Source of the DNA: Thermodesulfobacteriota bacterium | GTDB lineage: Bacteria; Desulfobacterota; Desulfarculia; JACQYL01 | NCBI GenBank assembly: GCA_963675595.2 | Contig: CAXXLZ010000001.1 | Span: 768,001 to 832,000 of the forward strand | DNA: 64,000 nt | Reading direction: 5' to 3' | The notes under the pieces: generated by a model | Databases searched by the model: none | What the model was told of the DNA's origin: nothing | Seen by the model: the letters and a program-made list of their open reading frames with translations, nothing else | Position numbers and translations under genes: made by a program | Shown here: positions 1 through 64,000 of the stretch, in pieces | Layout: every line of letters starts with the position of its first letter | Position numbering within the stretch: the stretch's first letter is position 1

Positions 1-1137
1 ATTGCACGAAAAGGGAAAATTGCCTATTTCAAGGCCTTCGGTCGATCGGACACGGATCGGCCGATGAACAAGGACACGCTGTTTCGCATTGCCTCCATGA
101 CCAAACCGATCACCAGTGTTGCGGTGATGCAACTTTACGAGCGGGGATATATCCTTCTGACCGATCCCGTCTCCAAGTACATCCCGGAATTCAAAGCCCC
201 GAAAGTTCTGGTCATGTTTCCCAAAGGATCGGTCCCTCCCTACGAGTTGGTGCCGGCCAAGCGCGAGATTACCATACGGGACCTGCTCAACCACACATCG
301 GGGTTGACCTACCGTTTCCTGGCCGATTGGTTTCCTGATCCCATCCACTTGCAGATGGCCGAATTCTATAAGGAGGCGGGTGTGTCGGACGGCCTCGACG
401 AACCCGAAGGGACGGTAGGCGAAACGGTCGTAAAGCTTGCCAGGCTTCCGTTGGCCTTTCATCCCGGGGAAGCCTGGGAATACAGCAACTCAGGAGACGT
501 TTTAGGATACTTGGTGGAAGTCGTCACCGGCATGACTCTGAAGGAGTATATGGATACCTACCTATTCAAGCCCATGGGCATGCACGATACCTACTTCTAT
601 CCGCCGGCGGCTCGGCAAAAGGACATCTCCGCGCTTTGGACGACCGACTGGAAAGGCAATCTGGAAAAGGTCACCGGGCCCATGAGCATGGGACATCTCA
701 GGTTTTCGCCGAATTATCCGGAAGGAGGTGTCTACTTCTCCGGAGGCAGTGGGCTGTTGTCCACCGCCCATGATTACTTCCAATTCTGCCAAATGATGCT
801 CAATAAGGGCGAAATAGACGGCAAACGTATTTTAAGTCGAAAGACGGTGGAATTGATGACCGCCACCAACCAAATCGGCGAGTTTGATTCATACCTGATT
901 CACGGGAAAGGCTGGAAGTTCGGTCTGGGATTTTCCATCCAGATGGATCGAAATCATGAGATCGACAGCGGAGGTCCGGGGGTCTTTGAGTGGGCGGGAC
1001 TTCATTCCACGCGGTTTTCCGTCGATCCGGCGGAGGACAGGATCACGATTTTCCTTCACCAGCATGAGCCGTTTTTCCATCACGTTCCCTTGTGGGAACG
1101 GATATTGGCGATATCCACTTCCGCCATTGCGGATTGA
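1..1137 (+). CDS. Serine hydrolase, beta-lactamase/AmpC-like family (5' end outside window)
   Basis: Frame is open from base 1 (IARKGKIAYFKAFG...). SxxK motif ASMTK, LLNHTSG, PGEAWEYS and GGSGLLST are present. Confidence 0.9.
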   Translation: MARKGKIAYFKAFGRSDTDRPMNKDTLFRIASMTKPITSVAVMQLYERGYILLTDPVSKYIPEFKAPKVLVMFPKGSVPPYELVPAKREITIRDLLNHTSGLTYRFLADWFPDPIHLQMAEFYKEAGVSDGLDEPEGTVGETVVKLARLPLAFHPGEAWEYSNSGDVLGYLVEVVTGMTLKEYMDTYLFKPMGMHDTYFYPPAARQKDISALWTTDWKGNLEKVTGPMSMGHLRFSPNYPEGGVYFSGGSGLLSTAHDYFQFCQMMLNKGEIDGKRILSRKTVELMTATNQIGEFDSYLIHGKGWKFGLGFSIQMDRNHEIDSGGPGVFEWAGLHSTRFSVDPAEDRITIFLHQHEPFFHHVPLWERILAISTSAIAD

Positions 1138-1189
1138 TCACCACGTCCGGGCGATACTGCGGTCTGTGCGTCGAGAGGAGAACTATCCC

Positions 1190-2074
1190 ATGAAACCGAT
1201 ATTCGGGATCGGAAGAATCCGAAACGTGGCGTTGCTGATTACGATGTGTCTGGTCTTTGTTCTTCCGGCGTGGGCCACGGCACCGCGTTTCGCGCCGGAA
1301 TGGTTCCAGAAGGACGTGGAAAGCCTCCCTGTTGTAGTCGCCCACGAGTATCCTCCCTATCGATCCGTGTCCATCGGTGGGAAGGGACCTCATGCACGAA
1401 TCGTCTCGGCCGTATTCGCCGTGGCGGGTGAGGACGTGGATCTGGTGGTGCAACCCGCCAGGAGCCTCATGATCTACGCGCTTTCACAGGAGGAAACAGC
1501 GGCGGTCGTCGGCGAAGAGGCCGATTTCGAAGGTGTTTCCAGGAAACAACTCGTATTTGTTCCCTTCCATATCAAAGAGGCCCGGTACTTCCGCTATCGG
1601 CCCAATCACGGTGGAGGGTCGAATTGGGACGGAAAGCTCGAGAACATGAGAGGGACCGTTTTGGGCTTGGAAGGCCCCACGGATGTCCGGGTCTGGGAGA
1701 AAGCGGGCATCTCCGTAGCGTTGGGCGCGCTGCCGGCTTTGCTGGAGCGCTTAGTGGCCGGTGAAATCGATATCCTGGGCGCGGACGCGGAGAGGACCGA
1801 GTGGTTAATCCGAAAGCGGATGCCGGGAAAGGAGAAACAATTCGTCGCCATGGAAATCCCGGCATGGGACTCCTTTTCATATGTGGTGTTCAATACGAAC
1901 CTTGGAACCGGCGAGTCGTTGGCGGCCCGATTCGTGGATGCTCTGAAGCGGCTGCTTCGGGACGGCGGCTATGATCTGATTCTGCAAAACGCCGGTTCGC
2001 GTCAAGCTCTATCAGACATGCAGCGAAAGAAATTGATCCAACGTCTTGACTCTCTCAAGATACCGGATAACTGA
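1190..2074 (+). CDS. Periplasmic solute-binding protein (family 3-like)
   Basis: GAGGAG RBS before ATG 1190, signal peptide ending AWA, EYPPY motif, C-terminal 'ALKRLLRDGGYDLIL' helix typical of SBP_bac_3. Confidence 0.7.
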   Translation: MKPIFGIGRIRNVALLITMCLVFVLPAWATAPRFAPEWFQKDVESLPVVVAHEYPPYRSVSIGGKGPHARIVSAVFAVAGEDVDLVVQPARSLMIYALSQEETAAVVGEEADFEGVSRKQLVFVPFHIKEARYFRYRPNHGGGSNWDGKLENMRGTVLGLEGPTDVRVWEKAGISVALGALPALLERLVAGEIDILGADAERTEWLIRKRMPGKEKQFVAMEIPAWDSFSYVVFNTNLGTGESLAARFVDALKRLLRDGGYDLILQNAGSRQALSDMQRKKLIQRLDSLKIPDN

Positions 2075-3068
2075 TACCGTGTTTCGTGTCAAAACGCGGA
2101 ATTACGGGCAAACCGGTTGTCGGCTTCGGCGGGAGTCGGGTCTGCGGGCAACTGCCGAGAATTCGATAAAGCCGATTCGGCGGGCGAAGGGGGCTCGTAT
2201 TCTTATCAGGGCATTTCTTCCATTTACGGTTTTGGCCTTGTTCGCCTGCCATTCTCCGGCTTGGAGCGCTCCCACGGCACGAGGCATCCCGACCGTGGAG
2301 CTCGGTTCTTCGGAAACCCCGCCTTTTTGGTCTGCCGATTTGCCCGGAAACGGAATGGGCGGTGAAATCCTGCATGCCATATCCCGCCATGGCGGCATCG
2401 AATCCATTATCGTCTTTTTCCCGACCAAACGACTGATTCGGATGAAAACCGGAAATCACCTGGGCGACCCCGAGCACTGGCCTGAGCAGAAGTTCGTTGC
2501 CGTTATTCCCATCGCCACGTTTCGATCATCCTTCTATTACTACCGGCCCAACCACAAGAAGGGCATCGTTTTTTCGGGACTGAGCGACCTGAGGGGTTAC
2601 ACCATCGGGGTGATCAAAAGGAGCATCGAGGATTTGTCCTTTTTCGAGTCGAACGGTATTCACATCGAAGAGAGTTACAAGCAGGAATCTTTGTTCAAAA
2701 AACTCCGACTGGGACGGATCGATTTGTGCGGGATGGTGGATCTTTCAGGGATATTGATCATCAGAAAACTGTTTCCGGATGAGATCGATCAGTTCGCGAG
2801 AATTCCCCTGCCTCGATCCGTGAGTGCGATTTCCATTATGATCGACGCCGAATATCCCAATGCCGCCGAAATTGCGGGCAAGTATAGAGACGGACTGGAG
2901 GCGATCCTGGCCAATGGAACGTACTCGGCGATTTTGGAGAAATACTACGGCCCGGAACATGTTCCGAAAGATTGGTTCGTTCAACTTCTGAAGTTCAGGA
3001 CCCGATACGAAAAACGAAGCGTTCCCATAACCCACAGCCCCCGACGTGTTGATGAAATTCCTCATTAA
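2046..3068 (+). CDS. Periplasmic solute-binding protein (family 3-like); start uncertain
   Basis: ETPPF motif, 'LSDLRGYTIG', 'LRLGRIDL', 'NGTYSAILEKYYG'. A signal-peptide-like stretch lies near residues 50-74 of the ORF. Confidence 0.75.
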   Translation: MTLSRYRITDTVFRVKTRNYGQTGCRLRRESGLRATAENSIKPIRRAKGARILIRAFLPFTVLALFACHSPAWSAPTARGIPTVELGSSETPPFWSADLPGNGMGGEILHAISRHGGIESIIVFFPTKRLIRMKTGNHLGDPEHWPEQKFVAVIPIATFRSSFYYYRPNHKKGIVFSGLSDLRGYTIGVIKRSIEDLSFFESNGIHIEESYKQESLFKKLRLGRIDLCGMVDLSGILIIRKLFPDEIDQFARIPLPRSVSAISIMIDAEYPNAAEIAGKYRDGLEAILANGTYSAILEKYYGPEHVPKDWFVQLLKFRTRYEKRSVPITHSPRRVDEIPH

Positions 3069-6000
3069 GAAGGGCATCCAAACGAAAATGGCGTTCCTGT
3101 TGATCGCCGTTATTACCGTTGTGCTCGCTTTTTTTGGGGTCTATCAGTACCTCGATATCCGGAATTCCCGCACCAGGGAGTTAAACGAACTCGCGGATTT
3201 CACGATCCGGAGGCTGGCCGAAAATCTGGTTATCCCCCTGTGGGAGGTGGATGAGCAGTGGGTGGAAGACATTATCGTCACAGAAATGTCGGACAAACGG
3301 ATTTACGCAATCTCCGTCACCGGTGAGGGCAACTTATCCGAGGCATTGAAGCGTGACAAGGCCGGGGGGATGGAAGCGCTCACCGAAGCCTTGGGCGATG
3401 GGTTCATTTCACGCCGCAGGGGGGTGCTGAAAGACAACGAACGCATTGGTTCCGTGGAGCTTTTCGTTACGCAGCGCTATATGGTGGAAGCCCTGAATCG
3501 TGAAATCGTCAAGATTATGCTGACGGTTCTGGTGCTCAATCTCATCCTCTTGGTCGCATTCTCCATAACGCTCAGAAGAACCATAACTTATCCGGTACAC
3601 CGTATTCTGAACATTGCCAACGCGATCGCGGGAGGAGATTTCAGCCGGCGTATCGATATCCGTACGGACGATGAAATCGGCCGTCTGGCGGAAGCCATCA
3701 ACGTTATGACTCGCTATCTGAAAGAAAGCTTTGAAGCGCTTCAGATCAAGAACATGGAACTCACACGACTGGACGAACTCAAGGACGAGTTCCTGGCCAA
3801 CACTTCCCACGAGCTCAGAACGCCCTTGAACGGCATTATCGGTATCGCCGATTCTCTCATCGACGGGGCTGCCGGACCATTGCCCGCAGAAGCGCGGAAG
3901 AATTTGGAGTTGATCGTCGCAGGCGGTCGGAGGTTGGCGAACCTGGTCAATGACATTCTCGACTTCTCGAAACTCAGGAACAAGGACCTAGTACTCAACA
4001 AGAAGCCCGTGGATATTCACGGGCTCACCAATGTGGTGATTTCCCTGTATCTCCCCCTGATTGAAAGTGGATCCGTGACCATTGTGAACTCCATTACCGA
4101 AAACACTACCTTTGTCTATGCCGATGAGAACCGGTTGTACCAAATAATGACGAACCTTTTAGACAATGCCGTCAAGTTTACGGAAAAAGGCACGATCACC
4201 GTTTCCGCGGAGCAAGAAGGCGACAAACTGGAGATCGTGGTGGCGGACACGGGAATCGGCATTCCCGAGAACCGGCTGGAGGCGATTTTCGAGGCCTTTG
4301 AGCAGGCCGACGGTTCCGTTGAACGGGAATACGGAGGCACCGGGCTCGGCCTATCCGTCACCAAGAGCTTGGTGGAACTCCATGGCGGCGACATCCGGGT
4401 GACTTCAAAGGTGGGAGAAGGCTCCTCCTTTGCGTTCACTTTGGACATTGCCGATTCCACCGGCGCAGATGCTCCGCGCACCGATGGGCCGCCCGTCATT
4501 ACCATGGAATCGGAGCAACGCCCCGTGGTAGGAGGGGAAGCTCGAGAACCGTGCCGGAAGACGTCCGAAGTCCGGCCGAACGATGCGCTTACAGGGATTT
4601 CAGACGCGAGGACACGAATCTTGGCCGTAGACGACGAGCCGGTCAACCTCAAGGTGATTCAAAACAATCTCGAGCTGACCGGGTTTTCCGTGTACACCGC
4701 AAATTCCGGCTTACAGGCCCTGGAAATGTGTGATGCCGTCCGGCCTGATTTGATTCTGCTGGATGTCATGATGCCCAGGCTCAACGGGTTTGAAACGGCG
4801 AGACGAATACGAATCAAATATCCCAAAGAAGTGCTTCCCATCATTTTTCTGACGGCGAAAGACCAAGTCAAAGACCTTATGGACGGCTTCGTGGTCGGCG
4901 GAAACGACTACATCATCAAACCCATATCCAAGAACGAGATTCTGGCGCGCATCGGTTTTCATCTGGACTTGAGGCGATCCCAACGGCGGCTGCAGGCGGC
5001 TGAGGAAAGCTACCGCAACTTGTTCAATGGGGCCCACGAAGGCATATTCCAAGCGGATCCGGACGGGCGCCTGATCAACGCCAACCCTTCCCTGATGGAT
5101 ATCCTGGGTTATGATGTCTCCGAGTCCATGGACTTTTCGAACATTAGTCTTCTTGAGCAGTGCTTTCCCGATCCGGAGGCGCGGGACGCCTTCCTTTCCG
5201 AATTGGCGAATGAAAGAGCCGTGATCGATTTTGAAGGCAAAGCCCAGCGTCGATCCGAGGATGAATTTTGGTTCTCCATTTCGGCCCATGTCGTGCAAGG
5301 TCAAACCGGAGAAATCGTTCGATTCGAAGGGTCGCTGGTGGACATTACCGAGCGTAAACGCAAAGAGCAGGTGGAAAGAGAAAAGGAGGCGGCGGAAGCC
5401 GCGAATCGAACCAAAGGTGCCTTCTTGGCCAACATGAGCCATGAGCTGAGAACCCCGTTGAATGCCATATTGGGATATTCACAGATATTGCAGCGAGCGA
5501 CCGGCTTGAATGAAGACCAGCAAGAAGGGGTTGCCATTGTGAAGGAGAGCGCGCGGCACCTGCTCACCCTGATCAACGATATTCTGGAGTTTTCCAAGAT
5601 CGAGGCCGGCAAACTGGTTTTGGCACCCGGGGAGATGGATCTTCATGAGTTCGTCGACGGCGTTGGCGGCTTTATGAGACTGAGCGCTCAACGGAAAGAG
5701 CTGCGGTTCGATATCGAAACGACGCCTGATACGCCACGATTCATCGTTGCCGATGAAAAACGTTTGCGTCAGGTTGTGCTCAACCTGATCGGCAATGCCG
5801 TCAAGTTCACGGAATCCGGTCGTGTTATATTTCGAGTGGAAACTATGGTACGTTCCGGGTGGGGTGAAGAGAAGTATGTGGCGCTTCGGTTCGAGGTGGA
5901 AGACACGGGGGTCGGTATCTCGAAGGACCAACTTGCCATAATTTTCAAACCGTTCGAGCAGGTGGGCGACGAACGCAGCAAAGCCTCGGGAACCGGGCTG

Positions 6001-6447
6001 GGCCTGGCCATCAGTCGCCGATTGGTCCGGTTGATGGGGGGCGATATTACCGTGACCAGCGTTCCAAACCAAGGGAGCTGCTTTTCTTTCGAGATCGTTG
6101 TCCCTGTCGCACACTCTGAAAGGGTTGTCCGAGGGGCTCAGGTCGCCGGAGGCAACGGGTATGAAGGACCGCGGCGAAAAATCACCGCGGCCCCGGAGGG
6201 ATGCCCTGATCTTCCCCCGGCTTCTTCACCCGAAATTATCCCGCCGCCTGAAGTGGATCTGGAAGCTATTCATGAGTTGGCCCTATTGGGAAAGATGCGG
6301 CCGATTCGTCGAAAGGCGGATCAGCTCAGGGAGACGGACCGTGCTTACGGAGCGTTTGCGGACCGATTGGACGAAATGGCCAAGGCGTTTGAAGACAAGC
6401 AGATCGTCCAATTCGTGGAGTCCTATATGAGGAAGGAGTCGTCATGA
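3052..6447 (+). CDS. Hybrid sensor histidine kinase (TM-HAMP-HisKA-HATPase-REC-PAS-HisKA-HATPase)
   Basis: Two H-boxes (FLANTSHELRTPL, FLANMSHELRTPL), two sets of N/G boxes, and a REC domain (AVDDEP...LDVMMP). Confidence 0.93.
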   Translation: MKFLIKKGIQTKMAFLLIAVITVVLAFFGVYQYLDIRNSRTRELNELADFTIRRLAENLVIPLWEVDEQWVEDIIVTEMSDKRIYAISVTGEGNLSEALKRDKAGGMEALTEALGDGFISRRRGVLKDNERIGSVELFVTQRYMVEALNREIVKIMLTVLVLNLILLVAFSITLRRTITYPVHRILNIANAIAGGDFSRRIDIRTDDEIGRLAEAINVMTRYLKESFEALQIKNMELTRLDELKDEFLANTSHELRTPLNGIIGIADSLIDGAAGPLPAEARKNLELIVAGGRRLANLVNDILDFSKLRNKDLVLNKKPVDIHGLTNVVISLYLPLIESGSVTIVNSITENTTFVYADENRLYQIMTNLLDNAVKFTEKGTITVSAEQEGDKLEIVVADTGIGIPENRLEAIFEAFEQADGSVEREYGGTGLGLSVTKSLVELHGGDIRVTSKVGEGSSFAFTLDIADSTGADAPRTDGPPVITMESEQRPVVGGEAREPCRKTSEVRPNDALTGISDARTRILAVDDEPVNLKVIQNNLELTGFSVYTANSGLQALEMCDAVRPDLILLDVMMPRLNGFETARRIRIKYPKEVLPIIFLTAKDQVKDLMDGFVVGGNDYIIKPISKNEILARIGFHLDLRRSQRRLQAAEESYRNLFNGAHEGIFQADPDGRLINANPSLMDILGYDVSESMDFSNISLLEQCFPDPEARDAFLSELANERAVIDFEGKAQRRSEDEFWFSISAHVVQGQTGEIVRFEGSLVDITERKRKEQVEREKEAAEAANRTKGAFLANMSHELRTPLNAILGYSQILQRATGLNEDQQEGVAIVKESARHLLTLINDILEFSKIEAGKLVLAPGEMDLHEFVDGVGGFMRLSAQRKELRFDIETTPDTPRFIVADEKRLRQVVLNLIGNAVKFTESGRVIFRVETMVRSGWGEEKYVALRFEVEDTGVGISKDQLAIIFKPFEQVGDERSKASGTGLGLAISRRLVRLMGGDITVTSVPNQGSCFSFEIVVPVAHSERVVRGAQVAGGNGYEGPRRKITAAPEGCPDLPPASSPEIIPPPEVDLEAIHELALLGKMRPIRRKADQLRETDRAYGAFADRLDEMAKAFEDKQIVQFVESYMRKESS

Positions 6448-7079
6448 GCGAAGCCGAGGGAGGATCTCCGGTTATCCTTGTGATCGACGACAATCCAACC
6501 AACCTGGGTTTGATCACCCGGCATTTAGAGGACGGATCGTTTGAGGTCATGATTGCACGCGACGGGGAAGACGGCATCGCCAAAGCCTCTCACGGCCGAC
6601 CGGACCTGATACTCCTTGACGTGATGATGCCCGGTATCGATGGATTTGAAACTTGTAGAAGATTGAAAAGCGATTCCCAAACCAGGGAAATTCCCGTGCT
6701 GTTCATGACCGCCATGGACGGCGTCGAAGACAAGCTCAAAGGGTTCGAAGCGGGAGGAGTGGATTACATTGTCAAACCGATCAACGAGTACGAAACCATC
6801 GCGCGCATCAACATCCATCTCAAGATTCGAAGATTGCAGAAAGACCTTGAGGAGAAGAACCGTCGCCTCCAACAGGCTCTGGACGAGGTAAAACAACTCC
6901 AAGGCATCCTTCCGATTTGTTCCAACTGCAAGAAAATCAGAGACGATAATGGGAACTGGCACCAAATTGAAACCTACATCAGGAAGCATTCCGAAGCGCA
7001 ATTCAGTCACGGGCTTTGCAGGGAATGCGCAAAGGAGCTTTATCCCGACCTGGATATTTTCGAGGATTGGACGGATTGA
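6444..7079 (+). CDS. Response regulator with C-terminal Cys/His-rich tail
   Basis: REC domain (VIDDNP, LDVMMP, KP) and tail LPICSNCKKIRD...SHGLCREC. ATGA-type overlap with the kinase stop. Confidence 0.9.
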   Translation: MSEAEGGSPVILVIDDNPTNLGLITRHLEDGSFEVMIARDGEDGIAKASHGRPDLILLDVMMPGIDGFETCRRLKSDSQTREIPVLFMTAMDGVEDKLKGFEAGGVDYIVKPINEYETIARINIHLKIRRLQKDLEEKNRRLQQALDEVKQLQGILPICSNCKKIRDDNGNWHQIETYIRKHSEAQFSHGLCRECAKELYPDLDIFEDWTD

Positions 7080-7145
7080 AGCGGCATTGCACCAATTTTC
7101 CGTCTCGCTGATGAATCGGATCACCCCCGTCTTATTTCTTTGAGA

Positions 7146-10142
7146 CTATGAGGCGTTCTCCGTCTCCTCGCCCACGACAATGGAGAATTCCTTCTTCGTC
7201 GTGTTGCCGGCGCTGTCCACCGCCGTCACCGTGATAAGGTACGTGCCGGATTCGAAATGGACCGTGATCTTTCCGCCCCTGCCCATGAACTGCCTCTGCT
7301 TGCCCAGAAACCACAGAATTTGGTCGTCCGCCAAACGGCCGTCCTCAAGGTCCGAACCGTGGGCCTCGAAGGTCACCGGGCCCGGCGGCAGCGTCCGATC
7401 GAGTTCGGCTTCCCCTCCCGCATAAACCCGATACTGGTTCGGATTTTCTTCCGCCACGTCCGTTTGGGGAGAAAGGTCGGGACGTATGAGGGCTATGGTG
7501 GGCGGTTTGTCTTTCACGGTCAGGCTGCCCGGGGAATAGGCGGAAACCGTGTGAAACCCGTCGGTGGCCATGATTTTGAACCTGCCTGTAGTGCCGCCGG
7601 GGAGCCTATCCATATTGACTTCGTAGGAATCGCCCTGAACATCCCAGGCCACCGGAATCCAATTGGACTTCACCTTGGAGGAGGCCGCGACATTCGGATT
7701 GTAAAGGATCACGTAGGTCAACGGGTCGTCGTCCTGGTCCTTGGACTGCCAGACCAGTTTTTGGGTGCCGTTCCATTCCATATCCCCTCGAGGCTCGGTG
7801 ACGGCGACCTTGGGGCGATGCTTCGAAACGATGATCTGGTCCAGAACCTCCTTGTCCTTGCGCACGACGATACGATCGGGGGTCCCTTTGGCGGGCAAAG
7901 CGAAACGGAAATACACAGTATCCAACGGTGAGCCTTCGCTGTCCACAAAAATCGGCGTAAAAGGAACGGTGAGACTCCTTCTGCCGCCGGGATACTGGAA
8001 TTCCAGGATGTACTCTCCTTTGGAGTCGGGTTCGACGCTCGGAAGGCCCGATAATCTCATGACCGGGTTGAGCTGCACCAATCCCTGCCTATTCATCCGA
8101 CCGGATACGTAGTAGATCATGCGCATCCGTCCCGATCCGGGAAAGCCGGAGGGGTCGGGCTCGAATACGTCGAACATGCGTGTCCAACGGTAGGGCGAGG
8201 TCCAGGCTTGGGGATGGACGTACTTGAGGTGCACGCCGTCGAGTTGAATGGCCGTCAGGTAGGACATGATTTCGGGCCAGTACGGCGGGATTACGGTGAA
8301 TCGGCGTTCGTAGAAGCTGAGGCCCAGGATATCGTATCCATTGACCCAGGGAGGGCGGGTATCGAAGCCGAATTCGCGAATGTGAAATTCGGCATAGGGG
8401 GCTTCGACTCCGCCTTCGCTTTCCTCGTAAAGACGCACCCATTCCGGGTCCACGGTGCCCTCCCCGACAGTGCCGCCGGGGACGTGTTGAGCCCAGGTTT
8501 CCGGGTCGCCGATGTTGTGGTTGATTTCATGGGCCATATTGGTCGGGTTGTACAGATAGGTACCGTCCGCCCCTTCAACGAAGGTGCCGCCCCCCGCCAC
8601 GTGTCCGCATCCGGGGGTGGTGCATAAGGGGCTTTGAGTGGCCGCCTGGGCGAGATCCGCCGTAACGGTGTAGCCGTAGATCTGCTCGGGCATGGGGTCC
8701 ACGTCCAGGGCCGTCAGAAGGTCATAATACATAATGAGATTTTCGAGAATATCGTTGCGCAGGATCGCTCCGGTCACGACTCCCGGTGCGATGTCGAAGG
8801 GCGGGTATTCCCATCGCTCGAAATTCACGTCCGGCACGGGGTAAATCGTCTTCAAGTAACTTTCGGCGGCCGCGAGATGGGTTTCGTCCACCTGGACCGG
8901 AGCCTCCCAAGAGCCCTCATTGATGGGGATCGTCACGTAGTAGGGCGTCTTGCGTGGAACGAAAAATACCTCCGCGGATCGGGACTCGATTTCCTGATCC
9001 GCATACCGTGCTTTGGCGTAGAAGATCACATTGTCCGGCTTGATCCATTCATCGGGCAGCGCGAAGTTGGCCGTGTGAAGTAGATTGTCTCGTCCCTTCC
9101 GGATTCCATACCGGGCCTCCTCGGAGAAGGGGTCTACGAAGAACCGCAACGGAAATTCGAAATCCGGGTGCGCCCAGAACTCTGCGGAAAGAGGGGAGCC
9201 GGGCAGGTCTCTCCCGTCTCTGGTCCCGTATAAGGATACGGTGACCATTTGAGGGGAATCGTCCTCCCGTACCTCCACGTAAACTCGCACCGCGGTATCC
9301 TTGCGGGCGACCAACGGCAGGGAGTTGTCACGGTGCTGGACGGCCTGGGTGACCTCCAGGGGATCGTTGATGATCCCGTCCCCGTTGTCGTCCGTGTTTT
9401 CTTGGTCGAATTGAATCACCGCGCCCCCCGTGTTGGCCACGGCCGGCACGGTCACCAATTGGATGTCCAGCATGTCGGCGAAACCGCCCTCAGGGAAACG
9501 CTCTTCAAAAGCGGGCACGTTCGAATGCACACGGACACTGAGCAGAACGTGCTCCGTGGGCAGAAACACGTTGGGATCGGCGCCGATCTCTTCCAGGTCG
9601 ATGGCCATCTCCCAAACCCGATGGTTGAAACATTCCGACGATGAGGGCGGGTCGAGCGGCACTTCCGTGGCATCATCCGCAAAACATCCGAAGCCGGCGG
9701 CCAGACTGGAATAGATGGGGGTGTCGCGCAGGGGGGCGCGAACGCCGCTGTCGGAAAGGTAGTATTGGATGCGCAGTTCGCGGGAATTGTTCCAGAGCGT
9801 GTAGATCAGGTCCACTCCGGGTGTAAAATCGCCGTTTTCATCGACATCCACGACCACCTCGATCCAGTCACCCTCGGACGAGCTTGATCTTGGATTGTCA
9901 ATGTCGTCTTCGAGCACGTCCACAAGGAGGTACAAGCGCATACGATCATTCACCGCGGTGACGAACCCGTGGTCAAAGTCGATGCTGTTGGTTGCGATGG
10001 GCCACTCACCAAAATCGATTCGGCCGTCGATCACCGGGGGTCCCACAGCGCGGCCCGCCAAGAGGTCCAGAGCGTATGCATTCGAGAACCCCCAACCCCC
10101 CAAGGCGATCAACACCGTGACGACCCTAAGCACCGATTTCAT
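7146..10142 (-). CDS. Large secreted multidomain protein, probable zinc metallopeptidase (M66-like) with N-terminal CBM9/DOMON-like and C-terminal Ig-like domains
   Basis: Signal peptide, PPVIDGRIDFGEW, 'EVTQAVQ...LVARKDTAVRVY', HExxH motif AHEINH, terminal 'YLITVTAVDSAGN'. Confidence 0.6.
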   Translation of the reverse strand: MKSVLRVVTVLIALGGWGFSNAYALDLLAGRAVGPPVIDGRIDFGEWPIATNSIDFDHGFVTAVNDRMRLYLLVDVLEDDIDNPRSSSSEGDWIEVVVDVDENGDFTPGVDLIYTLWNNSRELRIQYYLSDSGVRAPLRDTPIYSSLAAGFGCFADDATEVPLDPPSSSECFNHRVWEMAIDLEEIGADPNVFLPTEHVLLSVRVHSNVPAFEERFPEGGFADMLDIQLVTVPAVANTGGAVIQFDQENTDDNGDGIINDPLEVTQAVQHRDNSLPLVARKDTAVRVYVEVREDDSPQMVTVSLYGTRDGRDLPGSPLSAEFWAHPDFEFPLRFFVDPFSEEARYGIRKGRDNLLHTANFALPDEWIKPDNVIFYAKARYADQEIESRSAEVFFVPRKTPYYVTIPINEGSWEAPVQVDETHLAAAESYLKTIYPVPDVNFERWEYPPFDIAPGVVTGAILRNDILENLIMYYDLLTALDVDPMPEQIYGYTVTADLAQAATQSPLCTTPGCGHVAGGGTFVEGADGTYLYNPTNMAHEINHNIGDPETWAQHVPGGTVGEGTVDPEWVRLYEESEGGVEAPYAEFHIREFGFDTRPPWVNGYDILGLSFYERRFTVIPPYWPEIMSYLTAIQLDGVHLKYVHPQAWTSPYRWTRMFDVFEPDPSGFPGSGRMRMIYYVSGRMNRQGLVQLNPVMRLSGLPSVEPDSKGEYILEFQYPGGRRSLTVPFTPIFVDSEGSPLDTVYFRFALPAKGTPDRIVVRKDKEVLDQIIVSKHRPKVAVTEPRGDMEWNGTQKLVWQSKDQDDDPLTYVILYNPNVAASSKVKSNWIPVAWDVQGDSYEVNMDRLPGGTTGRFKIMATDGFHTVSAYSPGSLTVKDKPPTIALIRPDLSPQTDVAEENPNQYRVYAGGEAELDRTLPPGPVTFEAHGSDLEDGRLADDQILWFLGKQRQFMGRGGKITVHFESGTYLITVTAVDSAGNTTKKEFSIVVGEETENAS

Positions 10143-10981
10143 GAGACTTCTCCTTTACTTCGGCTCGGGAGCACAAGCCGGGTTCGTGGTCCATGAAAGT
10201 CCCTCCGGCGATTCACCGAGGGCCGGAGGCCCGGCTGCGCGAGATGGCAGCTTCCTTGGATGGAATGCGGATTCAAGGCCTTGTTCCCGTTGTTGAAACC
10301 AACGCGCCGCAAAGCGGGATGAAGGAGCTGCTTCTCTCGTAGTCGGCGGTTGAAGGGAAATGCGTATTCGAGGTCGTGTTCGAGCATCAAGCGGAGAGAG
10401 AACCTTCTTGGGAGAAAAATCAACAATCAAAGCCAGTATATCATATTTATTTCCATCGGGAAGATGAAAAATGTGAATGGAATGAGTAGATTGTCATACA
10501 ATGTGACGGGACCCCGGCAGGTGAAGACTATTCATGCTTTTCGGACAAGCCGATGTTTGAAGAATACCGCATCACCGACAGTCACCCGAGTCCGTTCCAA
10601 GACCTTTGCCGACCCTCCCGTATGGGGCGGAAGGACGCCGACGTGGTTTGGGCATATTGGCGTCATGTTGTATTGATGAGCAATCGACTATTGTTGTTAT
10701 GAATCAGGAATACATTTTCCGTCTAGTATGGAATATGGTTGGTAGGCAGCAGCTCATAGCGTCTATTCCATCGTATGTATGTTCCATTCATGATTCACCT
10801 GGTTGATTACATTGCTGTGTTTCTTGAATGGCGTTGTACTTTGGTTTTGCATGTCTTTAGGAAAAATAAGCACTTCAAGAGCAGGGTGTCGAAGAGACCG
10901 ACACCGAACATGGGCTGGGTCGCTGAGTTGTTGACGTGTCCAACGGCCGGGGGAGAGAAGTTCGAATGCGTACGGCCGGAC

Positions 10982-13900
10982 CTACCGGGAACCGGCGCGC
11001 CGGTCTTCAATGCCCAGACGGGCCAGCAAGTCATCCGTTGGTTTGCCGTCGGCGGCGTACCCTCGCACCTTGTAGTATCGATCCAACAAGGCGTCGAGAG
11101 GGATCGTACGCCTTTGCTCGTCCGACTCCCGGTATTCGGAGAGCAGCCGCGGCGGGAGGATATCGTCTTTCCGACCGATTCCCTCGCGGGTGTTCATGTA
11201 GCGTTCCAGCACATGAATCCGTTCGCCTGCGGTGATGAACTCCTTGCAGGACAGGGGAGCGCCGGTCACTGAGGACCAGAGGTCTCGATAGAGGCCGAAA
11301 TCGATCAAACGTAACGCCGCCTTGGGTAGGTTCTGCATGATGAACCCCAGCAGAAAATGCGGTGTGTACTTGGTCAAGGGGGGTTCGAACACGTAGGCGA
11401 AGGCCGTGAATTGACAGGTCTGCAAGGAGTTCACGCAGCAGTACAGGTTTTCCAGGAATGCGATGAAGTCCGCCTTGGCGCCCACACGAAACGGATTCAG
11501 CAGGCCGAACAGCACTTCCAGGGCCACGGGATAGGCGGACAGGTGACAGCCGCCGCGATTGGCCACGGCATAGGACAGCGCCTGCCCAAAGCATCCTCTC
11601 GGATCATAGGCGGACACTTCCATTCCCTTCACGTGCACGGCGAAATCCTCACCGCCGTATTTCTCCGCCAGTGCACGGCTGCCCATGCCCATTTCCGCGC
11701 CGAAGCCGCGTGCGTATCCGATATCGTACAGCGCGTCGGCCACGCCCTTAGGTTCGCCGAACCTGAGCTCGCTCCGAATGAGCCCCTTTTCGGTGGCTTC
11801 CATCACCCAGGCGAAGGTCCCACCGGTGGAGATGGTATCCATGCCCATGTCGGCGCAGATTCGGTTCCACTCGGCGATGACGTCGCCGTCGAAGACGCCC
11901 AGGTTGGACCCGAGAAGACCCACGGTTTCATACTCGGGGATGGGAAGCGACTTGCCCTCGAAGGTTCCTTTATGGCCGCACATGATGGAGCAGGGGATGC
12001 AGAAATGCGGTTTGGAGGCGTGCTTTTCCGCGAGAGTTCGTCCGGAAAGCTTCATGCCCTCGTCGTGCCGGCCGTCCTGGAAGTTGCGAACCGGCAGGAT
12101 GTTGTTGTTATTCGTGAACTCCGTGTTGGACGCGGTGCCGAAGTTGCGCAGTACACGCGACGTCATGTCGTTGGAACGGATGTAGGATAGGGCACGTTTC
12201 TTCGCTTTGCGGAACGCGGCCTCGTTCTTGGGAAGAATCTTGGTGTAGCCGCCCTTGGCGACAATGCCTTTGACGTTTTTAGAGCCCAAGACCGCACCCA
12301 GGCCGCCGCGTCCCAGAAACCGGTCGCCGGACCTCACATTAGCAAACCGCACCCCGTTTTCGCCGGCCGGACCGATGACCAGTGCCGCAGTCCCTTTCTC
12401 GCCCGTCATTCGCGCCTGGGCTTCCGAAGTGGTCAGGCCCCACAAATCGCCGGCATCGTGAAAGGTTACCTTGTCCCGATCGACTTCGATGAATATCTTG
12501 GTTTCGGACTTTCCTTTGATGATGATGCCGTCCCAACCGGCGGTCTTCAAGGCCATGCCGAAGGGGCCTCCGCAAGAGGAAGCGGTCATGATTCCGGTGA
12601 GCGGGGATTTGGTCACCGCGGCGAAACGACCGGTGCAGGGCGCGCCGGTGCCCATGAGCACTCCGGGCATGACAACCACCATGTTTTCCTCGGATAATGG
12701 ATCGATTCCCGGCTCGACGCGATCGTAATAGAGCTTCAGGCCGAGCCCCTTGCCTCCCAGATATGCTCGGCGCTCCATTTCACTCACATGGTGGACTTGC
12801 CAGGTGCGCGTGGTCGGATCAACTTCCAGAACCCGGTTGGACGGCCCGGATTGTTCCCTCGCCCCCTCGCCGCCATAGGCTTGATTCAGCACGTCCAAGG
12901 CGTCATGCAGGTCCATCTCCACCGGGTTGAATACCAGCGAACCGTCGTTGATTGCGGCCTCCGCCACCGCTTCGAGCTGATCCCGATCCACTCCGGCTTC
13001 GGTCAGCGTCAAGGGCAAACCGCACAACTCGTGTAATGTTTCGCGCAGGTCCTCCACCAATTCGATGGTCTTGTGTGCTCTCTCCGCTTGGGGGGTCGTC
13101 GCGTAGATTTCCGGACCGCCCAGAGGGAGCAGCAGTCCTCCGATCCACTCGGCCGCCTTGGGCAGGTTGTACCTCAGTCCGTGGGGCAGAAAGATGGACA
13201 TGGCCACCCCATGCGGAACGTGAGCCAGACTTCCCACCGCGTGTCCGAGACTGTGCACCATCCCCACCATGGAATTGGAGAAGGCCGCCCCGGCCATACA
13301 GGCGGCGTTGGCCATGGCCAGCCTTGCATCGACGTCTTTTCCGTTTTTGACCGCCTTCACCAGGTTGTCCCGGATCAGGGAGATGGCGGCCAACGCGTGT
13401 GCGTCGCTGATGGGATTATTCTGCAGGCAGATGTAGGCTTCCATGGCGTGACTCAAGGCGTCCATGCCGGTGGCCGCCGTGATGCGGGGCGGCATGGTCG
13501 ACATCATACGGGTGTCCAGAACCGCCACTTTGGGCAACAGGTGATAAGAGGTGAACAGCATCTTCATGCTCTTCTTGGTATCGTTGATCACGGCCACCAG
13601 GGTCACCTCCGACCCGGTACCCGATGTGGTGGGGACAACGATCAGCGGCTTCATGGGTTTTTTCAACATCTCCGCTCCCATGAACCGGGAAAGATCGTCC
13701 GATTTCTCCGTGATGACGATATTGACCCCTTTGGCCGTGTCGATGGCCGATCCGCCTCCCACGGCAATGAGGGAATCGCAGCCGGCGGCACGGTAAATCT
13801 TGGAGATTTCGTTCACCGTTTCCACGGAAGAATCCGGTGGTGTTTCATCAAAGACGGCGCCGATGGTCACGCCGGAATCCGCAAACGCGCCTTTCACGAT

Positions 13901-14062
13901 GTCTATGAGACCGGCGCGTACCACGCCTTTGTCCGTGATGATCATGGGGCGTGCGGCGGCGAGTTGCTCCAATTCGAAGGGAAGATTCTCCAGCGCCTTA
14001 TGACCGGAAATGATCTTCACCGGGTTGTGGAACTCATAGTAGGGTGGAATCCTGGTATTCAT
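10982..14062 (-). CDS. Fusion of iron-containing alcohol dehydrogenase (N-terminal) and W/Mo aldehyde:ferredoxin oxidoreductase (C-terminal)
   Basis: Fe-ADH motifs GGGSAIDTAK, PTTSGTGSE, DALSHAMEAY, HSLGH..HG. AOR motifs YLGGKGLG, KSPLTG, IGPAGE, GRGGLGAVLGSKN, CIPCSIMC, EYET, DTIS, NRGGCH. Confidence 0.9.
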   Translation of the reverse strand: MNTRIPPYYEFHNPVKIISGHKALENLPFELEQLAAARPMIITDKGVVRAGLIDIVKGAFADSGVTIGAVFDETPPDSSVETVNEISKIYRAAGCDSLIAVGGGSAIDTAKGVNIVITEKSDDLSRFMGAEMLKKPMKPLIVVPTTSGTGSEVTLVAVINDTKKSMKMLFTSYHLLPKVAVLDTRMMSTMPPRITAATGMDALSHAMEAYICLQNNPISDAHALAAISLIRDNLVKAVKNGKDVDARLAMANAACMAGAAFSNSMVGMVHSLGHAVGSLAHVPHGVAMSIFLPHGLRYNLPKAAEWIGGLLLPLGGPEIYATTPQAERAHKTIELVEDLRETLHELCGLPLTLTEAGVDRDQLEAVAEAAINDGSLVFNPVEMDLHDALDVLNQAYGGEGAREQSGPSNRVLEVDPTTRTWQVHHVSEMERRAYLGGKGLGLKLYYDRVEPGIDPLSEENMVVVMPGVLMGTGAPCTGRFAAVTKSPLTGIMTASSCGGPFGMALKTAGWDGIIIKGKSETKIFIEVDRDKVTFHDAGDLWGLTTSEAQARMTGEKGTAALVIGPAGENGVRFANVRSGDRFLGRGGLGAVLGSKNVKGIVAKGGYTKILPKNEAAFRKAKKRALSYIRSNDMTSRVLRNFGTASNTEFTNNNNILPVRNFQDGRHDEGMKLSGRTLAEKHASKPHFCIPCSIMCGHKGTFEGKSLPIPEYETVGLLGSNLGVFDGDVIAEWNRICADMGMDTISTGGTFAWVMEATEKGLIRSELRFGEPKGVADALYDIGYARGFGAEMGMGSRALAEKYGGEDFAVHVKGMEVSAYDPRGCFGQALSYAVANRGGCHLSAYPVALEVLFGLLNPFRVGAKADFIAFLENLYCCVNSLQTCQFTAFAYVFEPPLTKYTPHFLLGFIMQNLPKAALRLIDFGLYRDLWSSVTGAPLSCKEFITAGERIHVLERYMNTREGIGRKDDILPPRLLSEYRESDEQRRTIPLDALLDRYYKVRGYAADGKPTDDLLARLGIEDRRAGSR

Positions 14063-14098
14063 CGGTCCCCTCTCGTAGGCACTTCAGGAAGGTTCCTT

Positions 14099-14626
14099 CT
14101 ATTTTCCAAACGGCACGCCCAAAGCATAAATCTTGATCCGAACCCACTGCTTCCGCAGCGGCATGGGAGGGAGTCGTTTCATGATGCGCCTGTTGATGAA
14201 GGAAGGGAACAGGTGGCCCATGAGGATGTTCACGCACCGGGTAAATACCATGGCGTAGGCCAATATGCCCGCGACGCTGATGCGGTGTTCCGCGAAGCCC
14301 TGCGGGGTGCCGATCTGTGCGGTGAGCACCATGAAGGCGCTTTCCGTGTTCTTGAAGCTGATCGTGAGCTCCGCGTCTTCCGGTCCTCCGCCCAGGTATC
14401 GGAGCCCTGCGTCGCTCTTCAGGAGGGTCATGGCGGCACCACAGGGCGACACTCTCATTTGAATCCTGAATCCCTCCGGGATGGACGCGAGTTCCCGTTT
14501 CACGTCCGGGTCATGCATGGATGCCGACTGCAACCCCCGTCCCATGATGAAAAACACCATGCGGATGATCAGGGTCTTCAAACGCTTGGTCCCCGGTGGG
14601 ATCGGAGGAAATTTCAGCTCCTGCAT
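14099..14626 (-). CDS. SCP2 (sterol-carrier)-like hypothetical protein
   Basis: AGGAGG RBS before ATG 14626. 'AELTISFK...AFMVLTAQ...AEHRISVAG' resembles the SCP2 fold. Co-oriented just upstream of the ADH-AOR gene. Confidence 0.55.
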   Translation of the reverse strand: MQELKFPPIPPGTKRLKTLIIRMVFFIMGRGLQSASMHDPDVKRELASIPEGFRIQMRVSPCGAAMTLLKSDAGLRYLGGGPEDAELTISFKNTESAFMVLTAQIGTPQGFAEHRISVAGILAYAMVFTRCVNILMGHLFPSFINRRIMKRLPPMPLRKQWVRIKIYALGVPFGK

Positions 14627-14904
14627 GAAACCTCCTTGGCGGCCTCGGTTCGTCTTTTTCATGGCGATTCGTTTTATCCCACCCTTCCGTGTGGAGGAGG
14701 AGCCATTCGCGCGATCGGACGCGGCCGCAAGGGTCCGCCTTCTGGAACAAACTCAGTATACTCACAACTCCGTTCCCTGGTCACCGGTTTTCGGAGAGAG
14801 CGAGCGGTTCTACCGCGAACGCAATCCTCGGCCGTGAATCAAATCGGATGGATTGTTCACCGTCCTTTTGTGGTGACATAAGAGATATTTCCACTGTCAT
14901 GCAC

Positions 14905-14936
14905 AAAAAAGCGGGAATCTTCGTTGAGATTCCCGC
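14905..14936 (-). terminator. Rho-independent terminator downstream of the papain-like protease gene
   Basis: Minus strand reads GCGGGAATCT-caacga-AGATTCCCGC followed by TTTTTT. Confidence 0.8.
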
Positions 14937-15015
14937 CTGTCGTGAGTTATCGCTGTAATTATTTCACGAAACCCGTTGAGATTAGAGTCGGGCTCCGGAG
15001 CCTCTCAAAGAACCC

Positions 15016-17559
15016 TCATTCCATGCCCACCGGCTCGAATGTCTTCGAGATCATGATGTTCAGATCGGGCCGGCTGGACAGCACCGCCTTTGCGGAATCC
15101 GTATCCGTCACGGTGATGGTCAGCTGCTCACCCGTATGGGCCATGTGGGGAGCGGAAAAGACGTTTTTGAAAAACTCGCCCAAAAACGGGTGGAAATCCT
15201 CACCGTCGTAGGTATACACCGCCAGGGCGGAACCCACTTCATATTCCTGCAGATACAGGTTGAACCCCAGGTCCGCGCACTTCCAAATGCCCGAATGCAG
15301 GGTCTCTTTTGCGGGGAAGGTCTTGGTAATGGGTACTTGAACGGTGACGGGAGGCGTCTTCGTGTTGTCCGTGAGTACGGCGGTTCCCTGGGTGTCGGAA
15401 GAAAACACGATTTTCAAGGTTCGTTGCTGCTTCGGGTCCATGGAATCGGCCTGGAAGGTCCCGGAGTTGAACATGTCCGCCAGGAAGGCATAGAGGGAAG
15501 TGGGGTCCCCGGCGTAAATCACCACGGTGGACGCCGTGTCGTAATGCTGCACGTAAAAGTTGTAGTCCACTTTGTCCACGTTTCCCTTCCAGATGCCGGA
15601 ATAGGGAAGGTCGGCGATGCGAAGGCCGAAATGACCGGGCCCGCTGAGCACACCCAGTTCCCAGGTGTGATAGTAGAAGTCGGCGGAGCTGCCCCAAATC
15701 CAAAGGTGGTGCTGTTCCTCCCCATCCACCGCCGCGATGCTTCCGGAACTCTGCCCCAGTTCCGCCGTCACCGGGTAGTAGCCTCCGGCGGAAAGAGAGC
15801 CCATATCCTGTACGTCGAAGAGTTGTTCCGAGCCTCCATCGAAGTACAGTTTGTATTGATCCAGCCACCTCGCCCGCTCGAAAGAGGCGGATTCGTGCCC
15901 TATGTCGATATGGGTCCGGTATAGCAGCGCACCGTAATCGTGTCCGCTCCACGTCGTGGTGCCGGCTGCGAAATTGGCGTGAATCTGCGGATTGGAGGAG
16001 TTGATGAGTTCGAGCTCGAATTCCTGGCCGTTCAACTCCACGGAGTCGCCGTAAGCGTCGGGAGCACCCTCCGGGTTGTCGAAGTCGATGTATAAACGGA
16101 TCATATAACCCGCGCCGTCCAATATTTTTCCGGTCACCTCATGAGCGACGCCGTCGGACCCATAGTACGAACCCAGCCGCGCGTAGGAGTTGGCCGTGAC
16201 GTCCGAGAATTCGCCCGCCTGGACGTCCGTGGGGGGCATGGGTCTCGTTCGCCGGATGACGAGACGTCCGAGGTGTCCGTCATGATCCATATTCCATTCC
16301 CCCATCCACATGGCTTCGGGATTTTGACCCAGGAAGGGGCTCCTGACGCCGAGGACCACCGCGCCGCCGCCCGCCTGTTTCTCGATGTAATCGTAGGGAA
16401 CCCACAGGTAGGGAAGGTCGGGACCCCAGGAATTCTTGAGCAGGAGGAGCTTGCGTGTTCTGTCGTAGCCGATGATGAGGAGGGCGTGCCCGCTGACGGC
16501 ATCCTCGGTGTGGTTGGTGAAATCGCAAATGGGGTTCCCGTCGTCGTAGGTCTGTCCCGTATTACAGTCCAGATAGGGCTGATTGGCGCCACCCGGCTGG
16601 GACGCCGGGGGAGCGGCCTCCCAATTCAATCCGATGTAGACCTCCTTCTGATCCGCCAGGGTGTCCTCGATCAGCGAACTGTCCCTGGCCTCCGTCATGG
16701 TAAGAATCAACACACGTGTTGGTCCGTATTCGGCATTCTTCCGAGCGTCCAGGGGGATGAGCCGTTCATCGAATTCGTACGCGTCCAGCGCTTCCTGAGT
16801 CAGGGTGATTGCGGTTGCATTGCCCTTGTCGTCGAACTGATCGCACACCATACCCGAGTCCGTAACGATCGTGGCCCGGTCGGCGTCGCCGTGATAGGTC
16901 CCGTACTTATAGAGCTGGACATTGGCTCTGCCGAAATAAGGGGCATACTTCTCCAGAGGCAGGAACAGTCCGTTGGTGGCCGCCAAGGCGTGCCCGGGCA
17001 ACGTATGATCGGTATGGGTTCCGCACTGGGAAGTCCAGTTGTCGTGCATGAGTTCCGGCCGGTACGAGGCGTGGCTGGTGAAGACAATATGGATGAAATA
17101 TTCTTCCGAAAGATCGAACTCCTCACAACCCGCGTAACATTCAGGCGTGACGCAAATGAGGCTGCAATCGTTGGTGATGCCGTATTCCTGCCAGCGGGTC
17201 CATCCATCGGTGTACCGGTTCAGTTCGTGCAACCCATAAGTGCGGACGTACGCCGCCTCGAGGGCGCCGAGAAAGGCGAAGGACGGGCAGGAGCCGCGGT
17301 TGTTCTGGTCCTTCACTTCCGTTTGATAGGCCTTCAAGTCCAAATAGTCCGCGCTCGCGGGAGCCAGGGAAGCTCTAAATTCTTCCAACAGTTTCTTCTG
17401 TTCGGGCGAGACGGAGCGAATGGTCAGGCTTTCGGCGGGAACCAGGGTCGGCGGATCGTCGTATGCTCCCACGGCCTTGCCGGAATGGGCCTGTCGGGTC
17501 GGAACCAATGTGCAGAGCATTGCGACGACAAGAAGCAATCTCACAAGACCTGTGCGCAT
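15016..17559 (-). CDS. Secreted papain-like (C1A) cysteine peptidase with C-terminal accessory domains
   Basis: AAGGAG RBS, signal peptide, catalytic motifs QNNRGSCPSFA, DLSEEY, SGHALLIIGYD, LKNSWG. Confidence 0.85.
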   Translation of the reverse strand: MRTGLVRLLLVVAMLCTLVPTRQAHSGKAVGAYDDPPTLVPAESLTIRSVSPEQKKLLEEFRASLAPASADYLDLKAYQTEVKDQNNRGSCPSFAFLGALEAAYVRTYGLHELNRYTDGWTRWQEYGITNDCSLICVTPECYAGCEEFDLSEEYFIHIVFTSHASYRPELMHDNWTSQCGTHTDHTLPGHALAATNGLFLPLEKYAPYFGRANVQLYKYGTYHGDADRATIVTDSGMVCDQFDDKGNATAITLTQEALDAYEFDERLIPLDARKNAEYGPTRVLILTMTEARDSSLIEDTLADQKEVYIGLNWEAAPPASQPGGANQPYLDCNTGQTYDDGNPICDFTNHTEDAVSGHALLIIGYDRTRKLLLLKNSWGPDLPYLWVPYDYIEKQAGGGAVVLGVRSPFLGQNPEAMWMGEWNMDHDGHLGRLVIRRTRPMPPTDVQAGEFSDVTANSYARLGSYYGSDGVAHEVTGKILDGAGYMIRLYIDFDNPEGAPDAYGDSVELNGQEFELELINSSNPQIHANFAAGTTTWSGHDYGALLYRTHIDIGHESASFERARWLDQYKLYFDGGSEQLFDVQDMGSLSAGGYYPVTAELGQSSGSIAAVDGEEQHHLWIWGSSADFYYHTWELGVLSGPGHFGLRIADLPYSGIWKGNVDKVDYNFYVQHYDTASTVVIYAGDPTSLYAFLADMFNSGTFQADSMDPKQQRTLKIVFSSDTQGTAVLTDNTKTPPVTVQVPITKTFPAKETLHSGIWKCADLGFNLYLQEYEVGSALAVYTYDGEDFHPFLGEFFKNVFSAPHMAHTGEQLTITVTDTDSAKAVLSSRPDLNIMISKTFEPVGME

Positions 17560-17735
17560 GGTATGGACTCCTTTATGCTTGGGTGAGATTCGGGAAGGCA
17601 TCCTTGAAAGTCGATGCCTTTCATTGCATTATCCTGCGGGGCTTCTTCCCTTATTTCTCCCCAATAGATTGCTGAATCATTGCGTCTTTCCGGTACTTGG
17701 CCCGGAAACCGTACCGAACCTTCGTGATTGACTTA

Positions 17736-18272
17736 TTACAGCACGATTCTCACTGCGATGGCCAGCAGAATGGCGCCGCCCAGGCAGCCGACTTTTCGTC
17801 CATAGCTCTGGGAGAGGCGACTTCCGAGCTTCATGGCCGCGACTGTCATCAAAGCTGTAATGATGCCGATAAAGATGGAACTCACGAAGAGGCTTCTTGC
17901 CGTAATTCCGTAGCTGAATCCCACCCCCAGTGCGTCCAGGCTGGTGGCCAGGGAAAGCACGAACACCATGAGTCCTTTGGTGGGGTCGAGGGTATCGTCT
18001 CCGCTTTCTACCGCTCCGATACCGTCTTTGATCATCTTAATTCCCAACAGCACCAACATAGTGAAAGCGATCCAGGGGGCCCATTGGGAGGCGAAGACCA
18101 CGAGCCGCTTGCCCACGAACCACCCCACAAGGGGCATGAACCACTGGGCGAAGCCGAAACTTAAAGAGAGACGCAGGATATGAGGCGCGGCGCTGTATCG
18201 GGTTCCGACGCCGAGTCCCACGGCAAATGCATCGGATCCGAGGGCTATTCCGAGGAGGAGGGTTTCCAGCAT
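17736..18272 (-). CDS. mntP: Manganese efflux pump MntP family
   Basis: Duplicated DAFAVG and TSLDALGVG motifs; six hydrophobic segments. Confidence 0.85.
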   Translation of the reverse strand: MLETLLLGIALGSDAFAVGLGVGTRYSAAPHILRLSLSFGFAQWFMPLVGWFVGKRLVVFASQWAPWIAFTMLVLLGIKMIKDGIGAVESGDDTLDPTKGLMVFVLSLATSLDALGVGFSYGITARSLFVSSIFIGIITALMTVAAMKLGSRLSQSYGRKVGCLGGAILLAIAVRIVL

Positions 18273-18683
18273 GAAGACCTCGCCCGTTGCCGGAATCGGC
18301 GGGCATGATCGCCCGAAAGTACGGTGACTTCGGGCTATGAGGCGGCAAGTCCGTCCGCGGCGGGCTTCCCACCATTGTGAATCCGCATGAGGGTCGATCC
18401 GTTCCCGGTGCGAACCCGGGAACCCCGAAGAGCATTCAGGTTTGGGAGCACAAACCCGACAATCGGCTGGAGCATACCCTTACCGATGGGTTGAAAGCAA
18501 TACCCACAAGCGGCGCTCGATCAAGGATTACATGGTTTGCGGGGAAGATTTGGAGGCGTTATCGGAAGACTTGATCAGCGTAATCCCCGAGCGTACGCAG
18601 GGTGAAGCGACTCGATCCTGTGGCATGCCTTAGACGTGGTTCAAGGCGTTGACTTTTTCGAGGGCCGGCGATCTAATGAGCCC

Positions 18684-19616
18684 ATGCTGATCAAGAAATA
18701 TTTCCGGCCGATCAACTTTCTACTCGTGGGTCTGATGGCGTGGTCCGCCGCGCGGCTGGGCGTGACGCTCGTGAGTTCCCACTTGGAACCTCCGGTCCGC
18801 ATTTCACCCTCTTCCACGGTAGAACCCGCTGAGCTTGATCGTGGAGTCTCCGGGATACAGGCGTTTTCGGCCATCACGAGGAACAATATCTTCAATCCCG
18901 GCGCCGGGACGCCCGCCGTACGCGTCGCCCCCAAAAAGGCGGCCAAGGAAATCCGGGGGGACGATGCCGAGAATCTTCCGGACACGGATCTGCGCGTCGT
19001 GCTTCAGGGTACGGTGGTGGCCGAGGATGCGGCTTATTCCTTTGCGGTGATCCGAGACGACGCCGCCGGTGGGAAGCAGAAACTGCTCCAGCCCGGCGAG
19101 GAAATCCAGGGTGCAAGCCTCAAGGCCGTGCTTTGGCGGAAAGTGATTCTGGAACGCAACGGACGGGAAGAGGTGCTGGCCATGCCTGAGGACGACCTGC
19201 ACAGGAAGAGGAAGAGTGGTTCCCCACTTGTCGCGGGAGAGGTCCCTTCCGAGGAGGCCCGTGGCGTTTCTCCGGATGCGGTGAGGCAGGTGGACGATCA
19301 GACTTACGTTGTGGATCGAGGTGAGTTCGAGGGCATGATCAGCAACGTCAACCAATTCATGACTCAGCTTCGAGTCCGGCCCTATTTTGTCAACGGAAAA
19401 CCCGCGGGGTACCTGGTGAGCGACATTCGGCCGGGGAGCGTAATCGAGGAGCTGGGGATTCGAAACGGGGACATCCTGCAGGGTGTTAACGGTGCGCCCA
19501 TCACTCACCCTGAACAAGCCTTTGCCGCCTACCAACTGCTTCAACAGGAATCCGAGCTGACCCTGGAAATCAAGCGCGGCCCTGAAACTCACGTGTTCAA
19601 CTACCAGCTCAAGTAG
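18684..19616 (+). CDS. gspC: Type II secretion system protein C with PDZ domain
   Basis: N-terminal TM segment, RNNIF motif, 'LQGTVV...FAVI' HR domain, C-terminal PDZ (LGIRNGDILQGVNG). Confidence 0.85.
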   Translation: MLIKKYFRPINFLLVGLMAWSAARLGVTLVSSHLEPPVRISPSSTVEPAELDRGVSGIQAFSAITRNNIFNPGAGTPAVRVAPKKAAKEIRGDDAENLPDTDLRVVLQGTVVAEDAAYSFAVIRDDAAGGKQKLLQPGEEIQGASLKAVLWRKVILERNGREEVLAMPEDDLHRKRKSGSPLVAGEVPSEEARGVSPDAVRQVDDQTYVVDRGEFEGMISNVNQFMTQLRVRPYFVNGKPAGYLVSDIRPGSVIEELGIRNGDILQGVNGAPITHPEQAFAAYQLLQQESELTLEIKRGPETHVFNYQLK

Positions 19617-19684
19617 GTTTCTCGGCCTGCCTTTCTCGGCATGAACTTTCGTTTTCCCTCAAAGACGCAATCCGTTCCGGATGG

Positions 19685-20896
19685 CTACACCAACCACCGT
19701 ACGTGGTAGTCCGCCTTTTCCAACCGATCGACGATATCTTGCGAATGTTCGGCGTCCCGCGTTTCGAGGTTGAGTTGTACCCGGGAGAATTTGATGGGCG
19801 TTTGCAGGGATAGGCGGTCGTGAACGATGTGCAGGATATTGGCTTCGAGTTCGGCGACAATGCCCAGGAGGTTCCAAAGGGCCCCCGGCACGTCCGGCAG
19901 GTCCAGTTCCAGACGGATCAGCCTTCCCATGCGCATGGCGCCACGCTGGAGAATGCGGTCGATGACTGCGGTTTCGACGTTGCCGCCGCTCACGATGAGA
20001 ACATAACGCCTGCTTTGGATGTGGATTCGTCGTTCCATCAGGGCGGCCAGGGGGACCGCGCCCGCTCCCTCCACGACCAGACCGGCGCGTTCAATAAAGG
20101 TGAAAACGGCTCCGGCGATGGCCTCTTCATCCACGGTGACGATTTCGTCCACGAAGTCCCGCATGATGTCATAGGTCAGGTCGCCGGTCTTGCTCACGGC
20201 GATTCCGTCGGCCAGTGTGGGCAACGCATCCACCCGGATGGGCTTCCCCATTTCTCGTGATGCCTGCGCCGAGGGGCAGCTTTGCGTTTGGACTCCCACA
20301 ACGCGCACGGCGGGATTGATGGATTTGACCGCCGTTGCGATACCTGAAATGAGCCCTCCTCCTCCAACGGGCACCACCACCGTGGTGTCCGGAGTGAGGA
20401 CCTCGTTGATCTCGACTCCTATAGTCCCCTGGCCGGCCATAACGTGAAGATCGTCAAAAGCCGGGATCAGTACCTTCCCGGACTTTGCGGAGAGTTCCGC
20501 GGCATGGGTTTTCGCGTCATCAAAACAGGAGCCGTGGAGCACGACTTGGGCCCCCATTTCCCGGACGGCGGCCAATTTGCGAATGGACGCGTTCTTCGGC
20601 ATGACCACGGTGGCCCGTAATCCGAGCCGGTTCGCGGCCCAGGCCACTCCCTGTGCATGGTTGCCCGCGGAGGCGGCCACCACACCTTCGGCTCTCTCGT
20701 CTTCCGTGAGGCGCAGGAGGCGATTGTAGGCGCCCCTTACCTTGAAGGAACCGGTTTCCTGAAGGTTTTCCAGTTTGAGGCAGACCTCCGCCCCCACCTG
20801 ACGACTCAATGAGCCCGAACGTATCAGGGGAGTGGCGGGAAGCACTTGTTGCAGCGTCGTGTGAGCGCTGCGAATGTCTTCAATGGTGAGGTGCAT
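19685..20896 (-). CDS. ilvA: Threonine/serine ammonia-lyase with C-terminal ACT domain
   Basis: PLP lysine motif KLENLQETGSFKVRGA, SAGNHAQG, PVGGGGL, SGGN, and ACT segment 'LPDVPGAL'. Confidence 0.92.
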   Translation of the reverse strand: MHLTIEDIRSAHTTLQQVLPATPLIRSGSLSRQVGAEVCLKLENLQETGSFKVRGAYNRLLRLTEDERAEGVVAASAGNHAQGVAWAANRLGLRATVVMPKNASIRKLAAVREMGAQVVLHGSCFDDAKTHAAELSAKSGKVLIPAFDDLHVMAGQGTIGVEINEVLTPDTTVVVPVGGGGLISGIATAVKSINPAVRVVGVQTQSCPSAQASREMGKPIRVDALPTLADGIAVSKTGDLTYDIMRDFVDEIVTVDEEAIAGAVFTFIERAGLVVEGAGAVPLAALMERRIHIQSRRYVLIVSGGNVETAVIDRILQRGAMRMGRLIRLELDLPDVPGALWNLLGIVAELEANILHIVHDRLSLQTPIKFSRVQLNLETRDAEHSQDIVDRLEKADYHVRWLV

Positions 20897-20954
20897 GGCG
20901 GCGTTCCGTAACGGCATGGACTCAAGTGGGTTGGGCGTAAAATTCGACGGATGA

Positions 20955-21425
20955 TCAGAGATCAAGAATTCGTTTCAATGCCGAGGGCTCTAATCGAAAG
21001 GGACTTCCTTTGCCTTGGTAAAAGCCGTGGTCATGGATCATATGCACGACCAAGTCGGTGTAGCTGATCTTTTCGCCGGTTTCTTTTTTCTCCAGTCGAA
21101 CCATCCCCTTACGGTAAAGTCCCGGATGGGGCCAGGGACAGGCGATTTTTCCCCGGGCTTCTTGAACTTCCACCAGGAAAGCTCCTTCCACTTCCACCGG
21201 CTCCCCCCATCCTTTTCTGCCTTCTTCCATAAGCAGATGTAACCGATCCGCGATTTGCTCATGCGTGAGGCCCAAGGAATGGACCGTACAATCGTCTCCG
21301 CTCAGGATTTCGATCAAACGTCGGTCGTCTTGACCCATGAAGCCGTGAGCAGGAGAGGCCCGAAGTCTCATCTTCTCTTCCAACCGATCCAGCCACGGAC
21401 CTTGGATCACCCGGTCCTGCGCCAT
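20955..21425 (-). CDS. Hypothetical protein with CPWxH and HxxxxHGFYxG motifs
   Basis: 156-aa ORF with GAGGAG RBS, packed between the NqrF-like gene and ilvA. Confidence 0.7.
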   Translation of the reverse strand: MAQDRVIQGPWLDRLEEKMRLRASPAHGFMGQDDRRLIEILSGDDCTVHSLGLTHEQIADRLHLLMEEGRKGWGEPVEVEGAFLVEVQEARGKIACPWPHPGLYRKGMVRLEKKETGEKISYTDLVVHMIHDHGFYQGKGSPFRLEPSALKRILDL

Positions 21426-21446
21426 GCATTCGCTCCTCGGGGTAGG

Positions 21447-22550
21447 TCAGGCAAACTTGTCATAGAATATTTGTTCCTTGGGAACGCCCATTTGGGTAAG
21501 CTGCTGCTCGACGGACTCCACCATGGCCGGATTTCCGCAGATATAGGCTTCCACATTGGAGGGGTCCTTAACGAGATCGGGGATGACATCGGTAACACGA
21601 CCCCGCGGGCCTTCCCATTGCTCATGTTCTTCGGGTCTGGAAAGGGTGTGTACGACCTTGAGATCGGGAATCCGTTCTTTCAGCCGGTTCAGTTCCTCGA
21701 GGTAAAACAGGTCTCCCATACGGCGGGCCCCGAAGACCAGAAAGACTTTGCGGCGAATGTTTTCGTCCGCCAAGTGGTGCAGGATGGACATGATGGGGGC
21801 GAGTCCGGAGCCTGTGGCCACCAACAGAACATCCCGCTCCGAATCTCTGAGGTAGAATTCTCCATGGGGACCGTTAAGAAGCGTTTCGTCCCCTTCGTTC
21901 AGATGTTCATGCACGTAAGTCGTGGCGATGCCTTGGGGCACACGCGTAATGATCAGGTGAATTTCTTCGCCTTTGCTCGCCGGTGAAGCGATGGAATAGG
22001 CGCGATAAACCGGCTCGTCCGAATCTCCGTATTCGGGGATTCGAAGCTGGACGAACTGGCCGGCCTTGAATTCCATCACGGGCGGATCGACGAGTTTCAA
22101 GCGGACCTCCTTCATATCCTCGGCGATGTCTCGAAGTCCCGATATCCTGGCCGTGAACTCCTTAATGTAAAACAACTCGGGTGGAATGTGGATGGCCAGA
22201 TCGTTGCGAACCTTCACCTGGCAGGAAAGTCGAACTTGGTCCTCGATTTCCTTCTTGTCCAGATAAGGCGTCTCCGTGGGCAAGAGGGGACCGGCTCCTT
22301 CGGAAACCTTGACCTTGCAGAGACCGCAGCTTCCTCTCCCGCCGCAAGCCGAAGGAATGAAAATACCTTCGTCGGTCAATATCCCCAGCAGGTGTCCTCC
22401 CCCTTGGACCACCAGTTCCCGATCGCCTTCATTGATGGAAATCCTGCACTCTCCATAATCTGCGAAATAGGAATCGGCGGTTTCGAGGCACAAAGCGAGG
22501 AACCCCGCGAGTGCGCTCAATGCCAGAATTCCTACGAAAACACTCACCAT
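21447..22550 (-). CDS. nqrF: NqrF-like membrane-anchored [2Fe-2S]/FAD NAD(P)H oxidoreductase
   Basis: N-terminal TM helix, CGGRGSCGLC...RLSC, RAYSIAS, ATGSGLAP, YICG, terminal DKFA. Confidence 0.85.
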   Translation of the reverse strand: MVSVFVGILALSALAGFLALCLETADSYFADYGECRISINEGDRELVVQGGGHLLGILTDEGIFIPSACGGRGSCGLCKVKVSEGAGPLLPTETPYLDKKEIEDQVRLSCQVKVRNDLAIHIPPELFYIKEFTARISGLRDIAEDMKEVRLKLVDPPVMEFKAGQFVQLRIPEYGDSDEPVYRAYSIASPASKGEEIHLIITRVPQGIATTYVHEHLNEGDETLLNGPHGEFYLRDSERDVLLVATGSGLAPIMSILHHLADENIRRKVFLVFGARRMGDLFYLEELNRLKERIPDLKVVHTLSRPEEHEQWEGPRGRVTDVIPDLVKDPSNVEAYICGNPAMVESVEQQLTQMGVPKEQIFYDKFA

Positions 22551-22560
22551 GGATCGGACC

Positions 22561-23154
22561 TCACTGCATCTGGATCATGCCGCTGAAACCCATGAATGCG
22601 AGGGCCATCAGACCGGCAATAATGAGGCTGATCCCGGGACCCTCCAAAGGGGTCGGGATTTTGGCTTTGGCGAGCTTCTCCCGGATGCCGCCCATGGCCA
22701 CGATGGCCAAAGTCCATCCGATTCCTCCTCCGGCACCGTAGGCCACGGATTGGACAAAAGAGTAGTTACGGATGATCATGAAAAGGCAAACCCCAAGAAT
22801 TGCACAATTCACGGTGATCAATGGAAGAAATACGCCCAGGACGACGTAAAGTACCGGAGAATAGCGTTCAATGACCATTTCAACCAACTGAACAAAAGCG
22901 GCGATAACGATGATAAACGCGATGAAACGAAAGTGCTCAAGGCCGAAGGGCACGAGGAGTTGGTGATAGACGAGATGGTTCAGCCCGGACGTGCACGTCA
23001 TCACGAAAATGACTGCCAAGCCCAAGCCGAGTGCCGGCTTCACCTCCCTCGATATGGCCAGGAAGGAGCACATACCCAGGAAGTTGGTCAGCAGGATGTT
23101 GTTCGTAAAGATCGCCGCGAAAAAGATTACGAACGCGGTGGTGCCTAGTTCCAT
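22561..23154 (-). CDS. nqrE: NqrE/RnfA family membrane subunit
   Basis: Cys-containing motifs FLGMCSFLAIS and LPLITVNCAILG. Confidence 0.88.
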   Translation of the reverse strand: MELGTTAFVIFFAAIFTNNILLTNFLGMCSFLAISREVKPALGLGLAVIFVMTCTSGLNHLVYHQLLVPFGLEHFRFIAFIIVIAAFVQLVEMVIERYSPVLYVVLGVFLPLITVNCAILGVCLFMIIRNYSFVQSVAYGAGGGIGWTLAIVAMGGIREKLAKAKIPTPLEGPGISLIIAGLMALAFMGFSGMIQMQ

Positions 23155-23164
23155 GGGAAATCCT

Positions 23165-23800
23165 TCAACGTGCGGCCGTTTCCGCGCCGCCTTCCTTCTT
23201 GTCGGATTTGGATCCGGCGGCGCGGACGATCCAAATCACCACGGCCAGCATAAAAAAGGCTCCGGGCGGCATTACCATTATCGTCCAGCGGGTCATGTCC
23301 GATGGGGTTACCGGGTAACCGAAAACCGTTCCGAACCCCAGAAGTTCCCTGACGAAGGCCACGGCGAGAAGTACCAGCGCATATCCCAATCCCGAAGCGA
23401 TACCGTCGATGAAACTCGGCCACGGAGGATTGTTCCTGGCGAAGGCTTCGCATCTTCCCATAATGATGCAGTTGGTGATGATGAGCCCCACGTATGCGCC
23501 CAACGCTTCGCTGATATCCGGCAGGTAGGCCTTCAGCAAAATATCCACGATGATTACGTAGGAAGCGATGATCAGGGTTTGAACCATCATCCGGATGCGT
23601 GAGGGCGTCACCTTTCTCAAAATGGAGACGGTGACACAGGATAGAGAGGTGACGAAAATAAGGCTGACGCCCATGATCAGGGTATTCAACATGAGATTCG
23701 TTACGGCCAGAGCCGAACAAATTCCGAGGATCTGCCTGAATACGGGGTTCTCTTCCCACAACCCCTTGATCATGATTTTTCGAGTGCCGATGTGACCCAC
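23165..23800 (-). CDS. nqrD: NqrD/RnfE family membrane subunit
   Basis: NP..QILGICSALAVT and VGLIITNCIIMGR. Confidence 0.88.
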   Translation of the reverse strand: MGHIGTRKIMIKGLWEENPVFRQILGICSALAVTNLMLNTLIMGVSLIFVTSLSCVTVSILRKVTPSRIRMMVQTLIIASYVIIVDILLKAYLPDISEALGAYVGLIITNCIIMGRCEAFARNNPPWPSFIDGIASGLGYALVLLAVAFVRELLGFGTVFGYPVTPSDMTRWTIMVMPPGAFFMLAVVIWIVRAAGSKSDKKEGGAETAAR

Positions 23801-23816
23801 AATTGACCTCTTGACC

Positions 23817-24470
23817 TTATTTGGACCCTATTCGTTTTCCCGACAACTCGGCGAGTTGGGGCAGCACCCTGTGGATACTCGCGTTTATGAGCCGCTCGAC
23901 GGCTTTGCTGGTACCCGTGGCGCCGGTGACGGCATCGACTTCGTTCGCCCCTTTGACGGCTTCGGGCGGGCGCAGCCGGAAAAATACTTCGTCCGGGGCC
24001 GGCGATGAGGGAAGCATTTTACCTTTGAATTGCTCGGTGAACCAGGATTCGCTGATTCTACCACCCAGTCCGGGTGTCTCGGAATGCTTGTAAAAGGCGA
24101 CACCAAGGACCTCTCGAAGATCGGGACCTAGACCCATCATGCCGTGAATGGGACCCCAGAATCCCGGTCCCGACAGTTGAAAGGCATAACCCACGGTCCC
24201 GGCGCCGTGATCCGATTTGCCGATGTATACGGGACCGGACTCCAATTGCACCGTTTTCACCCTGTTCTTGAACAGCTCCAACACCCCCTGACCTTCGACA
24301 CCGGGAGGCACCGAAATATTCAGAACTTTGAGGATGATCCCCTCTAATTTGATCCGGTCGTTGGTTTCGATTCTGTCCTGGTTCAATCCATACACGATGC
24401 TGACCACCGTGCCGAAGAACAGGGTGATCAGGAACATGTACAAAACCGAAAATGCCCTGTTTCGTTTCAT
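23817..24470 (-). CDS. nqrC: NqrC/RnfG family FMN-binding subunit
   Basis: GPGFWGPI, HSETPGLG, and flavinylation motif DAVTGAT. Confidence 0.88.
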   Translation of the reverse strand: MKRNRAFSVLYMFLITLFFGTVVSIVYGLNQDRIETNDRIKLEGIILKVLNISVPPGVEGQGVLELFKNRVKTVQLESGPVYIGKSDHGAGTVGYAFQLSGPGFWGPIHGMMGLGPDLREVLGVAFYKHSETPGLGGRISESWFTEQFKGKMLPSSPAPDEVFFRLRPPEAVKGANEVDAVTGATGTSKAVERLINASIHRVLPQLAELSGKRIGSK

Positions 24471-25435
24471 GCCTTTTTTTCACCGCGGTGCTGTAGTTCT
24501 TTGACGGCGATATCCATCACTGCCGCGAAGGTGTTCATGAAAAGGACGGAAAACATGAATCCTTCGGCGAAACTCGAATAGGCTCGAAAGGTCATGCACA
24601 GGCCCCCCACGATAAACCCGTAGATCCATTGGGCCGGTTTTGTTTTGGGCCCGGTGATGGGTTCGGTGACCACGAAAAAAGCGCCGAACAGAAAAGAGCC
24701 GGCCAGCATTGAAGTCAGGGGATCCTGCACGTTCACGCCGGCCCACCACAGGAGGATGCTCACAATGGCGGCTCCCAGCAGGCACGACACGGCGAGACGC
24801 CAGGGAGCGGATTTCTTAAAGATGATGTAGGCACCGCCGATGAGTATCAACCAAGCGGCGGTTTCCCCCAGGGAACCGGACACCGTGCCCCAAAACAGAC
24901 CCTCCGTGGATACGTTCCCTCCTTCGGCGAGTACCTGCAAGGGGGTGGCGCGACTCACGGCGTCCACGGACGGAGTCCAGTGAAGAAAACCTCCGGGGAA
25001 TTGGGAAAAGGGCTCGACCCACTTGTTGGTCATGGCCGTGGGAAACGCTATGTAGATGAAACAGCGGCCGGCCATGGCCGGATTAAACGCATTGAAGCCG
25101 AAGCCCCCAAAGACCATCTTTCCGAATACCACCGCAAACAATATCCCTACCAGGGCCATCCAGAAAGGGATCGTGGGCGGCAGACTCAGAGTATAAATCA
25201 GTGAGGTCACCAGCACGGCGGAAGTGATGGGCTTGCCTTGTTTCAACGTGAACAGACCTTCGGCAATCACGGCGGCCGCAGTGACCATGAGCAGGAGAAC
25301 CAACGACCGAACTCCGAAAAAGAAAACCGAGGCCGCCAGACACGGCGCCAGACCGTAACACACGTGCACCATCATGGGTTGCACGAGGAATCTCTTCTTG
25401 CCCTTGGGGGCTGCTTTGGCTTCCTGTGGGGTCAC
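24467..25435 (-). CDS. NqrB/RnfD family membrane subunit (short, RnfD-sized)
   Basis: KMVFGGFGFNAFNPA, flavinylation motif DAVSRATPL, GSLGET, TEPITGP. 322 aa. Confidence 0.88.
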   Translation of the reverse strand: MTPQEAKAAPKGKKRFLVQPMMVHVCYGLAPCLAASVFFFGVRSLVLLLMVTAAAVIAEGLFTLKQGKPITSAVLVTSLIYTLSLPPTIPFWMALVGILFAVVFGKMVFGGFGFNAFNPAMAGRCFIYIAFPTAMTNKWVEPFSQFPGGFLHWTPSVDAVSRATPLQVLAEGGNVSTEGLFWGTVSGSLGETAAWLILIGGAYIIFKKSAPWRLAVSCLLGAAIVSILLWWAGVNVQDPLTSMLAGSFLFGAFFVVTEPITGPKTKPAQWIYGFIVGGLCMTFRAYSSFAEGFMFSVLFMNTFAAVMDIAVKELQHRGEKKA

Positions 25436-25551
25436 ATTCCGATCCGAAAGTTAACGATTCTCCGCGGCGAACTCCGATCCCGCACGTCCCGCACACCACC
25501 GCAGTTTAGATTTCGTTGCAGGCGATTTCAACAGAAGAAGAAATATCCGGA

Positions 25552-25580
25552 ATTATATATCTTGGAGGGCCTGATGAGAA
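25552..25580 (-). promoter_or_regulatory. Candidate sigma70 promoter for the nqr-like genes
   Basis: Minus strand TTCTCA-N17-TATAAT in the 236-bp spacer between lpdA and the NqrB/RnfD gene. Confidence 0.45.
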
Positions 25581-25671
25581 AGCCTTGCGAAGGGCCGGAT
25601 GTATTCGGCGAGATCGGCCCTCCCTACCGGTGCGCCCGGCGCAGCGGGCGTCACTCGCCGGTCTGACGCGG

Positions 25672-27120
25672 TTATTGCTCCACATGTGCTCGGTTCTTCC
25701 CGCTTTTTGGAAGGACATGCGTGGATGTTCCCATGATGATCTCGGCGGCTTCACCTTCGGTTTCCGACAGAGTCGGGTGCGCATGAATGGTGAGCGCCAA
25801 GTCTTCGGCCACAGCGCCCATCTCCATGGCGAGGACCGCTTCCGCTATGATTCCTTCGGCCTGGCGTCCCACGACTCCGACGCCCAGAATTCTACCGTCC
25901 TCCGGGTTTACGATCATTTTGGTCATTCCTTCGGGCGCCTCCATACTCAAGGCACGCCCGGAGTATTTCCAGGGGAAGCGTGACACTTCCACCCTGATTC
26001 CTTTGGCTCGGGCCGACTCTTCAGTAAGGCCGCACCATGCGATCTGGGGTGTGGTGTACACCACCGCGGGAATCGCCCGTACGTCGAACGCCGACGACTT
26101 CCCGGCGATGACTTCGGCGGCGATCTTGCCCTCACGCATGGCCTTGTGGGCCAGCATGTATCCACCGACCACATCGCCGATCGCCAGAATTTTGGGGTCG
26201 GAGGTTCGTTGTTGATCGTCCGCTACCACGTAACCCCGGTCATTGAGTTTCACTTGCGTGTTTTCGAGTCCCAATCCCTGAGTGTTCGGGTCCCTGCCGA
26301 CGGCTACGAGCACCCGATCGAATGTCCGATCGGCGTTTTCCCCCTCTCCCTCAAGAGAAACCTCCACACGGTCGTCGAACTCCTTCAAGGATTTGACTTT
26401 CGTGTTGAAGTGAATCGCTTTGAAAGCGCTCTCGAGTCTTCGTTTCAGGGGCGCCACCAAATCCGGATCCGCCGGACGCACCAATCGGTCCCTGTGCACC
26501 ACCAGGGTGATTTCCGTGCCCAAAGAGGCGTACACGGAGCCCATTTCCAACGCTACGTAGCCTCCCCCCACGATAAGCATGGACTTCGGGATATCAGATA
26601 ATTTGAGAGCTCCGGTAGAACCGAAAACACGGCCGTCTTCGTTGATGGAGATACCTTGAAGAGTGCTGGGCCGGGAACCGGTGGCCAGGATTGCGTGACG
26701 GAAACGAATGCGGCGCACTTCGGCGTCCTGGAGGCGCACCGTGTCCGAGCTCTCAAAGGTCGTTTTTCCCTTGATGAATTGAACGCCGCGCTTCTTGCAC
26801 AATTCCAGAAGACCGTCTGTGAGCTTACTCACCACGCCGTCTTTCCAACCGCGAATCTTATCGACGTCGATTTTCGGCTCCCCGAAGGTAAGGCCGAAAG
26901 CGGAGGCCTCTTGCGCGTCGTTGATCAATTCGGACACGTGGAGCAAGGCCTTGGAAGGGATGCAGCCCCGATTGAGGCAGACGCCTCCCGGCTTGGGGTC
27001 CATATCCACCATGGCTACATCCAGGCCGAGGTCGGCCGCTCGAAAGGCCGCCGCATATCCACCCGGACCGCTGCCGACGACCAGCAGCTCAACGTCTTCC
27101 GTGAATTCGCCCATGACCAT
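25672..27120 (-). CDS. lpdA: Dihydrolipoamide dehydrogenase (E3) with NADP-type fingerprint
   Basis: GSGPGGY, redox disulfide GGVCLNRGCIPSK, HAHPTLSE. Confidence 0.95.
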   Translation of the reverse strand: MVMGEFTEDVELLVVGSGPGGYAAAFRAADLGLDVAMVDMDPKPGGVCLNRGCIPSKALLHVSELINDAQEASAFGLTFGEPKIDVDKIRGWKDGVVSKLTDGLLELCKKRGVQFIKGKTTFESSDTVRLQDAEVRRIRFRHAILATGSRPSTLQGISINEDGRVFGSTGALKLSDIPKSMLIVGGGYVALEMGSVYASLGTEITLVVHRDRLVRPADPDLVAPLKRRLESAFKAIHFNTKVKSLKEFDDRVEVSLEGEGENADRTFDRVLVAVGRDPNTQGLGLENTQVKLNDRGYVVADDQQRTSDPKILAIGDVVGGYMLAHKAMREGKIAAEVIAGKSSAFDVRAIPAVVYTTPQIAWCGLTEESARAKGIRVEVSRFPWKYSGRALSMEAPEGMTKMIVNPEDGRILGVGVVGRQAEGIIAEAVLAMEMGAVAEDLALTIHAHPTLSETEGEAAEIIMGTSTHVLPKSGKNRAHVEQ

Positions 27121-27197
27121 GAAATGCTACCTCCCGTGTTTGAATACCTCGCTCAAAACCGTTCCTGATCCGATGCGGATCGGCGGCAAGCCGCGAA

Positions 27198-28541
27198 TCA
27201 GATGACCATGAGTAATCGCTCGGGATCCTCCAATGCCTTGACGATTTCGATCAGGAAGCGTTCGGCGTCCGCCCCGTCGAGTACCCTGTGATCGAAAGAA
27301 AGCATGATGGGCAGAATCAACCTGGGTTTGATTTCATAGTCTCCGTTTTCCACGTCCCCTTGGACGACGGGCTGCCATGAAGCCCGGGCAAGCCCCAAAA
27401 TGGCCGCCTCAGGATAATTGATGATGGGGGCGAAGGCGGTTCCCCCCAAAGGACCGATGTTTGTAATGGTGAAGGTGCCGCCCTGCATTTCTTCCAGTTT
27501 GATTTTTCGGTCTCGGGTTCTTTGGGACAGCTCGAAAAGTTCCACCGCCAGTTCGCGGATGCTTTTGCGGTCCACGTCGCGGATCACCGGTACGATGAGT
27601 CCGTCCGGCGTGTCCACGGCTACTCCGATATGATAATATTTCTTCAGAATGATTTCTTCGGATTCCATGTCCAACGAGGCGTTGAAGCGGGGGAATTTCT
27701 TCAAGGCGGCAACGGCCGCTTTCAGGGCGAACACCGTGAGCGTAAGTCGGCCGCCGAGTTCCTCGATTTCCTGTTTATGCTTTTTCCGCAGGGCGTCCAG
27801 TTGGGTGATATCCGCGATTTCCTGGCTGCCCACATGAGGGATCTGCGCCCATGCCAGGGCCATCTGACGGGCGGTGGCTTTCCGCACCGAACGCAGGGGG
27901 ATCCTTTCCACTTCTCCCCATTTACCCATGTCCGGAAGAGTGGGGGCCTTGGTGGATGGGGCTTCGACCGGTCGAGCTGCTTTTTCCTGTCTCGTCGGGG
28001 TCGCTTCCGCTTGTGCCGAAAAGGCCTTAACGTCTTCGGAGGTTACCCGTCCCGAAGGGCCGGACGGAGTCACCCGGTGCAGGTCGACTCCCAACTCGCG
28101 AGCGAGACGCCTGGTAGCCGGAGAGGCCGGAACCGGTCCTTGCTCCGTGGTCTTCGCCTCCTCCCGACCTTGCTTCGAGGGTTCGGGTTTGGGTTGCTCG
28201 GGAGGTTTCTTCTTGGGTTCCTCTCCCTCGGCCTTGGCCTTCTCGTCTTCTTCCTTCTCGGGCTTGGCTGAGGCGGACGACGGCTCCTGTTTCGGGGGCG
28301 CCGCTCCGTCGGAAAAGGTCACGAGCACATCTCCCACGTGAACCACATCGCGCACTTGCACCGAGATCTTTTCCACGGCTCCTGTGAAGGGGGACGGAAT
28401 CTCAACGGTGGCTTTGTCCGTTTCGACCTCGAGAATGGGGTCTCCTTCCTCGACTTGGTCCCCTTGGTTGACCAGAATGGAGACAATTTCTCCTTCGTGG
28501 ATTCCTTCTCCCAGATCGGGCAGCTTGAATTCCGCAGACAT
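27198..28541 (-). CDS. pdhC: Dihydrolipoamide acyltransferase (E2), single lipoyl domain
   Basis: Lipoyl motif EVETDKA, E3-binding ASPATRRLARELGVDL, catalytic FDHRVLDG. Confidence 0.93.
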   Translation of the reverse strand: MSAEFKLPDLGEGIHEGEIVSILVNQGDQVEEGDPILEVETDKATVEIPSPFTGAVEKISVQVRDVVHVGDVLVTFSDGAAPPKQEPSSASAKPEKEEDEKAKAEGEEPKKKPPEQPKPEPSKQGREEAKTTEQGPVPASPATRRLARELGVDLHRVTPSGPSGRVTSEDVKAFSAQAEATPTRQEKAARPVEAPSTKAPTLPDMGKWGEVERIPLRSVRKATARQMALAWAQIPHVGSQEIADITQLDALRKKHKQEIEELGGRLTLTVFALKAAVAALKKFPRFNASLDMESEEIILKKYYHIGVAVDTPDGLIVPVIRDVDRKSIRELAVELFELSQRTRDRKIKLEEMQGGTFTITNIGPLGGTAFAPIINYPEAAILGLARASWQPVVQGDVENGDYEIKPRLILPIMLSFDHRVLDGADAERFLIEIVKALEDPERLLMVI

Positions 28542-28553
28542 GGGTTCTCCTCG

Positions 28554-29537
28554 CTATTTCACGCTCAAGACGTTTCGGGCCGCTTTGGTGATCCGTTGCG
28601 CATCGGGGAGGTAGTCGTTCTCCCTTGCGAACAGAGGAATCACGATATCGAAGCCCGTGACGCGGGCAATGGGGGCCTCCAGATAGAAGAAAGCCTTTTC
28701 CATGATTCGGGTGATAATCTCCGCACCCGGTCCAAAGCTCCTGGGAGCTTCGTGAACGATCACGGCCCTTCCGGTCTTGCGTACCGATTCGGCGATCGGC
28801 TCGTCGTCCAGGGGAGAAATCGTCAGCAGATCGATGACCTCACATTCCACACCGTCGGATTCCTTCAGTTGCTCGGCCGCTTCGAGGGTAGGGCGCATCA
28901 TGGCCCCGTAGGCCACCATGGTCAGGTCCTTTCCTTCCCGGACAACTCGGGGCTTCCCGATGGGGAAAGTCTCCTCTTCTTCGGGGACCTCTTCCCTGAA
29001 TGCTCGATACACAGCCTTGGGTTCGTAAAAAATTACCGGGTCGGGGTCCCGGATGGCGCTGATAAGTAGAGATCGGGCGATTCTCGGGCCGGACGGGATC
29101 ACCATTTTGAGGCCGGGCGTATGAGCCCAATAGGCTTCGCGGCTCTCGGAATGGTGCTCAAGGGCGCGTACGCCCCCACCGTAGGGCGTCCTCAATACCA
29201 TGGGAACCTGATATTTCCCCTGGGAGCGTCTTCGGATGCGGGCGGCGTGGCTTTCCAGTTGATGGAAATTCTCATAAGTGAAACCCGAAAACTGAATTTC
29301 ACAGATCGGCCGCAGGCCATAGATCGCCATGCCGATGGACATGCCGACAATGCCTGATTCAGCCAAGGGTGTGTCCATGACCCGATTTTCCCCGAACTTC
29401 CCGACAAGGCCCTCCGTGACCCGGAAAACCCCCTCGTCTCTGCCCACGTCCTCGCCGAGGAGGATGACACGGTCGTCTTTTTCCATCTCCTGATGCAACG
29501 CCAAATTGATCGCCTGGACCATGTTCATTTTAGCCAT
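28554..29537 (-). CDS. pdhB: 2-oxoacid dehydrogenase E1 beta subunit
   Basis: GEDVG..GVFRVT, DTPLAESGI, EIQF, ALEHHSES. Confidence 0.93.
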   Translation of the reverse strand: MAKMNMVQAINLALHQEMEKDDRVILLGEDVGRDEGVFRVTEGLVGKFGENRVMDTPLAESGIVGMSIGMAIYGLRPICEIQFSGFTYENFHQLESHAARIRRRSQGKYQVPMVLRTPYGGGVRALEHHSESREAYWAHTPGLKMVIPSGPRIARSLLISAIRDPDPVIFYEPKAVYRAFREEVPEEEETFPIGKPRVVREGKDLTMVAYGAMMRPTLEAAEQLKESDGVECEVIDLLTISPLDDEPIAESVRKTGRAVIVHEAPRSFGPGAEIITRIMEKAFFYLEAPIARVTGFDIVIPLFARENDYLPDAQRITKAARNVLSVK

Positions 29538-30636
29538 GATCAGCCTCCTGCCTGCGCTCACTCAGCTCCCGGGAAAGCTCTTCTTTTTGCTCTTCGAGGG
29601 CGGGAGTCAACTCTTGGAAGGTATGGAGAAACATGTCGAGCGGGTCTCCGGAGTCTTTCATCATCTTCTCCGAATGCTCCACCGCGGTCTGGATTTCGGC
29701 CTTGATCTCTTCTTCGATCCCTTCGATGTCCTTGTCGGTAAGAAGCCCCTTGTTCTTCAGGTAGGTCTGATATCGAACGATGGGATCCTTCTTTTTCCAT
29801 TCGTTCACTTCGTCTTCGGACCGGTACCTTTTGGGATCGTCGGCGGTGGTGTGCATCATGATTCGGTAGGTCTCACATTCGATCAAAGTGGGGCCTTCTC
29901 CTTTGCGGGCCCTATCCACCGCTTCACCCACGGCGGTGTAAACCGCGAGGATATCGTTTCCGTCCACTTGGATGCCGGGTATGCCGTAGGCAATGGCCTT
30001 CTGTGCCAAAGTCTTGGAGCGGGTCTGTTTGGACCGGGGCACGGAAATCGCCCACTGGTTGTTTTGGCAAACGAAAATCACCGGGAGCGTGAAAACGCCG
30101 GCGAAATTCATGGCTTCGTGAAAATCCCCTTCCGAGGTGGCGCCGTCGCCGAAGAAAGTCATGGCCACGGAGTCCTTCTCACGATATTTCATTCCCCAAG
30201 CCAAACCAACGGCGTGGAGAGTCTGGCTTCCTACCGGCACGGCTATGGGAAGGTCGTTGCGATCGTCCTCGGGCCTTCCTCCTTCGTCATACCCGGCAAA
30301 ATAGAGGAGTGCGGAAGCAGGGTCTTTGCCGCGCCAGGTCTCCGCCAGGCTTTCCCTGAAGCACGGCACCATCCAGTCATCCCTGCGGAGATGAACCGCG
30401 GCTCCCAGTTGCGCCGCCTCCTGGCCCGAAATAGGGGCGAAAGTCCCGATCCGGCCTTGTCGCTGCAGGTTCAAGAGGCGTTCGTCGAATCTTCTTCCGG
30501 ACAGCATGGCCCTATGCATCTTAAGCAGAAAGTCGTCCGGGATGTCGGGCTCCAGGGATTGATCCAATTCTCCATGTTCGTCCAGAATGGACAAACGCTC
30601 CACCCGGCAGGGCAGATCGATTTCCGTCCTCGGCAT
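29530..30636 (-). CDS. pdhA: 2-oxoacid dehydrogenase E1 alpha subunit
   Basis: ThDP motif GDGATSEGDFHE...QNN, HTTADD, LQRQGRIG. Confidence 0.93.
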   Translation of the reverse strand: MPRTEIDLPCRVERLSILDEHGELDQSLEPDIPDDFLLKMHRAMLSGRRFDERLLNLQRQGRIGTFAPISGQEAAQLGAAVHLRRDDWMVPCFRESLAETWRGKDPASALLYFAGYDEGGRPEDDRNDLPIAVPVGSQTLHAVGLAWGMKYREKDSVAMTFFGDGATSEGDFHEAMNFAGVFTLPVIFVCQNNQWAISVPRSKQTRSKTLAQKAIAYGIPGIQVDGNDILAVYTAVGEAVDRARKGEGPTLIECETYRIMMHTTADDPKRYRSEDEVNEWKKKDPIVRYQTYLKNKGLLTDKDIEGIEEEIKAEIQTAVEHSEKMMKDSGDPLDMFLHTFQELTPALEEQKEELSRELSERRQEADHG

Positions 30637-31154
30637 TCCTGATCTCCTTCACTACCGTTAAAGGGAATCTTGTTTGTGAGCGCTGCAAACGGGAGGCCCG
30701 TTCTCGGAAAGTCTCTTCAATAGGCCTCACCGCGCAGGCATCGCGAACGGATTCGGTAATACCTCTCGTATTCAGCTGAACAACACGGCCGGCGTTACCA
30801 CAGGGTATGATATTTCGTATGACGCGTTCAAATACGAGTTCATCGAAACTCCCTCGCATACTTCTTAAAGGGCCGGTCCGATGGAAATCTCCGATATCTT
30901 GTCCGACAAGGGTGTCAGGTTTCTCTCGTGGTGTCCATCAGGCGGAGAACCCATTTTCCGGGCGGGAGCGCTCTTCGGAACAGTAGGGGGGATTATCTCC
31001 CTCGCTGCAAGGCTCTGCATCTTCCGATCGATGAAATATTTTTCCCTTTTTTCTTTCAAAACGTAGCCCTGCACATAAATAGTCTTTATAGTATATCGTC
31101 TAGACTGATATCTGAGAGACAACCCGTTCGCCATTGAACTTCTTCGGGCCCGCT

Positions 31155-33395
31155 ATGGAAGAAACTCGGAAAAGCACAATCGGATTTGTAGATAAGCTGA
31201 TTGCTCTACTGGATCGAATCGGCCCACAATCGGAAGAAATGGGCGCCGGTAAGCGGGGAAACTCTCTGCAGTACTGGCGAGAGCGCATTCTTTTCTCAAC
31301 TCTTCGTGTAGCCCTCGTTCTTGCCCCCTTCGTTTATGTACCCGGTGTTGTTTTCGGCGTAGTCAACGGCAGGTGGGGGGTCGTCATCGTCGATTCAGTG
31401 GTCCTCGCTTGGCTGATCCTGATTGTTCTGTCCAAAGGCGTGTCATATTCTTTTAGAGCCGGGAGCATGATGTGCTCCATCTATGTTTTAGGCATCTATC
31501 TGATTCATGCAGTGGGCATGAAGAGCGCAGGCCTGGCGTGGATCTTTGCCTTTCCCATATTCGGAGGACTGTTCTTCGGTCTGAGGATCGCCCTGGTCGC
31601 ACTGATCCTTAATTTTTCCGCCCTGTTCGGTTTTGGTCTGATGATGAACCTGACCTCATGGAGTCCGATGCGTTCTCTTTCCACCGGCCAGTGGGCGATT
31701 ATGAGTGCGAACATGCTCTTCCTGAACGCGGTTGCCGCCATTTCCGTGGCGGTGTTGGTACGGGGGCTGGAGTTTTCTCTTCGCAAAGAGCAGTCCGCTT
31801 TGAAGGAACTTTCCATGGAACGATCGCAGCTTCGAGAGTCGGAGCGGAAGTACCGTCTGGTGGTTGAGCACGCCAACGAGGCCATCTTCATCGCCCAGGA
31901 CGGGTTGATCAAGTTTCCCAATCCTTCGGCACCCAGGATTACAGGCTATACTTATGAGCAACTCGGCCGAACGCCTTTTATCGAACTGATACATCCGGAA
32001 GACCGATCAATGGTTACGGAACGGCATGCACGCCGTCTCAGAGGAGAGATCGTTCCGGACAACTACGCTTTCCGGGTATTATCCAGTTCCCGGGATGTTC
32101 GCTGGGTGACCATCAACGCGGTAGCCACGACATGGGAAGGGAAACCGGCGACCCTGAATTTCATCCGAGACATTACGGATCAAAAACAACTTGAATCGCA
32201 ACTGCTGCAGGCCCGGAAGATGGAAGCAGTGGGGTCCCTGGCCGGCGGCATCGCGCATGACTTCAACAACATTTTGGCGGCCATGTTGGGTTATGCGGAG
32301 TTGGCCTTCCAAGACGTGGCTCCGGAGAGCAGGGCGCGGAACGGTCTCACAGAGCTTCTCAAAGCCGGTGAGCGGGCGACATCCCTGGTCAGGCAGCTTC
32401 TCACCTTCGGCCGAAGAACGGAATATGAGCGCAAGCCCATTCGGATCGGCGAACTCGTCCAGGAGGCCCTTGAACTTGTGGGGGCACTCATTCCTTCGAC
32501 CATCCGGATCAAAGAAGAGCTTGACTTGGACGCGGGCATTGTTGAAGCCGATCCCACACAGATTCATCAAGTGATTGTCAATCTGTGCACGAACGCGGCT
32601 CACGCTATGAAAGAGGATGGGGGCATTCTCACCGTGGCGGTGCGGAATGCGAGCGGGCTGCGGGATAAGGGCGCCGGGCCTCTCGCGGTGCAGCCGGGAG
32701 ACTACGCCGAGGTTATGGTGGAGGATACGGGAAAGGGAATGCCTCCTGAAGTGATGGAACGGATTTTCGAGCCGTATTACAGCACCAAATCCGGGGGGGA
32801 AGGCAGCGGATTGGGCTTGGCCGTGGTGCACGGTGTCGTGAAAAGCCACGGGGGTGGTATCGAGATTTCCAGTGAAGTGGGAAAAGGTACGAGAGTGAAC
32901 GTGTACTTTCCATTGAGCAGACAGGTGGAAGAGGTTCAAACGGAGTCAAACTTGGAGCTTCCTCCCCCCCGCGGCGGTGCGGAACGGGTCCTTTACGTGG
33001 ACGATGAACCGGCCATTGCCGATGTGGGCAAGCAGATGTTGGAGCGGTTGGGTTACCACGTGACGGCGAAGACCCACAGCGGGGATGCGCTCCGGACCTT
33101 TGTGTCGGCGCCGGCGGACTTCGATCTGGTCATCACGGATATTACCATGCCGGGACTGACCGGGGAGAAGCTTGCCGAGGAAATCATGAGAGTTCGACCG
33201 GACATACCGGTCATTCTCTGCACCGGTTACAGTGAACGGGTTTCCGAGGAGTTCGCCGAGCGACTGGGCGTAAGAAGGCTGATGATGAAGCCTTTCACCA
33301 TTAAGGACCTCGGGCTCGCGATCGGGGAAGTGCTTGGAAAGGACGTGCCCGGACGCAAAGATAACCGTGTGAAGATGACTCCTACAAAGGAGTGA
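31155..33395 (+). CDS. Membrane-bound PAS hybrid sensor kinase (CckA-like architecture)
   Basis: Multiple TM segments, PAS domain, H-box AGGIAHDFNN, HATPase, C-terminal REC. Confidence 0.92.
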   Translation: MEETRKSTIGFVDKLIALLDRIGPQSEEMGAGKRGNSLQYWRERILFSTLRVALVLAPFVYVPGVVFGVVNGRWGVVIVDSVVLAWLILIVLSKGVSYSFRAGSMMCSIYVLGIYLIHAVGMKSAGLAWIFAFPIFGGLFFGLRIALVALILNFSALFGFGLMMNLTSWSPMRSLSTGQWAIMSANMLFLNAVAAISVAVLVRGLEFSLRKEQSALKELSMERSQLRESERKYRLVVEHANEAIFIAQDGLIKFPNPSAPRITGYTYEQLGRTPFIELIHPEDRSMVTERHARRLRGEIVPDNYAFRVLSSSRDVRWVTINAVATTWEGKPATLNFIRDITDQKQLESQLLQARKMEAVGSLAGGIAHDFNNILAAMLGYAELAFQDVAPESRARNGLTELLKAGERATSLVRQLLTFGRRTEYERKPIRIGELVQEALELVGALIPSTIRIKEELDLDAGIVEADPTQIHQVIVNLCTNAAHAMKEDGGILTVAVRNASGLRDKGAGPLAVQPGDYAEVMVEDTGKGMPPEVMERIFEPYYSTKSGGEGSGLGLAVVHGVVKSHGGGIEISSEVGKGTRVNVYFPLSRQVEEVQTESNLELPPPRGGAERVLYVDDEPAIADVGKQMLERLGYHVTAKTHSGDALRTFVSAPADFDLVITDITMPGLTGEKLAEEIMRVRPDIPVILCTGYSERVSEEFAERLGVRRLMMKPFTIKDLGLAIGEVLGKDVPGRKDNRVKMTPTKE

Positions 33396-33487
33396 TCCCG
33401 CTCGCATCGTTTTCGGCTTCGTGGTTGACGGAGTTTTTGTTTCATCCGCTCCGAACCGGTTCAGAAGGGCCCTTCCGGGCGCAGGGT

Positions 33488-34114
33488 TCAGCTGTGACGT
33501 TGCGCTCCGGCCGATTTGACGAATTGTTCGAGAACGGAATAGGAACGGGCCCCGACAAGGACCTTGCCTTCGGCGACGAAGGTCGGAACGGCCCGGATTC
33601 TCATGAGTCCGGATCGGTTCCAGTCCGCGTCCACCTTCATCCTGTATTTATCATCGGAGAGCGCTTTGGCTGCTTCGTTCTCGGACCTACCCAATGAGCG
33701 GACGATTTCCAGCAACACAGGTATCTTAGCGATATTCCGTCCGTGCACGAAATAGGCCCGAAAAACGGCCGAGTGGTAATCCTCCCCCCAACCTTGCTCC
33801 TCGGCCCATTTGCCCAGTTCGGAAGCTCTCCTGGTATTGAAGGTCATGGCTCTCTCGCCGAAGGGCAGGCCCGCTTCGTCGGCCGCCGATTTTAGTTTGG
33901 CGAGCATCTCGTTAATGTTCATGTCCCGTCCCTGAAAGAGCCGGGTCAAAGTCCAGCCTTCCTCGGGGATCTCGGGGTGAAGCGGGAAGGCCACCCATCG
34001 GACCGCCACGGAGTATTCATTCTTCAGCCGTTCAATACGCCCGGTACTGAAGTAACACCAAGGTCAGATGTAGTCGGAAAATACTTCCAAGGTTGTCGGA
34101 CTTTTCATCGTCAT
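33488..34114 (-). CDS. DsbA/FrnE-family thiol-disulfide oxidoreductase, selenoprotein (in-frame UGA at 34064-34066, UxxC motif)
   Basis: Readthrough gives MTMKSPTTLEVFSDYI-U-PWCYFSTGRIERLKNEYSVAVRWVAFPLHPE..., which matches the FrnE 'SD..CPWC' motif. The cis-Pro motif AVPTF lies downstream. Confidence 0.85.
34031..34051 (-). promoter_or_regulatory. Candidate bacterial SECIS hairpin
   Basis: mRNA UUCAGUAC-CGGGC-GUAUUGAA: an 8-bp stem with a G-rich apical loop, starting 12 nt after the UGA. Confidence 0.7.
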
Positions 34115-34458
34115 GCCTTTGTGAGATGCTGAGGTCGTTTGCCGGCTAGTGAGCGGCCGAACGTCGGTCGTCGAGACGTATTCGGTCGGAATGCCTCCAT
34201 TGGCGATCGCCGTGCAAATCACGTCGGGCGGTTGGAACCCTTTCGACGTCTTCGGGAAACCGCCGCATGGACCGTGGCGAGCCCGATTCGCCGGTGCTTG
34301 AACAGGATAGTCCACGCTCTGAGAACATGGCAAGCGGACTAGCCTCGTCTCATTTCCGAAGGGCGAAATCGTCGGCGTCACGGATCGCCGAGAAGTCCCG
34401 GCGCGCCGGATTCCATCGAGGTCATAAGGCATAGGAGTCTTATTCGGAGGGGAGGGTT

Positions 34459-35601
34459 TTGAGAAAATACCATTGGATTCATACAAGCGAATTTCCTCCT
34501 TTAGACGGTTTGGAAAGTCTTGTGCTGTTCGGTGCGGGAAAAGGCTCCGAGGAAGCGCTGGACTATTTGTCCGTATTGGGTGAGCGGCATCGGGTGCGGG
34601 CCGTGGCGGATAACGATGCTTCCATGTGGGGCAGGGAGTTGTTGGGAGTTCCCATCGTCAGTCCCTCGAAGCTGAAGGAGTTTCGCGAAGTCGTAGTCAT
34701 TGTTACGTCGATATCGGGGAGAGATGATATATCCCGACAGCTCTGCCGTATGGGTTTAGTGGAGGGAGAGCATTTTTTCGCGGTGGGAAGGTATCCGGTG
34801 GACGTTGTCACTCAGCTTGAAGAGCTCTATCGGAGCCATCTGCAAACCTCCATGCTTTCTGAGGTCGGGAGCTTGGTTCAAGTGGGTTCCGGCGGGTTTC
34901 TCGGGCTCGAAGCCTGTCTGGCCGCTTTGTGGGCGGAACGGGTTGATGCGGTGGATGCCTATCGTTTCAATATCTCGTATCCGGACGTGACTCCTCAATT
35001 GGAGGAATTTGAGGATTGTCTGACGCTGCTCCGGAAGTTCATCGATCGTCATGATCTGGACGGTGAACGAGCGCTGCGTCGCTGGAATACATGTTTCGTA
35101 AAGAACGAAGGGAAAACGACTCTAAGACGAAGCAGGATCGGATTTCATCATCCTTTCCGCTTCTCCTCCCTTCCTTTTGCCGAAAATAGCGTGGACGCCG
35201 TAGTCTCCATGGCCGTTCTGGAACACGTGCGAAAGCCGAGAGAGGCGGTCTACGAGTCCAAACGAATCCTGAAGCCGGGTGGATGGGGATACCACAGGAT
35301 CGTCACCAGGGATCACGCGAGCTTCGGCAAGGTGAAGGGGTACACGCCTTTGTCCTTCAGGGTATATTCGCCCGAAGAATGGGACGACATCAGCTCGAGG
35401 AAGTTCAACCAGAATCGATTGGCTCCCTGGCAATGGGAACAACTGTTCAGGGAGGCGGGATTCGAGATTTCGAGTTACGAGGTGCTGGATCGTTACATTC
35501 CCTCGGAAGAAGAGCTTTCCGAATTCCACGACGAGTTCCGGCGCTGGCCCCGCGACCGGCAGGTGGAAGTGGATTGTGCTCTAGTGGTCCGAAAGCCCTG
35601 A
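34459..35601 (+). CDS. Class I SAM methyltransferase-like protein with N-terminal Rossmann-like domain
   Basis: VLFGAGKG, VQVGSGG, SMAVLEHV...RILKPGG; GGAGG RBS before a TTG start. Confidence 0.7.
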   Translation: MRKYHWIHTSEFPPLDGLESLVLFGAGKGSEEALDYLSVLGERHRVRAVADNDASMWGRELLGVPIVSPSKLKEFREVVVIVTSISGRDDISRQLCRMGLVEGEHFFAVGRYPVDVVTQLEELYRSHLQTSMLSEVGSLVQVGSGGFLGLEACLAALWAERVDAVDAYRFNISYPDVTPQLEEFEDCLTLLRKFIDRHDLDGERALRRWNTCFVKNEGKTTLRRSRIGFHHPFRFSSLPFAENSVDAVVSMAVLEHVRKPREAVYESKRILKPGGWGYHRIVTRDHASFGKVKGYTPLSFRVYSPEEWDDISSRKFNQNRLAPWQWEQLFREAGFEISSYEVLDRYIPSEEELSEFHDEFRRWPRDRQVEVDCALVVRKP

Positions 35602-35629
35602 ACAACCGAACGTCCATTGCACGACGAAA

Positions 35630-37285
35630 TCACTCCGTATCGGCCGGTGCCTCTCGCTCCCAATAAGGCTGAATCAGGTCCTCGAAGATGCTCATGGCGG
35701 CCTCGGCGCCTTGCCCCGCGGCGGTCACAATTTGTTTGTATCCGCCTTCCACGTCCCCTGCGGTATAAATGCCGGGAAGAGAAGTACGGTGTTTCGCATC
35801 GCGTTGGACGTAACCTTCCGACGTGAGTTCGAGTCCGAGCTTCTTGGCTAGGGCGTTCTCGGGTTCGTAGCCGATTGCAACGAACACTCCGTCCACTTCC
35901 TTCACCGAAACTTCCTGTGTGGCGTTGTTGAAAAGCTCCACTTCGGTGACTCGGTTCTTGCCTCGAATTTCCCGTATCTCGGTATTGTAGAGTATGGGGA
36001 TGTCGTTGCCGGTCAGGTTGGCCGTCAGGTGTTCTTGAGCGCGCAGCCGATCCCTCCGATGAACCAATGTGACGTCGACCCCGATGTTCTTCAAGTGCAA
36101 AGCCTCGGTGGCGGCGCTGTTGCCTCCCCCCACGATAACAACTCTCTTGCCCTTGAAAAGGGGACCGTCGCAGGTACTGCAGTAGCTGACCCCTCGTCCT
36201 GAGAGTCGGTTCTCTCCTTTGGCGCCGAGCCGACGGTGATGAGCGCCCGTGGCCAACAGAACCATTTTGGTGAGGAAGCGACGCCGGTTGGAAAGAACTT
36301 CCATGGGGTGTCCCGGACGAATCTCCATCACTTCTTCCCCCTGGAAGATTTGGACGTATTCCAGAGCATGGCTCACCATAAAGTCGACCAGAGCTTTGCC
36401 TCCCACCTGATTGAATCCCAAATAATTTTCCACGACCGGTGTGGTGGCCACCTGCCCACCAAGAAGACCGCGCTCCAAAAGCACGGCGTTCAGCCCGGCC
36501 CTAACGGCATAAATCGCCGCGGTGAGGCCCGCGGGGCCGCCTCCAACGATCACCAAATCCGTTTCCACCAGATCCGCATCGCTTTCCGGAATGAAAAAAG
36601 TCTTTTCTTCGAGAGAGGTCAGGGAGGAAATGAAGAGTTCCTCAGGTTGTGCGCCCTGTGCGATGAGCACTCCGTCGGAGTGGGTCTGAGGGACACTCTG
36701 AGCGTCATATTCGTCCGCCAGATCCGGGTGTGCCTGAACATCCACAAGTTCCAGAGAGACCAGCTCCGGTTTTTCCACCACGGCCTTGATGGCGTTGACG
36801 GCCTGCTGAGGGCAGTACGGACAGGTTGGGCTGATAAAAACCTTCACGTTTCGTGGGGTGTCCAGTTTCTCGATCACCTTCATCGATTGTTCGCTCAGCT
36901 TACTTTTCCCCATACCCAGCAGCAAAAGAGCCTCAACGAAGGTACGGCCTTCCTCTCCTATGGGAGCGCCCATCCAACGAAAACCATACTGCTCCGGGTT
37001 GATGAGAAAAGTGGGGGAGAAGTCGACATTCCATTTCTCGGCGAGATCGTGATCCAGTGGGAATTCTTCCAGCGCTATCTTCGGAGACAGCTTGGCGAAA
37101 AGCCTCAGTACTTTTCGTGCGGCTTCGTTATAGCCCTCATTTTTGCCCGGAGCGGTGAACAGTGCAATGCGGACTTCACGGGGAAGTTGCTCCAAAATCT
37201 CACCGAGTTGATCACGAAGCTCCTTTTCTTGATGTGAATCATGCGTGTGATGCGCTTCGTGTTGATGTTCGGACCGGTCCGGCAT
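35630..37285 (-). CDS. Thioredoxin reductase fused to N-terminal PDO/AhpF-NTD-like thioredoxin domains
   Basis: CPYC in the N-terminal part; GGGPAG, GRGVSYCSTCDG, GGGNSA, HRRDRLRA, TAGD. Confidence 0.88.
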   Translation of the reverse strand: MPDRSEHQHEAHHTHDSHQEKELRDQLGEILEQLPREVRIALFTAPGKNEGYNEAARKVLRLFAKLSPKIALEEFPLDHDLAEKWNVDFSPTFLINPEQYGFRWMGAPIGEEGRTFVEALLLLGMGKSKLSEQSMKVIEKLDTPRNVKVFISPTCPYCPQQAVNAIKAVVEKPELVSLELVDVQAHPDLADEYDAQSVPQTHSDGVLIAQGAQPEELFISSLTSLEEKTFFIPESDADLVETDLVIVGGGPAGLTAAIYAVRAGLNAVLLERGLLGGQVATTPVVENYLGFNQVGGKALVDFMVSHALEYVQIFQGEEVMEIRPGHPMEVLSNRRRFLTKMVLLATGAHHRRLGAKGENRLSGRGVSYCSTCDGPLFKGKRVVIVGGGNSAATEALHLKNIGVDVTLVHRRDRLRAQEHLTANLTGNDIPILYNTEIREIRGKNRVTEVELFNNATQEVSVKEVDGVFVAIGYEPENALAKKLGLELTSEGYVQRDAKHRTSLPGIYTAGDVEGGYKQIVTAAGQGAEAAMSIFEDLIQPYWEREAPADTE

Positions 37286-37467
37286 GGCTGGGGCTCCTTT
37301 GTGTATGGAAAATCTACTCCAATGGGAATTATACCGGCTGGGTCCCGAGCGTCAAGGGACGCGCATCCATCAGGTATACCAAGGTGTGCGGAGGGCTCGG
37401 AAATCATTCGGGTGGAAGAGGCTTCCATTGGGTAGGAGTCCCTTCCACCAAATTTTCGAGGCTTCGG

Positions 37468-38571
37468 TTATTTTTTCAGCGAGTACTTTTCCGACACGAT
37501 ATCGTAGTAAGGCTTCTCAGAAACGGTGCCCCAAGTGCCAACCTGCTTCTTGAACTTCTCGAAGGCTTCGTTCACTTTGTTCGACATGGCGTCCTTGGCG
37601 GCTTCTTCCTTCAGAGTCTCATGGGCCAGCACCCGGAGCGCGTCGAGAACCTCGGCCGGAAACTGAACCAGTTCCACGTTGTGCTTGTAGATCAGCTCCT
37701 GGAGGGCGGCGCCGTTCTGAGCCTCGAACTCGGACAAACTCCAGAGGTTGGTTTCCATGGCCACCGCGTCGATGATTACCTGCAGGTCCTTAGGTAGGGA
37801 ATCGTAGACTTTCTTATTGAAGATGACCTCGAGCGTTGTGCCGGGTTCATGCCAGCCCGGGTAATAGTAGTATTTGGCCGCTTTGTAGAGACCCAAGCGC
37901 AGGTCGTGCATGGGGCCCACCCACTCCGTCGCGTCGATTACGCCTCTTTCCAAGGAGGTGAAGATTTCCGCCGCAGGGAGAAGCACCACCGTACCTCCCG
38001 CTTTGCTGACCACTTTTCCGCCTAGCCCCGGGATTCTCATCTTGAGGCCTTTGTAGTCGTCGATGGTCTCGATCTTCTTGTTGAACCAGCCGCCCATCTG
38101 GACGCCCGTATTACCTTGGGGTCTGGGAACCAAATTGAAAGGAGCGTAGACCTCTTCCCATAGTTGCAGTCCGCCGCCGCTGTAGAACCAGGTATTCTGG
38201 CCTTGGGGGTTGAAGCCGAAGGGTACGGCGGCAAACCATTGGGCCGCCGGGACCTTTCCCGCCCAGTAGTAGGAAGCTCCGCTGCCCACTTCCACCGTGC
38301 CGTCGGATACGGCGTCAAAAGTCCCCAAAGGCGGGACCAGTTCTCCGCCGGCAAAAACGTGGATTTTGATCCGTCCTTCCGTGGCTTCTTCCAAGCGCCG
38401 GGCGAATCGCTCGGCGCCTTCCTGCAACACGGGGAACTTCGGCGGCCATGTAGTCACCATCTTCCAGTTGTAGGTCTTCTTGGCCCATACGGCCGGTGCC
38501 GAAAGGGTCGTGCCTGCAGCGGCCGCCACCGAGCCTACCGCCGCTTTTTTCAGGAAATCTCGTCGTTCCAT
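37468..38571 (-). CDS. dctP: TRAP transporter solute-binding protein (TakP-like), Tat signal
   Basis: ERRDFLK twin-arginine signal, GNTGVQMGGWF, KMRIPGLGG, YYYPGWHE. Confidence 0.9.
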   Translation of the reverse strand: MERRDFLKKAAVGSVAAAAGTTLSAPAVWAKKTYNWKMVTTWPPKFPVLQEGAERFARRLEEATEGRIKIHVFAGGELVPPLGTFDAVSDGTVEVGSGASYYWAGKVPAAQWFAAVPFGFNPQGQNTWFYSGGGLQLWEEVYAPFNLVPRPQGNTGVQMGGWFNKKIETIDDYKGLKMRIPGLGGKVVSKAGGTVVLLPAAEIFTSLERGVIDATEWVGPMHDLRLGLYKAAKYYYYPGWHEPGTTLEVIFNKKVYDSLPKDLQVIIDAVAMETNLWSLSEFEAQNGAALQELIYKHNVELVQFPAEVLDALRVLAHETLKEEAAKDAMSNKVNEAFEKFKKQVGTWGTVSEKPYYDIVSEKYSLKK

Positions 38572-38696
38572 GGCAATTACCTCCTTCTTCTTGGTGGTGG
38601 AAAAAAAGAAGCAGCCGTTTCTTGCATCGAACGAGCCGGCTCGCATCCTGGAACCAATGGAAAACCGGGCACAAACAGAACTTCGGCCTCAAGTCG

Positions 38697-40022
38697 TCAA
38701 TTTCCGAAAACGACTCTTGGGAGCCATGTCGCCAAGGACGGATACAACACTACGATGAACAACCCGACCAATTGTACGAAGACGAAGGGGATGATTCCCC
38801 TGTAGATATCCCCGGTGGTGACTTCCGGAGGAGTGACCGCTTTCAAATAAAAGAGAGAGAATCCGAACGGAGGCGTCATGAAAGAGGTCTGGAGGTTTAC
38901 GGCAATGAGAATGCAGAACCAAAGGGGGTCGAAACCGAATTCGATCATGATGGGGGCGAGAACGGGCACGTGTATGAAGGTGATCTCAATGAAGTCCAGA
39001 AAGAAACCGATGATGAAGATCAGCCCCATGACAATGGCCAATACGGCCCACTTACTGTAGACGTCGGCGATTCCCCCCAAGAAGTCGCGCACCACGGTGT
39101 CCCCGCCGAGGCCTCGGAACACGAGTCCGAAGGCGGCGGCGCCCACAAGAATGATGAACACCATACAAGTCAGTCTTACCGTGGTAATCATGACTTCATT
39201 CAGTATCCGGAGATTGAAGCGACGGTTGGCGATGGTCAGAAGAGTGGCGCCCACCGCACCCACTGCGGCCGCCTCGGTGGGTGAAGCCAAGCCGGCGAAA
39301 ATGGAGCCGAGAACGGCAACCATCAGAAACAAAGGCGGCACGAGCGCCTTCGCGATCCTTCCAAAAAACTGCTTACGGCTGAGAGCCGCCAATTCCGCTC
39401 TTGGGATGGGGGGTGCGAGTTTGGGGCGAAACAGCGAAATCAGGAATATATAAAGAACGTAAAGCCCCACCAGAAGCATGCCCGGGAGAAAAGCGCCGAC
39501 GAATAAGTCCCCCACCGGCACGCCCACAATGTCTCCGATGAGCACCAGGACAATACTTGGAGGGATGATTTGTCCCAAGGTTCCCGAGGCGGACACGGTG
39601 CCTGTGGCCAACTCCTTCTGGTATCCCCTCCGGAGCATGGTGGGTACGGCCAGAAGCCCCATGGTGACCACGGTGGCGCCGACGATACCGGTTGAAGCTC
39701 CCAATAACGCTCCGACTACAACCACCGAAACGGCCAGACCACCTCTGATTCGGCCGAACAGAAGCCCCATGGTTTCGAGCAGGTCCTCGGCCAATCCCGA
39801 ACGTTCCAGCATCACTCCCATGAACACGAACAACGGAACGGCGGCCAAGGTGAAATTCGTCATCACCCCCCAGATTCGCAAGGGGAGGAGGTTAAAAAAG
39901 CCCCAGCCGAAACCGAAGAGCCCGAACGCCAAGGCCGTTCCCAGCAATGTGAAGGTCACCGGGAAACCGATCATCAGCAGCACGGTCAGCGCCAGGAACA
40001 TCCATGCAGGCAGGTATTCCAT
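38697..40022 (-). CDS. dctM: TRAP transporter large permease
   Basis: GTLGQIIPPS, PTEAAAVGA, QTSFMTPPFG. Confidence 0.93.
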   Translation of the reverse strand: MEYLPAWMFLALTVLLMIGFPVTFTLLGTALAFGLFGFGWGFFNLLPLRIWGVMTNFTLAAVPLFVFMGVMLERSGLAEDLLETMGLLFGRIRGGLAVSVVVVGALLGASTGIVGATVVTMGLLAVPTMLRRGYQKELATGTVSASGTLGQIIPPSIVLVLIGDIVGVPVGDLFVGAFLPGMLLVGLYVLYIFLISLFRPKLAPPIPRAELAALSRKQFFGRIAKALVPPLFLMVAVLGSIFAGLASPTEAAAVGAVGATLLTIANRRFNLRILNEVMITTVRLTCMVFIILVGAAAFGLVFRGLGGDTVVRDFLGGIADVYSKWAVLAIVMGLIFIIGFFLDFIEITFIHVPVLAPIMIEFGFDPLWFCILIAVNLQTSFMTPPFGFSLFYLKAVTPPEVTTGDIYRGIIPFVFVQLVGLFIVVLYPSLATWLPRVVFGN

Positions 40023-40555
40023 CAGGAAGGATCGTCCTTTCCCGGTTCATCTTTGCCCAAGATCGTCAACAGACTTTTGATGCCCAGGGAGATTCCCTGA
40101 AGAGTGATCAGAACGAAGCCCAAAGGAATAGCGGACTTAAGGACAAATCGGTAGGGGATGCCGCCGGGATCGGGAGAGCCTTCCATGACCGACCAAGAAG
40201 TGTGCACGAACTTAAATGAGGTGTCGATGACAAGAAAACAGCCCGGTAACAGAAACAGAAGAACGCCGAGAAAGTTAACCCAGGCCTTCGCTTTGGTTGT
40301 CATGCGTTGGTAAAAGATATCGACGCGGACGTGACCGTCGTAGAGCAGAGTATAGCCGGCTCCTACGAGGAAGACGAAAGCGAAGAGATGCCACTCGAGT
40401 TCCTGGGTGAATACGAAACTGATGCGGAAAGCGTAGCGCATGACCACATCGACAAAGACTACGAGAACGAGAAGAAGCGTCACCCACGCAACGCCTCTGC
40501 CGACCCATTCGTTCAACGTGTCAATCCACCGGCATAGTTTCAGAAGCAATCTCAT
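40022..40555 (-). CDS. dctQ: TRAP transporter small permease
   Basis: QELEWHL, HVRVDI; four TM segments. Confidence 0.92.
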   Translation of the reverse strand: MRLLLKLCRWIDTLNEWVGRGVAWVTLLLVLVVFVDVVMRYAFRISFVFTQELEWHLFAFVFLVGAGYTLLYDGHVRVDIFYQRMTTKAKAWVNFLGVLLFLLPGCFLVIDTSFKFVHTSWSVMEGSPDPGGIPYRFVLKSAIPLGFVLITLQGISLGIKSLLTILGKDEPGKDDPS

Positions 40556-40803
40556 GCTCCAAAGCCAAGTGACGACTCTCCAGGAACAACGGCGACCAGC
40601 GACAATCTAATGGAATTCCCTTCGAGAAGCAACCCTGGAAAAACTTAAGGCCCTTTATTTAACGGTGTTGGCGGAGGCCGAAAATCCGTCATATTGAATC
40701 AAATTAGATTTTTTCATCGGTCAGGTTTTTTGAGCTCCATCCCTTAGATAATAATGAAGCCTCTCTTATGGAATTGCATCATTCCATCCGGAAGACGCAC
40801 ATC

Positions 40804-41748
40804 TCACATGAGACGAAGGAGGAAGCGAAACCAGTTCTCTCCGCAGATCATGCGAACCGCTTCCTCTGAATATCCCAGAAGGACAAGGGAGTGGGCCAAG
40901 TCCCGGAGTCTGCCGGGATGTTCCAAGCCGAGATTGATCGGATCAAATCCCCCGTAGTCCGAACCTACGGCCGCGCAACCGGGACCGTGCTTCTGAACCA
41001 GCCGGTCGATTTGATGTATCACCGTCTCCATATCGGCCAATCCGGTTTTCAGCAACATTTCGGGGTTTATCGTAATCCCGATAACGCCGTCGCGCCGCAC
41101 CAGCTCTTCCACTTGCCAGTCCGCCAGGTTTCTGGGGATGTTGGAGAAATGCCTGAACCCGGTGTGAGAGGAGCACAGCGGACCTTCGAACAGGTCGAGG
41201 AGGTCTCGGAAGCACGGGTCTGAAAGATGCGCCGTGTCGATTGCGAATCCCATTGAAGACAGGTCGCGTACGAGCCGTTTTCCGGCCGCGGTCAGCCCCG
41301 ATGGGGAAGGCACGCCGTTTCCGTCCCCCAGTCGATTGCCGCCGGCGTGGGTGAGTCCCACCAACCGAATCCCGAGTTCTTTGATCGTCTTGAGGTCGAG
41401 TTCAAGCAGGCCGTCGGCGTTTTCGATGAGGTGGAAGAAACCGGGCGGCCCGGGTTTCTCAAAACATTCTTTCAGTTCGCTTCCGGACCGAATCCAACGA
41501 AGCGAGCCGAGATATGTCTCGGCGTATTCCAGCAAAGTATGGATGAACGCCGACGACGTTTCAGGACCGTTGTTCGTGTCCGGACAGTAGAGCGCACTTC
41601 CGAGAACCTTGACGCCTCCCTCCGTCAACATCCGCAGTTGTACGCTTCCCCCGTCGCAAAGCTCCAATGGCCTTCCGGGACAGCGACGCATCATATCGTA
41701 GAGAAGGTCCACGTGTCCGTCGATGAATGGAAAGAGCGGCCCCGCCAT
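40804..41748 (-). CDS. Membrane dipeptidase family (M19) metallohydrolase
   Basis: IDGHVD, IENAD, DTAHLS, SSHT, PRNL, GSDYGG, GENW. Confidence 0.85.
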   Translation of the reverse strand: MAGPLFPFIDGHVDLLYDMMRRCPGRPLELCDGGSVQLRMLTEGGVKVLGSALYCPDTNNGPETSSAFIHTLLEYAETYLGSLRWIRSGSELKECFEKPGPPGFFHLIENADGLLELDLKTIKELGIRLVGLTHAGGNRLGDGNGVPSPSGLTAAGKRLVRDLSSMGFAIDTAHLSDPCFRDLLDLFEGPLCSSHTGFRHFSNIPRNLADWQVEELVRRDGVIGITINPEMLLKTGLADMETVIHQIDRLVQKHGPGCAAVGSDYGGFDPINLGLEHPGRLRDLAHSLVLLGYSEEAVRMICGENWFRFLLRLM

Positions 41749-41752
41749 GAGA

Positions 41753-42694
41753 CTACCTCTCGGCTCTGATGAACCGACTCCTTATACGTTCGAAATGGTT
41801 GCGGTGGTTGCGCAACGTCCACCAGATCGCACCTGTTGCCGAAATCCTCCAGGCTGGGCTGATGAGTCCGCGATCGCCTTGAAGAATTCGAGAAACGTTG
41901 TGAAAACCGTCGCCCGGATAGGAGCCGCGTTTGGTCCCTCCGAGCCATTCAGCTTCCTCTGAGAACTCCTCCGACCAGGAAAAGGGATCGGAGAACAGGA
42001 AGCCGGAGCGTTCGGGAGCCGCCACACGGCTGGCGTCCATGAGATGCTGAAGAGGATTGGGTAACCTGTCCAGGAGATTCAGCGAAGATACCTCCGAAAA
42101 CGCGCCGGAAGAGAAGGGCAGAGCCTGGGCATCCGCCACCAGGAACTCCACGCGTGCGGGGTCCCAATCCGACGGAAAGCGGAATTGCACATTTCGTGAG
42201 AGCCTTCCTTCTTCCGGCACTTGGAAATGGGTTCCGCCTTCAAGCATCAGTTCCCGGGCCTTGCGCACAAATCCTGTCGAGCGGTCGATTCCTAGGGCAA
42301 AATCGGACCTTACGCTCATTTCAAAGGTCATGCGCCCCACGGCGCAACCGATGTCCAACGCGAGTCCTGAAGTTTTTCCGAGGAGCGAAGCCCATTGAGA
42401 ATAAGCGGTATTGCACTCTTCCTCCATGGCGGCTTCTCCGAAATGACTCCAAAGATAGGGTGCCAGAACCGCTTCGTCCTCGTACTTGGAGAGCAAAGCC
42501 GGGTTCGGGGGCGAGGCGACCGGGGAAAGGTCCGCGAGACCTTCACTGATCGGGTATCGTGCTCCGCACAACGGACAACCGAGTTCGCCTTCGGTTACGT
42601 CTCCCGATGCGCATTCTCGAGCGGTAAGACGGAGGGAAGACTCTCGCGGCAAACACGAAGGACAAATCAAAATACGCGTAACGGTTTCTTTCAC
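41753..42694 (-). CDS. SAM methyltransferase with N-terminal Trm112-like zinc finger
   Basis: CPSC...CPLC..YPISEG; ALDIGCAVGR; NLLDRL. Confidence 0.8.
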   Translation of the reverse strand: MKETVTRILICPSCLPRESSLRLTARECASGDVTEGELGCPLCGARYPISEGLADLSPVASPPNPALLSKYEDEAVLAPYLWSHFGEAAMEEECNTAYSQWASLLGKTSGLALDIGCAVGRMTFEMSVRSDFALGIDRSTGFVRKARELMLEGGTHFQVPEEGRLSRNVQFRFPSDWDPARVEFLVADAQALPFSSGAFSEVSSLNLLDRLPNPLQHLMDASRVAAPERSGFLFSDPFSWSEEFSEEAEWLGGTKRGSYPGDGFHNVSRILQGDRGLISPAWRISATGAIWWTLRNHRNHFERIRSRFIRAER

Positions 42695-42912
42695 GGGCGC
42701 TCCTGTTTAGGATGTCCGAGACGTTACACCGGGGGTCTTGTGGTTTCAATGGGGAAATTCGGTCCAGTGAGTTGTTCTATGGTGCACGCTTGATTCGGAC
42801 TTTTCCGTGTGCATAATGCTCATAAACGATTACATGCGGATTCAGCGGTGGGACGGGCGCTTGGCGTTCCGGCAACAGGCGGCGATTATTTCAAAAAAGA
42901 CGAAGGAAGATC

Positions 42913-43539
42913 ATGGTCCGACAGATGAATCTCGAAATCGGAACCTTGTTGATGATAGAGACGCAGGGCGTGGCCAATCCGGTCAAGGGAGTGTTTGTGG
43001 GAATGGTCCCGGGGCAGTACCTGATTGTGCAATCTCCCAGCGCACCCGTGCTTGCGGACCAATTGCGGGAAGGGGGGAGGCTCGTCGTCCGTTACCTGTT
43101 TTCGGGGGTGGTCTACGGATTCAAGACTTCCGTCAAAATGCTCCTGAACGTTGAAGGCCAGCGACTTCTGTTCATCACCTATCCCTTGATCGTGGAGGAG
43201 CATAATCTAAGAAGATACAATCGCATCGAGTTTCACCTGCCTGCAACCATTCGAATCGGGAACCTGGAATACCAAGGAGATATCCTCGATATCAGTCTGG
43301 CCGGATGCGGTTTCAATCTCAAGCACGAGAGCATACCGGGAATAGTGATGGACGAAAAGGTTGAGCTTTGCTTTCGTTTTCCCGGCCTTGAAGACTCCAC
43401 GAACTGGTCCGGCGTCGTTCGAAATATTACCATAGGGAAATTCGACGCCAAGCTGGGTATTCAGTTCGAAAACATCGACGCAGATATCGCAGGGAGGATC
43501 GAAGCCTACATCAAGTCCGTGACGGAATATTTCGAATAG
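42913..43539 (+). CDS. YcgR-like PilZ-domain c-di-GMP receptor
   Basis: RxxxR motif (RRYNR) and DxSxxG motif (DISLAG). Confidence 0.88.
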   Translation: MVRQMNLEIGTLLMIETQGVANPVKGVFVGMVPGQYLIVQSPSAPVLADQLREGGRLVVRYLFSGVVYGFKTSVKMLLNVEGQRLLFITYPLIVEEHNLRRYNRIEFHLPATIRIGNLEYQGDILDISLAGCGFNLKHESIPGIVMDEKVELCFRFPGLEDSTNWSGVVRNITIGKFDAKLGIQFENIDADIAGRIEAYIKSVTEYFE

Positions 43540-43889
43540 AGCCACGACGGAGTCGACGTCCAGGGTCCGACATTTCTCCGGATCGCGTGGTTCGACGTCC
43601 GCAGTCCGCAAGTTCGGACGCCTGCCTCTCGGACTGCCTGATGACGCTTCGCACGTTCCGACCATTCATCCGGTTCTTTCTCCTAGGCCATATTTCCCCG
43701 TTCGCCCGTGTCCCTTTCCGGTATCTCCGGCCCCGGCTCATGCCGGTCCGGCGTCGACGAATATCCCTGGCAAGCTCTTGGGCGACCATGCGATGAGTGA
43801 TGCCGTAATCTTGAAAAACGAAGACACGGTGCGGCGTGGCGCAATTGTAAATGAAGAGAGCCTGACCGCCGTTGGTCGGACCGCCTGAT

Positions 43890-44486
43890 TCATCGGCGCG
43901 ATGAGGGGTCCGGACCGCACCGGCCGGCCATCAAGGCTCCCACGAGGTCTTGACGAGTACGGATGGGAGTGGAGAAACGTGTGGTGATGCGACCCAATTC
44001 CGACAGGGTGTGGGCGTCGCTGCCTCCGACCCGGGTGAGATCATAGCGTTCGGTCCAGGCTTTCACGCGATCATTCTCTTGATCGCTGTTTCTACCGTTG
44101 ACTTGTTCCACAATGCTGCAAAATCCTTCCCGGACAAAACGTTCCATCGTGGGTGCACACGACCGGAAGGGGTGAGCGGCTACGGCCGCGCCCCGAGCAC
44201 TGCGGACGAAGGAGAGGAGACTCTCGGCGTCCATTCCGGGAGGCAGGCCCTCGAAAGGGCCGAAAACCAGGAAATGCCCCTGAGGAGTCATGTACTCCAT
44301 TCCGATGATGATGCACAGGCCGTCCTGCTGGATCCCTTCCCGAATGGTTTCTCCCGCATCCATGGAATCATGATCCGTGATGCAGACCCCGTCCAGCCCT
44401 TTGGACCGCGCATGGTCCAGAATCTCCGGCAAGGAAAGAACACTGCAGGGAGAAAACGATGAATGAACGTGCAAGTCGAATCGCAT
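43890..44486 (-). CDS. PHP-domain phosphoesterase
   Basis: DLHVHS, ITDHD, AHPFR, GGSDAH. Confidence 0.9.
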   Translation of the reverse strand: MRFDLHVHSSFSPCSVLSLPEILDHARSKGLDGVCITDHDSMDAGETIREGIQQDGLCIIIGMEYMTPQGHFLVFGPFEGLPPGMDAESLLSFVRSARGAAVAAHPFRSCAPTMERFVREGFCSIVEQVNGRNSDQENDRVKAWTERYDLTRVGGSDAHTLSELGRITTRFSTPIRTRQDLVGALMAGRCGPDPSSRR

Positions 44487-44627
44487 TCTTATTATGTTGC
44501 CCATACGGGCATCGGAATACCAATATAAACGCCCGATGATTCGACAGGGGTTTTATGGGAATATGCAATAGAATTGCTCCCCAACCCATTTTCAAGAGGT
44601 GCAAGATTCTTTCACGGAGGCCGTAAC

Positions 44628-46031
44628 GTGGACAAGAAATGCATTTTGCTGTTGCTGGACGGGTTGGGGGATCGTTCCTTTCCCGCACTAAATCATCGTA
44701 CTCCGCTTCAAGCCGCGAAAACTCCGGCCCTTGACCGGATTGCGACCCGAGGCTCCAATGGTCTCTATCACGCAGGCTTTTTGGGGCAGGCTTTGCCCAG
44801 CGAGAATGCCCACTTCGCGATCTTCGGCTATGACTCTGGAGATTTTCCCGGTCGAGGTGTTCTCGAAGGTTTGGGGGCGGGAATTCCGACGTCGCCGGAG
44901 GACGTCGTGGTGTTGGCGCATCTCGCCTGTGTGACAAGTGAAGAAGAGGGGTTCCGACTTCTTGAGGGAAAACCTCGTCTCGAGGCAAGCCGGGCCGGGG
45001 AACTCGTTGAAGCCGTTTCACGGTTCGAATGGGGAGGCGTTCGGATTTCTTTCCACCAAACTTCCGGGCTGTTCGGAGTCTTGCACCTGCAGGGTCACGT
45101 TAGTCGTTGGATAACGGACAGCGACCCCATGCTGGAGGGTCGGCCGATTACGGCGGTTGTTCCTTGGCGTGAAGAGGCCGGCGATCCGGCCGCAGAGAAG
45201 ACGGCGTCCGCAATGACCCGATACCTGGAATGGAGTCATGACAGGCTTTCCAAGCATATCGTTAATCACGAGCGCTCTCGACGGGGACTTCCTCCCATCA
45301 ATTTCGTGGTTACCCAAAGAGCGGGCCGGCTTCGACAACCGGTTCCCTTTTCCACGGCATACGGTTTGAGGGGGCTTTCGATCTCATCCGGAATCGTCTA
45401 CAAAGGGCTTTGCCGCTATCTCGGCATGGATGTGCTGTCGGTCGAGGATACCGATGATCCCGCAATGGATATGGATGAACGAATCGGGCTGGCCCATGAG
45501 GCACTTAGAGATTACGATTTCGTGCACGTTCATACAAAGAAGCCTGATGAGGCGGCTCACGCCAAGGATCCGAACTACAAACGCGAGGTGATTGAAGCGC
45601 TGGACCGGGGGATTCTCAGCCGTATCGAGGGCCTTCTGGATGACCCTCAGATATTGACGGTCGTCACCGCGGACCACTCAACGCCTTCTTCCGGCCCTTT
45701 GGTGCACTCCGGCGAAGCCGTGCCTTTGGCCATGACGGGGCTTGGTGTCCGGCGGGACAAGGTCGAGTCTTTTGATGAAGTGTCGGCTGCGGCGGGAGCT
45801 CTTGGGAGTGTCCGCGGAAAAGAACTGATTTATTTGGTGCTGAATCACCTGGACAAGGCGAAGCTCGTCGGCATTATGGACACCCCGGACGACCAGCCGT
45901 TTTGGCCCGGTAACGGAGAACGCTTCCGCATGTCGGGACGGGAGGACATGGCGTTCGGCGAGGACGCGCGGGATGACGGGCCTGGCCTGGAGAAGCGGTC
46001 GAAGGCATCCAACATGGGCCCCGGTGACTAG
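44628..46031 (+). CDS. Cofactor-independent phosphoglycerate mutase, ApgM-like (alkaline phosphatase superfamily)
   Basis: LDGLGDR, TPLQAAKTP, PDEAAH, TADHSTP, HSGEAVP; GGAGG RBS before a GTG start. Confidence 0.82.
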   Translation: MDKKCILLLLDGLGDRSFPALNHRTPLQAAKTPALDRIATRGSNGLYHAGFLGQALPSENAHFAIFGYDSGDFPGRGVLEGLGAGIPTSPEDVVVLAHLACVTSEEEGFRLLEGKPRLEASRAGELVEAVSRFEWGGVRISFHQTSGLFGVLHLQGHVSRWITDSDPMLEGRPITAVVPWREEAGDPAAEKTASAMTRYLEWSHDRLSKHIVNHERSRRGLPPINFVVTQRAGRLRQPVPFSTAYGLRGLSISSGIVYKGLCRYLGMDVLSVEDTDDPAMDMDERIGLAHEALRDYDFVHVHTKKPDEAAHAKDPNYKREVIEALDRGILSRIEGLLDDPQILTVVTADHSTPSSGPLVHSGEAVPLAMTGLGVRRDKVESFDEVSAAAGALGSVRGKELIYLVLNHLDKAKLVGIMDTPDDQPFWPGNGERFRMSGREDMAFGEDARDDGPGLEKRSKASNMGPGD

Positions 46032-46098
46032 TCGGAAGCCCGCGGTGCCGGAAAAAAACGGCCCGAAGAACAGGAGTTCCTCGCCTACGGAGGAGTCA

Positions 46099-46719
46099 AT
46101 GCGAGAAGACGGGAACTTGAAACGCACGTATGAACTCGGCGTCATTCATGGTCGATTCCAGGTCTTGCACAAGGACCATTTGAAGTATCTATTGGCCGGC
46201 TTACGGTTGTGCAACCATCTCGTGATCGGTGTAACCAATCCGGATCCGCTTCTCTCCAGGGAAGAAGATGCCGACCCCATCAGGGGGCGGAGTGAATCCA
46301 ATCCACTCACGTACTATGAGCGGTATGTCATGCTTCGCCGGGCAATGGAGGAAGCCGGAGTTCCCGCTGAGGATTTCAGCGTGGTCCCGTTCCCCGTTAA
46401 TATGCCGGAACTGTACCCATACTATGTGCCCATGGAAGCGGTTTTCTTCCTGACGATTTACGACGATTGGGGAAAAAGAAAGCGGGAGATTTTTGAGGCG
46501 TTGGGCTTGAATATCCATGTACTTTGGGAGGTTCCTTTAGAGCGCAAGGGGATCAGCGGTAAGGATGTCCGGGCGCTTATGGTCGAAGAGGGCCCCTGGC
46601 AGGCCCTGGTGCCGACCGGCGTGCGGTCGCTGATGGAGCAATGGCGGATTCCGGACCGACTCGGGAGGGCCGCTAAGAACAGCGATCCGTCCGAGATGCG
46701 GAGGCCAAGTAGCGGCTAG
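46099..46719 (+). CDS. HIGH-family nucleotidyltransferase (NMN adenylyltransferase-like)
   Basis: GRFQVLHKDH, NPLTYYER, ISGKDVR, W..LVP. Confidence 0.8.
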   Translation: MREDGNLKRTYELGVIHGRFQVLHKDHLKYLLAGLRLCNHLVIGVTNPDPLLSREEDADPIRGRSESNPLTYYERYVMLRRAMEEAGVPAEDFSVVPFPVNMPELYPYYVPMEAVFFLTIYDDWGKRKREIFEALGLNIHVLWEVPLERKGISGKDVRALMVEEGPWQALVPTGVRSLMEQWRIPDRLGRAAKNSDPSEMRRPSSG

Positions 46720-46840
46720 TGGAACCTGAGTACCGAGTCGCTATCATCCCTGATCGCGTGGCATGCCCGAGTGACATGTTCGGAGGCTTGAGACACGGTC
46801 TTCATCTTTCCCAAGTGGAAATGGAGAAACCCCCAAAGGC

Positions 46841-47746
46841 CTAAATGGGTCGATCGACGGAGGGGAGTAGAAGGAACACGATGATGGACAGCACCATCAA
46901 ACCGACCAGCACGCGATTTTCCCAAAAAGGTCTTTTTCTTACCACGTCTACCAGTACCATGACCGAGCCTCCTCCCAAGCATCCCAAGGCCACGGGAACC
47001 ACCAAGTCATAGGATGCCTCAGGCATGGCCCAAAGACGAAGCATCCAGAGGCCCGCTGCAAAAAGCAGCATACCGGGCCAATAGTATCCCCGAGACTTCC
47101 TGAGCGCCCCGTCCTTTTGAATCGGCTCAATAATCCAGGCCTTTGCTCTTTTACCGAGCGGCAGTCGGTTGATCTGACGGATAAGAAGTCGAAAGACATA
47201 TGCGAGGATGATTCCCATAGCCGCCCCGCCTAAAACGTCCAAGGGAAAATGTACGCCGAGGTATAAACGGGAGTAGGCGACCAAAGCGGCAAATAAGAGC
47301 AGCACCAAACGGAGGTTCGGGAAATAGAATCCCAGGAACGCGGCTGCCGCGAAATTGTTCACCGCGTGGCTGGAGGGAAAAGAAATCGTGTTCTTTTCGG
47401 TTCTTCCGGATGCGTAGCCGGCGTGCTTCCATCCGTGTTCATAGAGTCGGACATGCGCGAGAGCCTCGTATGGTCTGGCACGTCCTACCAAAGGTTTGAC
47501 GATCTCTGAGCTCAACGCATTAGCCAACCCAACCAGAAGGATTGTCGCCAGAAGTGCGAAGCGGGTCCGTTTCCCACCTCGGATCAAGGCCGTCAGGAGC
47601 ACTAAGCCGAGGATGAACAGATAGGGCTTAAGATCGAGAAAGAGCGGCATGAACCGATCGAGAAAATGGGACGTTCCCTCTTGGTTCAACCATAGGAAAA
47701 GCGTTTGATCCAGGTCGATTATATAAGAAAAGGCAGATTGAAACAT
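46841..47746 (-). CDS. PAP2-family phosphatase
   Basis: KPLVGRARP, SFPSSHA, SRLYLGVHFPLD. Confidence 0.9.
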   Translation of the reverse strand: MFQSAFSYIIDLDQTLFLWLNQEGTSHFLDRFMPLFLDLKPYLFILGLVLLTALIRGGKRTRFALLATILLVGLANALSSEIVKPLVGRARPYEALAHVRLYEHGWKHAGYASGRTEKNTISFPSSHAVNNFAAAAFLGFYFPNLRLVLLLFAALVAYSRLYLGVHFPLDVLGGAAMGIILAYVFRLLIRQINRLPLGKRAKAWIIEPIQKDGALRKSRGYYWPGMLLFAAGLWMLRLWAMPEASYDLVVPVALGCLGGGSVMVLVDVVRKRPFWENRVLVGLMVLSIIVFLLLPSVDRPI

Positions 47747-48128
47747 GAACCGGACTTTCCAGGAGGTTTCTCAGGGGATCGACTCGCATGTCCATTTTCG
47801 ACGGAAAGCGGACAAGAATCCGCTTTCGCCGCTTACCGTACCTGAGCCAAAAAGGGAATGCTGACCGAAAAGCACACTCGAAACGGAGAGGAGACGAAGT
47901 CTCTCAAGAGCCTTTCCAGAGTGGCGGTGACAACGAGGTCGTCGCGGGGCTGTTTGGCCTGTAACTCCTTGATGCAGCTTCTTGCCGCACATGACGCGAG
48001 TCGGGAAACGATAGGATTGTAAAGGGTTGGCCGTTGGGTTTCAAGCACAGAAGGATCAACAGCAGGGACACGCTTCCCGTCATCTCCGCATGGTGCTCGG
48101 GCCGTAGACGACGACACCGACCAAGGAA

Positions 48129-48794
48129 TCAATGGCCGACGGGTTCTTCAAGGTTCAGAAAGAAACTGAGATGGTTCATGTAGGAGTCGATTTCCGAAAG
48201 CAATACGGAAGAAAGATCATGAAATTGCAGACCCAGTCGCAGCTTCGAGGAATCTTTCGATACGTTCCTCGTGATGCAGTTCAGCGTATGCGTTCCGCTG
48301 ACGCCCGGAAGAGTGCAAATCAGCCCCACCTTTTGGCCGACCTCGACGACGGGTATGTTCCTGTCCTGTGCGGTGAACATACAGCCGCCTATGCTCAGGT
48401 CCAGGATGTTGCCCTTGATTTTTGACTCCCCGACGGTGAGTACCGACGGGATGCAGCATTCGACTCTCTCATGCTTTCGGAGATTGAGCTCCTCGACCTT
48501 CTCGGGGTAAGACAAGAACAGGAGTTTGATGTTGGGCTTGTACAACGATCCGGCGACTTCGCAATGAAAACCGAATACCCTCCCCGAATACAGGTATCTG
48601 ACTACCAGTCGGTTCCCCTCGAATAGACTGTTTCTATAGGCGAATATCCTGGGAGCCTGCACTACAAGGAATTCAGAAGGTGCCATGCCTACGAAGACGC
48701 CCCCGACCTGTTCGTCAACGCCCTCGATCTCCATTTTGAGAGGTGTGCCGATGGATATTTCCAACCGAGGCCAAGCATTGCCGTTTAGCGCCAT
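48129..48794 (-). CDS. YcgR-like PilZ-domain c-di-GMP receptor (paralog of 42913-43539)
   Basis: RKHER and DLSIGG motifs; shares 'GVFVGM' and 'RLVVRYL.SG.V.GF' with the other copy. Confidence 0.88.
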   Translation of the reverse strand: MALNGNAWPRLEISIGTPLKMEIEGVDEQVGGVFVGMAPSEFLVVQAPRIFAYRNSLFEGNRLVVRYLYSGRVFGFHCEVAGSLYKPNIKLLFLSYPEKVEELNLRKHERVECCIPSVLTVGESKIKGNILDLSIGGCMFTAQDRNIPVVEVGQKVGLICTLPGVSGTHTLNCITRNVSKDSSKLRLGLQFHDLSSVLLSEIDSYMNHLSFFLNLEEPVGH

Positions 48795-48949
48795 TTGCCG
48801 CACTCCGTTGACTAATGGTGATGTTAATGCCCGAGGCTGTTTGCTTGCCTTAAGGCGGAAAGCGTCTTGGGAAGGTCAAAACTGCGAACGATGGGGCGGC
48901 CTTTTCCCATCGTCCCTGTCTCAAATGGTGAATCCGGGCCGAATTACTT

Positions 48950-51115
48950 TTATTCTAAAGCCAAGAACTGGGCAATTGGAAGCACCTCTATCTTCCTGAT
49001 ATTCTCTTTGAGAAATCTGAACAGGAAGACACCGTCTTCTTTATGCTCCAGATGGAACAAACGAGAATTCAACAGAAACTTCTGCGCGTCAATGGGATTC
49101 ATCCCCCGGCCCAAAAAGGGTGCAAAATATTTCTCGGCCATGGAAGAGTCAAAGGAAGTGTTGACGAGAACGTAGTCGATCTTCTTGTGCGTCAAGGTGC
49201 GAACGAGCCTCAACCCGTCGAAACCCGGGCCTAGATACACCATGGTTCGGCTTAGCCGAATCCAATCCCACATGAGATCCGGTCTCCATGTCTCAAGTAC
49301 GGGGTTTTTCGCGTAGAACGGGAATAATTCGGCGGTTAGGGGGTCCGTCAGGATCGGCGCCGTCTCCGGAATGTGTTCTCTAATATATTTCATGGTTCGG
49401 ATGAGGGCGGGATGGTGATAACGGAAAGGTCCGTTAGGCAGGCCCGTAAGGGGGAGAACATACGGTTGCACCCGATATCCCCAATCGAAGGGCAGCAGGA
49501 CCATGAGGCGATAAAAGACAACGGGGACCGCGGTGATACAAACCAGTAAAATCACGGTCACCGCACTTCTCCGGAGCCTCGGGAGTAGTCTGCAGCCTTG
49601 TTTAGGCCCCAACACGGAATCGACCCACAAAGCGATTACGGAGATGTAAGGCATAGTGAAGCAAAGCCGGTTGAACACAATGTCTTGCGCCTGTTCGGAC
49701 AAGGAGGAGAGAAACGTCACCAGAAAAGGATTGGTCATCACCAACAAAGGCACGTAAAGGTTGGATGACAAAAACAGCACCGAATTTCGCCCCAGCTCTT
49801 TCCGCCTTTTCATGAGAACGAAAGGCGCAGCTAGGAGGGAAAGCGCTCCCCAAGCCCCGAGGAATCGGAGTGGGTCCGACCAGAGGACCACCATGTAGCC
49901 CGTGCCGAATGGACGAAAAAGACCGAGCAAATCGGGGCCTTGTCGATAATTGGGTAGACTGTCCAACAAGGGGATTCGGACTAGGAACAAATCAAACAAG
50001 TACACGAGATAGGGTCCGAAAAGCATACATGCCAGGATCCAAGGGGCCGCTCTCCGCCAACGTGACGATCCCCAATCAAAGGCCAGCTTGAAGGATATGA
50101 ACGAAATATAGCTTAGGCAGGTCATGAAAAATATCGACCCATGGATGAGAAGCGTGGCTGCTCCAAGCACCAGGGCCCCCACCAGGCAAGCACGGTCTCT
50201 TTCGGCCAGGTATAGGAACAGGAGAGATATGGAGGCCAGATAGAGACTCCAAGCAACGATCCAGGAGTAATTGAAGTGCACCGGATTGAACCAGAAACCC
50301 CCGAAATGGGCGAGAAAGAAGATCACGCTGAGTCTTGTGAACCTGGGTTGCTCCAGGATGCGTCTGCTGAAGGTGTAGAACGCGCAAAGAAAGCAGGGGC
50401 CCACCAGGCTCACCAAGATAAGATATTGGCTTATGGCAGAGACGCCGCTGATGCGCAGGAAAAGAGGCTGGATTCCTTCTCTGTAGATTCTAGTGGCGGC
50501 AATTATTTCTAGAACGCCGCTTCTGATCAATCGACTCATTTCTTGCTGTTCCATCCAGCGAACAATAGTCAGCTTCAGATAGAACAAGGCGTCGGAGGTC
50601 AGCAGGAGGCTATTCTGGTTCAAGAGCAGAAGGGCGGCCAAACCCAAAGCGCACCACAAGACGAACATGGGAAACGCGCCGCCGAAGACTTCGCTTACGA
50701 ATCGGCCACGGAGTCTCAAACCTGTTGCTGTAAGCAGTGATCCCACGAGAACACCGTAACCGATTGCCACAGTACCAATTCGCCAATTGGTCCCCGTCAG
50801 ACCAAGGGTGAACAGAACCAGACAGGCAGTCGCCATTCCAAAAGAAAAATAGAGGCACAGGCGTTCGGCGACGTCGAATTTTCTGCGGAACCACAGATGG
50901 GTTTGAGCGACTCCGGGGCTCAGGATGAAAAGGAGAAACAAGCCCAAGGCGGTGGGATAGGCCCAAGAATAGCGAACGATTCCAAGGACCGGCAAAAGCA
51001 GCAGCCCGAGACCGAAGGAATAGGGCAGGGAGATGTGCAATCGGCACGTGTCCATCAAAGCTTTCAGTCGGACATGGGTGTTTCGCTGTTCAGTTTGGTG
51101 ACAAATTTGATGCAC
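48950..51115 (-). CDS. Polytopic membrane protein, possibly GT-C-fold/glycan-associated
   Basis: Many TM segments and a C-terminal soluble domain 'YIREHIPETAPILTDP...IDYVLV'. Last gene of the glycan locus. Confidence 0.55.
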   Translation of the reverse strand: MHQICHQTEQRNTHVRLKALMDTCRLHISLPYSFGLGLLLLPVLGIVRYSWAYPTALGLFLLFILSPGVAQTHLWFRRKFDVAERLCLYFSFGMATACLVLFTLGLTGTNWRIGTVAIGYGVLVGSLLTATGLRLRGRFVSEVFGGAFPMFVLWCALGLAALLLLNQNSLLLTSDALFYLKLTIVRWMEQQEMSRLIRSGVLEIIAATRIYREGIQPLFLRISGVSAISQYLILVSLVGPCFLCAFYTFSRRILEQPRFTRLSVIFFLAHFGGFWFNPVHFNYSWIVAWSLYLASISLLFLYLAERDRACLVGALVLGAATLLIHGSIFFMTCLSYISFISFKLAFDWGSSRWRRAAPWILACMLFGPYLVYLFDLFLVRIPLLDSLPNYRQGPDLLGLFRPFGTGYMVVLWSDPLRFLGAWGALSLLAAPFVLMKRRKELGRNSVLFLSSNLYVPLLVMTNPFLVTFLSSLSEQAQDIVFNRLCFTMPYISVIALWVDSVLGPKQGCRLLPRLRRSAVTVILLVCITAVPVVFYRLMVLLPFDWGYRVQPYVLPLTGLPNGPFRYHHPALIRTMKYIREHIPETAPILTDPLTAELFPFYAKNPVLETWRPDLMWDWIRLSRTMVYLGPGFDGLRLVRTLTHKKIDYVLVNTSFDSSMAEKYFAPFLGRGMNPIDAQKFLLNSRLFHLEHKEDGVFLFRFLKENIRKIEVLPIAQFLALE

Positions 51116-51165
51116 ATGTGCCCGGCCGTGAGAATCACTCTCAAGTCATGGAGAAAAGTCGAACG

Positions 51166-53058
51166 TCAGGTATTATCCGATCCTGATGAAGATGAGGATT
51201 GAGACGGACTCGTTTCCTCGCCGTTGGACGGATGGTAACTTCCTATGAGGCTTCGGAGAGTTTCGATTACTCGTTCGTCGTCCTCTCTCGTTGCCGCCGC
51301 GATGAGTTGATCCACCAGCTTCTCAAAAGCCTCGGTCGGACCGGGGCTGCAAGCAATGAGGATTTTTTCGCTTACCTTATGAGTACTCTCTTCCGCTTCG
51401 GTCAGCAGCTCTTCGAACAACTTCTCTCCAGGCCGCAGCCCTGTGAACACGATGGGAATGTCTAGATCGGGGACATGGCCGGACATGGTAATCATATGCC
51501 TGGCCAAGTCCAGGATTCGAATCTGTTCTCCCATGTCTAGAATACAGAGTTCGCCGTAATCTCCGTAGGCTGCTTGGAGGACAAGTCCCACGGCCTCACG
51601 CGTGGTCATGAAGTATCTTCGAACCTCGGGGTGGGTGACCGTGACCGGTCCGCGGAACGCAATTTGTTCCCGGAAAATGGGCACAACCGAACCCGAGGAC
51701 CCCAGAACGTTCCCGAAGCGAACCACACTGAACTTGGTTCCGGATTCTCTGGCCATGGACCGAACAACCCCTTCGCTCACGCGTTTCGTTGCGCCCATGA
51801 CGCTCGTGGGACGGACCGCCTTATCCGTGGAGATGAATGTGAACCGTTCGGCCTCCGATGACCGAGCTGCGTGCGCAGTCACTTGGGTTCCGTAAACATT
51901 GTTCTTCACAGCCACGCTGGGTGCGGCTTCCATCAAGGGCACGTGCTTATGAGCCGCCGCGTGGAAAACATCCTGCGGCTTGAACTCTTCGAATATCCGG
52001 TTGATTCGTACCTCGTCCCGAATGTCCGCAACGACCGACACAATTCGAGCGTCGGGGAACTCCCGTTCGAATGAGCGTTGCTGCATGTATAAGGAGTTTT
52101 CGTTGATATCGAGCATAATCAGGGTATCTGCTTCATTAACAAGTAACTGCCGACAAATTTCACTTCCGATGGAACCGGCGGCCCCGGTCACAAGCACGCG
52201 CCTGCCGCGGATCATGTCTGCGGTACCCGTCTTACCCAGGTCCACTTCATCTCTTTGTAGGAGGTCTTCAGGGGTCAAATCGGAAAGGAGGGGGGTTCTC
52301 GAGGGTTCTTGGAGATAAACGTAGGACACCGGAAGTATTTTGAATCGGACATGCAGGTTCGCGCAGATGGAAAGGAGTTCGCGAATGCTTCGGGCCGGGA
52401 GCCTCGGGATGGCGATAAGCAGCATGTGAATGGAGTGAGCCTTGATGAGTTTGGGCAGGTCGGCAATGGAGCCGAAGACGGGTCTGCCTCCAATGTAAGT
52501 TCCGTGTTTGCCCCGGTCGTCATCCACAAAGCCTATGACCCGGTACATATGTGCTTTAGAGCGCATTAGGTCTCTCAGGAGTTGTTCGCCCGTACCGCCT
52601 GCGCCGAGTATGAGACATCTTATGGCGTTTTCGTTCCGTGAAAGGGACCTCTCAACCACAAAGAGGTGCGCAATTCTGGGTGAGAAACGGACGAGTCCCA
52701 TTAATGAAGCACTCAAAAGCATCTCGATAATAATGACCGAGCGTGGAATCCAATCGCCCCGTCCAGGGCCCAGACCGATTCTGGAGATAAACAGCATGGT
52801 CAGGAAAAGGCCGGAACCGAAGATGGATGCAATGCCAACGCGAATGGCGTCGGGAAAGCCGGAAAAACGAAACGACCATCGGTGCAACCTGAGGAGATAA
52901 TTCGCTGAAAGCCTCGAAATTACTAACAGAATCACCAAGGCGGGGAACGCTGCGAGGTACGGAGGTGGTAGATAACCTTCAAACCTGATGATTAAAGAAA
53001 GCCAAAGGCCTAGTACCGCTATTAGGGAGTCTAAGATAACGACCAGAAGAATTTTCAT
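51166..53058 (-). CDS. Membrane-bound UDP-sugar 4,6-dehydratase (PglF/CapD/WbpM family)
   Basis: VTGAAGSIGSE, HAAAHKHVP, STDKAV, VMGATK, RFGNVLGS, GLRPGEKL. Confidence 0.93.
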   Translation of the reverse strand: MKILLVVILDSLIAVLGLWLSLIIRFEGYLPPPYLAAFPALVILLVISRLSANYLLRLHRWSFRFSGFPDAIRVGIASIFGSGLFLTMLFISRIGLGPGRGDWIPRSVIIIEMLLSASLMGLVRFSPRIAHLFVVERSLSRNENAIRCLILGAGGTGEQLLRDLMRSKAHMYRVIGFVDDDRGKHGTYIGGRPVFGSIADLPKLIKAHSIHMLLIAIPRLPARSIRELLSICANLHVRFKILPVSYVYLQEPSRTPLLSDLTPEDLLQRDEVDLGKTGTADMIRGRRVLVTGAAGSIGSEICRQLLVNEADTLIMLDINENSLYMQQRSFEREFPDARIVSVVADIRDEVRINRIFEEFKPQDVFHAAAHKHVPLMEAAPSVAVKNNVYGTQVTAHAARSSEAERFTFISTDKAVRPTSVMGATKRVSEGVVRSMARESGTKFSVVRFGNVLGSSGSVVPIFREQIAFRGPVTVTHPEVRRYFMTTREAVGLVLQAAYGDYGELCILDMGEQIRILDLARHMITMSGHVPDLDIPIVFTGLRPGEKLFEELLTEAEESTHKVSEKILIACSPGPTEAFEKLVDQLIAAATREDDERVIETLRSLIGSYHPSNGEETSPSQSSSSSGSDNT

Positions 53059-53335
53059 TTACCGCTTTCACTGTACCGACATGTCGAATCAAGGCTGGAT
53101 CGCGGGACTCAGCCCATGCAGCCGCTTCGGTATCGGATGAATGTGTCGAATGGGAGCGACGGTCCTCCGAGAAGACCGCCTTCGGAACACGCGGTTGCGG
53201 CGGATCGGACTTACGAAACGTGAGACGTTTGAGTCGCAATCCGTAAATAAGCACCATGTGCTCCGCGAGCCGAATTTTCTTGCCTGTTGTGTGTATCGGC
53301 ATAGGTGTTTAACCTGCGGCGGGCGATGTCGGAAG

Positions 53336-54514
53336 TCAGCTACGAACCTCGAGCGATTCATTTATGGTGTCGCAAATGAAGTCGACCTCATCCCTTCCGA
53401 GACCTGGATAAATGGGCAACGACAAGCATCCCCTCCATATCTTTTCGGCATTGGGAAAATGATCCGGTAGTAGATGATATCTGTCCCGGTAATAGGTCAT
53501 TCTATGCAAGGGCTTGTAATGAACCGAAGTGCCGACGCCCTTCTCGGCCAGCTTGTTCATCAGCTCTTCGCGGGATATCGGGGCGGATTCTTTCAGCACA
53601 ATCACGAATAGATGCCAGGCATGCCAGGATGGGTCCTTGTCGCCCGTGATGAGATCCAGGTGCTCGTTCGTCGAGAGTCGCTCCATGTATTGCCTGGCAC
53701 AACGCTCTCTATCGTCCCTTCTTTCGGACACATATTCGAGTTGCGCCAAGCCGATGGCCGCGTTGACGTCCGGCATGTTATATTTGTATCCTGGCGCAAC
53801 GACGTCATATTCCCAGGAAGACTGCGTGGAGGTATATCTGCTCCATACGTCCCGGTCAATGCCGTGAAGTCTCATGATCTTTGCCCGTTTCCAAACGCAC
53901 TCGTCGTTCGTAACGAGCATTCCGCCTTCACCGGTGGTCAGTGTTTTGTTCGCATAGAAACTGAAACAGGTCACGTCGCCGAAAGTGCCGACGAAGTCGT
54001 TTCCGATTCGTGTCGGAAGGGCGTGGGCCGCGTCTTCAACGATACGGACTCCATGCTGGCGACAGATGTCCAGTATCCCCCGCTCGTGCCCCGTGGAGAC
54101 CATTTCCGCGGCATTACCGCCGAAGTGAACAAGCACGAGATACCGGACATCGGGGTGCGCCGCAAGGGACCTCAACAGAATTTGGGGTGATATGTTGGCG
54201 GTTTCGTATTCGACGTCGAGGAAAACCGGGTCCGCACCCAAATACCGAATGACCTCCGCAGTGGCCGTGAATGTGAAACTGGGGACGAAGACCCTATCTC
54301 CGGGCCGGATCCCAATCGCTTCCAGCCCAAGATGAAGAGCCGCGGTGCACGAGTTTACTGAACAAGCGAATCGGGAACCCACAAGCTTTGTGAACTTGTC
54401 TTCAAATGCAACCGCTTTTGGTCCCGTTGTGAGCCAGCCACACTCGAAAGCCTCGCGGACGTACTTTAGTTCATTTCTATTATAAGCCGTTCTGAAAAAG
54501 GGTATTTTTCTCAC
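53336..54514 (-). CDS. DegT/DnrJ/EryC1/StrS sugar aminotransferase
   Basis: NSCTAALHL, EDAAHA, FSFYANKTLTTGEGG. Confidence 0.93.
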   Translation of the reverse strand: MRKIPFFRTAYNRNELKYVREAFECGWLTTGPKAVAFEDKFTKLVGSRFACSVNSCTAALHLGLEAIGIRPGDRVFVPSFTFTATAEVIRYLGADPVFLDVEYETANISPQILLRSLAAHPDVRYLVLVHFGGNAAEMVSTGHERGILDICRQHGVRIVEDAAHALPTRIGNDFVGTFGDVTCFSFYANKTLTTGEGGMLVTNDECVWKRAKIMRLHGIDRDVWSRYTSTQSSWEYDVVAPGYKYNMPDVNAAIGLAQLEYVSERRDDRERCARQYMERLSTNEHLDLITGDKDPSWHAWHLFVIVLKESAPISREELMNKLAEKGVGTSVHYKPLHRMTYYRDRYHLLPDHFPNAEKIWRGCLSLPIYPGLGRDEVDFICDTINESLEVRS

Positions 54515-54554
54515 TGTGGAAATCCAATCCCTCCATGAAAGCGTGGAGTTTGGT

Positions 54555-55244
54555 CTAAGCCTTTATGAGCGCAGTCACAGTACGTGCCAGTATTTCTATG
54601 TCCTTGGACAAAGAGATGTTTTCTATGTACGCTTCGTACAAATCGAGCTTGTGAGGAAGCTGGACCTGTCTGTAGTAAATTGTCGGATCAAGCTGCTCTT
54701 CTAACAAACTCTCTTCATTTCTGAAAGTTACCGATGCAAGATCGGTAATTCCGGGGGTGACCTGGAGAACTCGTGCCCATCTTTCAGGATAGACGGCAAT
54801 CCACTGTGGTACTTCCGGTCTTGGTCCGACAAGCGACATATCTCCTTTGAACACGTTCCATAGCTGTGGCAACTCATCAAGCTTCAGCTTCCTTAAGGCC
54901 TTTCCGCACCTTGTGACACGGGCACCACATCCCACGTCAAAGGAGCCGGACTCCGTTCCCTTGACAACGCGCATGGTCCTGTACTTGTAAATGAAAAAAG
55001 GTTTACCGCATCGCCCAATTCGCAATTGTCTGAACAAAACGGGAAGTCCGTCGAACGAATACACTATTCCCGCCAGCGCCACAAGAAAGGGCAACAGACC
55101 AGCTAGTGCGGCGGCCGAAAATATGACATCAAGATAACGTTTAAAGGTAATGTATTTCAACGTCTCCATGTCCACGAAACCGATGGCCTGGAATGCCGTT
55201 ATCAGTTTTTGCACGGAAAGCGGTCGCTTCCTGAATACGTTCAA
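54555..55244 (-). CDS. Initiating undecaprenyl-phosphate sugar transferase (PglC-like)
   Basis: KRYLD, YKYRTM, KLDELPQLWNVFKGDMSLVGPRPE. Confidence 0.92.
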   Translation of the reverse strand: MNVFRKRPLSVQKLITAFQAIGFVDMETLKYITFKRYLDVIFSAAALAGLLPFLVALAGIVYSFDGLPVLFRQLRIGRCGKPFFIYKYRTMRVVKGTESGSFDVGCGARVTRCGKALRKLKLDELPQLWNVFKGDMSLVGPRPEVPQWIAVYPERWARVLQVTPGITDLASVTFRNEESLLEEQLDPTIYYRQVQLPHKLDLYEAYIENISLSKDIEILARTVTALIKA

Positions 55245-56359
55245 CCGATGCCGGAAAAAAGACTTTCCAATTTCTTAGCAGGGACGGCATGATCTGTAAA
55301 CAGATTTACCGTGTGTCGGCAGGCGTTTTCGGAGCATGGACACGATCCAGCGATATATCCCCATTTTTCAAGCCCTCTGGTGAGAGGGTGGAGAGGAGAA
55401 ATAAACCAGTCCCCCAGAGGCACCTTTAGATGCATCGCTTTATCGAGAACTTTCTTCTTATTCGGCACTGCCACCGGATAGCGAAGCATCCCATGCAAAG
55501 CATACTCGGGCTGGCGGGGACGTTCAATACCTTTGATCTTCGAGAGAATATCATCGTAGTAAGCGGCGACCCTCCTTCGATGTTTCAGCGCTTGATCTAT
55601 CGCTGCAAGCCGGCTCATGAACAGGCGTTTTTGTCGCGAACCCATCGTAAGCTCGTATAAAGGGGGCATGTCGGTGGTTGTGAGTTCACGATTCGTGGAG
55701 GAGCCCACGGACAAACCCCATTCCTGCGTGAGAAAGCGATAGCAACGGATTAGAGGATAGTGAAGTTCGGGTTTATCGGCAAGGGGTCTCAGCAGAACTT
55801 GAAGAAGGAGAAGCGCCTCTCGTGCGAAAGTAGGTGAAGCGAAGGATGCTAAAACAGCCTTGATACGAGCAGCGAGAAGCGGGTCGGACGTGGTGGCGAG
55901 CCCCCCCAGTCCTGTGCTTATGGGTTTGGACCATTGGCTCGAGAAGAACGCGGCATGGGTCAATGTGCCGCAATTTCGACCGCGATAGGAGGAGCCAAGT
56001 CCGTGAGCGCAGTCTTCGATCACCGGAACTCGACGTCTTTCCGCGAGTTCTAGAATCGGCTCGAGGTCGGGCGAAAGTCCGAATGTGTTTTGAACCAGAA
56101 TCGCTTTGGTCTTGGCCGTTAGAACGCGCGCGACAGTGGACGCGGTTACGTTGTAGGTATCCGGGTCGATGTCCGCGTAGACCGGGTTGGCGCCGGTGTA
56201 GACCACCGCACTGGGGACGACGAAGCAGGTAAAGCCGGGGACCACGACGTCGTCGCCCGAGCCCACCTCCATTGCTCTCAATATGGCGTTGAGTGCGGCG
56301 CGTCCTTTCCAAAACCAAAATAACTGAGTCCCTTCCGGGAAGTAGCTCTGGTCGGTCAA
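55241..56359 (-). CDS. DegT-family PLP-dependent aminotransferase (divergent)
   Basis: TTG start overlaps the upstream stop; PGFTC.VV, EDCAH, FSSQWSK...GG. Confidence 0.85.
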   Translation of the reverse strand: MTDQSYFPEGTQLFWFWKGRAALNAILRAMEVGSGDDVVVPGFTCFVVPSAVVYTGANPVYADIDPDTYNVTASTVARVLTAKTKAILVQNTFGLSPDLEPILELAERRRVPVIEDCAHGLGSSYRGRNCGTLTHAAFFSSQWSKPISTGLGGLATTSDPLLAARIKAVLASFASPTFAREALLLLQVLLRPLADKPELHYPLIRCYRFLTQEWGLSVGSSTNRELTTTDMPPLYELTMGSRQKRLFMSRLAAIDQALKHRRRVAAYYDDILSKIKGIERPRQPEYALHGMLRYPVAVPNKKKVLDKAMHLKVPLGDWFISPLHPLTRGLEKWGYIAGSCPCSENACRHTVNLFTDHAVPAKKLESLFSGIG

Positions 56360-57222
56360 TCGGAATACCCCAGCTGCTTCAAAGTGGCGTCGAGGCGGCG
56401 GGTCAGTGCCGCTTGCTCTATGGGCGTGAGTGAGCTTCGCCACCGGCCCACGGTGTTTGTCCTGATTTGGGAATCCGGGAAAGACTCCGTATCCGTGGTG
56501 GCAGTGAGGCCGGCTCTTGAAAAGAGAGTGTCTATTTCCACCGCGGGCTTGAAGACCAAATTCTCGAAGAGAATGGTGGCCTTTTGCTCCTTGGGAATGC
56601 ATTCGAGTCCGCTGATTGCGGCCTCCACACAAGTACGCCACTGAATAGCGCAAACTTCCAGCAAAGAGTGATTTCTGCGCAGGTCCGAAAGGCCTAAAAA
56701 ACGCGGCCCCCAAGAGGATTGCTCCCCGTTACCGAACCGAAGTCGGCTGGCTTGGAAGGACAGATATCGCATGGCATAATAAAGCATATCCCCCAAGGGA
56801 ACCCATCTTGCCTTCTCCAATAGGTAGCCGGGTTGCGGGCGAGACCGCCACCTCGCTCTGGCGGACTCGGCAACGGCCCTGCCATCGCGAATGATGTGAA
56901 CAAAAAAAGCATCGGGGAAAATCTTGTAAACAAAAGGAACGCGAAGGCAATTGGCCACGGTCTTTTCAACCACCCGAAAACGTCCGTGCTTCCTCGAAAA
57001 CGCCCGAAAACGATCCCGGATATACCGGACCACTTCAGGGCGGGCATGCTCGGGCAATAGCTCGTCGGTGGGATACCCGGCGTTGTGGTGGCGCCAAATA
57101 TAGTTGATTTCTCTAGGAAAACAAACGGTGTTTTCGGCGGTGCCGAGAACACTCCTCAATAGTTTTGTGCCAGAACGGCCAGCACCGATTATAATGATGG
57201 GAGTATCGCTAAAGGTTGTCAT
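56356..57222 (-). CDS. Sulfotransferase
   Basis: PAPS-binding motif GAGRSGTKLL, EKT, IIRDGRAVAES. Confidence 0.88.
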   Translation of the reverse strand: MTTFSDTPIIIIGAGRSGTKLLRSVLGTAENTVCFPREINYIWRHHNAGYPTDELLPEHARPEVVRYIRDRFRAFSRKHGRFRVVEKTVANCLRVPFVYKIFPDAFFVHIIRDGRAVAESARARWRSRPQPGYLLEKARWVPLGDMLYYAMRYLSFQASRLRFGNGEQSSWGPRFLGLSDLRRNHSLLEVCAIQWRTCVEAAISGLECIPKEQKATILFENLVFKPAVEIDTLFSRAGLTATTDTESFPDSQIRTNTVGRWRSSLTPIEQAALTRRLDATLKQLGYSD

Positions 57223-57356
57223 AAGTAGTCCAATTATATCTCATCTGATGGATATCGGCCCTTCATCCATGCAATCATACCAAACGAATATAATAAATAT
57301 ATGATTGCATCGGCATCTAAGGACAATTTATTCGGATATTATGACGATCGCGTACC

Positions 57357-58496
57357 TTATAATGGTAGTCCAAGCTCTCTATAGACTTCCAAGTGTCTTG
57401 AGGTAACAACGGATTCATCGAACTCTTTAGTGACCCACTCACGTCCCCTTTGCCCCATTTGCGCTCGTCTATTCGAATCATCCATGAGAGCCAGGATGGA
57501 GGCAGCCAGCGCATCGGCATTCCTTGGAGGCACCAATAGTCCGGTCACCTCATTCAATATCGATTCACGACATCCGGCCACATCAGTGGTAATAACGGGA
57601 ACTCCGCATGCCGCAGCCTCGAGATTGGTTCTAGGCATGCCCTCCCTGTACGAGGGTGACACGAAGATGTCCACCGATCGCAGCACTTTGGCGGGGTCGG
57701 AGAGGTATCCGAGATATTCCACTACTCCTCTGTCAACATACGGTTGCAGGTACTCGATCGGCACCGAGTCAGGGTGCGTCGGGTCGGACTCTCCGGCGAT
57801 TTGGAAGGACACGGCACCGTTTGGGCGTACAGTTTTGCAGAGTTCGGCGGCCTCGAGGAACTCCTTTACCCCCTTCTGGACGAGCAACCTTGCGATCATG
57901 AGAACCTTGATCGGGCGATTCGGCGGAAGCTCTTTTTTGGGGGTGAAATTCTTGGTTCTGATACCGGAACTCTTGATGATTCTTGACTCTTCAGTCTTCA
58001 CAATGCCTTCTCGTACGAACAGTTCCATATCATCAGTATTCTGAAATATAGTCATATGACCCATTCTGAGTGTGAGCCGATACGTAGTGAAGAGAAGTAA
58101 CCGTTTGTAATACCCGGAATCTATTGCGTATCCAAGCCCTGTAATAGTATTTACCAATTTTGCATCTGAAATAAACCTACCTACGAATGATCCTATGGCA
58201 ATAGGTTTGAGATTAAATTGGTGAATAAGCTTTGGCTTGAATTTGTTAATTACGTTAATCAATTTGAGTATGGTACGATATTCTCGTTCAAACTTAACTC
58301 CATACCTGTTAAAATTGATATCGATAAAAATAATTCCACAATCTATTAAACGTATTGAGTATGAATCTGAGCTAGCTACAGCTACAACAACCCATCCAAT
58401 ATCTTTGAGATAATTCATCAGAGAAAGTCTTGATTGAGATAAAGCGAAAGATCGATTGGCAACAAATAAAGCCGTATTCAGATGGTGGTTATTCAT
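57357..58496 (-). CDS. Glycosyltransferase family 4 (PglA/CapM-like)
   Basis: NTITGLG, ARLLVQKG, SYREGMPRTNLEAAACG, TTDVAGCRE. Confidence 0.92.
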   Translation of the reverse strand: MNNHHLNTALFVANRSFALSQSRLSLMNYLKDIGWVVVAVASSDSYSIRLIDCGIIFIDINFNRYGVKFEREYRTILKLINVINKFKPKLIHQFNLKPIAIGSFVGRFISDAKLVNTITGLGYAIDSGYYKRLLLFTTYRLTLRMGHMTIFQNTDDMELFVREGIVKTEESRIIKSSGIRTKNFTPKKELPPNRPIKVLMIARLLVQKGVKEFLEAAELCKTVRPNGAVSFQIAGESDPTHPDSVPIEYLQPYVDRGVVEYLGYLSDPAKVLRSVDIFVSPSYREGMPRTNLEAAACGVPVITTDVAGCRESILNEVTGLLVPPRNADALAASILALMDDSNRRAQMGQRGREWVTKEFDESVVTSRHLEVYRELGLPL

Positions 58497-58939
58497 TACT
58501 TGGGTTAACCTTTCGAGAACGGCAAGCCCCTCAAAAGGGCTATGGCTGCCGTGTCATCAACCTGTGTGCGTATATTATCAGCAAATGAGACAATGATCAT
58601 AAGGAACTGAATCGAAAAGCAAGGGCTATGAATTGAATAGGTGAACAAGCGAACATAGCCGCCGGAATCCGGGTTGGGCAAACGCTGCGTGTTCACAGGA
58701 TGGCCGGGGGGAACAACATCACTCCGGTCACTCCGGTCGAAGGTTTTCGTCATCCCCGAGATCCAGTAACCTGCTGTTCTCATAGAAGACACGATCCCGG
58801 TTGCGACGCGCAAGCAAACACTACCCCTAAAGGTGTCACCACCGGAATTAAATGTCATGTAAACGCCGGAATGAAATGTCCTCCCAGATGAGCGAAAGGT
58901 ATTACCTTCAGCGCAACGAGAAAGAGCTGGAGGTGGCCG

Positions 58940-60127
58940 ATGCTCAAGAAGGAGGACTGGGTGGAAATCAGAACACAAGTTGAGAGAGGCGTCTACAAGA
59001 AAGACGTGGCGGAGAAGCTGGGAGTGCATCCACGGACCGTCAGCAGGGCCCTGGAACGCGGAGGAGCACCGACGGGAAGGAAAAGCGTCGTCCGAGGAAA
59101 CAAGCTGGACCCCTTCAAACCGGTGATCGACGGATTGCTCCGGGAGGGCGTTTGGAACGCGATGGTGATTCTGCGAGAGATCCAGGCGCGGGGTTACAGA
59201 GGCGGCATCACCATTTTGAGGGCGTATATTCACCCGAAGCGTCCCTTGAGGCGGAGCCGGGCCACGGTACGATTCGAGACCGGTCCGGGCGAGCAGCTGC
59301 AAAACGATTGGGGAGAGTTGATCACCACGGTGGCCGGAACTCCTCGAAAGGTCTTTTTCAACGTAAGCACTCTGGGCTTTTCCCGTCGCTTCTTTTTCTG
59401 GTGTTCGGAAAGAAACGATTCCGAGCACACCTACGAAGGACTGATTCGCGCCTTCGAGTACTTCGGCGGAGCAACCCGGGAGGTGCTGGTGGATAACCTC
59501 AAGGCGGCGGTGATCAGTCACAGGATCGGGGAGAGCGTTCGGTTCAATGAGCGATTCGTCGACTTGGCCGGGCACTATGGTTTCAACCCAAAGGCCTGTC
59601 GGCCTCGGAGAGCACGGACCAAAGGCAAAGACGAACGGATGGTGGGATATGCCAAGCACCACTTCTTTGTCCGTTACCGCGAGTTCGAGAGCTTCGACCA
59701 AATGAACGAGTTGGCCGAGCAATGGCTGAGAGACGAAGCCGACAAGAGGCTTCACGGTACGGTCAAGGAAATCGTGATCGAGCGGTTCGGCCGGGAGGCG
59801 GAGCACCTCAAACCTCTTCCCGCCCGGCGTTATGACACTTCCTATGTGGAACACCGTTCGGTCCATTGGGACGGCTATATCGACGTTCTGGGCAACCGCT
59901 ACAGCGTGCCTTCCGAATATTGCGGTCAAACGGTGAGAATACGCATCGGCCTGAACGGAGAGCTTCGGGTCTATGCCGGGGAGTGCATGGTGGCCGAGCA
60001 CACCCTGCGAAGCACCGCCGAGGGCTGGGTGAAGGTCCCCTCCCATCATGCGGAACTGTGGCGTGACGCTCTTCAAGTCCAACGAAGGGACCTCTCCGTC
60101 TATGAGGAGGTGGGCCGATGGAATTAG
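58940..60127 (+). CDS. istA: IS21 transposase
   Basis: N-terminal HTH, RFETGPGEQLQNDW, VLVDN, RARTKGKDER. Confidence 0.95.
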   Translation: MLKKEDWVEIRTQVERGVYKKDVAEKLGVHPRTVSRALERGGAPTGRKSVVRGNKLDPFKPVIDGLLREGVWNAMVILREIQARGYRGGITILRAYIHPKRPLRRSRATVRFETGPGEQLQNDWGELITTVAGTPRKVFFNVSTLGFSRRFFFWCSERNDSEHTYEGLIRAFEYFGGATREVLVDNLKAAVISHRIGESVRFNERFVDLAGHYGFNPKACRPRRARTKGKDERMVGYAKHHFFVRYREFESFDQMNELAEQWLRDEADKRLHGTVKEIVIERFGREAEHLKPLPARRYDTSYVEHRSVHWDGYIDVLGNRYSVPSEYCGQTVRIRIGLNGELRVYAGECMVAEHTLRSTAEGWVKVPSHHAELWRDALQVQRRDLSVYEEVGRWN

Positions 60128-60906
60128 CCCGACTCCTCGAGAAAATGAAGATGGAGCACCTTCTGATGCAGATCGACGCCGTATGTGAGCAGGCGTCCAA
60201 GAAGGACCTCCCTTACCGGGAGTTTCTCACCGAAGCTCTTCAGACCGAGTGGAGGGGTCGACGCACCAAGGCCGTGGAAGCCCGGCTCAAGATGGCGCGG
60301 TTTCCCTGGGTGAAGACCCTCGATCAATTTGATTTTCTCTTCCAACCAAGCATTGATCGGAAGGTGATTCGCGAACTCGGCGGACTCTCCTTCGTGGATC
60401 GGGCGGAAAACGTCATCTTGTTGGGTCCTCCCGGAGTGGGCAAGACCCACCTGGCCATCGCCCTCGGGGTCAAGGCCGTTGAGGCCGGCTATCGGGTCCT
60501 GTTCCTCACGCTGGAATCCATGCTGACCCGATTGAGCCGGGCCAGGATGGAGAACCGTGCGGAGAGGCAACTCCAGCAGTTCGTCTATCCCAAGCTGCTC
60601 ATCATCGACGAAATGGGATATCTGCCCATGAGCCGGGACGAGGCGGGGCTTTTCTTCCGGCTCCTCACCAGAAGATATGAGAGGGCCTCCCTGATCGTCA
60701 CGTCCAACAAGAGCTTCGTGGACTGGGGAGAAATCTTCAACGATCAAGTCCTGGCCACGGCCATCCTGGACCGGCTTCTGCATCACTGCACCACCCTCAA
60801 CATCAAGGGGGAAAGCTACAGACTCAAGGAGAAGCGCAAAGCGGGCCTCGTGGGTTCCACACACGGCGCCGACATCACGGAAGCTCAAACCTCCGACGCG
60901 GCTTAG
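60118..60906 (+). CDS. istB: IS21 helper ATPase
   Basis: Walker A GPPGVGKTH, Walker B LIIDEMG, AILDRLLHH, GESYR. Confidence 0.95.
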   Translation: MELARLLEKMKMEHLLMQIDAVCEQASKKDLPYREFLTEALQTEWRGRRTKAVEARLKMARFPWVKTLDQFDFLFQPSIDRKVIRELGGLSFVDRAENVILLGPPGVGKTHLAIALGVKAVEAGYRVLFLTLESMLTRLSRARMENRAERQLQQFVYPKLLIIDEMGYLPMSRDEAGLFFRLLTRRYERASLIVTSNKSFVDWGEIFNDQVLATAILDRLLHHCTTLNIKGESYRLKEKRKAGLVGSTHGADITEAQTSDAA

Positions 60907-61241
60907 CCGCATGGCGAGTAACCGACTCGCGGAAGGCGCGAAGCCGCAATGTCGGGCGAGCGGGAGAAGCGGCACCCCATAAGTGCCGCGCCGCTCGCGC
61001 AGAGACATTGCCGGCGGAAGCGCCGGGCGGTTCCCCGCTCTCAATGCCCGGCGAAGCAACCGCCATCCCGAGTCGTCGGACCCATATCAACCCAATGAAA
61101 CCGTTGTTTAGTGGACATTTTATCCCGGCGTTTTGTGGACAAAATCAGGTGGCCTTGACAAAGGCTCCGGTCGAAGGTGCGGGGTAACTTTTTTCAGAGG
61201 GTTGCCCCGCATGCTGCATGAATGAAAGCAGCAGACTATGT

Positions 61242-63221
61242 CTATTGATTTCTCAGCCACGTCTGAAACATTAAAATGCCCCACAATCGATAGCCCCAGT
61301 TTCTCTGCCCCGTAGCGTGTTCGGACCAGAGATTACGAACCTCATCTACCCTGAGATAGCCCTCACGTCTTAAATTCGATTCATCCAGCAAATCTTCAAC
61401 CCAATCACGCAATGGGCCCCGAAGCCATGAATGGATTGGAATTCCGAACCCTTGTTTGGGGCGATCTACCATATGGCGAGGAAGGTGACGAAGAAGTATG
61501 TTTCTCAGGATGATCTTGCCTTGACCATTGAAAATCTTTGCCTCCAGCGGCAGCTGCCAAGCCAGTCGGATGATACGTGGGTCTAGAAGAGGAATTCTGC
61601 CCTCCAGGCTGTTCGCCATGCTGGCTCGGTCCACTTTGACCAAGATGTCGTCAGGTAGGTAGCTGATCTGGTCCAGCAGCATCATTACGTTGAAGTCATT
61701 GCTCGTAGGGAGGTCCATGACGGTTGAAAGCGCTGGATTCCCCTTGGATTGAACCGCCCGCACCGCCCCGCGATTGGTCGGCCAATAAGATACGGCACGA
61801 TCATAGAATGACATCAGATCACGAGAAGCCGCAAGGTCCAATCCTTTAAGGCATCGATCTCCCGATATCCAGTTCCGAAATTGAGGAGGGAACAAGAAAC
61901 TCATATGGCGCAATGCGCTATCCAAGAGCCGTGGACGGATTATGGTGCTGAGATCCGCGAACTTTCCCCGAATTGAATAGGGTATCTTCTCGATCAGGGA
62001 CCAGTAACGGTTGGTCAGGACGTACCGATTATAGCCGCAGAAAAGCTCATCTCCTCCGTCTCCGCTTAGTACGACGGTGACGACGCCCCGCGCGAGTTTC
62101 GAAACCAAGTATGTGGGTATCTGAGATGAGTCCGCAAAGGGCTCATCATAAGTCTCTGGAAGGAGAGGGATTATTTCTAGGGCCTCTTTGGAGGTAACAT
62201 AAAGTTCGTTATGCTCCGTGCCCAAATGGGCGGCGATCGCTTTTGCGTTTTCGGCTTCGTTGAAAGCCCGGTCATAGAAGCCGATGGTGAAGGTCTTTAT
62301 CGGCCTTGAAGATTGGTTCTGCATGAGAGCGGCAACAGTACTTGAGTCTATCCCGCCCGAGAGAAACACTCCCACCGGGACGTCGGCGACCATCCGAAGG
62401 CGCACCGAATCAGTCAGGAGTTTCTCCACTTCTTCCTGTGCTTCACGAAGGTCCCCCTGGAAAGGCTGCTCCATTCCACGCCGCATAACCTCCTTCGTAT
62501 TCCAATAAGGAACAGGGGTGGGGTTTCCGGAAGGGCCCGTCGGAAGCTCAAGCATTTCTTGCATGGAGAGCGAAAAGCAGGACCCCGGGTTGAGCTTGTA
62601 TACCCGTTGAAAAATCGAAAGAGGGGCTGGCACATAATTGTAACGAAGGAACAGATTGAGGGAATCCTGATCAATCCTTCCTTCCCAGGAAGGGTGCTTG
62701 CGGAGTGCCTTTAGCTCAGAGGCAAATAGAAAGGTTCCTCTTGACCATCCATAATAAAGAGGTTTCTCCCCTATAGGATCACGCGCGAGGGACAGCACTC
62801 GCTGTTGGCGGTCCCATAGCGCAAAGGCAAACATTCCGTTCACTTCACTGAGTGTCTCCAATAACCCGCAATGGGCTATGGATTCGAGAAGAACTTCCGT
62901 ATCGGAATGCCCTCTCCAAGGGAACGATCCCACCATTTTTTCGAGTTTCTCACGGAGAAACAGGTAGTTGTACACTTCGCCGTTAAAAGAAATTACAAAT
63001 CGGCCACATCGGGAAATCATGGGTTGGTGTCCGGCGGGAGATAGATCAACTATGGACAGTCTCCGGTGGCCGAATGCGATTCCCGCATCTGAGTCCAACC
63101 AGACGTCGGAATCATCCGGTCCTCGATGTATCAGCTGATCCGTCATCGTTGATATAATGGTCCGACGCAATTCAAGGTTCAGCGCAGTTGACTCTGACCA
63201 GAAACCGACTATTCCACACAT
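61242..63221 (-). CDS. asnB: Asparagine synthase-like glutamine amidotransferase (glycan-locus type)
   Basis: MCGIVG, HRGPD, GHRRLSIVD, FNGEVYN, LSGGIDS, SGDGGDE, KVDRASM. Confidence 0.93.
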   Translation of the reverse strand: MCGIVGFWSESTALNLELRRTIISTMTDQLIHRGPDDSDVWLDSDAGIAFGHRRLSIVDLSPAGHQPMISRCGRFVISFNGEVYNYLFLREKLEKMVGSFPWRGHSDTEVLLESIAHCGLLETLSEVNGMFAFALWDRQQRVLSLARDPIGEKPLYYGWSRGTFLFASELKALRKHPSWEGRIDQDSLNLFLRYNYVPAPLSIFQRVYKLNPGSCFSLSMQEMLELPTGPSGNPTPVPYWNTKEVMRRGMEQPFQGDLREAQEEVEKLLTDSVRLRMVADVPVGVFLSGGIDSSTVAALMQNQSSRPIKTFTIGFYDRAFNEAENAKAIAAHLGTEHNELYVTSKEALEIIPLLPETYDEPFADSSQIPTYLVSKLARGVVTVVLSGDGGDELFCGYNRYVLTNRYWSLIEKIPYSIRGKFADLSTIIRPRLLDSALRHMSFLFPPQFRNWISGDRCLKGLDLAASRDLMSFYDRAVSYWPTNRGAVRAVQSKGNPALSTVMDLPTSNDFNVMMLLDQISYLPDDILVKVDRASMANSLEGRIPLLDPRIIRLAWQLPLEAKIFNGQGKIILRNILLRHLPRHMVDRPKQGFGIPIHSWLRGPLRDWVEDLLDESNLRREGYLRVDEVRNLWSEHATGQRNWGYRLWGILMFQTWLRNQ

Positions 63222-64000
63222 AACCCAGTAACATTCGTTAGTTGAAAAGTTATAAATCTTTTTATGAGTACTATGAGCTCACCATAAGTATTAAACGAAA
63301 TGCTTGATTCGATTCCCAAGTGTACTCTTCATAATGAAATAGATAAGTGTTAGGTGACAAAAATTGGCTGCAGAGATTATATAAAAAGTTGCTTAGATTG
63401 AGGCGTCTTCTTATTATAAGACAAGCATTGTTCAGTAAATAGGTACGGAGCATTAACTGATATCGGATCGTAAAGCACAGGGTGTTATAATTGGTTTTCG
63501 GGAAGTTGCTGAGAATACATTAACATGTGGGCTAAAGCATCATAATACTATCCCAGTCGCTCATCTCATTGGAGGGACCGACGTGTGGGTTGACATGTAA
63601 TCCAATGCGAAACCGGCGTACATACACCATAGTGCCACACAGAATCAGGCCACGGTCTCTCAAAAATTCGCCCGTCGGTTGCATACATACTCCCCTGGTG
63701 CCGGAGTCTCTGCTGGACAAAACCCTCGCGCTTGCGCGCAACGATCAGGAGGACCATCTCTCCGTTGGAGACAAAAAGGCAGCTTCCAACTTCCGGCCTA
63801 ACGCAGTTGCTTCTATCACAAGCTTGCCGGATAGGGAACAGATATCTGAATGTGTAGCGTGCATTCCCCGGCTTTTCGAGACGAAACCGCAAATAGTTGT
63901 AACTCCTCTGGAAGGCATCCTGAATCAGGATTCGACTTCCCTCAAGGCATGCGCCCGTGGAATGCCCCCCGATAATTGGTCCATGTATAATGAGAGTCTG

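Follow-up and report, generated by a model that had tools for sequence, protein, structure and literature searches.

Which reaction, and on which substrate, is carried out by a polypeptide that joins an alcohol dehydrogenase to an aldehyde oxidoreductase? The question is raised by an open reading frame in a 64,000-nt stretch of DNA from a Thermodesulfobacteriota bacterium (hereafter the window), which a sequence-only reading had described as a complete iron-containing alcohol dehydrogenase (Fe-ADH) and a complete aldehyde:ferredoxin oxidoreductase (AOR) in one chain, with no characterized example known. We likewise found no description of such an Fe-ADH::AOR fusion in the literature, and it is apparently unstudied. 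The features of the locus are listed in Table 1.

Table 1. Features of the fusion locus (window positions)
Feature	Position	Strand	Basis
Fe-ADH::AOR fusion gene	10982..14062	-	Uninterrupted ORF from 14062 to 10982, 1026 aa
Fe-ADH domain, N-terminal (residues 1-396)	12875..14062	-	Pfam, residues, model
Linker, 9 codons (residues 397-405; GGEGAREQS)	12848..12874	-	Codons, 17 split junctions, consensus
W/Mo-bis-pterin AOR domain, C-terminal (residues 406-1026)	10982..12847	-	Pfam, 1AOR alignment, model
Clade-specific hydrophobic three-helix stretch (residues 886-924)	11291..11407	-	Length/hydropathy comparison, model helices
Upstream gene for predicted SCP2-fold, lipid-carrier-like protein	14099..14626	-	175 aa from ATG with AGGAGG site
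Terminator-like hairpin (12 pairs and T tail) closing the gene upstream of the SCP2-like gene	14909..14938	-	Consensus match only

A true fusion of two enzymes

The window ORF is confirmed as a true fusion of two enzymes with intact catalytic residues. Both are complete, as had been claimed: the ORF is intact, and the four Pfam models Fe-ADH (residues 14-184), ADH_Fe_C (195-396), AFOR_N (410-604) and AFOR_C (620-1018) are covered essentially end to end (E values of 1e-46 to 1e-110). The linker had been described as free of stop and start codons, which holds for codons 397-405 (zero stops, zero ATG, GTG or TTG); however, ATG383, TTG389 and GTG391 stand in frame just ahead of it, within the last ADH helix, so that an internal start would still be compatible with the sequence alone. 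By eye, none of these three codons has a ribosome-binding site at the usual spacing, and the linker itself was rejected as a retained ribosome-binding site, the spacing being too short. GC3 is uniform across the ADH (0.76), linker (0.78) and AOR (0.75) portions, and no compositional anomaly is found around the locus. In the AlphaFold2 model of the full fusion (pLDDT 95.6, pTM 0.77) the linker is short and ordered (pLDDT ~80).

Ala401 of the linker occupies the position of the AOR start Met in split relatives, and the same position is Ala in P0002, a 1023-aa protein from a JGI metagenome that is 82% identical to the window fusion across 99% of the length and is fused in frame at the same junction, with a linker one residue shorter. 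These two proteins, each a singleton, are the known members of the fused lineage. The shared junction of P0002 excludes sequencing error in this assembly as the source of the fusion; loss of a stop codon through misassembly, a reading favored by the finding that none of 80 related GTDB loci carries an ADH::AOR fusion, is extremely improbable, since a single base change would not suffice when the linker retains no start codon, and P0002 combines a different linker length with the same Ala at the old start.

Judged from its residues, the ADH half is a complete Fe-ADH of the NAD type. Asp44, GGGS 102-105, TTxGTGSE 145-152 and the metal ligands D201, H205, H270 and H284 are all present, which gives it the GGGS cofactor motif, the D-H-H-H metal ligands and the NAD-selecting Asp (D44) of iron-containing ADHs as defined previously (PMC8465190). 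PF00465 and PF25137 score 156 and 165 bits, respectively, against gathering cut-offs of 31 and 27, the model superimposes on 3bfj with a TM of 0.97, and an ESM Atlas search with this half returned nothing beyond Fe-ADH.

In the AOR half, alignment with 1AOR places the 4Fe-4S cysteines at C688, C691, C695 and C883, and the second-shell residues defined for the family (PMC12096430) are all present as T643, E712, Y819 and H840 (Thr243/Glu313/Tyr427/His448 in Pf numbering); D742-T743 was also recorded. The model matches 9mqx, 1aor and 9g7j with TM values of 0.94-0.95, so that AFOR_N and AFOR_C, the AOR fold, the four Cys and the second shell of the AOR/WOR family are found together. Membership of the YdhV or BamB clade was rejected, as the second-shell residues are not lost and PRK09849 scores 159 bits vs. 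868. Directly after the fourth cluster Cys, the window AOR is about 30 residues longer than canonical AORs (C883-G946 span of 64 aa vs. a median of 34). The long span is found in all 104 rows at 42% identity or more, while it is short in 72 of the 93 rows below, and the mean hydropathy is +0.55 vs. -0.20.

With the catalytic residues of both halves intact, the earlier claim of CoA-independent interconversion of alcohol, aldehyde and acid stands. The claimed link between NAD(P) and ferredoxin stands in part: Asp44 points to NAD and the other half is a 4Fe-4S/pterin AOR, but nothing suggests electron transfer between the cofactors, and NAD and ferredoxin would serve successive steps at a single carbon.

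Related loci and recurrent fusions

Among the 80 related GTDB loci, ADH and AOR are separate genes in the window's order in 17. An SCP2-like domain is found in 39 loci, Fe-ADH in 41 and both in 38; in a further 38 the surveyed surroundings of the AOR contain neither, which indicates that the AOR is able to work without them. Where at least 2.5 kb is available on both sides, SCP2 is absent in 19 of 47 loci. The parts of the module fuse in every pairing: AOR-SCP2 fusions occur in 13 of the 80 loci, and a further search found AFOR_C in 26 of 26 matches, while P0128 is an SCP2-ADH fusion. The ADH+AOR pattern was found elsewhere too, so that the window protein is not unique: there are 14 such proteins (13 besides the window's), in both domain orders. 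Trees (FastTree and smaller IQ-TREE runs) indicate that these fusions arose at least four times, a single origin being rejected (AU p of 0.03 for ADH and 1e-46 for AOR). The alignment retained for the analysis, A4, has 98 rows. Opposite orders occur even between AORs that are 72-74% identical (P0107 vs. the P0059 group), a pattern easier to reconcile with a tether than with a single fixed tunnel. Genes that lie adjacent but separate in relatives were joined recently, and in this lineage specifically, to give the window fusion.

Hosts of the related loci include Smithella, Desulfobotulus, Desulforegulaceae, Desulfosudaceae and Leptospirales, which are users of long-chain fatty acids or alkanes. 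AMP-binding genes of the acyl-CoA ligase type (9 loci) and TetR (11 loci) are among the genes that recur nearby; like the hosts, they count in favor of the function proposed below. No wax-ester or ether-lipid gene is among the 43 recurrent neighbor families scanned.

The upstream SCP2-fold gene and the proposed function

Separated from the fusion gene by 36 nt is an upstream gene that the sequence-only reading had missed as a third part. The ORF caller begins it at 14662, ahead of the ATG adopted in Table 1. According to its model (pLDDT 82.7), the encoded protein has an SCP2 fold and is predicted to be a lipid carrier: the best Foldseek matches are UbiJ-SCP2/SCP2 (E 3.8e-5), the top 10 rows are all SCP2-fold, and comparison with human SCP2 (VIA) gives Z 10.6 and rmsd 3.7 with 118 aligned. 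Pfam PF02036 (SCP2) does not match the window protein and matches 4 of 24 family members weakly, below the cut-off (best E 0.0048); a sequence search of the PDB with the family reaches human SCP2 only at E ~1.2. The terminator-like hairpin, one of 8 found by the scan vs. a shuffle mean of 5.1, suggests that the SCP2-like gene and the fusion gene form their own two-gene unit. The promoter scan gave 4 weak matches vs. 2.0 expected.

The SCP2-ADH pair also occurs without AOR in Acinetobacter (ADH 53% identical) and Aeromonas (48%), and the 177-aa hypothetical protein encoded upstream in Acinetobacter is homologous to the window SCP2-like protein (hhalign 99.9%, E 4e-31). The syntenic pair of Acinetobacter Tol 5, TOL5_32390/32400, follows lipB, measures 534 and 1185 nt and forms one operon that is raised about 10-fold on hexadecane (logFC +3.26/+3.47, FDR about 1e-8), is not significantly changed on ethanol (logFC -0.33/-0.16) and is lowered on toluene and phenol (PMC13572102). 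On hexadecane the pair rises alongside beta-oxidation, and fatty acid synthesis goes down. ADH6 of A. baumannii, identified as the orthologue via a primer match, is not induced by ethanol, on which only Adh4 mutants fail to grow; ADH6 mutants are peroxide-sensitive (oxidative stress) and grow less on 1-butanol, and in the wild type ADH6 is not upregulated by peroxide (PMC8465190).

We propose, with a probability of about 0.6, that the two-gene operon lets an anaerobe oxidize long-chain primary alcohols to fatty acids independently of CoA, giving NADH and reduced ferredoxin. The Fe-ADH half, whose active site is intact, would oxidize R-CH2OH to R-CHO with NAD+, a long-chain substrate being suggested because the 53%-identical orthologue is induced by hexadecane, in an aerobe without AOR. 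The W/Mo AOR half, with its own active site intact, would then oxidize R-CHO to R-COOH, and its 4Fe-4S cluster would pass the electrons to a ferredoxin encoded elsewhere, the predicted acceptor; the 47 distinct window ORFs scanned include no ferredoxin, tungstate transporter or acyl-CoA ligase. The strongly favorable AOR step pulls the uphill NAD-linked step and holds the aldehyde low. The SCP2-fold protein may bind the insoluble acyl chain and present it, or pass it between the two sites, the hydrophobic AOR insert may receive the chain or anchor the enzyme at the membrane, and the fatty acid would enter beta-oxidation via an acyl-CoA ligase. No measured long-chain activity was found in the literature for any enzyme of these ADH, AOR or SCP2 clades. 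The sequence does not fix the direction of the reaction.

The hand-over of the aldehyde is more likely to occur by carrier-mediated proximity than through an AdhE-type tunnel. A general short-chain, CoA-independent analogue of AdhE with a direct tunnel between the domains would accord with the intact halves, with the ordered linker and a pTM above our rough estimate, made without PAE, of ~0.62 for freely moving domains, and with the parallel between the repeated independent fusions and AdhE/BdhE (PMC12454647); we nevertheless consider it unlikely. The two halves are colinear with the split sister genes, and apart from the linker and C-terminal tail no fusion-specific loops are found relative to 18 split ADHs and 25 unfused AORs, which tells against the direct channelling claimed earlier, as do the two domain orders. 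Complex prediction with the ADH half (13-396) and AOR half (402-1016), run twice without folded controls, scored 0.00 and counts neither for nor against contact between the halves. Of the earlier AdhE analogy, independence of CoA is retained, but a general ethanol-type role is improbable because the fusion has an SCP2-fold partner and the orthologous ADH responds to hexadecane rather than ethanol; the hydrophobic AOR insert likewise points to lipids.

The oxidative-stress and 1-butanol phenotypes of ADH6 mutants would also fit detoxification of lipid-derived aldehydes, in which the ADH reduces and the AOR oxidizes the aldehyde, not in series, and a role in aldehyde detoxification is assumed for many AORs (PMC12096430). 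This too is improbable, as the pair is induced specifically by hexadecane and lowered on toluene and phenol, and ADH6 is not upregulated by peroxide in the wild type. Rather improbable as well is a module run in reverse, in which ferredoxin would drive fatty acid to fatty alcohol without ATP or CoA, either to dispose of electrons or to make wax esters or ether lipids: AORs are capable of reducing non-activated acids (PMC12096430), NADH-linked aldehyde reduction is favorable and an SCP2 carrier is compatible with both directions, but the co-induction with beta-oxidation in Acinetobacter and the neighbor families described above argue otherwise.

If the oxidation of long-chain alcohols is indeed its function, the fusion would be a natural single-chain link from alcohol to acid without CoA or ATP, in which the second electron pair is conserved as low-potential ferredoxin; run backwards, it would be a candidate fatty-alcohol catalyst. 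For sulfate reducers, syntrophs and Acinetobacter, the module would supply a candidate for the oxidation of long-chain alcohols that can be put to the test, and a conserved hypothetical protein is given a fold along with a probable function. Because the fused form is rare, it carries limited ecological weight; the module more commonly occurs split. More tentatively, and at less than even odds, the SCP2-like protein, the Fe-ADH (frequently accompanied by an ADH paralogue that is catalytically dead) and the insert-bearing tungsten AOR may be subunits of an undescribed, widespread fatty-alcohol-oxidizing complex whose carrier shuttles long-chain aldehyde; the SCP2-ADH core would then be the hexadecanol dehydrogenase of Acinetobacter, the AOR-coupled form the route of anaerobic alkene, wax and fatty-alcohol degraders to fatty acids, and the window fusion, which belongs to a set of at least four convergent ADH::AOR fusions, a third solution alongside AdhE and BdhE and a single-chain, CoA- and ATP-independent catalyst between fatty acid and fatty alcohol.

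Comparison with known systems

UbiJ, the C-terminal domain of SdsA1 and MFE-2 are SCP2-fold proteins that hold hydrophobic substrates beside enzymes. The window protein shares their fold but has extra C-terminal helices (residues 142-173), falls below the Pfam SCP2 cut-off and has ADH and AOR as partners. Long-chain alcohols are oxidized by LaoAB of Pseudomonas aeruginosa, in which LaoA is a GMC flavoprotein that needs a small partner protein, and by the long-chain ADHs of Geobacillus thermodenitrificans; these are likened to the window module by description, not by sequence. Acinetobacter YiaY_3/ADH6 shares gene order, a homologous upstream gene and the 53% identity of its ADH, but belongs to an aerobe and has no adjacent AOR; its partner is annotated as hypothetical only, and its long-chain activity is suggested from transcription.

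The window AOR resembles AORs sensu stricto (P. furiosus 1AOR, C. autoethanogenum 9G7J, WOR 9MQX) in fold, four Cys and second-shell T/E/Y/H, and differs in being only 34% identical, in its 30-residue hydrophobic insert and in having Ser/Asn throughout its clade in place of Lys450 of 1AOR. The net chemistry is that of the two-enzyme AOR and ADH pathway of acetogens. The AOR architectures given in a 2025 review include none with an ADH or SCP2 component (PMC12096430).

Like AdhE, the window protein combines Fe-ADH with an aldehyde-oxidizing enzyme in a single polypeptide for two-step alcohol/aldehyde conversion. However, AdhE is a CoA-acylating ALDH::Fe-ADH fusion that forms spirosomes, whereas the window fusion has an AOR instead, an N-terminal ADH, a predicted ferredoxin-type acceptor and no use of CoA; membership of AdhE was rejected, with PF00171 absent and NCBIfam PRK13805 at 253 bits vs. 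a cut-off of 951. BdhE, an ALDH::ADH fusion of separate origin and the second of its kind (Konno et al. 2025, PMC12454647; PDB 9ldl), uses an ALDH-superfamily domain and reduces acetyl-CoA, and neither "ferredoxin" nor "AFOR" occurs in the text of that paper. Both AdhE and BdhE channel via fusion-specific elongated loops (PMC12454647), which the window fusion lacks, and membership of BdhE was rejected for want of an ALDH-superfamily domain. As with BdhE, neighboring genes fused independently, and this enzyme pairing does so repeatedly. The window fusion thus resembles AdhE and BdhE in predicted function, yet is a member of neither family, and it would show that convergent fusion, as known from those two, also takes in an unrelated aldehyde-oxidizing family, one that offers at least four origins and either domain order for comparison.

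The fused gene and its split relatives

The sequence-only reading had placed a complete iron-containing alcohol dehydrogenase (Fe-ADH) and a complete aldehyde:ferredoxin oxidoreductase (AOR) in one polypeptide, which is borne out by an uninterrupted ORF with full Pfam domains at residues 14-396 (Fe-ADH) and 410-1018 (AOR). The ADH half retains D44, GGGS, TTxGTGSE and D201/H205/H270/H284, and the AOR half, read off an alignment to 1AOR, retains C688/C691/C695/C883 (C288/C291/C295/C494 of 1AOR) and T643/E712/Y819/H840, which match T243/E313/Y427/H448, the conserved second shell in the accessible part of a 2025 review (PMC12096430). At the position of Lys450 in P. furiosus AOR, the window's AOR clade has Ser or Asn throughout (S842 in the fusion protein). 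After C883, this clade has a hydrophobic stretch ~30 residues longer than that of canonical AORs, present in 104/104 rows at >=42% identity and absent from 72 of the 93 rows below. An AlphaFold2 model of the full chain (98-row alignment; pLDDT 95.6, pTM 0.77) matches 1aor/9mqx/9g7j with its AOR half (TM 0.94-0.95) and 3bfj with its ADH half (TM 0.97), and no entry in its structure-match list spans both halves.

Features of the window and of the AOR-less regions
Feature	Position	Strand	Remarks
Fe-ADH::AOR fusion ORF	10982-14062	minus	1026 residues, stop-free
Linker	12874-12848	minus	codons 397-405; no stop or common start codon
SCP2-like gene	14099-14626	minus	36 nt upstream of fusion; fold match of model
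Large secreted-looking protein	7146-10142	minus	998 aa; weak Ig-like match only; flanks SCP2-like/fusion operon
Large secreted-looking protein	15016-17601	minus	861 aa; weak papain-family match; other flank
2-oxoacid dehydrogenase operon (E1a, E1b, E2, E3) running into Nqr/Rnf-type genes	21447-30636	minus	B/D, C, D, E, F types; no NqrA-type gene between operon and them
SCP2-like + Fe-ADH pair without AOR	L081:5455-7176; L082:5457-7176; L083:about 3478-5170		Acinetobacter, Aeromonas

The linker had been described as lacking stop and in-frame start codons; this holds for the linker itself, but ATG383, TTG389 and GTG391 lie in frame just before it, inside the last ADH helix. The homologues are not all split: P0002, a 1023-aa JGI metagenome protein among the best 120 of 2003 matches, is 82% identical over its full length and fused at the identical point. 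Its linker is shorter by one residue, and in both proteins Ala takes the place of the start Met of unfused AORs. Judged from these sequences, the fusion is real and not an artefact. The fused lineage is rare, because the window protein and P0002 are each a singleton cluster.

The window's AOR clade is represented by 532 confirmed loci in a GTDB scan, and none of the best 80, kept for analysis, encodes an ADH::AOR fusion. With S for SCP2-like, D for Fe-ADH, O for AOR and dots for gene boundaries, their layouts are O alone (38/80), S.D.O (14), O.D.S.D (10), OS.D.D (6), OS.D (4), S.D.O.D (2), D.O.OS.D.D (2), O.D (2), OS (1) and D.O (1, at a contig end). The window's gene order occurs as separate genes in 17/80 loci, where 27-99 nt separate the ADH stop from the residue matching G406, compared with 27 nt from Y396 to G406 in the window. 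The fused ADH nests amid split-operon ADHs (closest 68% identical), and no new loops are found relative to 18 split ADHs and 25 unfused AORs. Together, gene order, nesting and lack of new loops indicate, at the level of sequence, a recent in-place fusion of neighbouring genes.

Both domains occur in 14 of 383 proteins, query included (10 ADH-AOR, 4 AOR-ADH), which is a floor, as the set was drawn from the best 120-150 matches of each search. The fusion label changes five times on a 197-row AOR tree and four times on a 116-row ADH tree (FastTree). One origin for all fusions was rejected by the AU test on both trees (p-AU 0.03 for ADH, 1e-46 for AOR), using reduced IQ-TREE sets with 10/14 fusions, in which P0068, P0091, P0108 and P0347 were each represented by a nearby retained row. 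We count at least four origins. The ADH halves of the other fusions belong to separate clades (31-38% identity to the window ADH), so those lineages may act on different substrates. The AOR of P0107 is 72-74% identical to those of P0059/P0068/P0091/P0094/P0108, with a related ADH fused in reverse order.

The SCP2-like protein and other partners

The SCP2-like gene, separated from the preceding gene by a terminator-like hairpin, has no Pfam match, and its product was recognized as similar to SCP2 carriers from a model (pLDDT 82.7) with a best Foldseek E of 3.8e-5, to UbiJ-SCP2, and a VIA Z of 10.6 to human SCP2. The domain occurs in 39/80 GTDB loci, 38 of them with an ADH; of the 47 loci with >=2.5 kb of DNA on each side, it accompanies a close ADH in 28 and is missing from 19. 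Fusions join the domain to AOR in 13/80 loci and to ADH in P0128, and all 26 longer SCP2-family matches are fused to AOR (25 full, one fragment).

Both the NAD and metal motifs are intact in 37 of 61 aligned locus ADHs (ORFs with >280 aligned residues). Of the other 24, 22 are second paralogues located next to, or not far from, an intact ADH (L027-L029, L035-L037, L039, L042, L046, L050, L051, L053, L054, L059, L060, L062, L063, L067, L074, L075, L078, L080). Such paralogues are possible pseudo-enzyme subunits. In L025 the motif-deficient copy is the only ADH, and P0121, P0125 and P0129, with two Fe-ADH stretches each, may be fused dead and live copies. Fusions of the parts in pairs, along with the dead paralogues that have been kept, hint at a physical assembly.

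Built-in electron acceptors are seen in P0258, an insert-clade AOR with a C-terminal 4Fe-4S dicluster, and P0124, a close ADH with ferredoxin-type domains. P0273 and P0297 join AOR to an OMPdecase/HUMPS-family domain, possibly a hexulose-6-phosphate synthase, which hints at a formaldehyde-handling fusion. A GMC oxidoreductase adjoins AOR in L034, L049 and L068, where it perhaps replaces or supplements Fe-ADH, and a ThiS/MoaD-like gene lies near AOR in nine loci (L004, L054, L059, L062, L063, L067, L070, L075, L078).

Substrate and proposed pathway

Acinetobacter ADHs from a plasmid collection are 53% identical to the window ADH (tblastn); directly upstream, after lipB, lies a 177-aa hypothetical gene homologous to the SCP2-like gene (2/2 regions), and Aeromonas has the same pair. 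By synteny and matching gene lengths, the orthologous pair of Acinetobacter Tol 5 is TOL5_32390 (534 nt) and yiaY_3/TOL5_32400 (1185 nt), one operon after lipB (PMC13572102). In the available passages of that paper, the pair is induced on hexadecane (logFC 3.26 and 3.47, FDR about 1e-8), shows no change on ethanol and is expressed at lower levels with toluene and phenol; its authors suggest hexadecanol oxidation by yiaY_3, and these passages do not discuss TOL5_32390 (PMC13572102). The published Adh6 primer exactly matches the A. baumannii copy of the window-type ADH. A1S_2702 is presumably the same gene; in the passages available on it, it is not induced by ethanol and is up on mucin together with lipases and fatty-acid genes. 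Adh6, in the accessible text, likewise lacks ethanol induction, and its mutant is peroxide-sensitive and grows more weakly on 1-butanol (PMC8465190). In aerobes, the AOR-less pair may act as a two-component hexadecanol dehydrogenase.

The hosts of these loci have fatty-acid lifestyles. The most likely pathway is R-CH2OH -> R-CHO -> R-COOH, in which the ADH half would oxidize a probably long-chain alcohol with NAD+, the AOR half, presumably with W rather than Mo, would oxidize the aldehyde and pass electrons to ferredoxin, and the SCP2-like protein would carry the acyl chain. The AOR step thermodynamically pulls the uphill NAD-linked alcohol oxidation. Against this pathway, AOR has neither SCP2-like gene nor ADH nearby in the DNA examined of 38/80 loci; no ferredoxin, tungstate transporter or ligase is found among the window ORFs scanned. 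A tether is favoured over direct tunnel channelling between the domains, because no new loops are present and both domain orders exist.

We found no description of an ADH::AOR fusion or SCP2-ADH-AOR module, in coverage with few subscription journals; texts elsewhere, e.g., WOR clade surveys, may mention one. In the accessible part of the tungsten-enzyme review, the word 'fusion' does not occur and none of the AORs listed bears an ADH or SCP2 part (PMC12096430), and the accessible part of the BdhE paper lacks the word 'ferredoxin' (PMC12454647). The wider SCP2-ADH-AOR module is a more valuable lead than the fusion. AdhE and BdhE work similarly to the window fusion, but both carry an ALDH domain that it lacks, and it is a member of neither.

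Follow-up and report, generated by a model that had tools for sequence, protein, structure and literature searches.

Two questions are raised by the NQR/RNF gene cluster at this locus: (i) is a set of membrane subunit genes with neither an A/C subunit gene (nqrA or rnfC) nor rnfB a system in its own right or the remnant of a larger operon and (ii) where could the electrons that enter such a complex leave it. Within the window (the whole analysed stretch of 64,000 nucleotides), five colinear open reading frames on the minus strand, all intact and with confirmed coordinates, encode subunits of the NqrB/RnfD, NqrC, NqrD, NqrE and NqrF types. They are listed here together with the gene that follows, which we call X:

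24467–25435, minus strand: B (NqrB/RnfD type), 322 aa; PF03116, E 5e-84
23817–24470, minus strand: C (NqrC/RnfG type), 217 aa, periplasmic FMN-binding domain; PF04205 (FMN_bind), E 1.3e-16
23165–23800, minus strand: D (NqrD/RnfE type), 211 aa; Rnf-Nqr family, PF02508
22561–23154, minus strand: E (NqrE/RnfA type), 197 aa; PF02508
21447–22550, minus strand: F (NqrF type), 367 aa; Fer2, FAD_binding_6 and NAD_binding_1
20955–21425, minus strand: X, 156 aa, conserved soluble protein without a family; sixth gene of the unit

Our leading interpretation, to which we give a probability of about 0.45, is that B-C-D-E-F-X constitutes a membrane redox pump of the NQR/RNF superfamily that operates without NqrA and in which X serves the electron exit. 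It builds on what was observed directly: which genes are present, their cofactor motifs, how widely the layout is conserved, the trees and how regularly X accompanies the cluster.

D exceeds the cut-off of the NCBIfam nqrD model NF006777 (244.3 against 235) and scores 177–195 with the rnfE models. Scores for C (nqrC 91.4 bits, rnfG 74.8) and E (nqrE 226.3, rnfA 221.9) all fall below the respective cut-offs. F begins with a membrane helix, followed by a 2Fe-2S ferredoxin domain and the FAD and NAD(P)H domains; its top NCBIfam model is nqrF (TIGR01941, 248.3, below the cut-off of 295) and its top PDB sequence match is Vibrio cholerae NqrF (192.8 bits), with F residues 3–179 colinear with NqrF residues 3–184. 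B passes the rnfD model TIGR01946 (217.9, cut-off 207.05) and scores 186–210 with the nqrB models, below their cut-offs and aligned only from model position ~110. In the PDB sequence search B matches RnfD at 126–132 bits and NqrB at 128–130 bits; the alignment with V. cholerae NqrB starts only at NqrB residue 138 or 142, opposite B residue 53 or 57, and the N-terminus of B aligns with RnfD only. B is thus RnfD-sized and lacks the N-terminal extension of NqrB (the first 85–110 residues), as the first-pass annotation had proposed. The AlphaFold2 model of B (pLDDT 81.7) gives Foldseek TMq values of 0.79–0.82 to NqrB and 0.75–0.79 to RnfD when the best chain per Rnf entry is taken, with 0.69 for a second Azotobacter vinelandii chain (8rbq_D). 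The model spans RnfD almost completely (TMt 0.74–0.80), at 29–33% identity to the solved RnfD proteins.

The cofactor residues are intact, in agreement with the initial reading. The FMN attachment motif SRAT occupies B residues 161–164, and its threonine column holds T in 36 of 38 relatives that likewise lack the A subunit (A-less relatives) and S in the other 2; TGAT lies at C residues 182–185, where 32 of the same 38 have T and 6 have S. Cysteines 28 and 111 of D and 29 and 117 of E are the cluster ligands, and none of the four varies in the 38 A-less rows, the 12 NQR rows, the 4 hybrid rows or any Rnf row. Retention of the B threonine argues that a return path through B is in use.

A tblastn comparison of the window with three queries (the organism's own RnfC, a canonical NqrA and the A subunit of a hybrid) found no NqrA or RnfC near the cluster (best E 0.036, at chance level), and the spacer upstream of B (25436–25671) contained no match to any of the three and no A/C remnant. 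The genome, which is 98% complete, yielded no nqrA with PF05896 or TIGR01936. PF03116 marks two loci only, the A-less cluster and a separate canonical rnfC-D-G-E-A operon (C1, ~102.9–107.0 kb), and the latter contains the only rnfC. An ApbE flavin transferase gene is present elsewhere. The first description of the complex, as one without an A/C subunit and without RnfB, is supported.

The layout is widely shared. Our set of 85 related loci comprises 5 loci of relatives and the best 80 among 564 confirmed relatives of the F subunit; the A-less B-C-D-E-F arrangement occurs in all five of the former and in the latter 80, spanning at least seven phyla, with the qualification that nine of the 80 have part of the cluster beyond a contig end and that in L022, L044 and L075 tblastn matched only F and X. 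The organism's own RnfC had no tblastn match across the 80 loci, and the 102 ORFs that lie upstream of B in 56 loci include neither NqrA nor RnfC. In quick-search trees rooted on Rnf, the 38 A-less rows form a single clade with SH-aLRT support, the only measure used, of 94 for D+E (59 rows, 397 columns) and 91 for B (60 rows, 324 columns). This clade is sister to the A-bearing NQR clade (support 99 for D+E and 100 for B), sampled as 12 canonical and 4 hybrid loci with canonical NQR from two phyla, and the two together are split from Rnf (100 and 99). B and D+E therefore branch outside the sampled canonical NQR, and what had been termed a hybrid is better described as a distinct sister lineage of NQR, which on these trees appears to be separate and ancient.

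That the cluster is a canonical nqr or rnf operon whose A/C gene was recently lost has next to no probability. The 236-nt spacer upstream of B could be taken for the scar of such a loss, but all 85 related loci have the same layout, the clade is deep and separate, frames and cofactor residues are intact and no A/C remnant is present; given the conserved layout, there is no sign of the recent deletion that would have told against the first-pass annotation. The A-less cluster is a real, conserved NQR relative without NqrA and not a deletion product.

The Na+-NQR of V. cholerae (NqrABCDEF; PDB 7XK3, 8A1T/8A1U) shares with the A-less cluster the order B-C-D-E-F, an NqrF-type NADH input subunit, the flavinylation threonines of B and C, the four D/E cysteines and a D subunit above the NCBIfam nqrD cut-off, and is its sister group in both trees. 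It differs in having NqrA, absent here from locus and genome, an NqrB of ~400–415 aa and an F subunit ~40 aa longer, whereas the A-less B, C, E and F score below the NCBIfam Nqr equivalog cut-offs and an extra conserved gene, X, is present. RnfCDGEAB (Acetobacterium woodii 9ERI, Clostridium tetanomorphum 7ZC6, A. vinelandii 8AHX) has the same membrane core and an RnfD of the size of the A-less B, which passes the rnfD subfamily cut-off, but the A-less cluster has no RnfC or RnfB, uses an NqrF-type input subunit, is split from Rnf with support of 99–100 and coexists with a canonical rnf operon. The layout itself is already known from genome papers of 2014 and 2018, which describe nqrA-less NqrBCDEF clusters in Thermotoga (Pseudothermotoga) thermarum and lettingae (PMC4148951), Clostridium ultunense (PMC5924567) and ‘Ca. 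Izimaplasma’ ZiA1 (PMC6256511). These have the same five-gene order, occur in anaerobes that also possess Rnf and are presumably orthologous to the clade defined here; the available excerpts call the second substrate unknown and are silent on a sixth gene, a rubredoxin link, the phylogenetic position and a 2-oxoacid dehydrogenase link.

X follows F in 71 of the 75 loci with enough downstream DNA, at a distance of 21 nt here and 7–203 nt across loci (7–51 nt in 63 of 71). The conserved unit is therefore six genes, B-C-D-E-F-X, rather than the five subunits first counted, and the earlier suggestion of the downstream 156-aa protein as a partner is strongly backed by this conservation. Searches of Pfam, NCBIfam and the PDB sequences gave no match for X, and its confident AlphaFold2 model (pLDDT 92.7) has no fold match (nothing in Foldseek at E ≤ 0.001; best VIA Z 2.7). 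Homologues amount to 2076 cluster representatives at E ≤ 0.001, and a homologue of X, P0152, is named from a Thermotogota MAG. An alignment of 40 sequences has ten invariant columns, with no invariant cysteine (Cys96 is replaced by serine in several) and no recognisable cofactor motif; X may be an assembly factor instead of an exit module. In one subclade (L014, L015, L039, L049 and L095; support 100 in the D+E tree) X has been lost, and the complex can evidently exist without it.

A direction for the exit is suggested by the company that X keeps. Among 16 long X representatives scanned with Pfam, six carry another domain: rubredoxin in two (one partial) and rubrerythrin, nitroreductase, AhpC/TSA and a partial aldo-keto reductase in one each, all metagenomic gene calls of which some could be read-through between adjacent genes. 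Of the 85 related loci, 19 contain a rubredoxin-type ORF, and in 7 it is immediately next to the cluster; all six that were tested are PF00301. Nearest-neighbour genes also include rubrerythrin, desulfoferrodoxin, flavodiiron-type, Fur-family or AhpC genes, so that in total a rubredoxin or oxidative-stress neighbour is present at 25 of 85 loci, and 60 show none among the ORFs tested. A motif scan of the whole window found no rubredoxin or oxidative-stress gene near the cluster, the four rubredoxin-domain genes of the genome are all on a contig other than that of the cluster, and four of five other genomes checked have no rubredoxin gene near theirs.

By homology, NAD(P)H would be oxidised at the FAD of F, and single electrons would pass through the F 2Fe-2S centre and the intramembrane D/E cluster to the covalent FMN of C at the outer face, and would return to the cytoplasmic face by way of the covalent FMN and riboflavin of B; such transfer would drive export of Na+ or H+. 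RnfC in RNF and NqrA in NQR sit over the cytoplasmic face of B; in the A-less complex X may serve the exit instead, its role and that of rubredoxin being proposed from gene context and fusions only. The likeliest acceptor would be a small soluble rubredoxin-type iron protein reached via X, which we hold at somewhat under even odds; menaquinone, the main alternative in the source organism, is appreciably less probable and an RnfC encoded in trans improbable. Soluble NADH:rubredoxin oxidoreductases of anaerobes feed rubredoxin-dependent oxygen and peroxide reductases; they are soluble flavoproteins with no membrane part and no ion translocation. If our leading interpretation is true, the A-less complex would catalyse the same overall reaction, and we take those enzymes to be functional analogues only, with no homology to it.

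Quinone could instead be reduced at B as in Na+-NQR, which would make the complex a plain NADH:menaquinone oxidoreductase with NqrA dispensable and X an accessory or assembly protein. We regard this as unlikely, though it is the strongest of the competing explanations. A 2025 review (PMC12174285) gives NqrA no cofactor and no assigned function and tabulates ubiquinone under NqrB, and the earlier description of NqrA as the quinone-reducing side is out of date. The A-less clade is sister to NQR, and by its marker genes the source genome (G000) makes menaquinone (menA-type, 108 bits, cut-off 102.15; two MqnA/MqnD, 226.8 and 219.9 bits), in line with a quinone acceptor. Against this, B lacks the first 85–110 residues of NqrB, a stretch that in V. 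cholerae we take to contribute to the quinone and inhibitor pocket. The six-gene unit also occurs in G333, G334 and G336, where no menA above cut-off and no PF02621 was found, and in G335, with a PF02621 match of 35.5 bits only, the completeness of all four genomes being unstated. Genome papers raise the same objection for Pseudothermotoga and C. ultunense and argue that the acceptor may lie at lower potential than quinone (PMC5924567). The near-universal X and the rubredoxin-type fusions would also be left unexplained.

X would likewise go unexplained if the RnfC of the separate rnf operon docked on B, making the complex an ion-coupled NAD(P)H:NAD+ transhydrogenase or a sharer of a common output module. 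B is RnfD-sized with an N-terminus that aligns with RnfD only, canonical rnfC-rnfD occurs in all 11 genomes with the A-less cluster that were checked (G000, G001, G002, G003, G007, G040 and G332–G336), and papers report the A-less cluster together with Rnf in C. ultunense and in Pseudothermotoga/Thermotoga. Yet 21 of 35 relatives that lack the cluster have rnfC as well, which makes the co-occurrence weak evidence, and the genomes are kin and not independent. In every genome checked there is one full-length rnfC, inside that genome's rnf operon, and B is just 29–33% identical to solved RnfD. Unless F were NADPH-specific, moreover, electron transfer from NADH to NAD+ would only make a futile cycle. 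We consider such docking, one of the options of the first-pass annotation, improbable. Slightly better placed, but still doubtful, is the notion that X acts in maturation or regulation, or is only a linked gene, and that the FMN of C passes electrons to a periplasmic acceptor, or that another cytoplasmic acceptor is used. The lack of a cofactor motif and invariant cysteine in X and the X-less subclade fit this, as do flavinylated FMN-binding domains, described in PMC8238504 as serving many extracytosolic electron-transfer systems. The conserved B threonine, which points to a return through B, the tight F–X coupling and the cytoplasmic redox proteins fused to X argue against it.

The source of electrons is suggested by the neighbouring genes:

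29530–30636, minus strand: E1 alpha, 2-oxoacid dehydrogenase; TIGR03181, 458.4 (cut-off 411.35)
28554–29561, minus strand: E1 beta, 2-oxoacid dehydrogenase; Transket_pyr and Transketolase_C; NF006667, 304.6 (below the cut-off of 321)
27198–28541, minus strand: E2 acyltransferase with lipoyl and E3-binding domains; PF00198, PF00364, PF02817
25672–27120, minus strand: E3, dihydrolipoyl dehydrogenase, NADH-forming, upstream of the cluster; TIGR01350, 484.8 (cut-off 408.8)
25552–25580, minus strand: promoter-like site in the E3–B spacer; consensus scan 10/12, a pattern match only
19685–20965, minus strand: threonine ammonia-lyase; TIGR01127, 475.7 (cut-off 378.75)

The A-less module is co-oriented and probably co-transcribed with the 2-oxoacid dehydrogenase and threonine ammonia-lyase genes. 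On this context its most likely role is re-oxidising the NADH of these neighbours, an energy-conserving step that would follow oxidation of threonine-derived 2-oxobutyrate or pyruvate. Just 10 of the 85 related loci, from several phyla, have 2-oxoacid dehydrogenase genes close to the cluster, which fits a supplier of NADH and gives no support to E3 as the direct redox partner once considered. The threonine ammonia-lyase gene starts within X, in an overlap of 11 nt at its end, and G001 and G002 keep the order E1alpha-E1beta-E2-E3-B-C-D-E-F-X-threonine dehydratase, as G003 mostly does.

The genome that carries the window, at C1:768001–832000 (G000; 6.8 Mb in 3 contigs, 98% complete), has there one co-oriented run of minus-strand genes, in which B, C, D, E and F are the NqrB/RnfD-, NqrC-, NqrD-, NqrE- and NqrF-type subunit genes and X is a conserved ORF directly 3′ of F:

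29530–30636, minus: E1alpha of a 2-oxoacid dehydrogenase complex; passes the PDH_E1_alph_x cut-off
28554–29561, minus: E1beta
27198–28541, minus: E2
25672–27120, minus: E3, dihydrolipoyl dehydrogenase; passes the lipoamide dehydrogenase cut-off
25436–25671: E3–B spacer, 236 nt, with a promoter-like match at 10 of 12 positions
24467–25435, minus: B, 322 aa, PF03116
23817–24470, minus: C, 217 aa, FMN_bind
23165–23800, minus: D, 211 aa, PF02508
22561–23154, minus: E, 197 aa, PF02508
21447–22550, minus: F, 367 aa, Fer2, FAD_binding_6 and NAD_binding_1
20955–21425, minus: X, 156 aa, no family, beginning 21 nt after F
19685–20965, minus: threonine ammonia-lyase, its start overlapping the end of X by 11 nt

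Pfam assignments and a motif check confirm the five B-C-D-E-F genes at the positions given by the first-pass annotation, with their flavin-attachment motifs and cysteines intact. The SRAT motif occupies B 161–164 and the TGAT motif C 182–185, and both are kept in relatives; the putative covalent-FMN threonines of B and C are assigned by sequence motif alone. The membrane cluster cysteines (C28 and C111 of D, C29 and C117 of E) are invariant in relatives. The cluster was thus correctly located, and its interpretation was right in part: the five pump genes are real, but the description as a five-subunit system falls short, the conserved unit being six genes with X included. Elsewhere in the window, an 861-aa ORF (15016–17601, minus) resembles Peptidase_C1 only weakly and over a short stretch (E 2e-05, residues 81–122) and has no NCBIfam family; it adjoins an MntP-type manganese exporter and a ‘delta’-type GspC.

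The proposal that no A/C subunit gene flanks the cluster is borne out by profile and tblastn searches, which are empty in the window, and neither RnfB nor RnfC is encoded at the locus. The same holds for nqrA in the genome as a whole. PF05896 (the NqrA N-domain) has a sole match in this 98% complete genome, at 23 bits, to the RnfC of a separate operon; TIGR01936 (nqrA) finds nothing there, although across 301 genomes of this phylum it detects nqrA-type genes in 15; canonical NqrA has no tblastn match in either the window or the genome. PF03116 marks two loci only, the present cluster and a canonical rnfC-D-G-E-A operon on contig C1 at ∼102.9–107.0 kb, which holds the only rnfC of the genome. 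A recent deletion in the 25436–25671 spacer had also been considered, but tblastn with canonical NqrA, a hybrid A subunit and the genome's own RnfC detects no remnant in the spacer or the rest of the window. Because no remnant is found and the layout is kept across relatives, we reject a recent loss of A. Around the canonical rnf operon (locus L004, C1 ∼98000–112000), RnfG matches the DVU2794-type exception model, rnfB was not recognised among the 13 ORFs scanned, and several small ORFs belong to no family.

Orthologues of F are present in 5 of 40 relatives (6 of 41 genomes when G000 is included), and all five relatives' loci have the order B-C-D-E-F. The whole E1-E2-E3-B-C-D-E-F-X arrangement recurs in three genomes (G001, G002 and G003), two of which share the threonine dehydratase as well. 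An F-alignment scan using one genome per species confirmed at least 564 relatives, from which the best 80 were fetched as loci (L numbers). Their sources are Syntrophobacterales and other Thermodesulfobacteriota, Spirochaetota, Lentisphaerota, Verrucomicrobiota, Kiritimatiellia, Planctomycetota, Bacillota, Atribacterota, Moduliflexota and others. Among these best 80 of at least 564, the order is B-C-D-E-F wherever tblastn recovered the upstream genes; at L022, L044 and L075 it recovered F and X only. The own RnfC matches none of the best 80 loci by tblastn. Pfam finds neither NqrA nor RnfC among 102 ORFs upstream of B, taken as the two nearest ORFs of at least 110 aa in each of the 56 loci with at least 1.5 kb of upstream DNA, and the upstream genes differ from locus to locus across these 56. 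The window has the features of the A-less layout (B-C-D-E-F without NqrA or RnfC): colinear genes, a short B and an F of ∼367 aa. A natural clade of this size without NqrA, with F relatives in at least 564 species genomes, offers a direct test of the need for NqrA in pumping.

The A-less layout itself is not new, having appeared in genome papers since 2014. A 2014 paper (PMC4148951) describes NqrBCDEF without NqrA in Thermotoga thermarum and T. lettingae, and a 2018 paper (PMC5924567) does so in Clostridium ultunense and P. lettingae; both call the second substrate unknown. It is also listed for ‘Ca. Izimaplasma’ ZiA1 (PMC6256511). The form is not discussed in the available portions of a 2014 paper on evolution (PMC4014512) and a 2025 review (PMC12174285). 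The main texts of the open-access literature searched hold genome-paper mentions only, and no biochemistry, sixth gene or rubredoxin link. Four points go beyond print as far as searched: (i) a near-universal sixth gene, X, of unmatched fold; (ii) the link of X, by fusion and neighbourhood, to rubredoxin-type oxidative-stress proteins; (iii) the sister-clade position of the A-less lineage relative to NQR and (iv) the operon link of the pump, in this lineage, with a 2-oxoacid dehydrogenase that forms NADH.

In the major family of redox-driven ion pumps to which the cluster is related, two branches have been characterised, NQR and RNF. D scores 244 with nqrD, over the cut-off, and 177–195 with rnfE; C scores 91 with nqrC versus 75 with rnfG, and E 226 with nqrE versus 222 with rnfA. 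B scores 186–210 with nqrB, in partial alignment, versus 218 with rnfD, over the subfamily cut-off; both nqrB models (NF003756, 210.5 against a cut-off of 414; TIGR01937, 186 against 349.9) align from model position ∼110. For F the nqrF equivalog score is 248.3, below the cut-off of 295. Together, the subunit profile scores suggest an intermediate character leaning to NQR; the canonical Rnf subunits of the same genome give clear Rnf scores. Against PDB sequences, B matches RnfD at 126–132 bits and Vibrio cholerae NqrB at 128–130 bits, but its first ∼50 residues align with RnfD only, and V. cholerae NqrB is aligned from its residue 138 or 142. The predicted model of B (pLDDT 81.7) superposes on NqrB with TMq of 0.79–0.82 and on RnfD with 0.75–0.79 (0.69 for 8rbq_D, a second A. 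vinelandii chain), and covers RnfD almost fully (TMt 0.74–0.80) but only about two thirds of NqrB (TMt 0.63–0.69). Among PDB sequences, F matches NqrF best (192.8 bits); the two are colinear from residue 3, across the membrane helix and the ferredoxin domain, and the FNR-like part of F is shorter than that of NqrF.

Trees were built for a D+E concatenation (59 rows, 397 columns) and for B (60 rows, 324 columns) by quick IQ-TREE runs with SH-aLRT support only and no bootstraps, rooted on Rnf. The sample contained 12 canonical nqrABCDEF loci from two phyla, 4 hybrid loci and 6 canonical rnf loci, and was without NQR from Bacteroidota, Chlamydiota and Gammaproteobacteria. All 38 A-less rows form one clade (SH-aLRT 94 for D+E, 91 for B) that is sister to, rather than within, the 16 A-bearing NQR rows sampled from two phyla (99 and 100), and both groups stand apart from Rnf (100 and 99). 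The window cluster falls inside the A-less clade, in a subclade with support of 95–100; the first-pass annotation had asked whether its subunits branch inside canonical Na+-NQR, and both trees place it outside the 16 sampled rows. These positions argue against reading the cluster as a degraded NQR or as an Rnf whose input was swapped. On these sequence comparisons, it is a distinct lineage that shares the acquisition of NqrF with NQR.

Like the cluster, Na+-NQR has an NqrF-type subunit (membrane helix, 2Fe-2S, FAD and NADH domains), the FMN threonines in B and C and the four D/E cysteines. It differs in having NqrA and an NqrB of ∼400 aa with an N-terminal extension, whereas the cluster is without NqrA and its B has 322 aa. 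Rnf encodes RnfC (FMN, 2×[4Fe-4S]) and RnfB (a poly-ferredoxin) with the core, and the cluster has neither. We also reject identity with the ‘NQR/RNF-like’ systems of PMC8238504, which have another architecture, with NqrB fused to an NAD-binding domain. Full A-B-C-D-E-F clusters were seen at four other Thermodesulfobacteriota loci, L113 (79–1404), L114 (29–1351), L115 and L116 (94–1419). By Pfam, the A subunits of L113, L114 and L116 combine NQRA_N, NQRA_2nd and NQRA_SLBB with an RnfC-like C-terminal ferredoxin domain for two [4Fe-4S] clusters and have no Complex1_51K FMN domain; the evidence for L115 is a tblastn match to the Fe-S end of RnfC. These four hybrid loci lie at the base of canonical NQR in the B tree, and their A subunits may represent an intermediate between RnfC and NqrA.

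The sixth gene is near-universal. Of the loci, 75 extend at least 600 nt downstream, and in 71 of these a homologue of X comes directly after F, with gaps of 7–203 nt. This co-occurrence is not circular because the loci were picked by similarity of F, not of X. Homologues are missing from L039, L049, L089 and L095, and from L014 and L015 among the relatives. L014, L015, L039, L049 and L095 form one nested subclade with support of 100 in the D+E tree (L089 is outside the tree), which points to secondary loss of X. In an alignment of 40 X sequences across phyla, 10 columns are invariant and 11 nearly so; the cysteine of a conserved CP[WF] motif is serine in several members.

X has no Pfam, NCBIfam or PDB sequence match; a PDB profile search gives a best E of 0.58, and Pfam at E ≤ 1 on the 40 members gives scattered chance matches only. 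An exhaustive profile search found 2076 cluster representatives (50% identity) at E ≤ 0.001 and 1088 at E ≤ 1e-10. All names from a word-indexed search were ‘hypothetical protein’, one from a Thermotogota MAG, and the ESM Atlas returned ‘hypothetical protein’ clusters only, one with DUF7919 on 13% of its members. The AlphaFold2 model (pLDDT 92.7, pTM 0.87) predicts three helices, a four-stranded sheet and two more helices. Foldseek against the PDB gives nothing at E ≤ 0.001, and exhaustive VIA-align against 48,161 chains gives a best Z of 2.7; the fold may exist among unsolved or predicted structures. A predicted complex of B, F (31–367) and X as partner scored 0.35, 0.25 and 0.21 against a mark of 0.32, calculated with no controls and hence neutral on binding.

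Pfam was run on the 16 of the 150 best X representatives (P numbers) that are longer than ∼175 aa, and six of the 16 have a second domain: rubredoxin after X in P0280 (210 aa) and, partially, in P0293; rubrerythrin in P0261; nitroreductase in P0308; AhpC/TSA before X in P0314 and a partial aldo-keto reductase before X in P0359. A word-indexed search had shown no fused forms of 294–2000 aa, which is weak evidence; the fusions appeared in the later exhaustive search. They come from gene calling on metagenomes, and some could be read-through from a neighbouring gene, in which case they would still show adjacency. No Pfam domain is present in the other 10, six of which hold two to four X-like stretches (P0241, 885 aa; P0246, 2506 aa; P0348, 945 aa; P0387, 818 aa; P0374, 468 aa; P0311, 385 aa) and may be real multi-X proteins or mis-called genes.

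A motif scan of 85 related loci and the whole window found 22 typical rubredoxin ORFs at 19 of the 85 loci and none in the window. Eight more motif matches are not rubredoxins, several lying inside Fur-family genes; all six of the rubredoxin ORFs tested with Pfam are PF00301. Seven loci have the rubredoxin gene directly beside the cluster: five upstream of B (L043, L050, L056, L072, L086) and two downstream of X (L081, L092). Other neighbours include rubrerythrin (L014, L023, L025, L029, L035, L081, L092), desulfoferrodoxin (L019, L043, L050, L076), a flavodiiron-type ODP protein (L018, L086), a Fur-family regulator (L018, L021, L042, L055, L069) and AhpC (L024). With two ORFs scanned per side, rubredoxin or such a neighbour occurs in at least 25 of 85 loci, which is a lower bound. 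There are four rubredoxin-domain genes in the 6.8 Mb of G000 and one to three in each of five other carriers; two of the three in G333 lie within 7 kb of the cluster, and the other four carriers have none near it.

These neighbours and the fusions make a rubredoxin-type acceptor, reached via X, the leading hypothesis for the A-less family on grounds of context, at a probability of roughly 0.4; the pattern itself is absent from the window. Menaquinone would be the main alternative for G000, where one menA-type gene scores over its cut-off and two MqnA/D genes occur. Three spirochaete genomes and one Victivallales genome with the six-gene unit, of unreported completeness, have no menA over cut-off, and PF02621 is found in one of those four only (G335, weakly, at 35.5 bits). 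Genome papers argue likewise for Pseudothermotoga and C. ultunense (PMC4148951, PMC5924567). B is also without the N-terminal stretch of NqrB, and we consider menaquinone unlikely as the acceptor. RnfC from the separate rnf operon could act in trans, and a canonical rnfC-rnfD pair is present in 11 of 11 cluster-carrying genomes checked, but these genomes are kin rather than independent, 21 of 35 relatives that do not carry the cluster have rnfC too, and a trans-acting RnfC explains neither X nor a useful reaction; we regard it as improbable. That the acceptor is something else, or that X is not involved, is doubtful, though less so than RnfC in trans.

Returning to the rubredoxin-type acceptor, X becomes a candidate for a new electron-exit module. 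The fuller proposal, in which X would make the pump a membrane-bound, ion-pumping NADH:rubredoxin (or small iron/flavin protein) oxidoreductase and the A-less clade a witness of the Rnf-to-NQR transition, is tentative and less probable than the acceptor assignment it contains. It would provide a possible energy-conserving link from NADH to the rubredoxin-based oxygen defence of anaerobes. If it is true, strict anaerobes of many phyla could conserve energy while feeding oxygen- and peroxide-detoxifying enzymes, and in the present lineage this could accompany the oxidation of 2-oxoacids by a dehydrogenase complex that forms NADH. The A-less clade would then be a living witness of a transition in which NqrF was gained before the A subunit disappeared in the A-less clade or lost its cofactors in canonical NQR; hybrid NqrA proteins, which keep the two-cluster ferredoxin domain, would mark a step in between.

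The pump genes of this lineage lie between a four-gene 2-oxoacid dehydrogenase complex and threonine ammonia-lyase. Dehydrogenase genes of this type adjoin the cluster in 10 of 85 related loci: colinear in L011, L012, L013 and L024, divergent in L027, L053, L055 and L069, downstream in L094 and as E3 alone in L042. Further NAD(P)-linked dehydrogenases among the neighbours are Ldh/Mdh (L014, L039, L049), GAPDH (L014), G6PD (L081) and glutamate dehydrogenase (L047); the Ldh/Mdh-type gene is divergently upstream of B in its three loci, all of them X-less. The simplest reading is a metabolic chain in which threonine would be converted to 2-oxobutyrate, 2-oxobutyrate (or pyruvate) to acyl-CoA with NADH formed at E3, and this NADH would be re-oxidised by the A-less pump. 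The association suggests a route for disposal of NADH from 2-oxoacid oxidation in a sulfate-reducer-type lineage. E3 as a direct redox partner is set aside, because its adjacency is lineage-specific and NADH supply accounts for it.

Two kinds of flavin-related genes were also seen at these loci. A PNPOx-like protein (pyridoxamine-phosphate-oxidase fold, flavin-binding) is encoded between the cluster and the 2-oxoacid dehydrogenase genes at four loci, three from spirochaetes (L053:4522–4986, minus; L055:4506–4952, minus; L069:4507–4968, minus) and one from Moduliflexota (L094:9817–10254, plus). Flavin-supply genes stand beside the cluster in Syntrophobacterales relatives, encoding FAD synthetase/riboflavin kinase (L019:3894–4916, plus), RibD (L021:9938–11188, minus) and a 679-aa protein with an ApbE C-terminal half (L020:9614–11653, minus).

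Follow-up and report, generated by a model that had tools for sequence, protein, structure and literature searches.

The dihydrolipoyl dehydrogenase (E3) encoded on the reverse strand at 25672..27120 of the window, the stretch of 64,000 nucleotides analyzed here, probably prefers NADP+, and the 2-oxoacid dehydrogenase complex that it serves would hence be an NADPH-producing pyruvate- or 2-oxobutyrate-type dehydrogenase. We infer both this preference and the substrate of the complex from the gene and its context, and the proposal of an NADP+-reducing complex made in a first-pass annotation of this DNA is thereby supported. Textbook 2-oxoacid dehydrogenase complexes reduce NAD+, and the chemistry of this flavoprotein family and its specificity determinants are likewise textbook matter. 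What is new here is that the E3 operon runs into an Nqr-like NqrBCDEF cluster that lacks NqrA and is accompanied by a conserved 156-residue protein.

The E3 gene and its operon

The E3 gene lies with three others on the same strand:

25672..27120, reverse strand: E3, dihydrolipoyl dehydrogenase (P0001), 482 aa, with an NADP-type second Rossmann unit
27198..28541, reverse strand: E2 acyltransferase, 447 aa (Pfam Biotin_lipoyl, E3_binding and 2-oxoacid_dh)
28554..29561, reverse strand: E1 beta, 335 aa (Transket_pyr and Transketolase_C; NF006667 304.6 bits, under the cut-off of 321)
29530..30636, reverse strand: E1 alpha, 368 aa, pyruvate-dehydrogenase type (TIGR03181 458.4 bits, cut-off 411.35; E1_dh)

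P0001 scores 484.8 bits against the dihydrolipoyl dehydrogenase equivalog model TIGR01350 (cut-off 408.8), which places it inside that family. It is made up of the Pfam domains Pyr_redox_2 and Pyr_redox_dim and aligns over its full length with Escherichia coli Lpd at 45% identity; E. coli Lpd is also its best solved relative (PDB 4jdr, E 7e-130 by phmmer, residues 10-470 aligned). The redox cysteines C48 and C53 (CxxxxC) and the C-terminal dyad H448/E453 do not vary across the 61 sequences of alignment A2 and match their counterparts in E. coli Lpd. The cut-offs of the glutathione reductase models are all missed (NF004776, 292.4 against 480; TIGR01424, 256.5 against 606; TIGR01421, 245.4 against 556), and P0001 also falls far under those of the mercuric reductase and mycothione reductase models. 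The adjoining E2 has one lipoyl domain with a DKA lysine motif, a catalytic domain with DHRxxDG and an E3-binding domain, a gene context that points to a partnership with P0001. With the family cut-off passed, the cysteine pair and the His-Glu dyad kept, and an E2 bearing an E3-binding domain preceding the gene, P0001 is identified on sequence grounds as the E3, encoded last in a complete E1alpha-E1beta-E2-E3 operon. The family trait that it fails is the NAD+ fingerprint, GxGxxG with an acid ending β-2, at A190 and V208; this failure is predicted to bear on the coenzyme and not on the lipoamide chemistry.

The genome containing the window, that of a sulfate-reducer-like bacterium, is 98% complete. 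In it, the E2 of the operon is the sole PF00198 match and P0001 the sole E3 over the TIGR01350 cut-off; a lipoyl synthase and three GcvH-like genes are present, and neither the P nor the T protein of glycine cleavage was found. Since this is the only E2 and the only E3 over the cut-off, and P and T proteins were not found, P0001 appears to be dedicated to one E1-E2 complex. Despite the three GcvH-like genes, we reject sharing of the E3 with a glycine cleavage system, as its P and T proteins were not found. No second, NAD-type E3 was found elsewhere in the genome: the next-best candidate (L002; 360 bits, under the cut-off) is a 502-aa protein of the MerA-like or 'FAD-containing oxidoreductase' type, with no acid at the site in question and no E2 beside it. 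A close orthologue of P0001 (E <= 1e-100) occurs in 3 of 40 relatives, and a wider sample of the phylum, 400 other genomes, has orthologues at E <= 1e-120 in 21. The E1alpha-E1beta-E2-E3 operon is kept in all relatives examined.

The coenzyme site and its conservation

The residues that set P0001 apart fall in one stretch of the gene:

26467..26568, reverse strand: coenzyme fingerprint, residues 185-218 of P0001 (translation, alignments, model, covariation)
26551-26553, reverse strand: codon of A190 (GxGxxA)
26497-26499, reverse strand: codon of V208 (end of β-2)
26476-26478, reverse strand: codon of R215

The reverse-complement translation of 26476-26568 gives GGGYVALEMGSVYASLGTEITLVVHRDRLVR, exactly the motif string quoted in the first-pass annotation; in the full open reading frame (25672-27120, reverse strand) PAD comes next, and the fingerprint therefore spans residues 185-218, that is, 26467-26568. 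We set it against CHARACTERISED enzymes, the E. coli K-12 lpd and gor products taken from the annotated genome. The stretch is free of gaps in the alignments with Lpd and with Gor, and also in that with PDB 4jdr (phmmer), and the E. coli strings that the annotation had given agree with the real lpd product once aligned. The corresponding residues are as follows:

P0001 A190: Gor A179, Lpd G187
P0001 G194: Gor A183, Lpd G191
P0001 V208: Gor V197, Lpd E205
P0001 H209: Gor R198, Lpd M206
P0001 R210: Gor K199, Lpd F207
P0001 D211: Gor H200, Lpd D208
P0001 R215: Gor R204, Lpd P212

At these seven positions, all of them targets of engineering in Gor or Lpd, P0001 is identical to Gor at three (A190, V208 and R215), basic like Gor at two (H209 and R210) and Lpd-like at two (G194 and D211). 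It thus carries the NADPH fingerprint of glutathione reductase, GxGxxA, no acid, and Arg/Lys with a further Arg, and the alignment with E. coli Gor confirms the pattern that had been read from the motif: GxGxxA, Glu replaced by Val, and basic residues after it. Aligned with these two characterized enzymes, P0001 has Val and no acid at the 2'-OH site, and His/Arg/Arg stand opposite Arg/Lys/Arg of Gor. An AlphaFold2 model of P0001 built from 61 sequences (mean pLDDT 94.0, pTM 0.90) has a strand at 180-184, a helix at 188-199 and a strand at 203-207. Given the extent of this last modelled strand, V208 is predicted to terminate β-2 of the beta-alpha-beta unit, the classical site of the NAD-specifying acid.

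These correspondences are best explained if the pyridine-nucleotide site of P0001 has been converted to that of a glutathione reductase. Val208 replaces the acid that would hydrogen bond to the adenosine 2'-OH of NAD+ and repel a 2'-phosphate, and Ala190 the third glycine of GxGxxG, while His209, Arg210 and Arg215 would take the places of Gor Arg198, Lys199 and Arg204, residues that presumably hold the 2'-phosphate. With the acid replaced, Ala190 in place of the glycine and basic residues as in Gor, a preference for NADP+ is expected. The dihydrolipoyl arm of E2 would then be reoxidized with NADP+ rather than NAD+, and since an NADP+-preferring E3 would make the complex yield NADPH, the oxidative decarboxylation of pyruvate, and possibly also of 2-oxobutyrate from the threonine dehydratase of the cluster, would produce NADPH. 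Against this preference stand the Lpd-like G194 and D211 and the first basic position, filled by His in P0001 but by Arg in both Gor and the engineered Lpd.

In the excerpt of PMC5817062 on which we draw, the NADP-dependent engineered E. coli Lpd is E205V M206R F207K D208H P212R and the NAD-dependent engineered Gor is A179G A183G V197E R198M K199F H200D R204P, and this numbering fits the E. coli sequences aligned here. A parallel with the engineered Lpd had been drawn in the first-pass annotation, and it holds in part: Glu to Val and Pro to Arg are identical, Met to His and Phe to Arg are basic in kind, and the Asp is unchanged. The annotation's numbering of the engineered set ran two lower than that in the excerpts of PMC5817062 and PMC8406311, and the G185A that it counted in the set is absent from the Lpd list excerpted from the former, where the Gly/Ala swap appears only in reverse, as Gor A179G.

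We collected the 120 homologues closest to P0001 (62-70% identity, mostly Desulfobacterales and Desulfobacterota metagenome proteins). Positions 190, 208 and 215 are occupied by Ala, Val/Ile/Leu and Arg in 78 of these and by Gly, Glu/Asp and a residue other than Arg in 41, with a single mixed case (Gly/Val/Arg), so that 119 of the 120 obey the three-way covariation. We also took a family-wide sample of 150 proteins, each representing a cluster at 50% identity. The acid is present in 131 of the 149 representatives with a residue at position 208 (1 is gapped there) and absent in 18, and the full Ala/Val/Arg triple occurs in 2 of the 150, both of them fragments of the P0001 clade; the nearest representative to P0001, P0123, is 60% identical and of the NAD type. 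The covariation and conservation counts lead us to reject an origin of the motif by chance or drift. The description of this type as rare is apt for the family at large, where 18 of 149 representatives lack the acid, and not for the Desulfobacterota clade, in which 79 of the 120 close homologues have it.

We also built a quick maximum likelihood tree (IQ-TREE, LG+G4, 91 rows) with the fingerprint columns, residues 183-220, excluded. Its rows are the E3 of the window, 29 E3s from fetched loci, every second one of the 120 homologues and, as the outgroup, E. coli Lpd; the other 60 homologues, L022, L068 and 40 loci of other phyla (mostly gammaproteobacterial) were left out. One starred clade, 71 rows in size, takes in all 43 Ala-type rows together with an NAD-type clade of 28. 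Outside it branch L101-L103, members of one family that lack the acid in another way (Gly/His/Arg), and we read this second type as having arisen separately from the Ala/Val/Arg type. Three changes of coenzyme type are needed on the tree, at least 2 of which are forced by starred branches. A constrained topology that groups all 43 Ala-type rows is not rejected by the AU test (p = 0.41), so the Ala/Val/Arg type may have originated only once. The quick tree suggests a reversion from NADP to NAD inside the clade; given the same AU result for the Ala-type grouping, we do not claim it.

The main rival of a preference for NADP+ is dual specificity, in which P0001 would admit NADP+ without excluding NAD+ and the complex would feed both pools. 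According to an excerpt of PMC8406311, the NADP+ activity of wild-type E. coli Lpd is undetectable, and E205G or E205A alone is enough for the enzyme to gain it, with kcat/Km ratios for NADP+/NAD+ of 0.6-1.9. As these single mutants are about equally efficient with both coenzymes, loss of the acid by itself gives no specificity; G194 and D211 of P0001, moreover, are still Lpd-like, and P0001 is the only E3 over the cut-off in its genome. However, A190, R210 and R215, together with H209, are kept as a set in 78 of the 120 close homologues, which goes beyond merely admitting NADP+, and the earlier five-fold Lpd mutant, which has an equivalent set, uses NADP+ ∼100-fold better than NAD+ according to the same excerpt. 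We consider dual specificity a real but rather unlikely outcome.

The fingerprint could also mislead, as sequence fingerprints sometimes do, if P0001 were NAD+ dependent and bound the ribose hydroxyls through another residue such as D211 or E203. D211 is indeed conserved and lies three residues past the end of β-2, but E. coli Lpd has the same Asp (D208) and still needs E205, and so strict a covariation at three positions would be difficult to account for if the ligand had not changed, which leaves NAD+ dependence very improbable. A role in the reverse direction deserves equally little credence. P0001 would then be an NADPH-driven lipoyl or disulfide reductase, serving for example in thiol defence with E2 as the carrier, and not a catabolic terminal oxidase. 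NADPH is the usual donor of the reductive members of the family (Gor, MerA and mycothione reductase are among the matches of P0001), and the organism looks anaerobic and has three GcvH-like lipoyl carriers without P or T proteins. Yet the gene comes fourth in a full E1alpha-E1beta-E2-E3 operon that its relatives keep, and neither a peroxiredoxin nor an AhpD-type gene was seen in the cluster.

The Nqr-like cluster beside the operon

Downstream of the E3 gene, the same strand continues with a string of further genes:

25436..25671, reverse strand: spacer of 236 bp from the E3 stop to the NqrB-like start (ORF coordinates)
21447..25435, reverse strand: Nqr-like cluster without NqrA, NqrBCDEF (profile and Pfam matches)
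24467-25435, reverse strand: NqrB/RnfD-like (NqrB 186 bits, under the cut-off of 349.9)
23817-24470, reverse strand: NqrC/RnfG-like (NqrC 91.4 bits, under the cut-off of 144)
23165-23800, reverse strand: NqrD (NF006777 244.3 bits, over the cut-off of 235)
22561-23154, reverse strand: NqrE (226.3 bits, under the cut-off of 247.55)
21447-22550, reverse strand: NqrF-like (NqrF 248.3 bits, under the cut-off of 295)
20955..21425, reverse strand: P0273, conserved 156-aa protein without a known family, next after the NqrF-like gene
19685..20965, reverse strand: threonine-dehydratase-like PLP enzyme, 426 aa (PALP and ACT), which ends the gene string

No match to NqrA (TIGR01936) was found in the 98%-complete genome, and the cluster is thus not a six-subunit Nqr (NqrA-F). 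Other Rnf/Nqr membrane genes occur in the genome only at C1:102948-104108. P0273 has no Pfam match, and a protein atlas returned only 'hypothetical protein' clusters for it. Desulfobacteraceae carry nqrA-F operons (PMC4014512, PMC2702500), and the excerpts of these two papers make no mention of a form without NqrA.

The string of E1-E3 genes, NqrBCDEF and the 156-aa gene is also present in four other genomes (G001, G002, G003 and, at locus L092, G236). G001 and G002 also have the threonine-dehydratase-like gene in the corresponding position, and the other two do not. Including that of the window, five of the seven genomes with an Ala/Val/Arg E3 have the module adjacent to it, the exceptions being L023 and L096, as against none of 20 NAD-type Desulfobacterota loci (L062, L064-L067 and 15 others, with L107 classed from the alignment). 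At the three Gly/His/Arg loci the module is not beside the E3, and those genomes carry it elsewhere. We take the association between E3 type and adjacency as suggestive and not as a test, because the genomes with adjacency are kin, covering three families in two or more orders.

Homologues of the 156-aa protein (E <= 1e-10) were found in 23 of 401 genomes, the window's included. In 20 of 20 further loci the gene directly follows an NqrF-like gene; NqrB-E-like genes adjoin in 13 of these, the contig ends before the region in 5, and in 2 (L128 and L129) no such genes were found within the fetched stretch. E1/E2/E3 genes lie beside the module in none of the 20. We also looked for an NqrA upstream of the module elsewhere and found none among 10 ORFs in 5 loci, which instead gave regulators, a glyoxalase, a thioredoxin-like protein and a 2-oxoacid:ferredoxin oxidoreductase. 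The last of these lies upstream of the membrane module at L130, in another lineage.

The loop that follows β-2 in the nucleotide domain of the NqrF-like subunit is of the FGARxxxDLFY type, with Asp where Vibrio cholerae NqrF has Glu, and it is the same in E3-linked and stand-alone modules. Because the loop keeps an acid and does not differ between the two kinds of module, there is no sign of an adaptation to NADPH, and its sequence is more in line with the NADH-specific NqrF of V. cholerae. No NADPH-consuming partner was identified, which counts against a preference of P0001 for NADP+: the loop of the neighboring subunit resembles that of an NADH-specific enzyme.

A further, distinctly unlikely idea is that the NADP-type complex, the NqrA-less NqrBCDEF and the 156-aa protein work as a single respiratory module. 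Pyruvate, or 2-oxobutyrate derived from threonine, would be oxidized, the electrons would leave E3 as NADPH, and the NqrF-like subunit would pass them on to a quinone reductase that translocates sodium ions or protons. The adjacency in five of the seven Ala/Val/Arg genomes, against none of the NAD-type loci, speaks for such a link, and so does the one other lineage in which the same membrane module stands beside a 2-oxoacid:ferredoxin oxidoreductase. On the other side, the genomes with adjacency are related, the module stands apart from E1/E2/E3 in all 20 further genomes fetched, a 236-bp spacer separates it from the E3 gene, and the nucleotide loop of the NqrF-like subunit is like that of an NADH-specific NqrF. 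If true, this would be a natural NADPH-linked respiratory entry in anaerobic relatives of sulfate reducers.

Comparison with known systems

NADP-using E. coli Lpd is already known in engineered and evolved form (PMC5817062, PMC8406311), and an NADP-dependent complex has so far come from engineering, with five substitutions, or from laboratory evolution. The literature searched, full texts mostly from outside the subscription journals, yielded no account of a naturally NADP-type E3 serving a 2-oxoacid dehydrogenase complex, nor any of members of the P0001 clade. The natural E3s of this clade carry what is essentially the engineered solution, beside ∼60%-identical sisters that keep the NAD+ site, and comparison of the two groups could show, from natural variation, how many residues must change to switch the coenzyme. 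In metabolic engineering, E3s of the P0001 type may be usable as they stand for pyruvate oxidation that regenerates NADPH, and they offer a clue that 2-oxoacid oxidation could feed the NADPH pool in some anaerobic Desulfobacterota.

Around 1990, Dietrichs and Andreesen reportedly described dihydrolipoamide dehydrogenases that depend on NADP(H), from anaerobic clostridia that ferment glycine and purines. These enzymes resemble our reading of P0001 in that strict anaerobes naturally have an E3 that works with NADP, but they are said to be tied to glycine cleavage, which the genome of the window appears to lack. A sequence fingerprint is not known to have been described for them.

E. coli Lpd (PDB 4jdr), the E3 of the pyruvate and 2-oxoglutarate dehydrogenase complexes, shares with P0001 the domains, the cysteine pair, the His-Glu dyad and the position after E2 in the operon. 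It has GxGxxG, Glu205 and Pro212 where P0001 has GxGxxA, Val and Arg, and the E. coli E1 is single-chain whereas that of the window is an alpha/beta heterodimer. E. coli Gor, with A179, V197, basic residues at 198 and 199, and R204, corresponds to P0001 at A190, V208, H209/R210 and R215; the two are only 27% identical, however, and the operon context of P0001 is that of an E3. Parallels to its coenzyme site are also offered by the engineered Lpd of Bocanegra, Scrutton and Perham (1993, via an excerpt of PMC5817062) and the evolved E205G/A enzymes (excerpt of PMC8406311), in which the same positions are altered as in P0001. The D208H of the engineered enzyme has no parallel in P0001, which keeps the Asp, and the replacement of the third glycine by alanine, present in P0001, is not in the five-mutation Lpd list of the PMC5817062 excerpt. 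Unlike the engineered and evolved Lpd enzymes, P0001 is natural and its type is conserved in a clade.

The NqrA-less module and its 156-residue protein

The gene set lying 3' of the gene for the window dihydrolipoyl dehydrogenase (E3) lacks NqrA and ends in a small additional reading frame.

20955-25435 of the window, minus strand: Nqr-like set NqrB-C-D-E-F, lacking NqrA, followed by the gene for a 156-aa protein

The same arrangement is found at four other loci where the module lies beside an E3 gene (L019-L021 and L092) and at loci L112-L131, fetched through the 156-aa protein. This protein is conserved, belongs to no known family and always lies 3' of an NqrF-like gene; it is present in 23 of the 401 Thermodesulfobacteriota genomes sampled, the window's own included. 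In all 20 fetched loci the NqrF-like gene is directly followed by the 156-aa gene, and NqrB-E were not seen nearby in two of them. NqrBCDEF and the 156-aa protein may form an Nqr/Rnf-type complex of a separate kind, in which a new subunit stands in for NqrA.

In one lineage (L130), the module is directly adjoined by a second kind of 2-oxoacid oxidizer.

L130 (G272:C90) 13168-15782, minus strand: 2-oxoacid:ferredoxin oxidoreductase (POR/POR_N/TPP_enzyme_C)

Other flavoproteins without the acidic residue

The E3s of L101-L103 (genomes G271, G213 and G350) also lack the acid, retain GxGxxG and end β-2 with V-H-R-G/T, and Arg is absent at their Pro212 position (E. coli Lpd numbering). They are a second acid-less type, independent of the first, and the known rules do not assign their pattern to either coenzyme.

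The window's own genome (G000) encodes a paralogue that reads GxGxxA and has no acidic residue where β-2 ends; it is not the E3 of a complex.

G000:C2:4396985-4398346 (L002 1420-2928), minus strand: 502-aa MerA-like/FAD-containing oxidoreductase

Its gene adjoins a 320-aa ORF that may resemble DUF547.

Lipoyl carriers and further redox genes

Neither glycine-cleavage P nor T protein was found in G000, which has three lipoyl-carrier genes.

G000:C2 297643, 2789653 and 2110538: GcvH-like lipoyl carriers

Two fusion genes also lie in the window.

10982-14062, minus strand: 1026-aa ORF in which an iron-containing alcohol dehydrogenase (N-terminal 400 aa) is fused with an aldehyde:ferredoxin oxidoreductase of the tungsten type (AFOR_N and AFOR_C)
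35630-37285, minus strand: 551-aa fusion of a thioredoxin-like domain and a pyridine-nucleotide disulfide oxidoreductase

The latter gene is adjoined by TRAP transporter genes (37468-40022), and the architecture of its product is AhpF-like.
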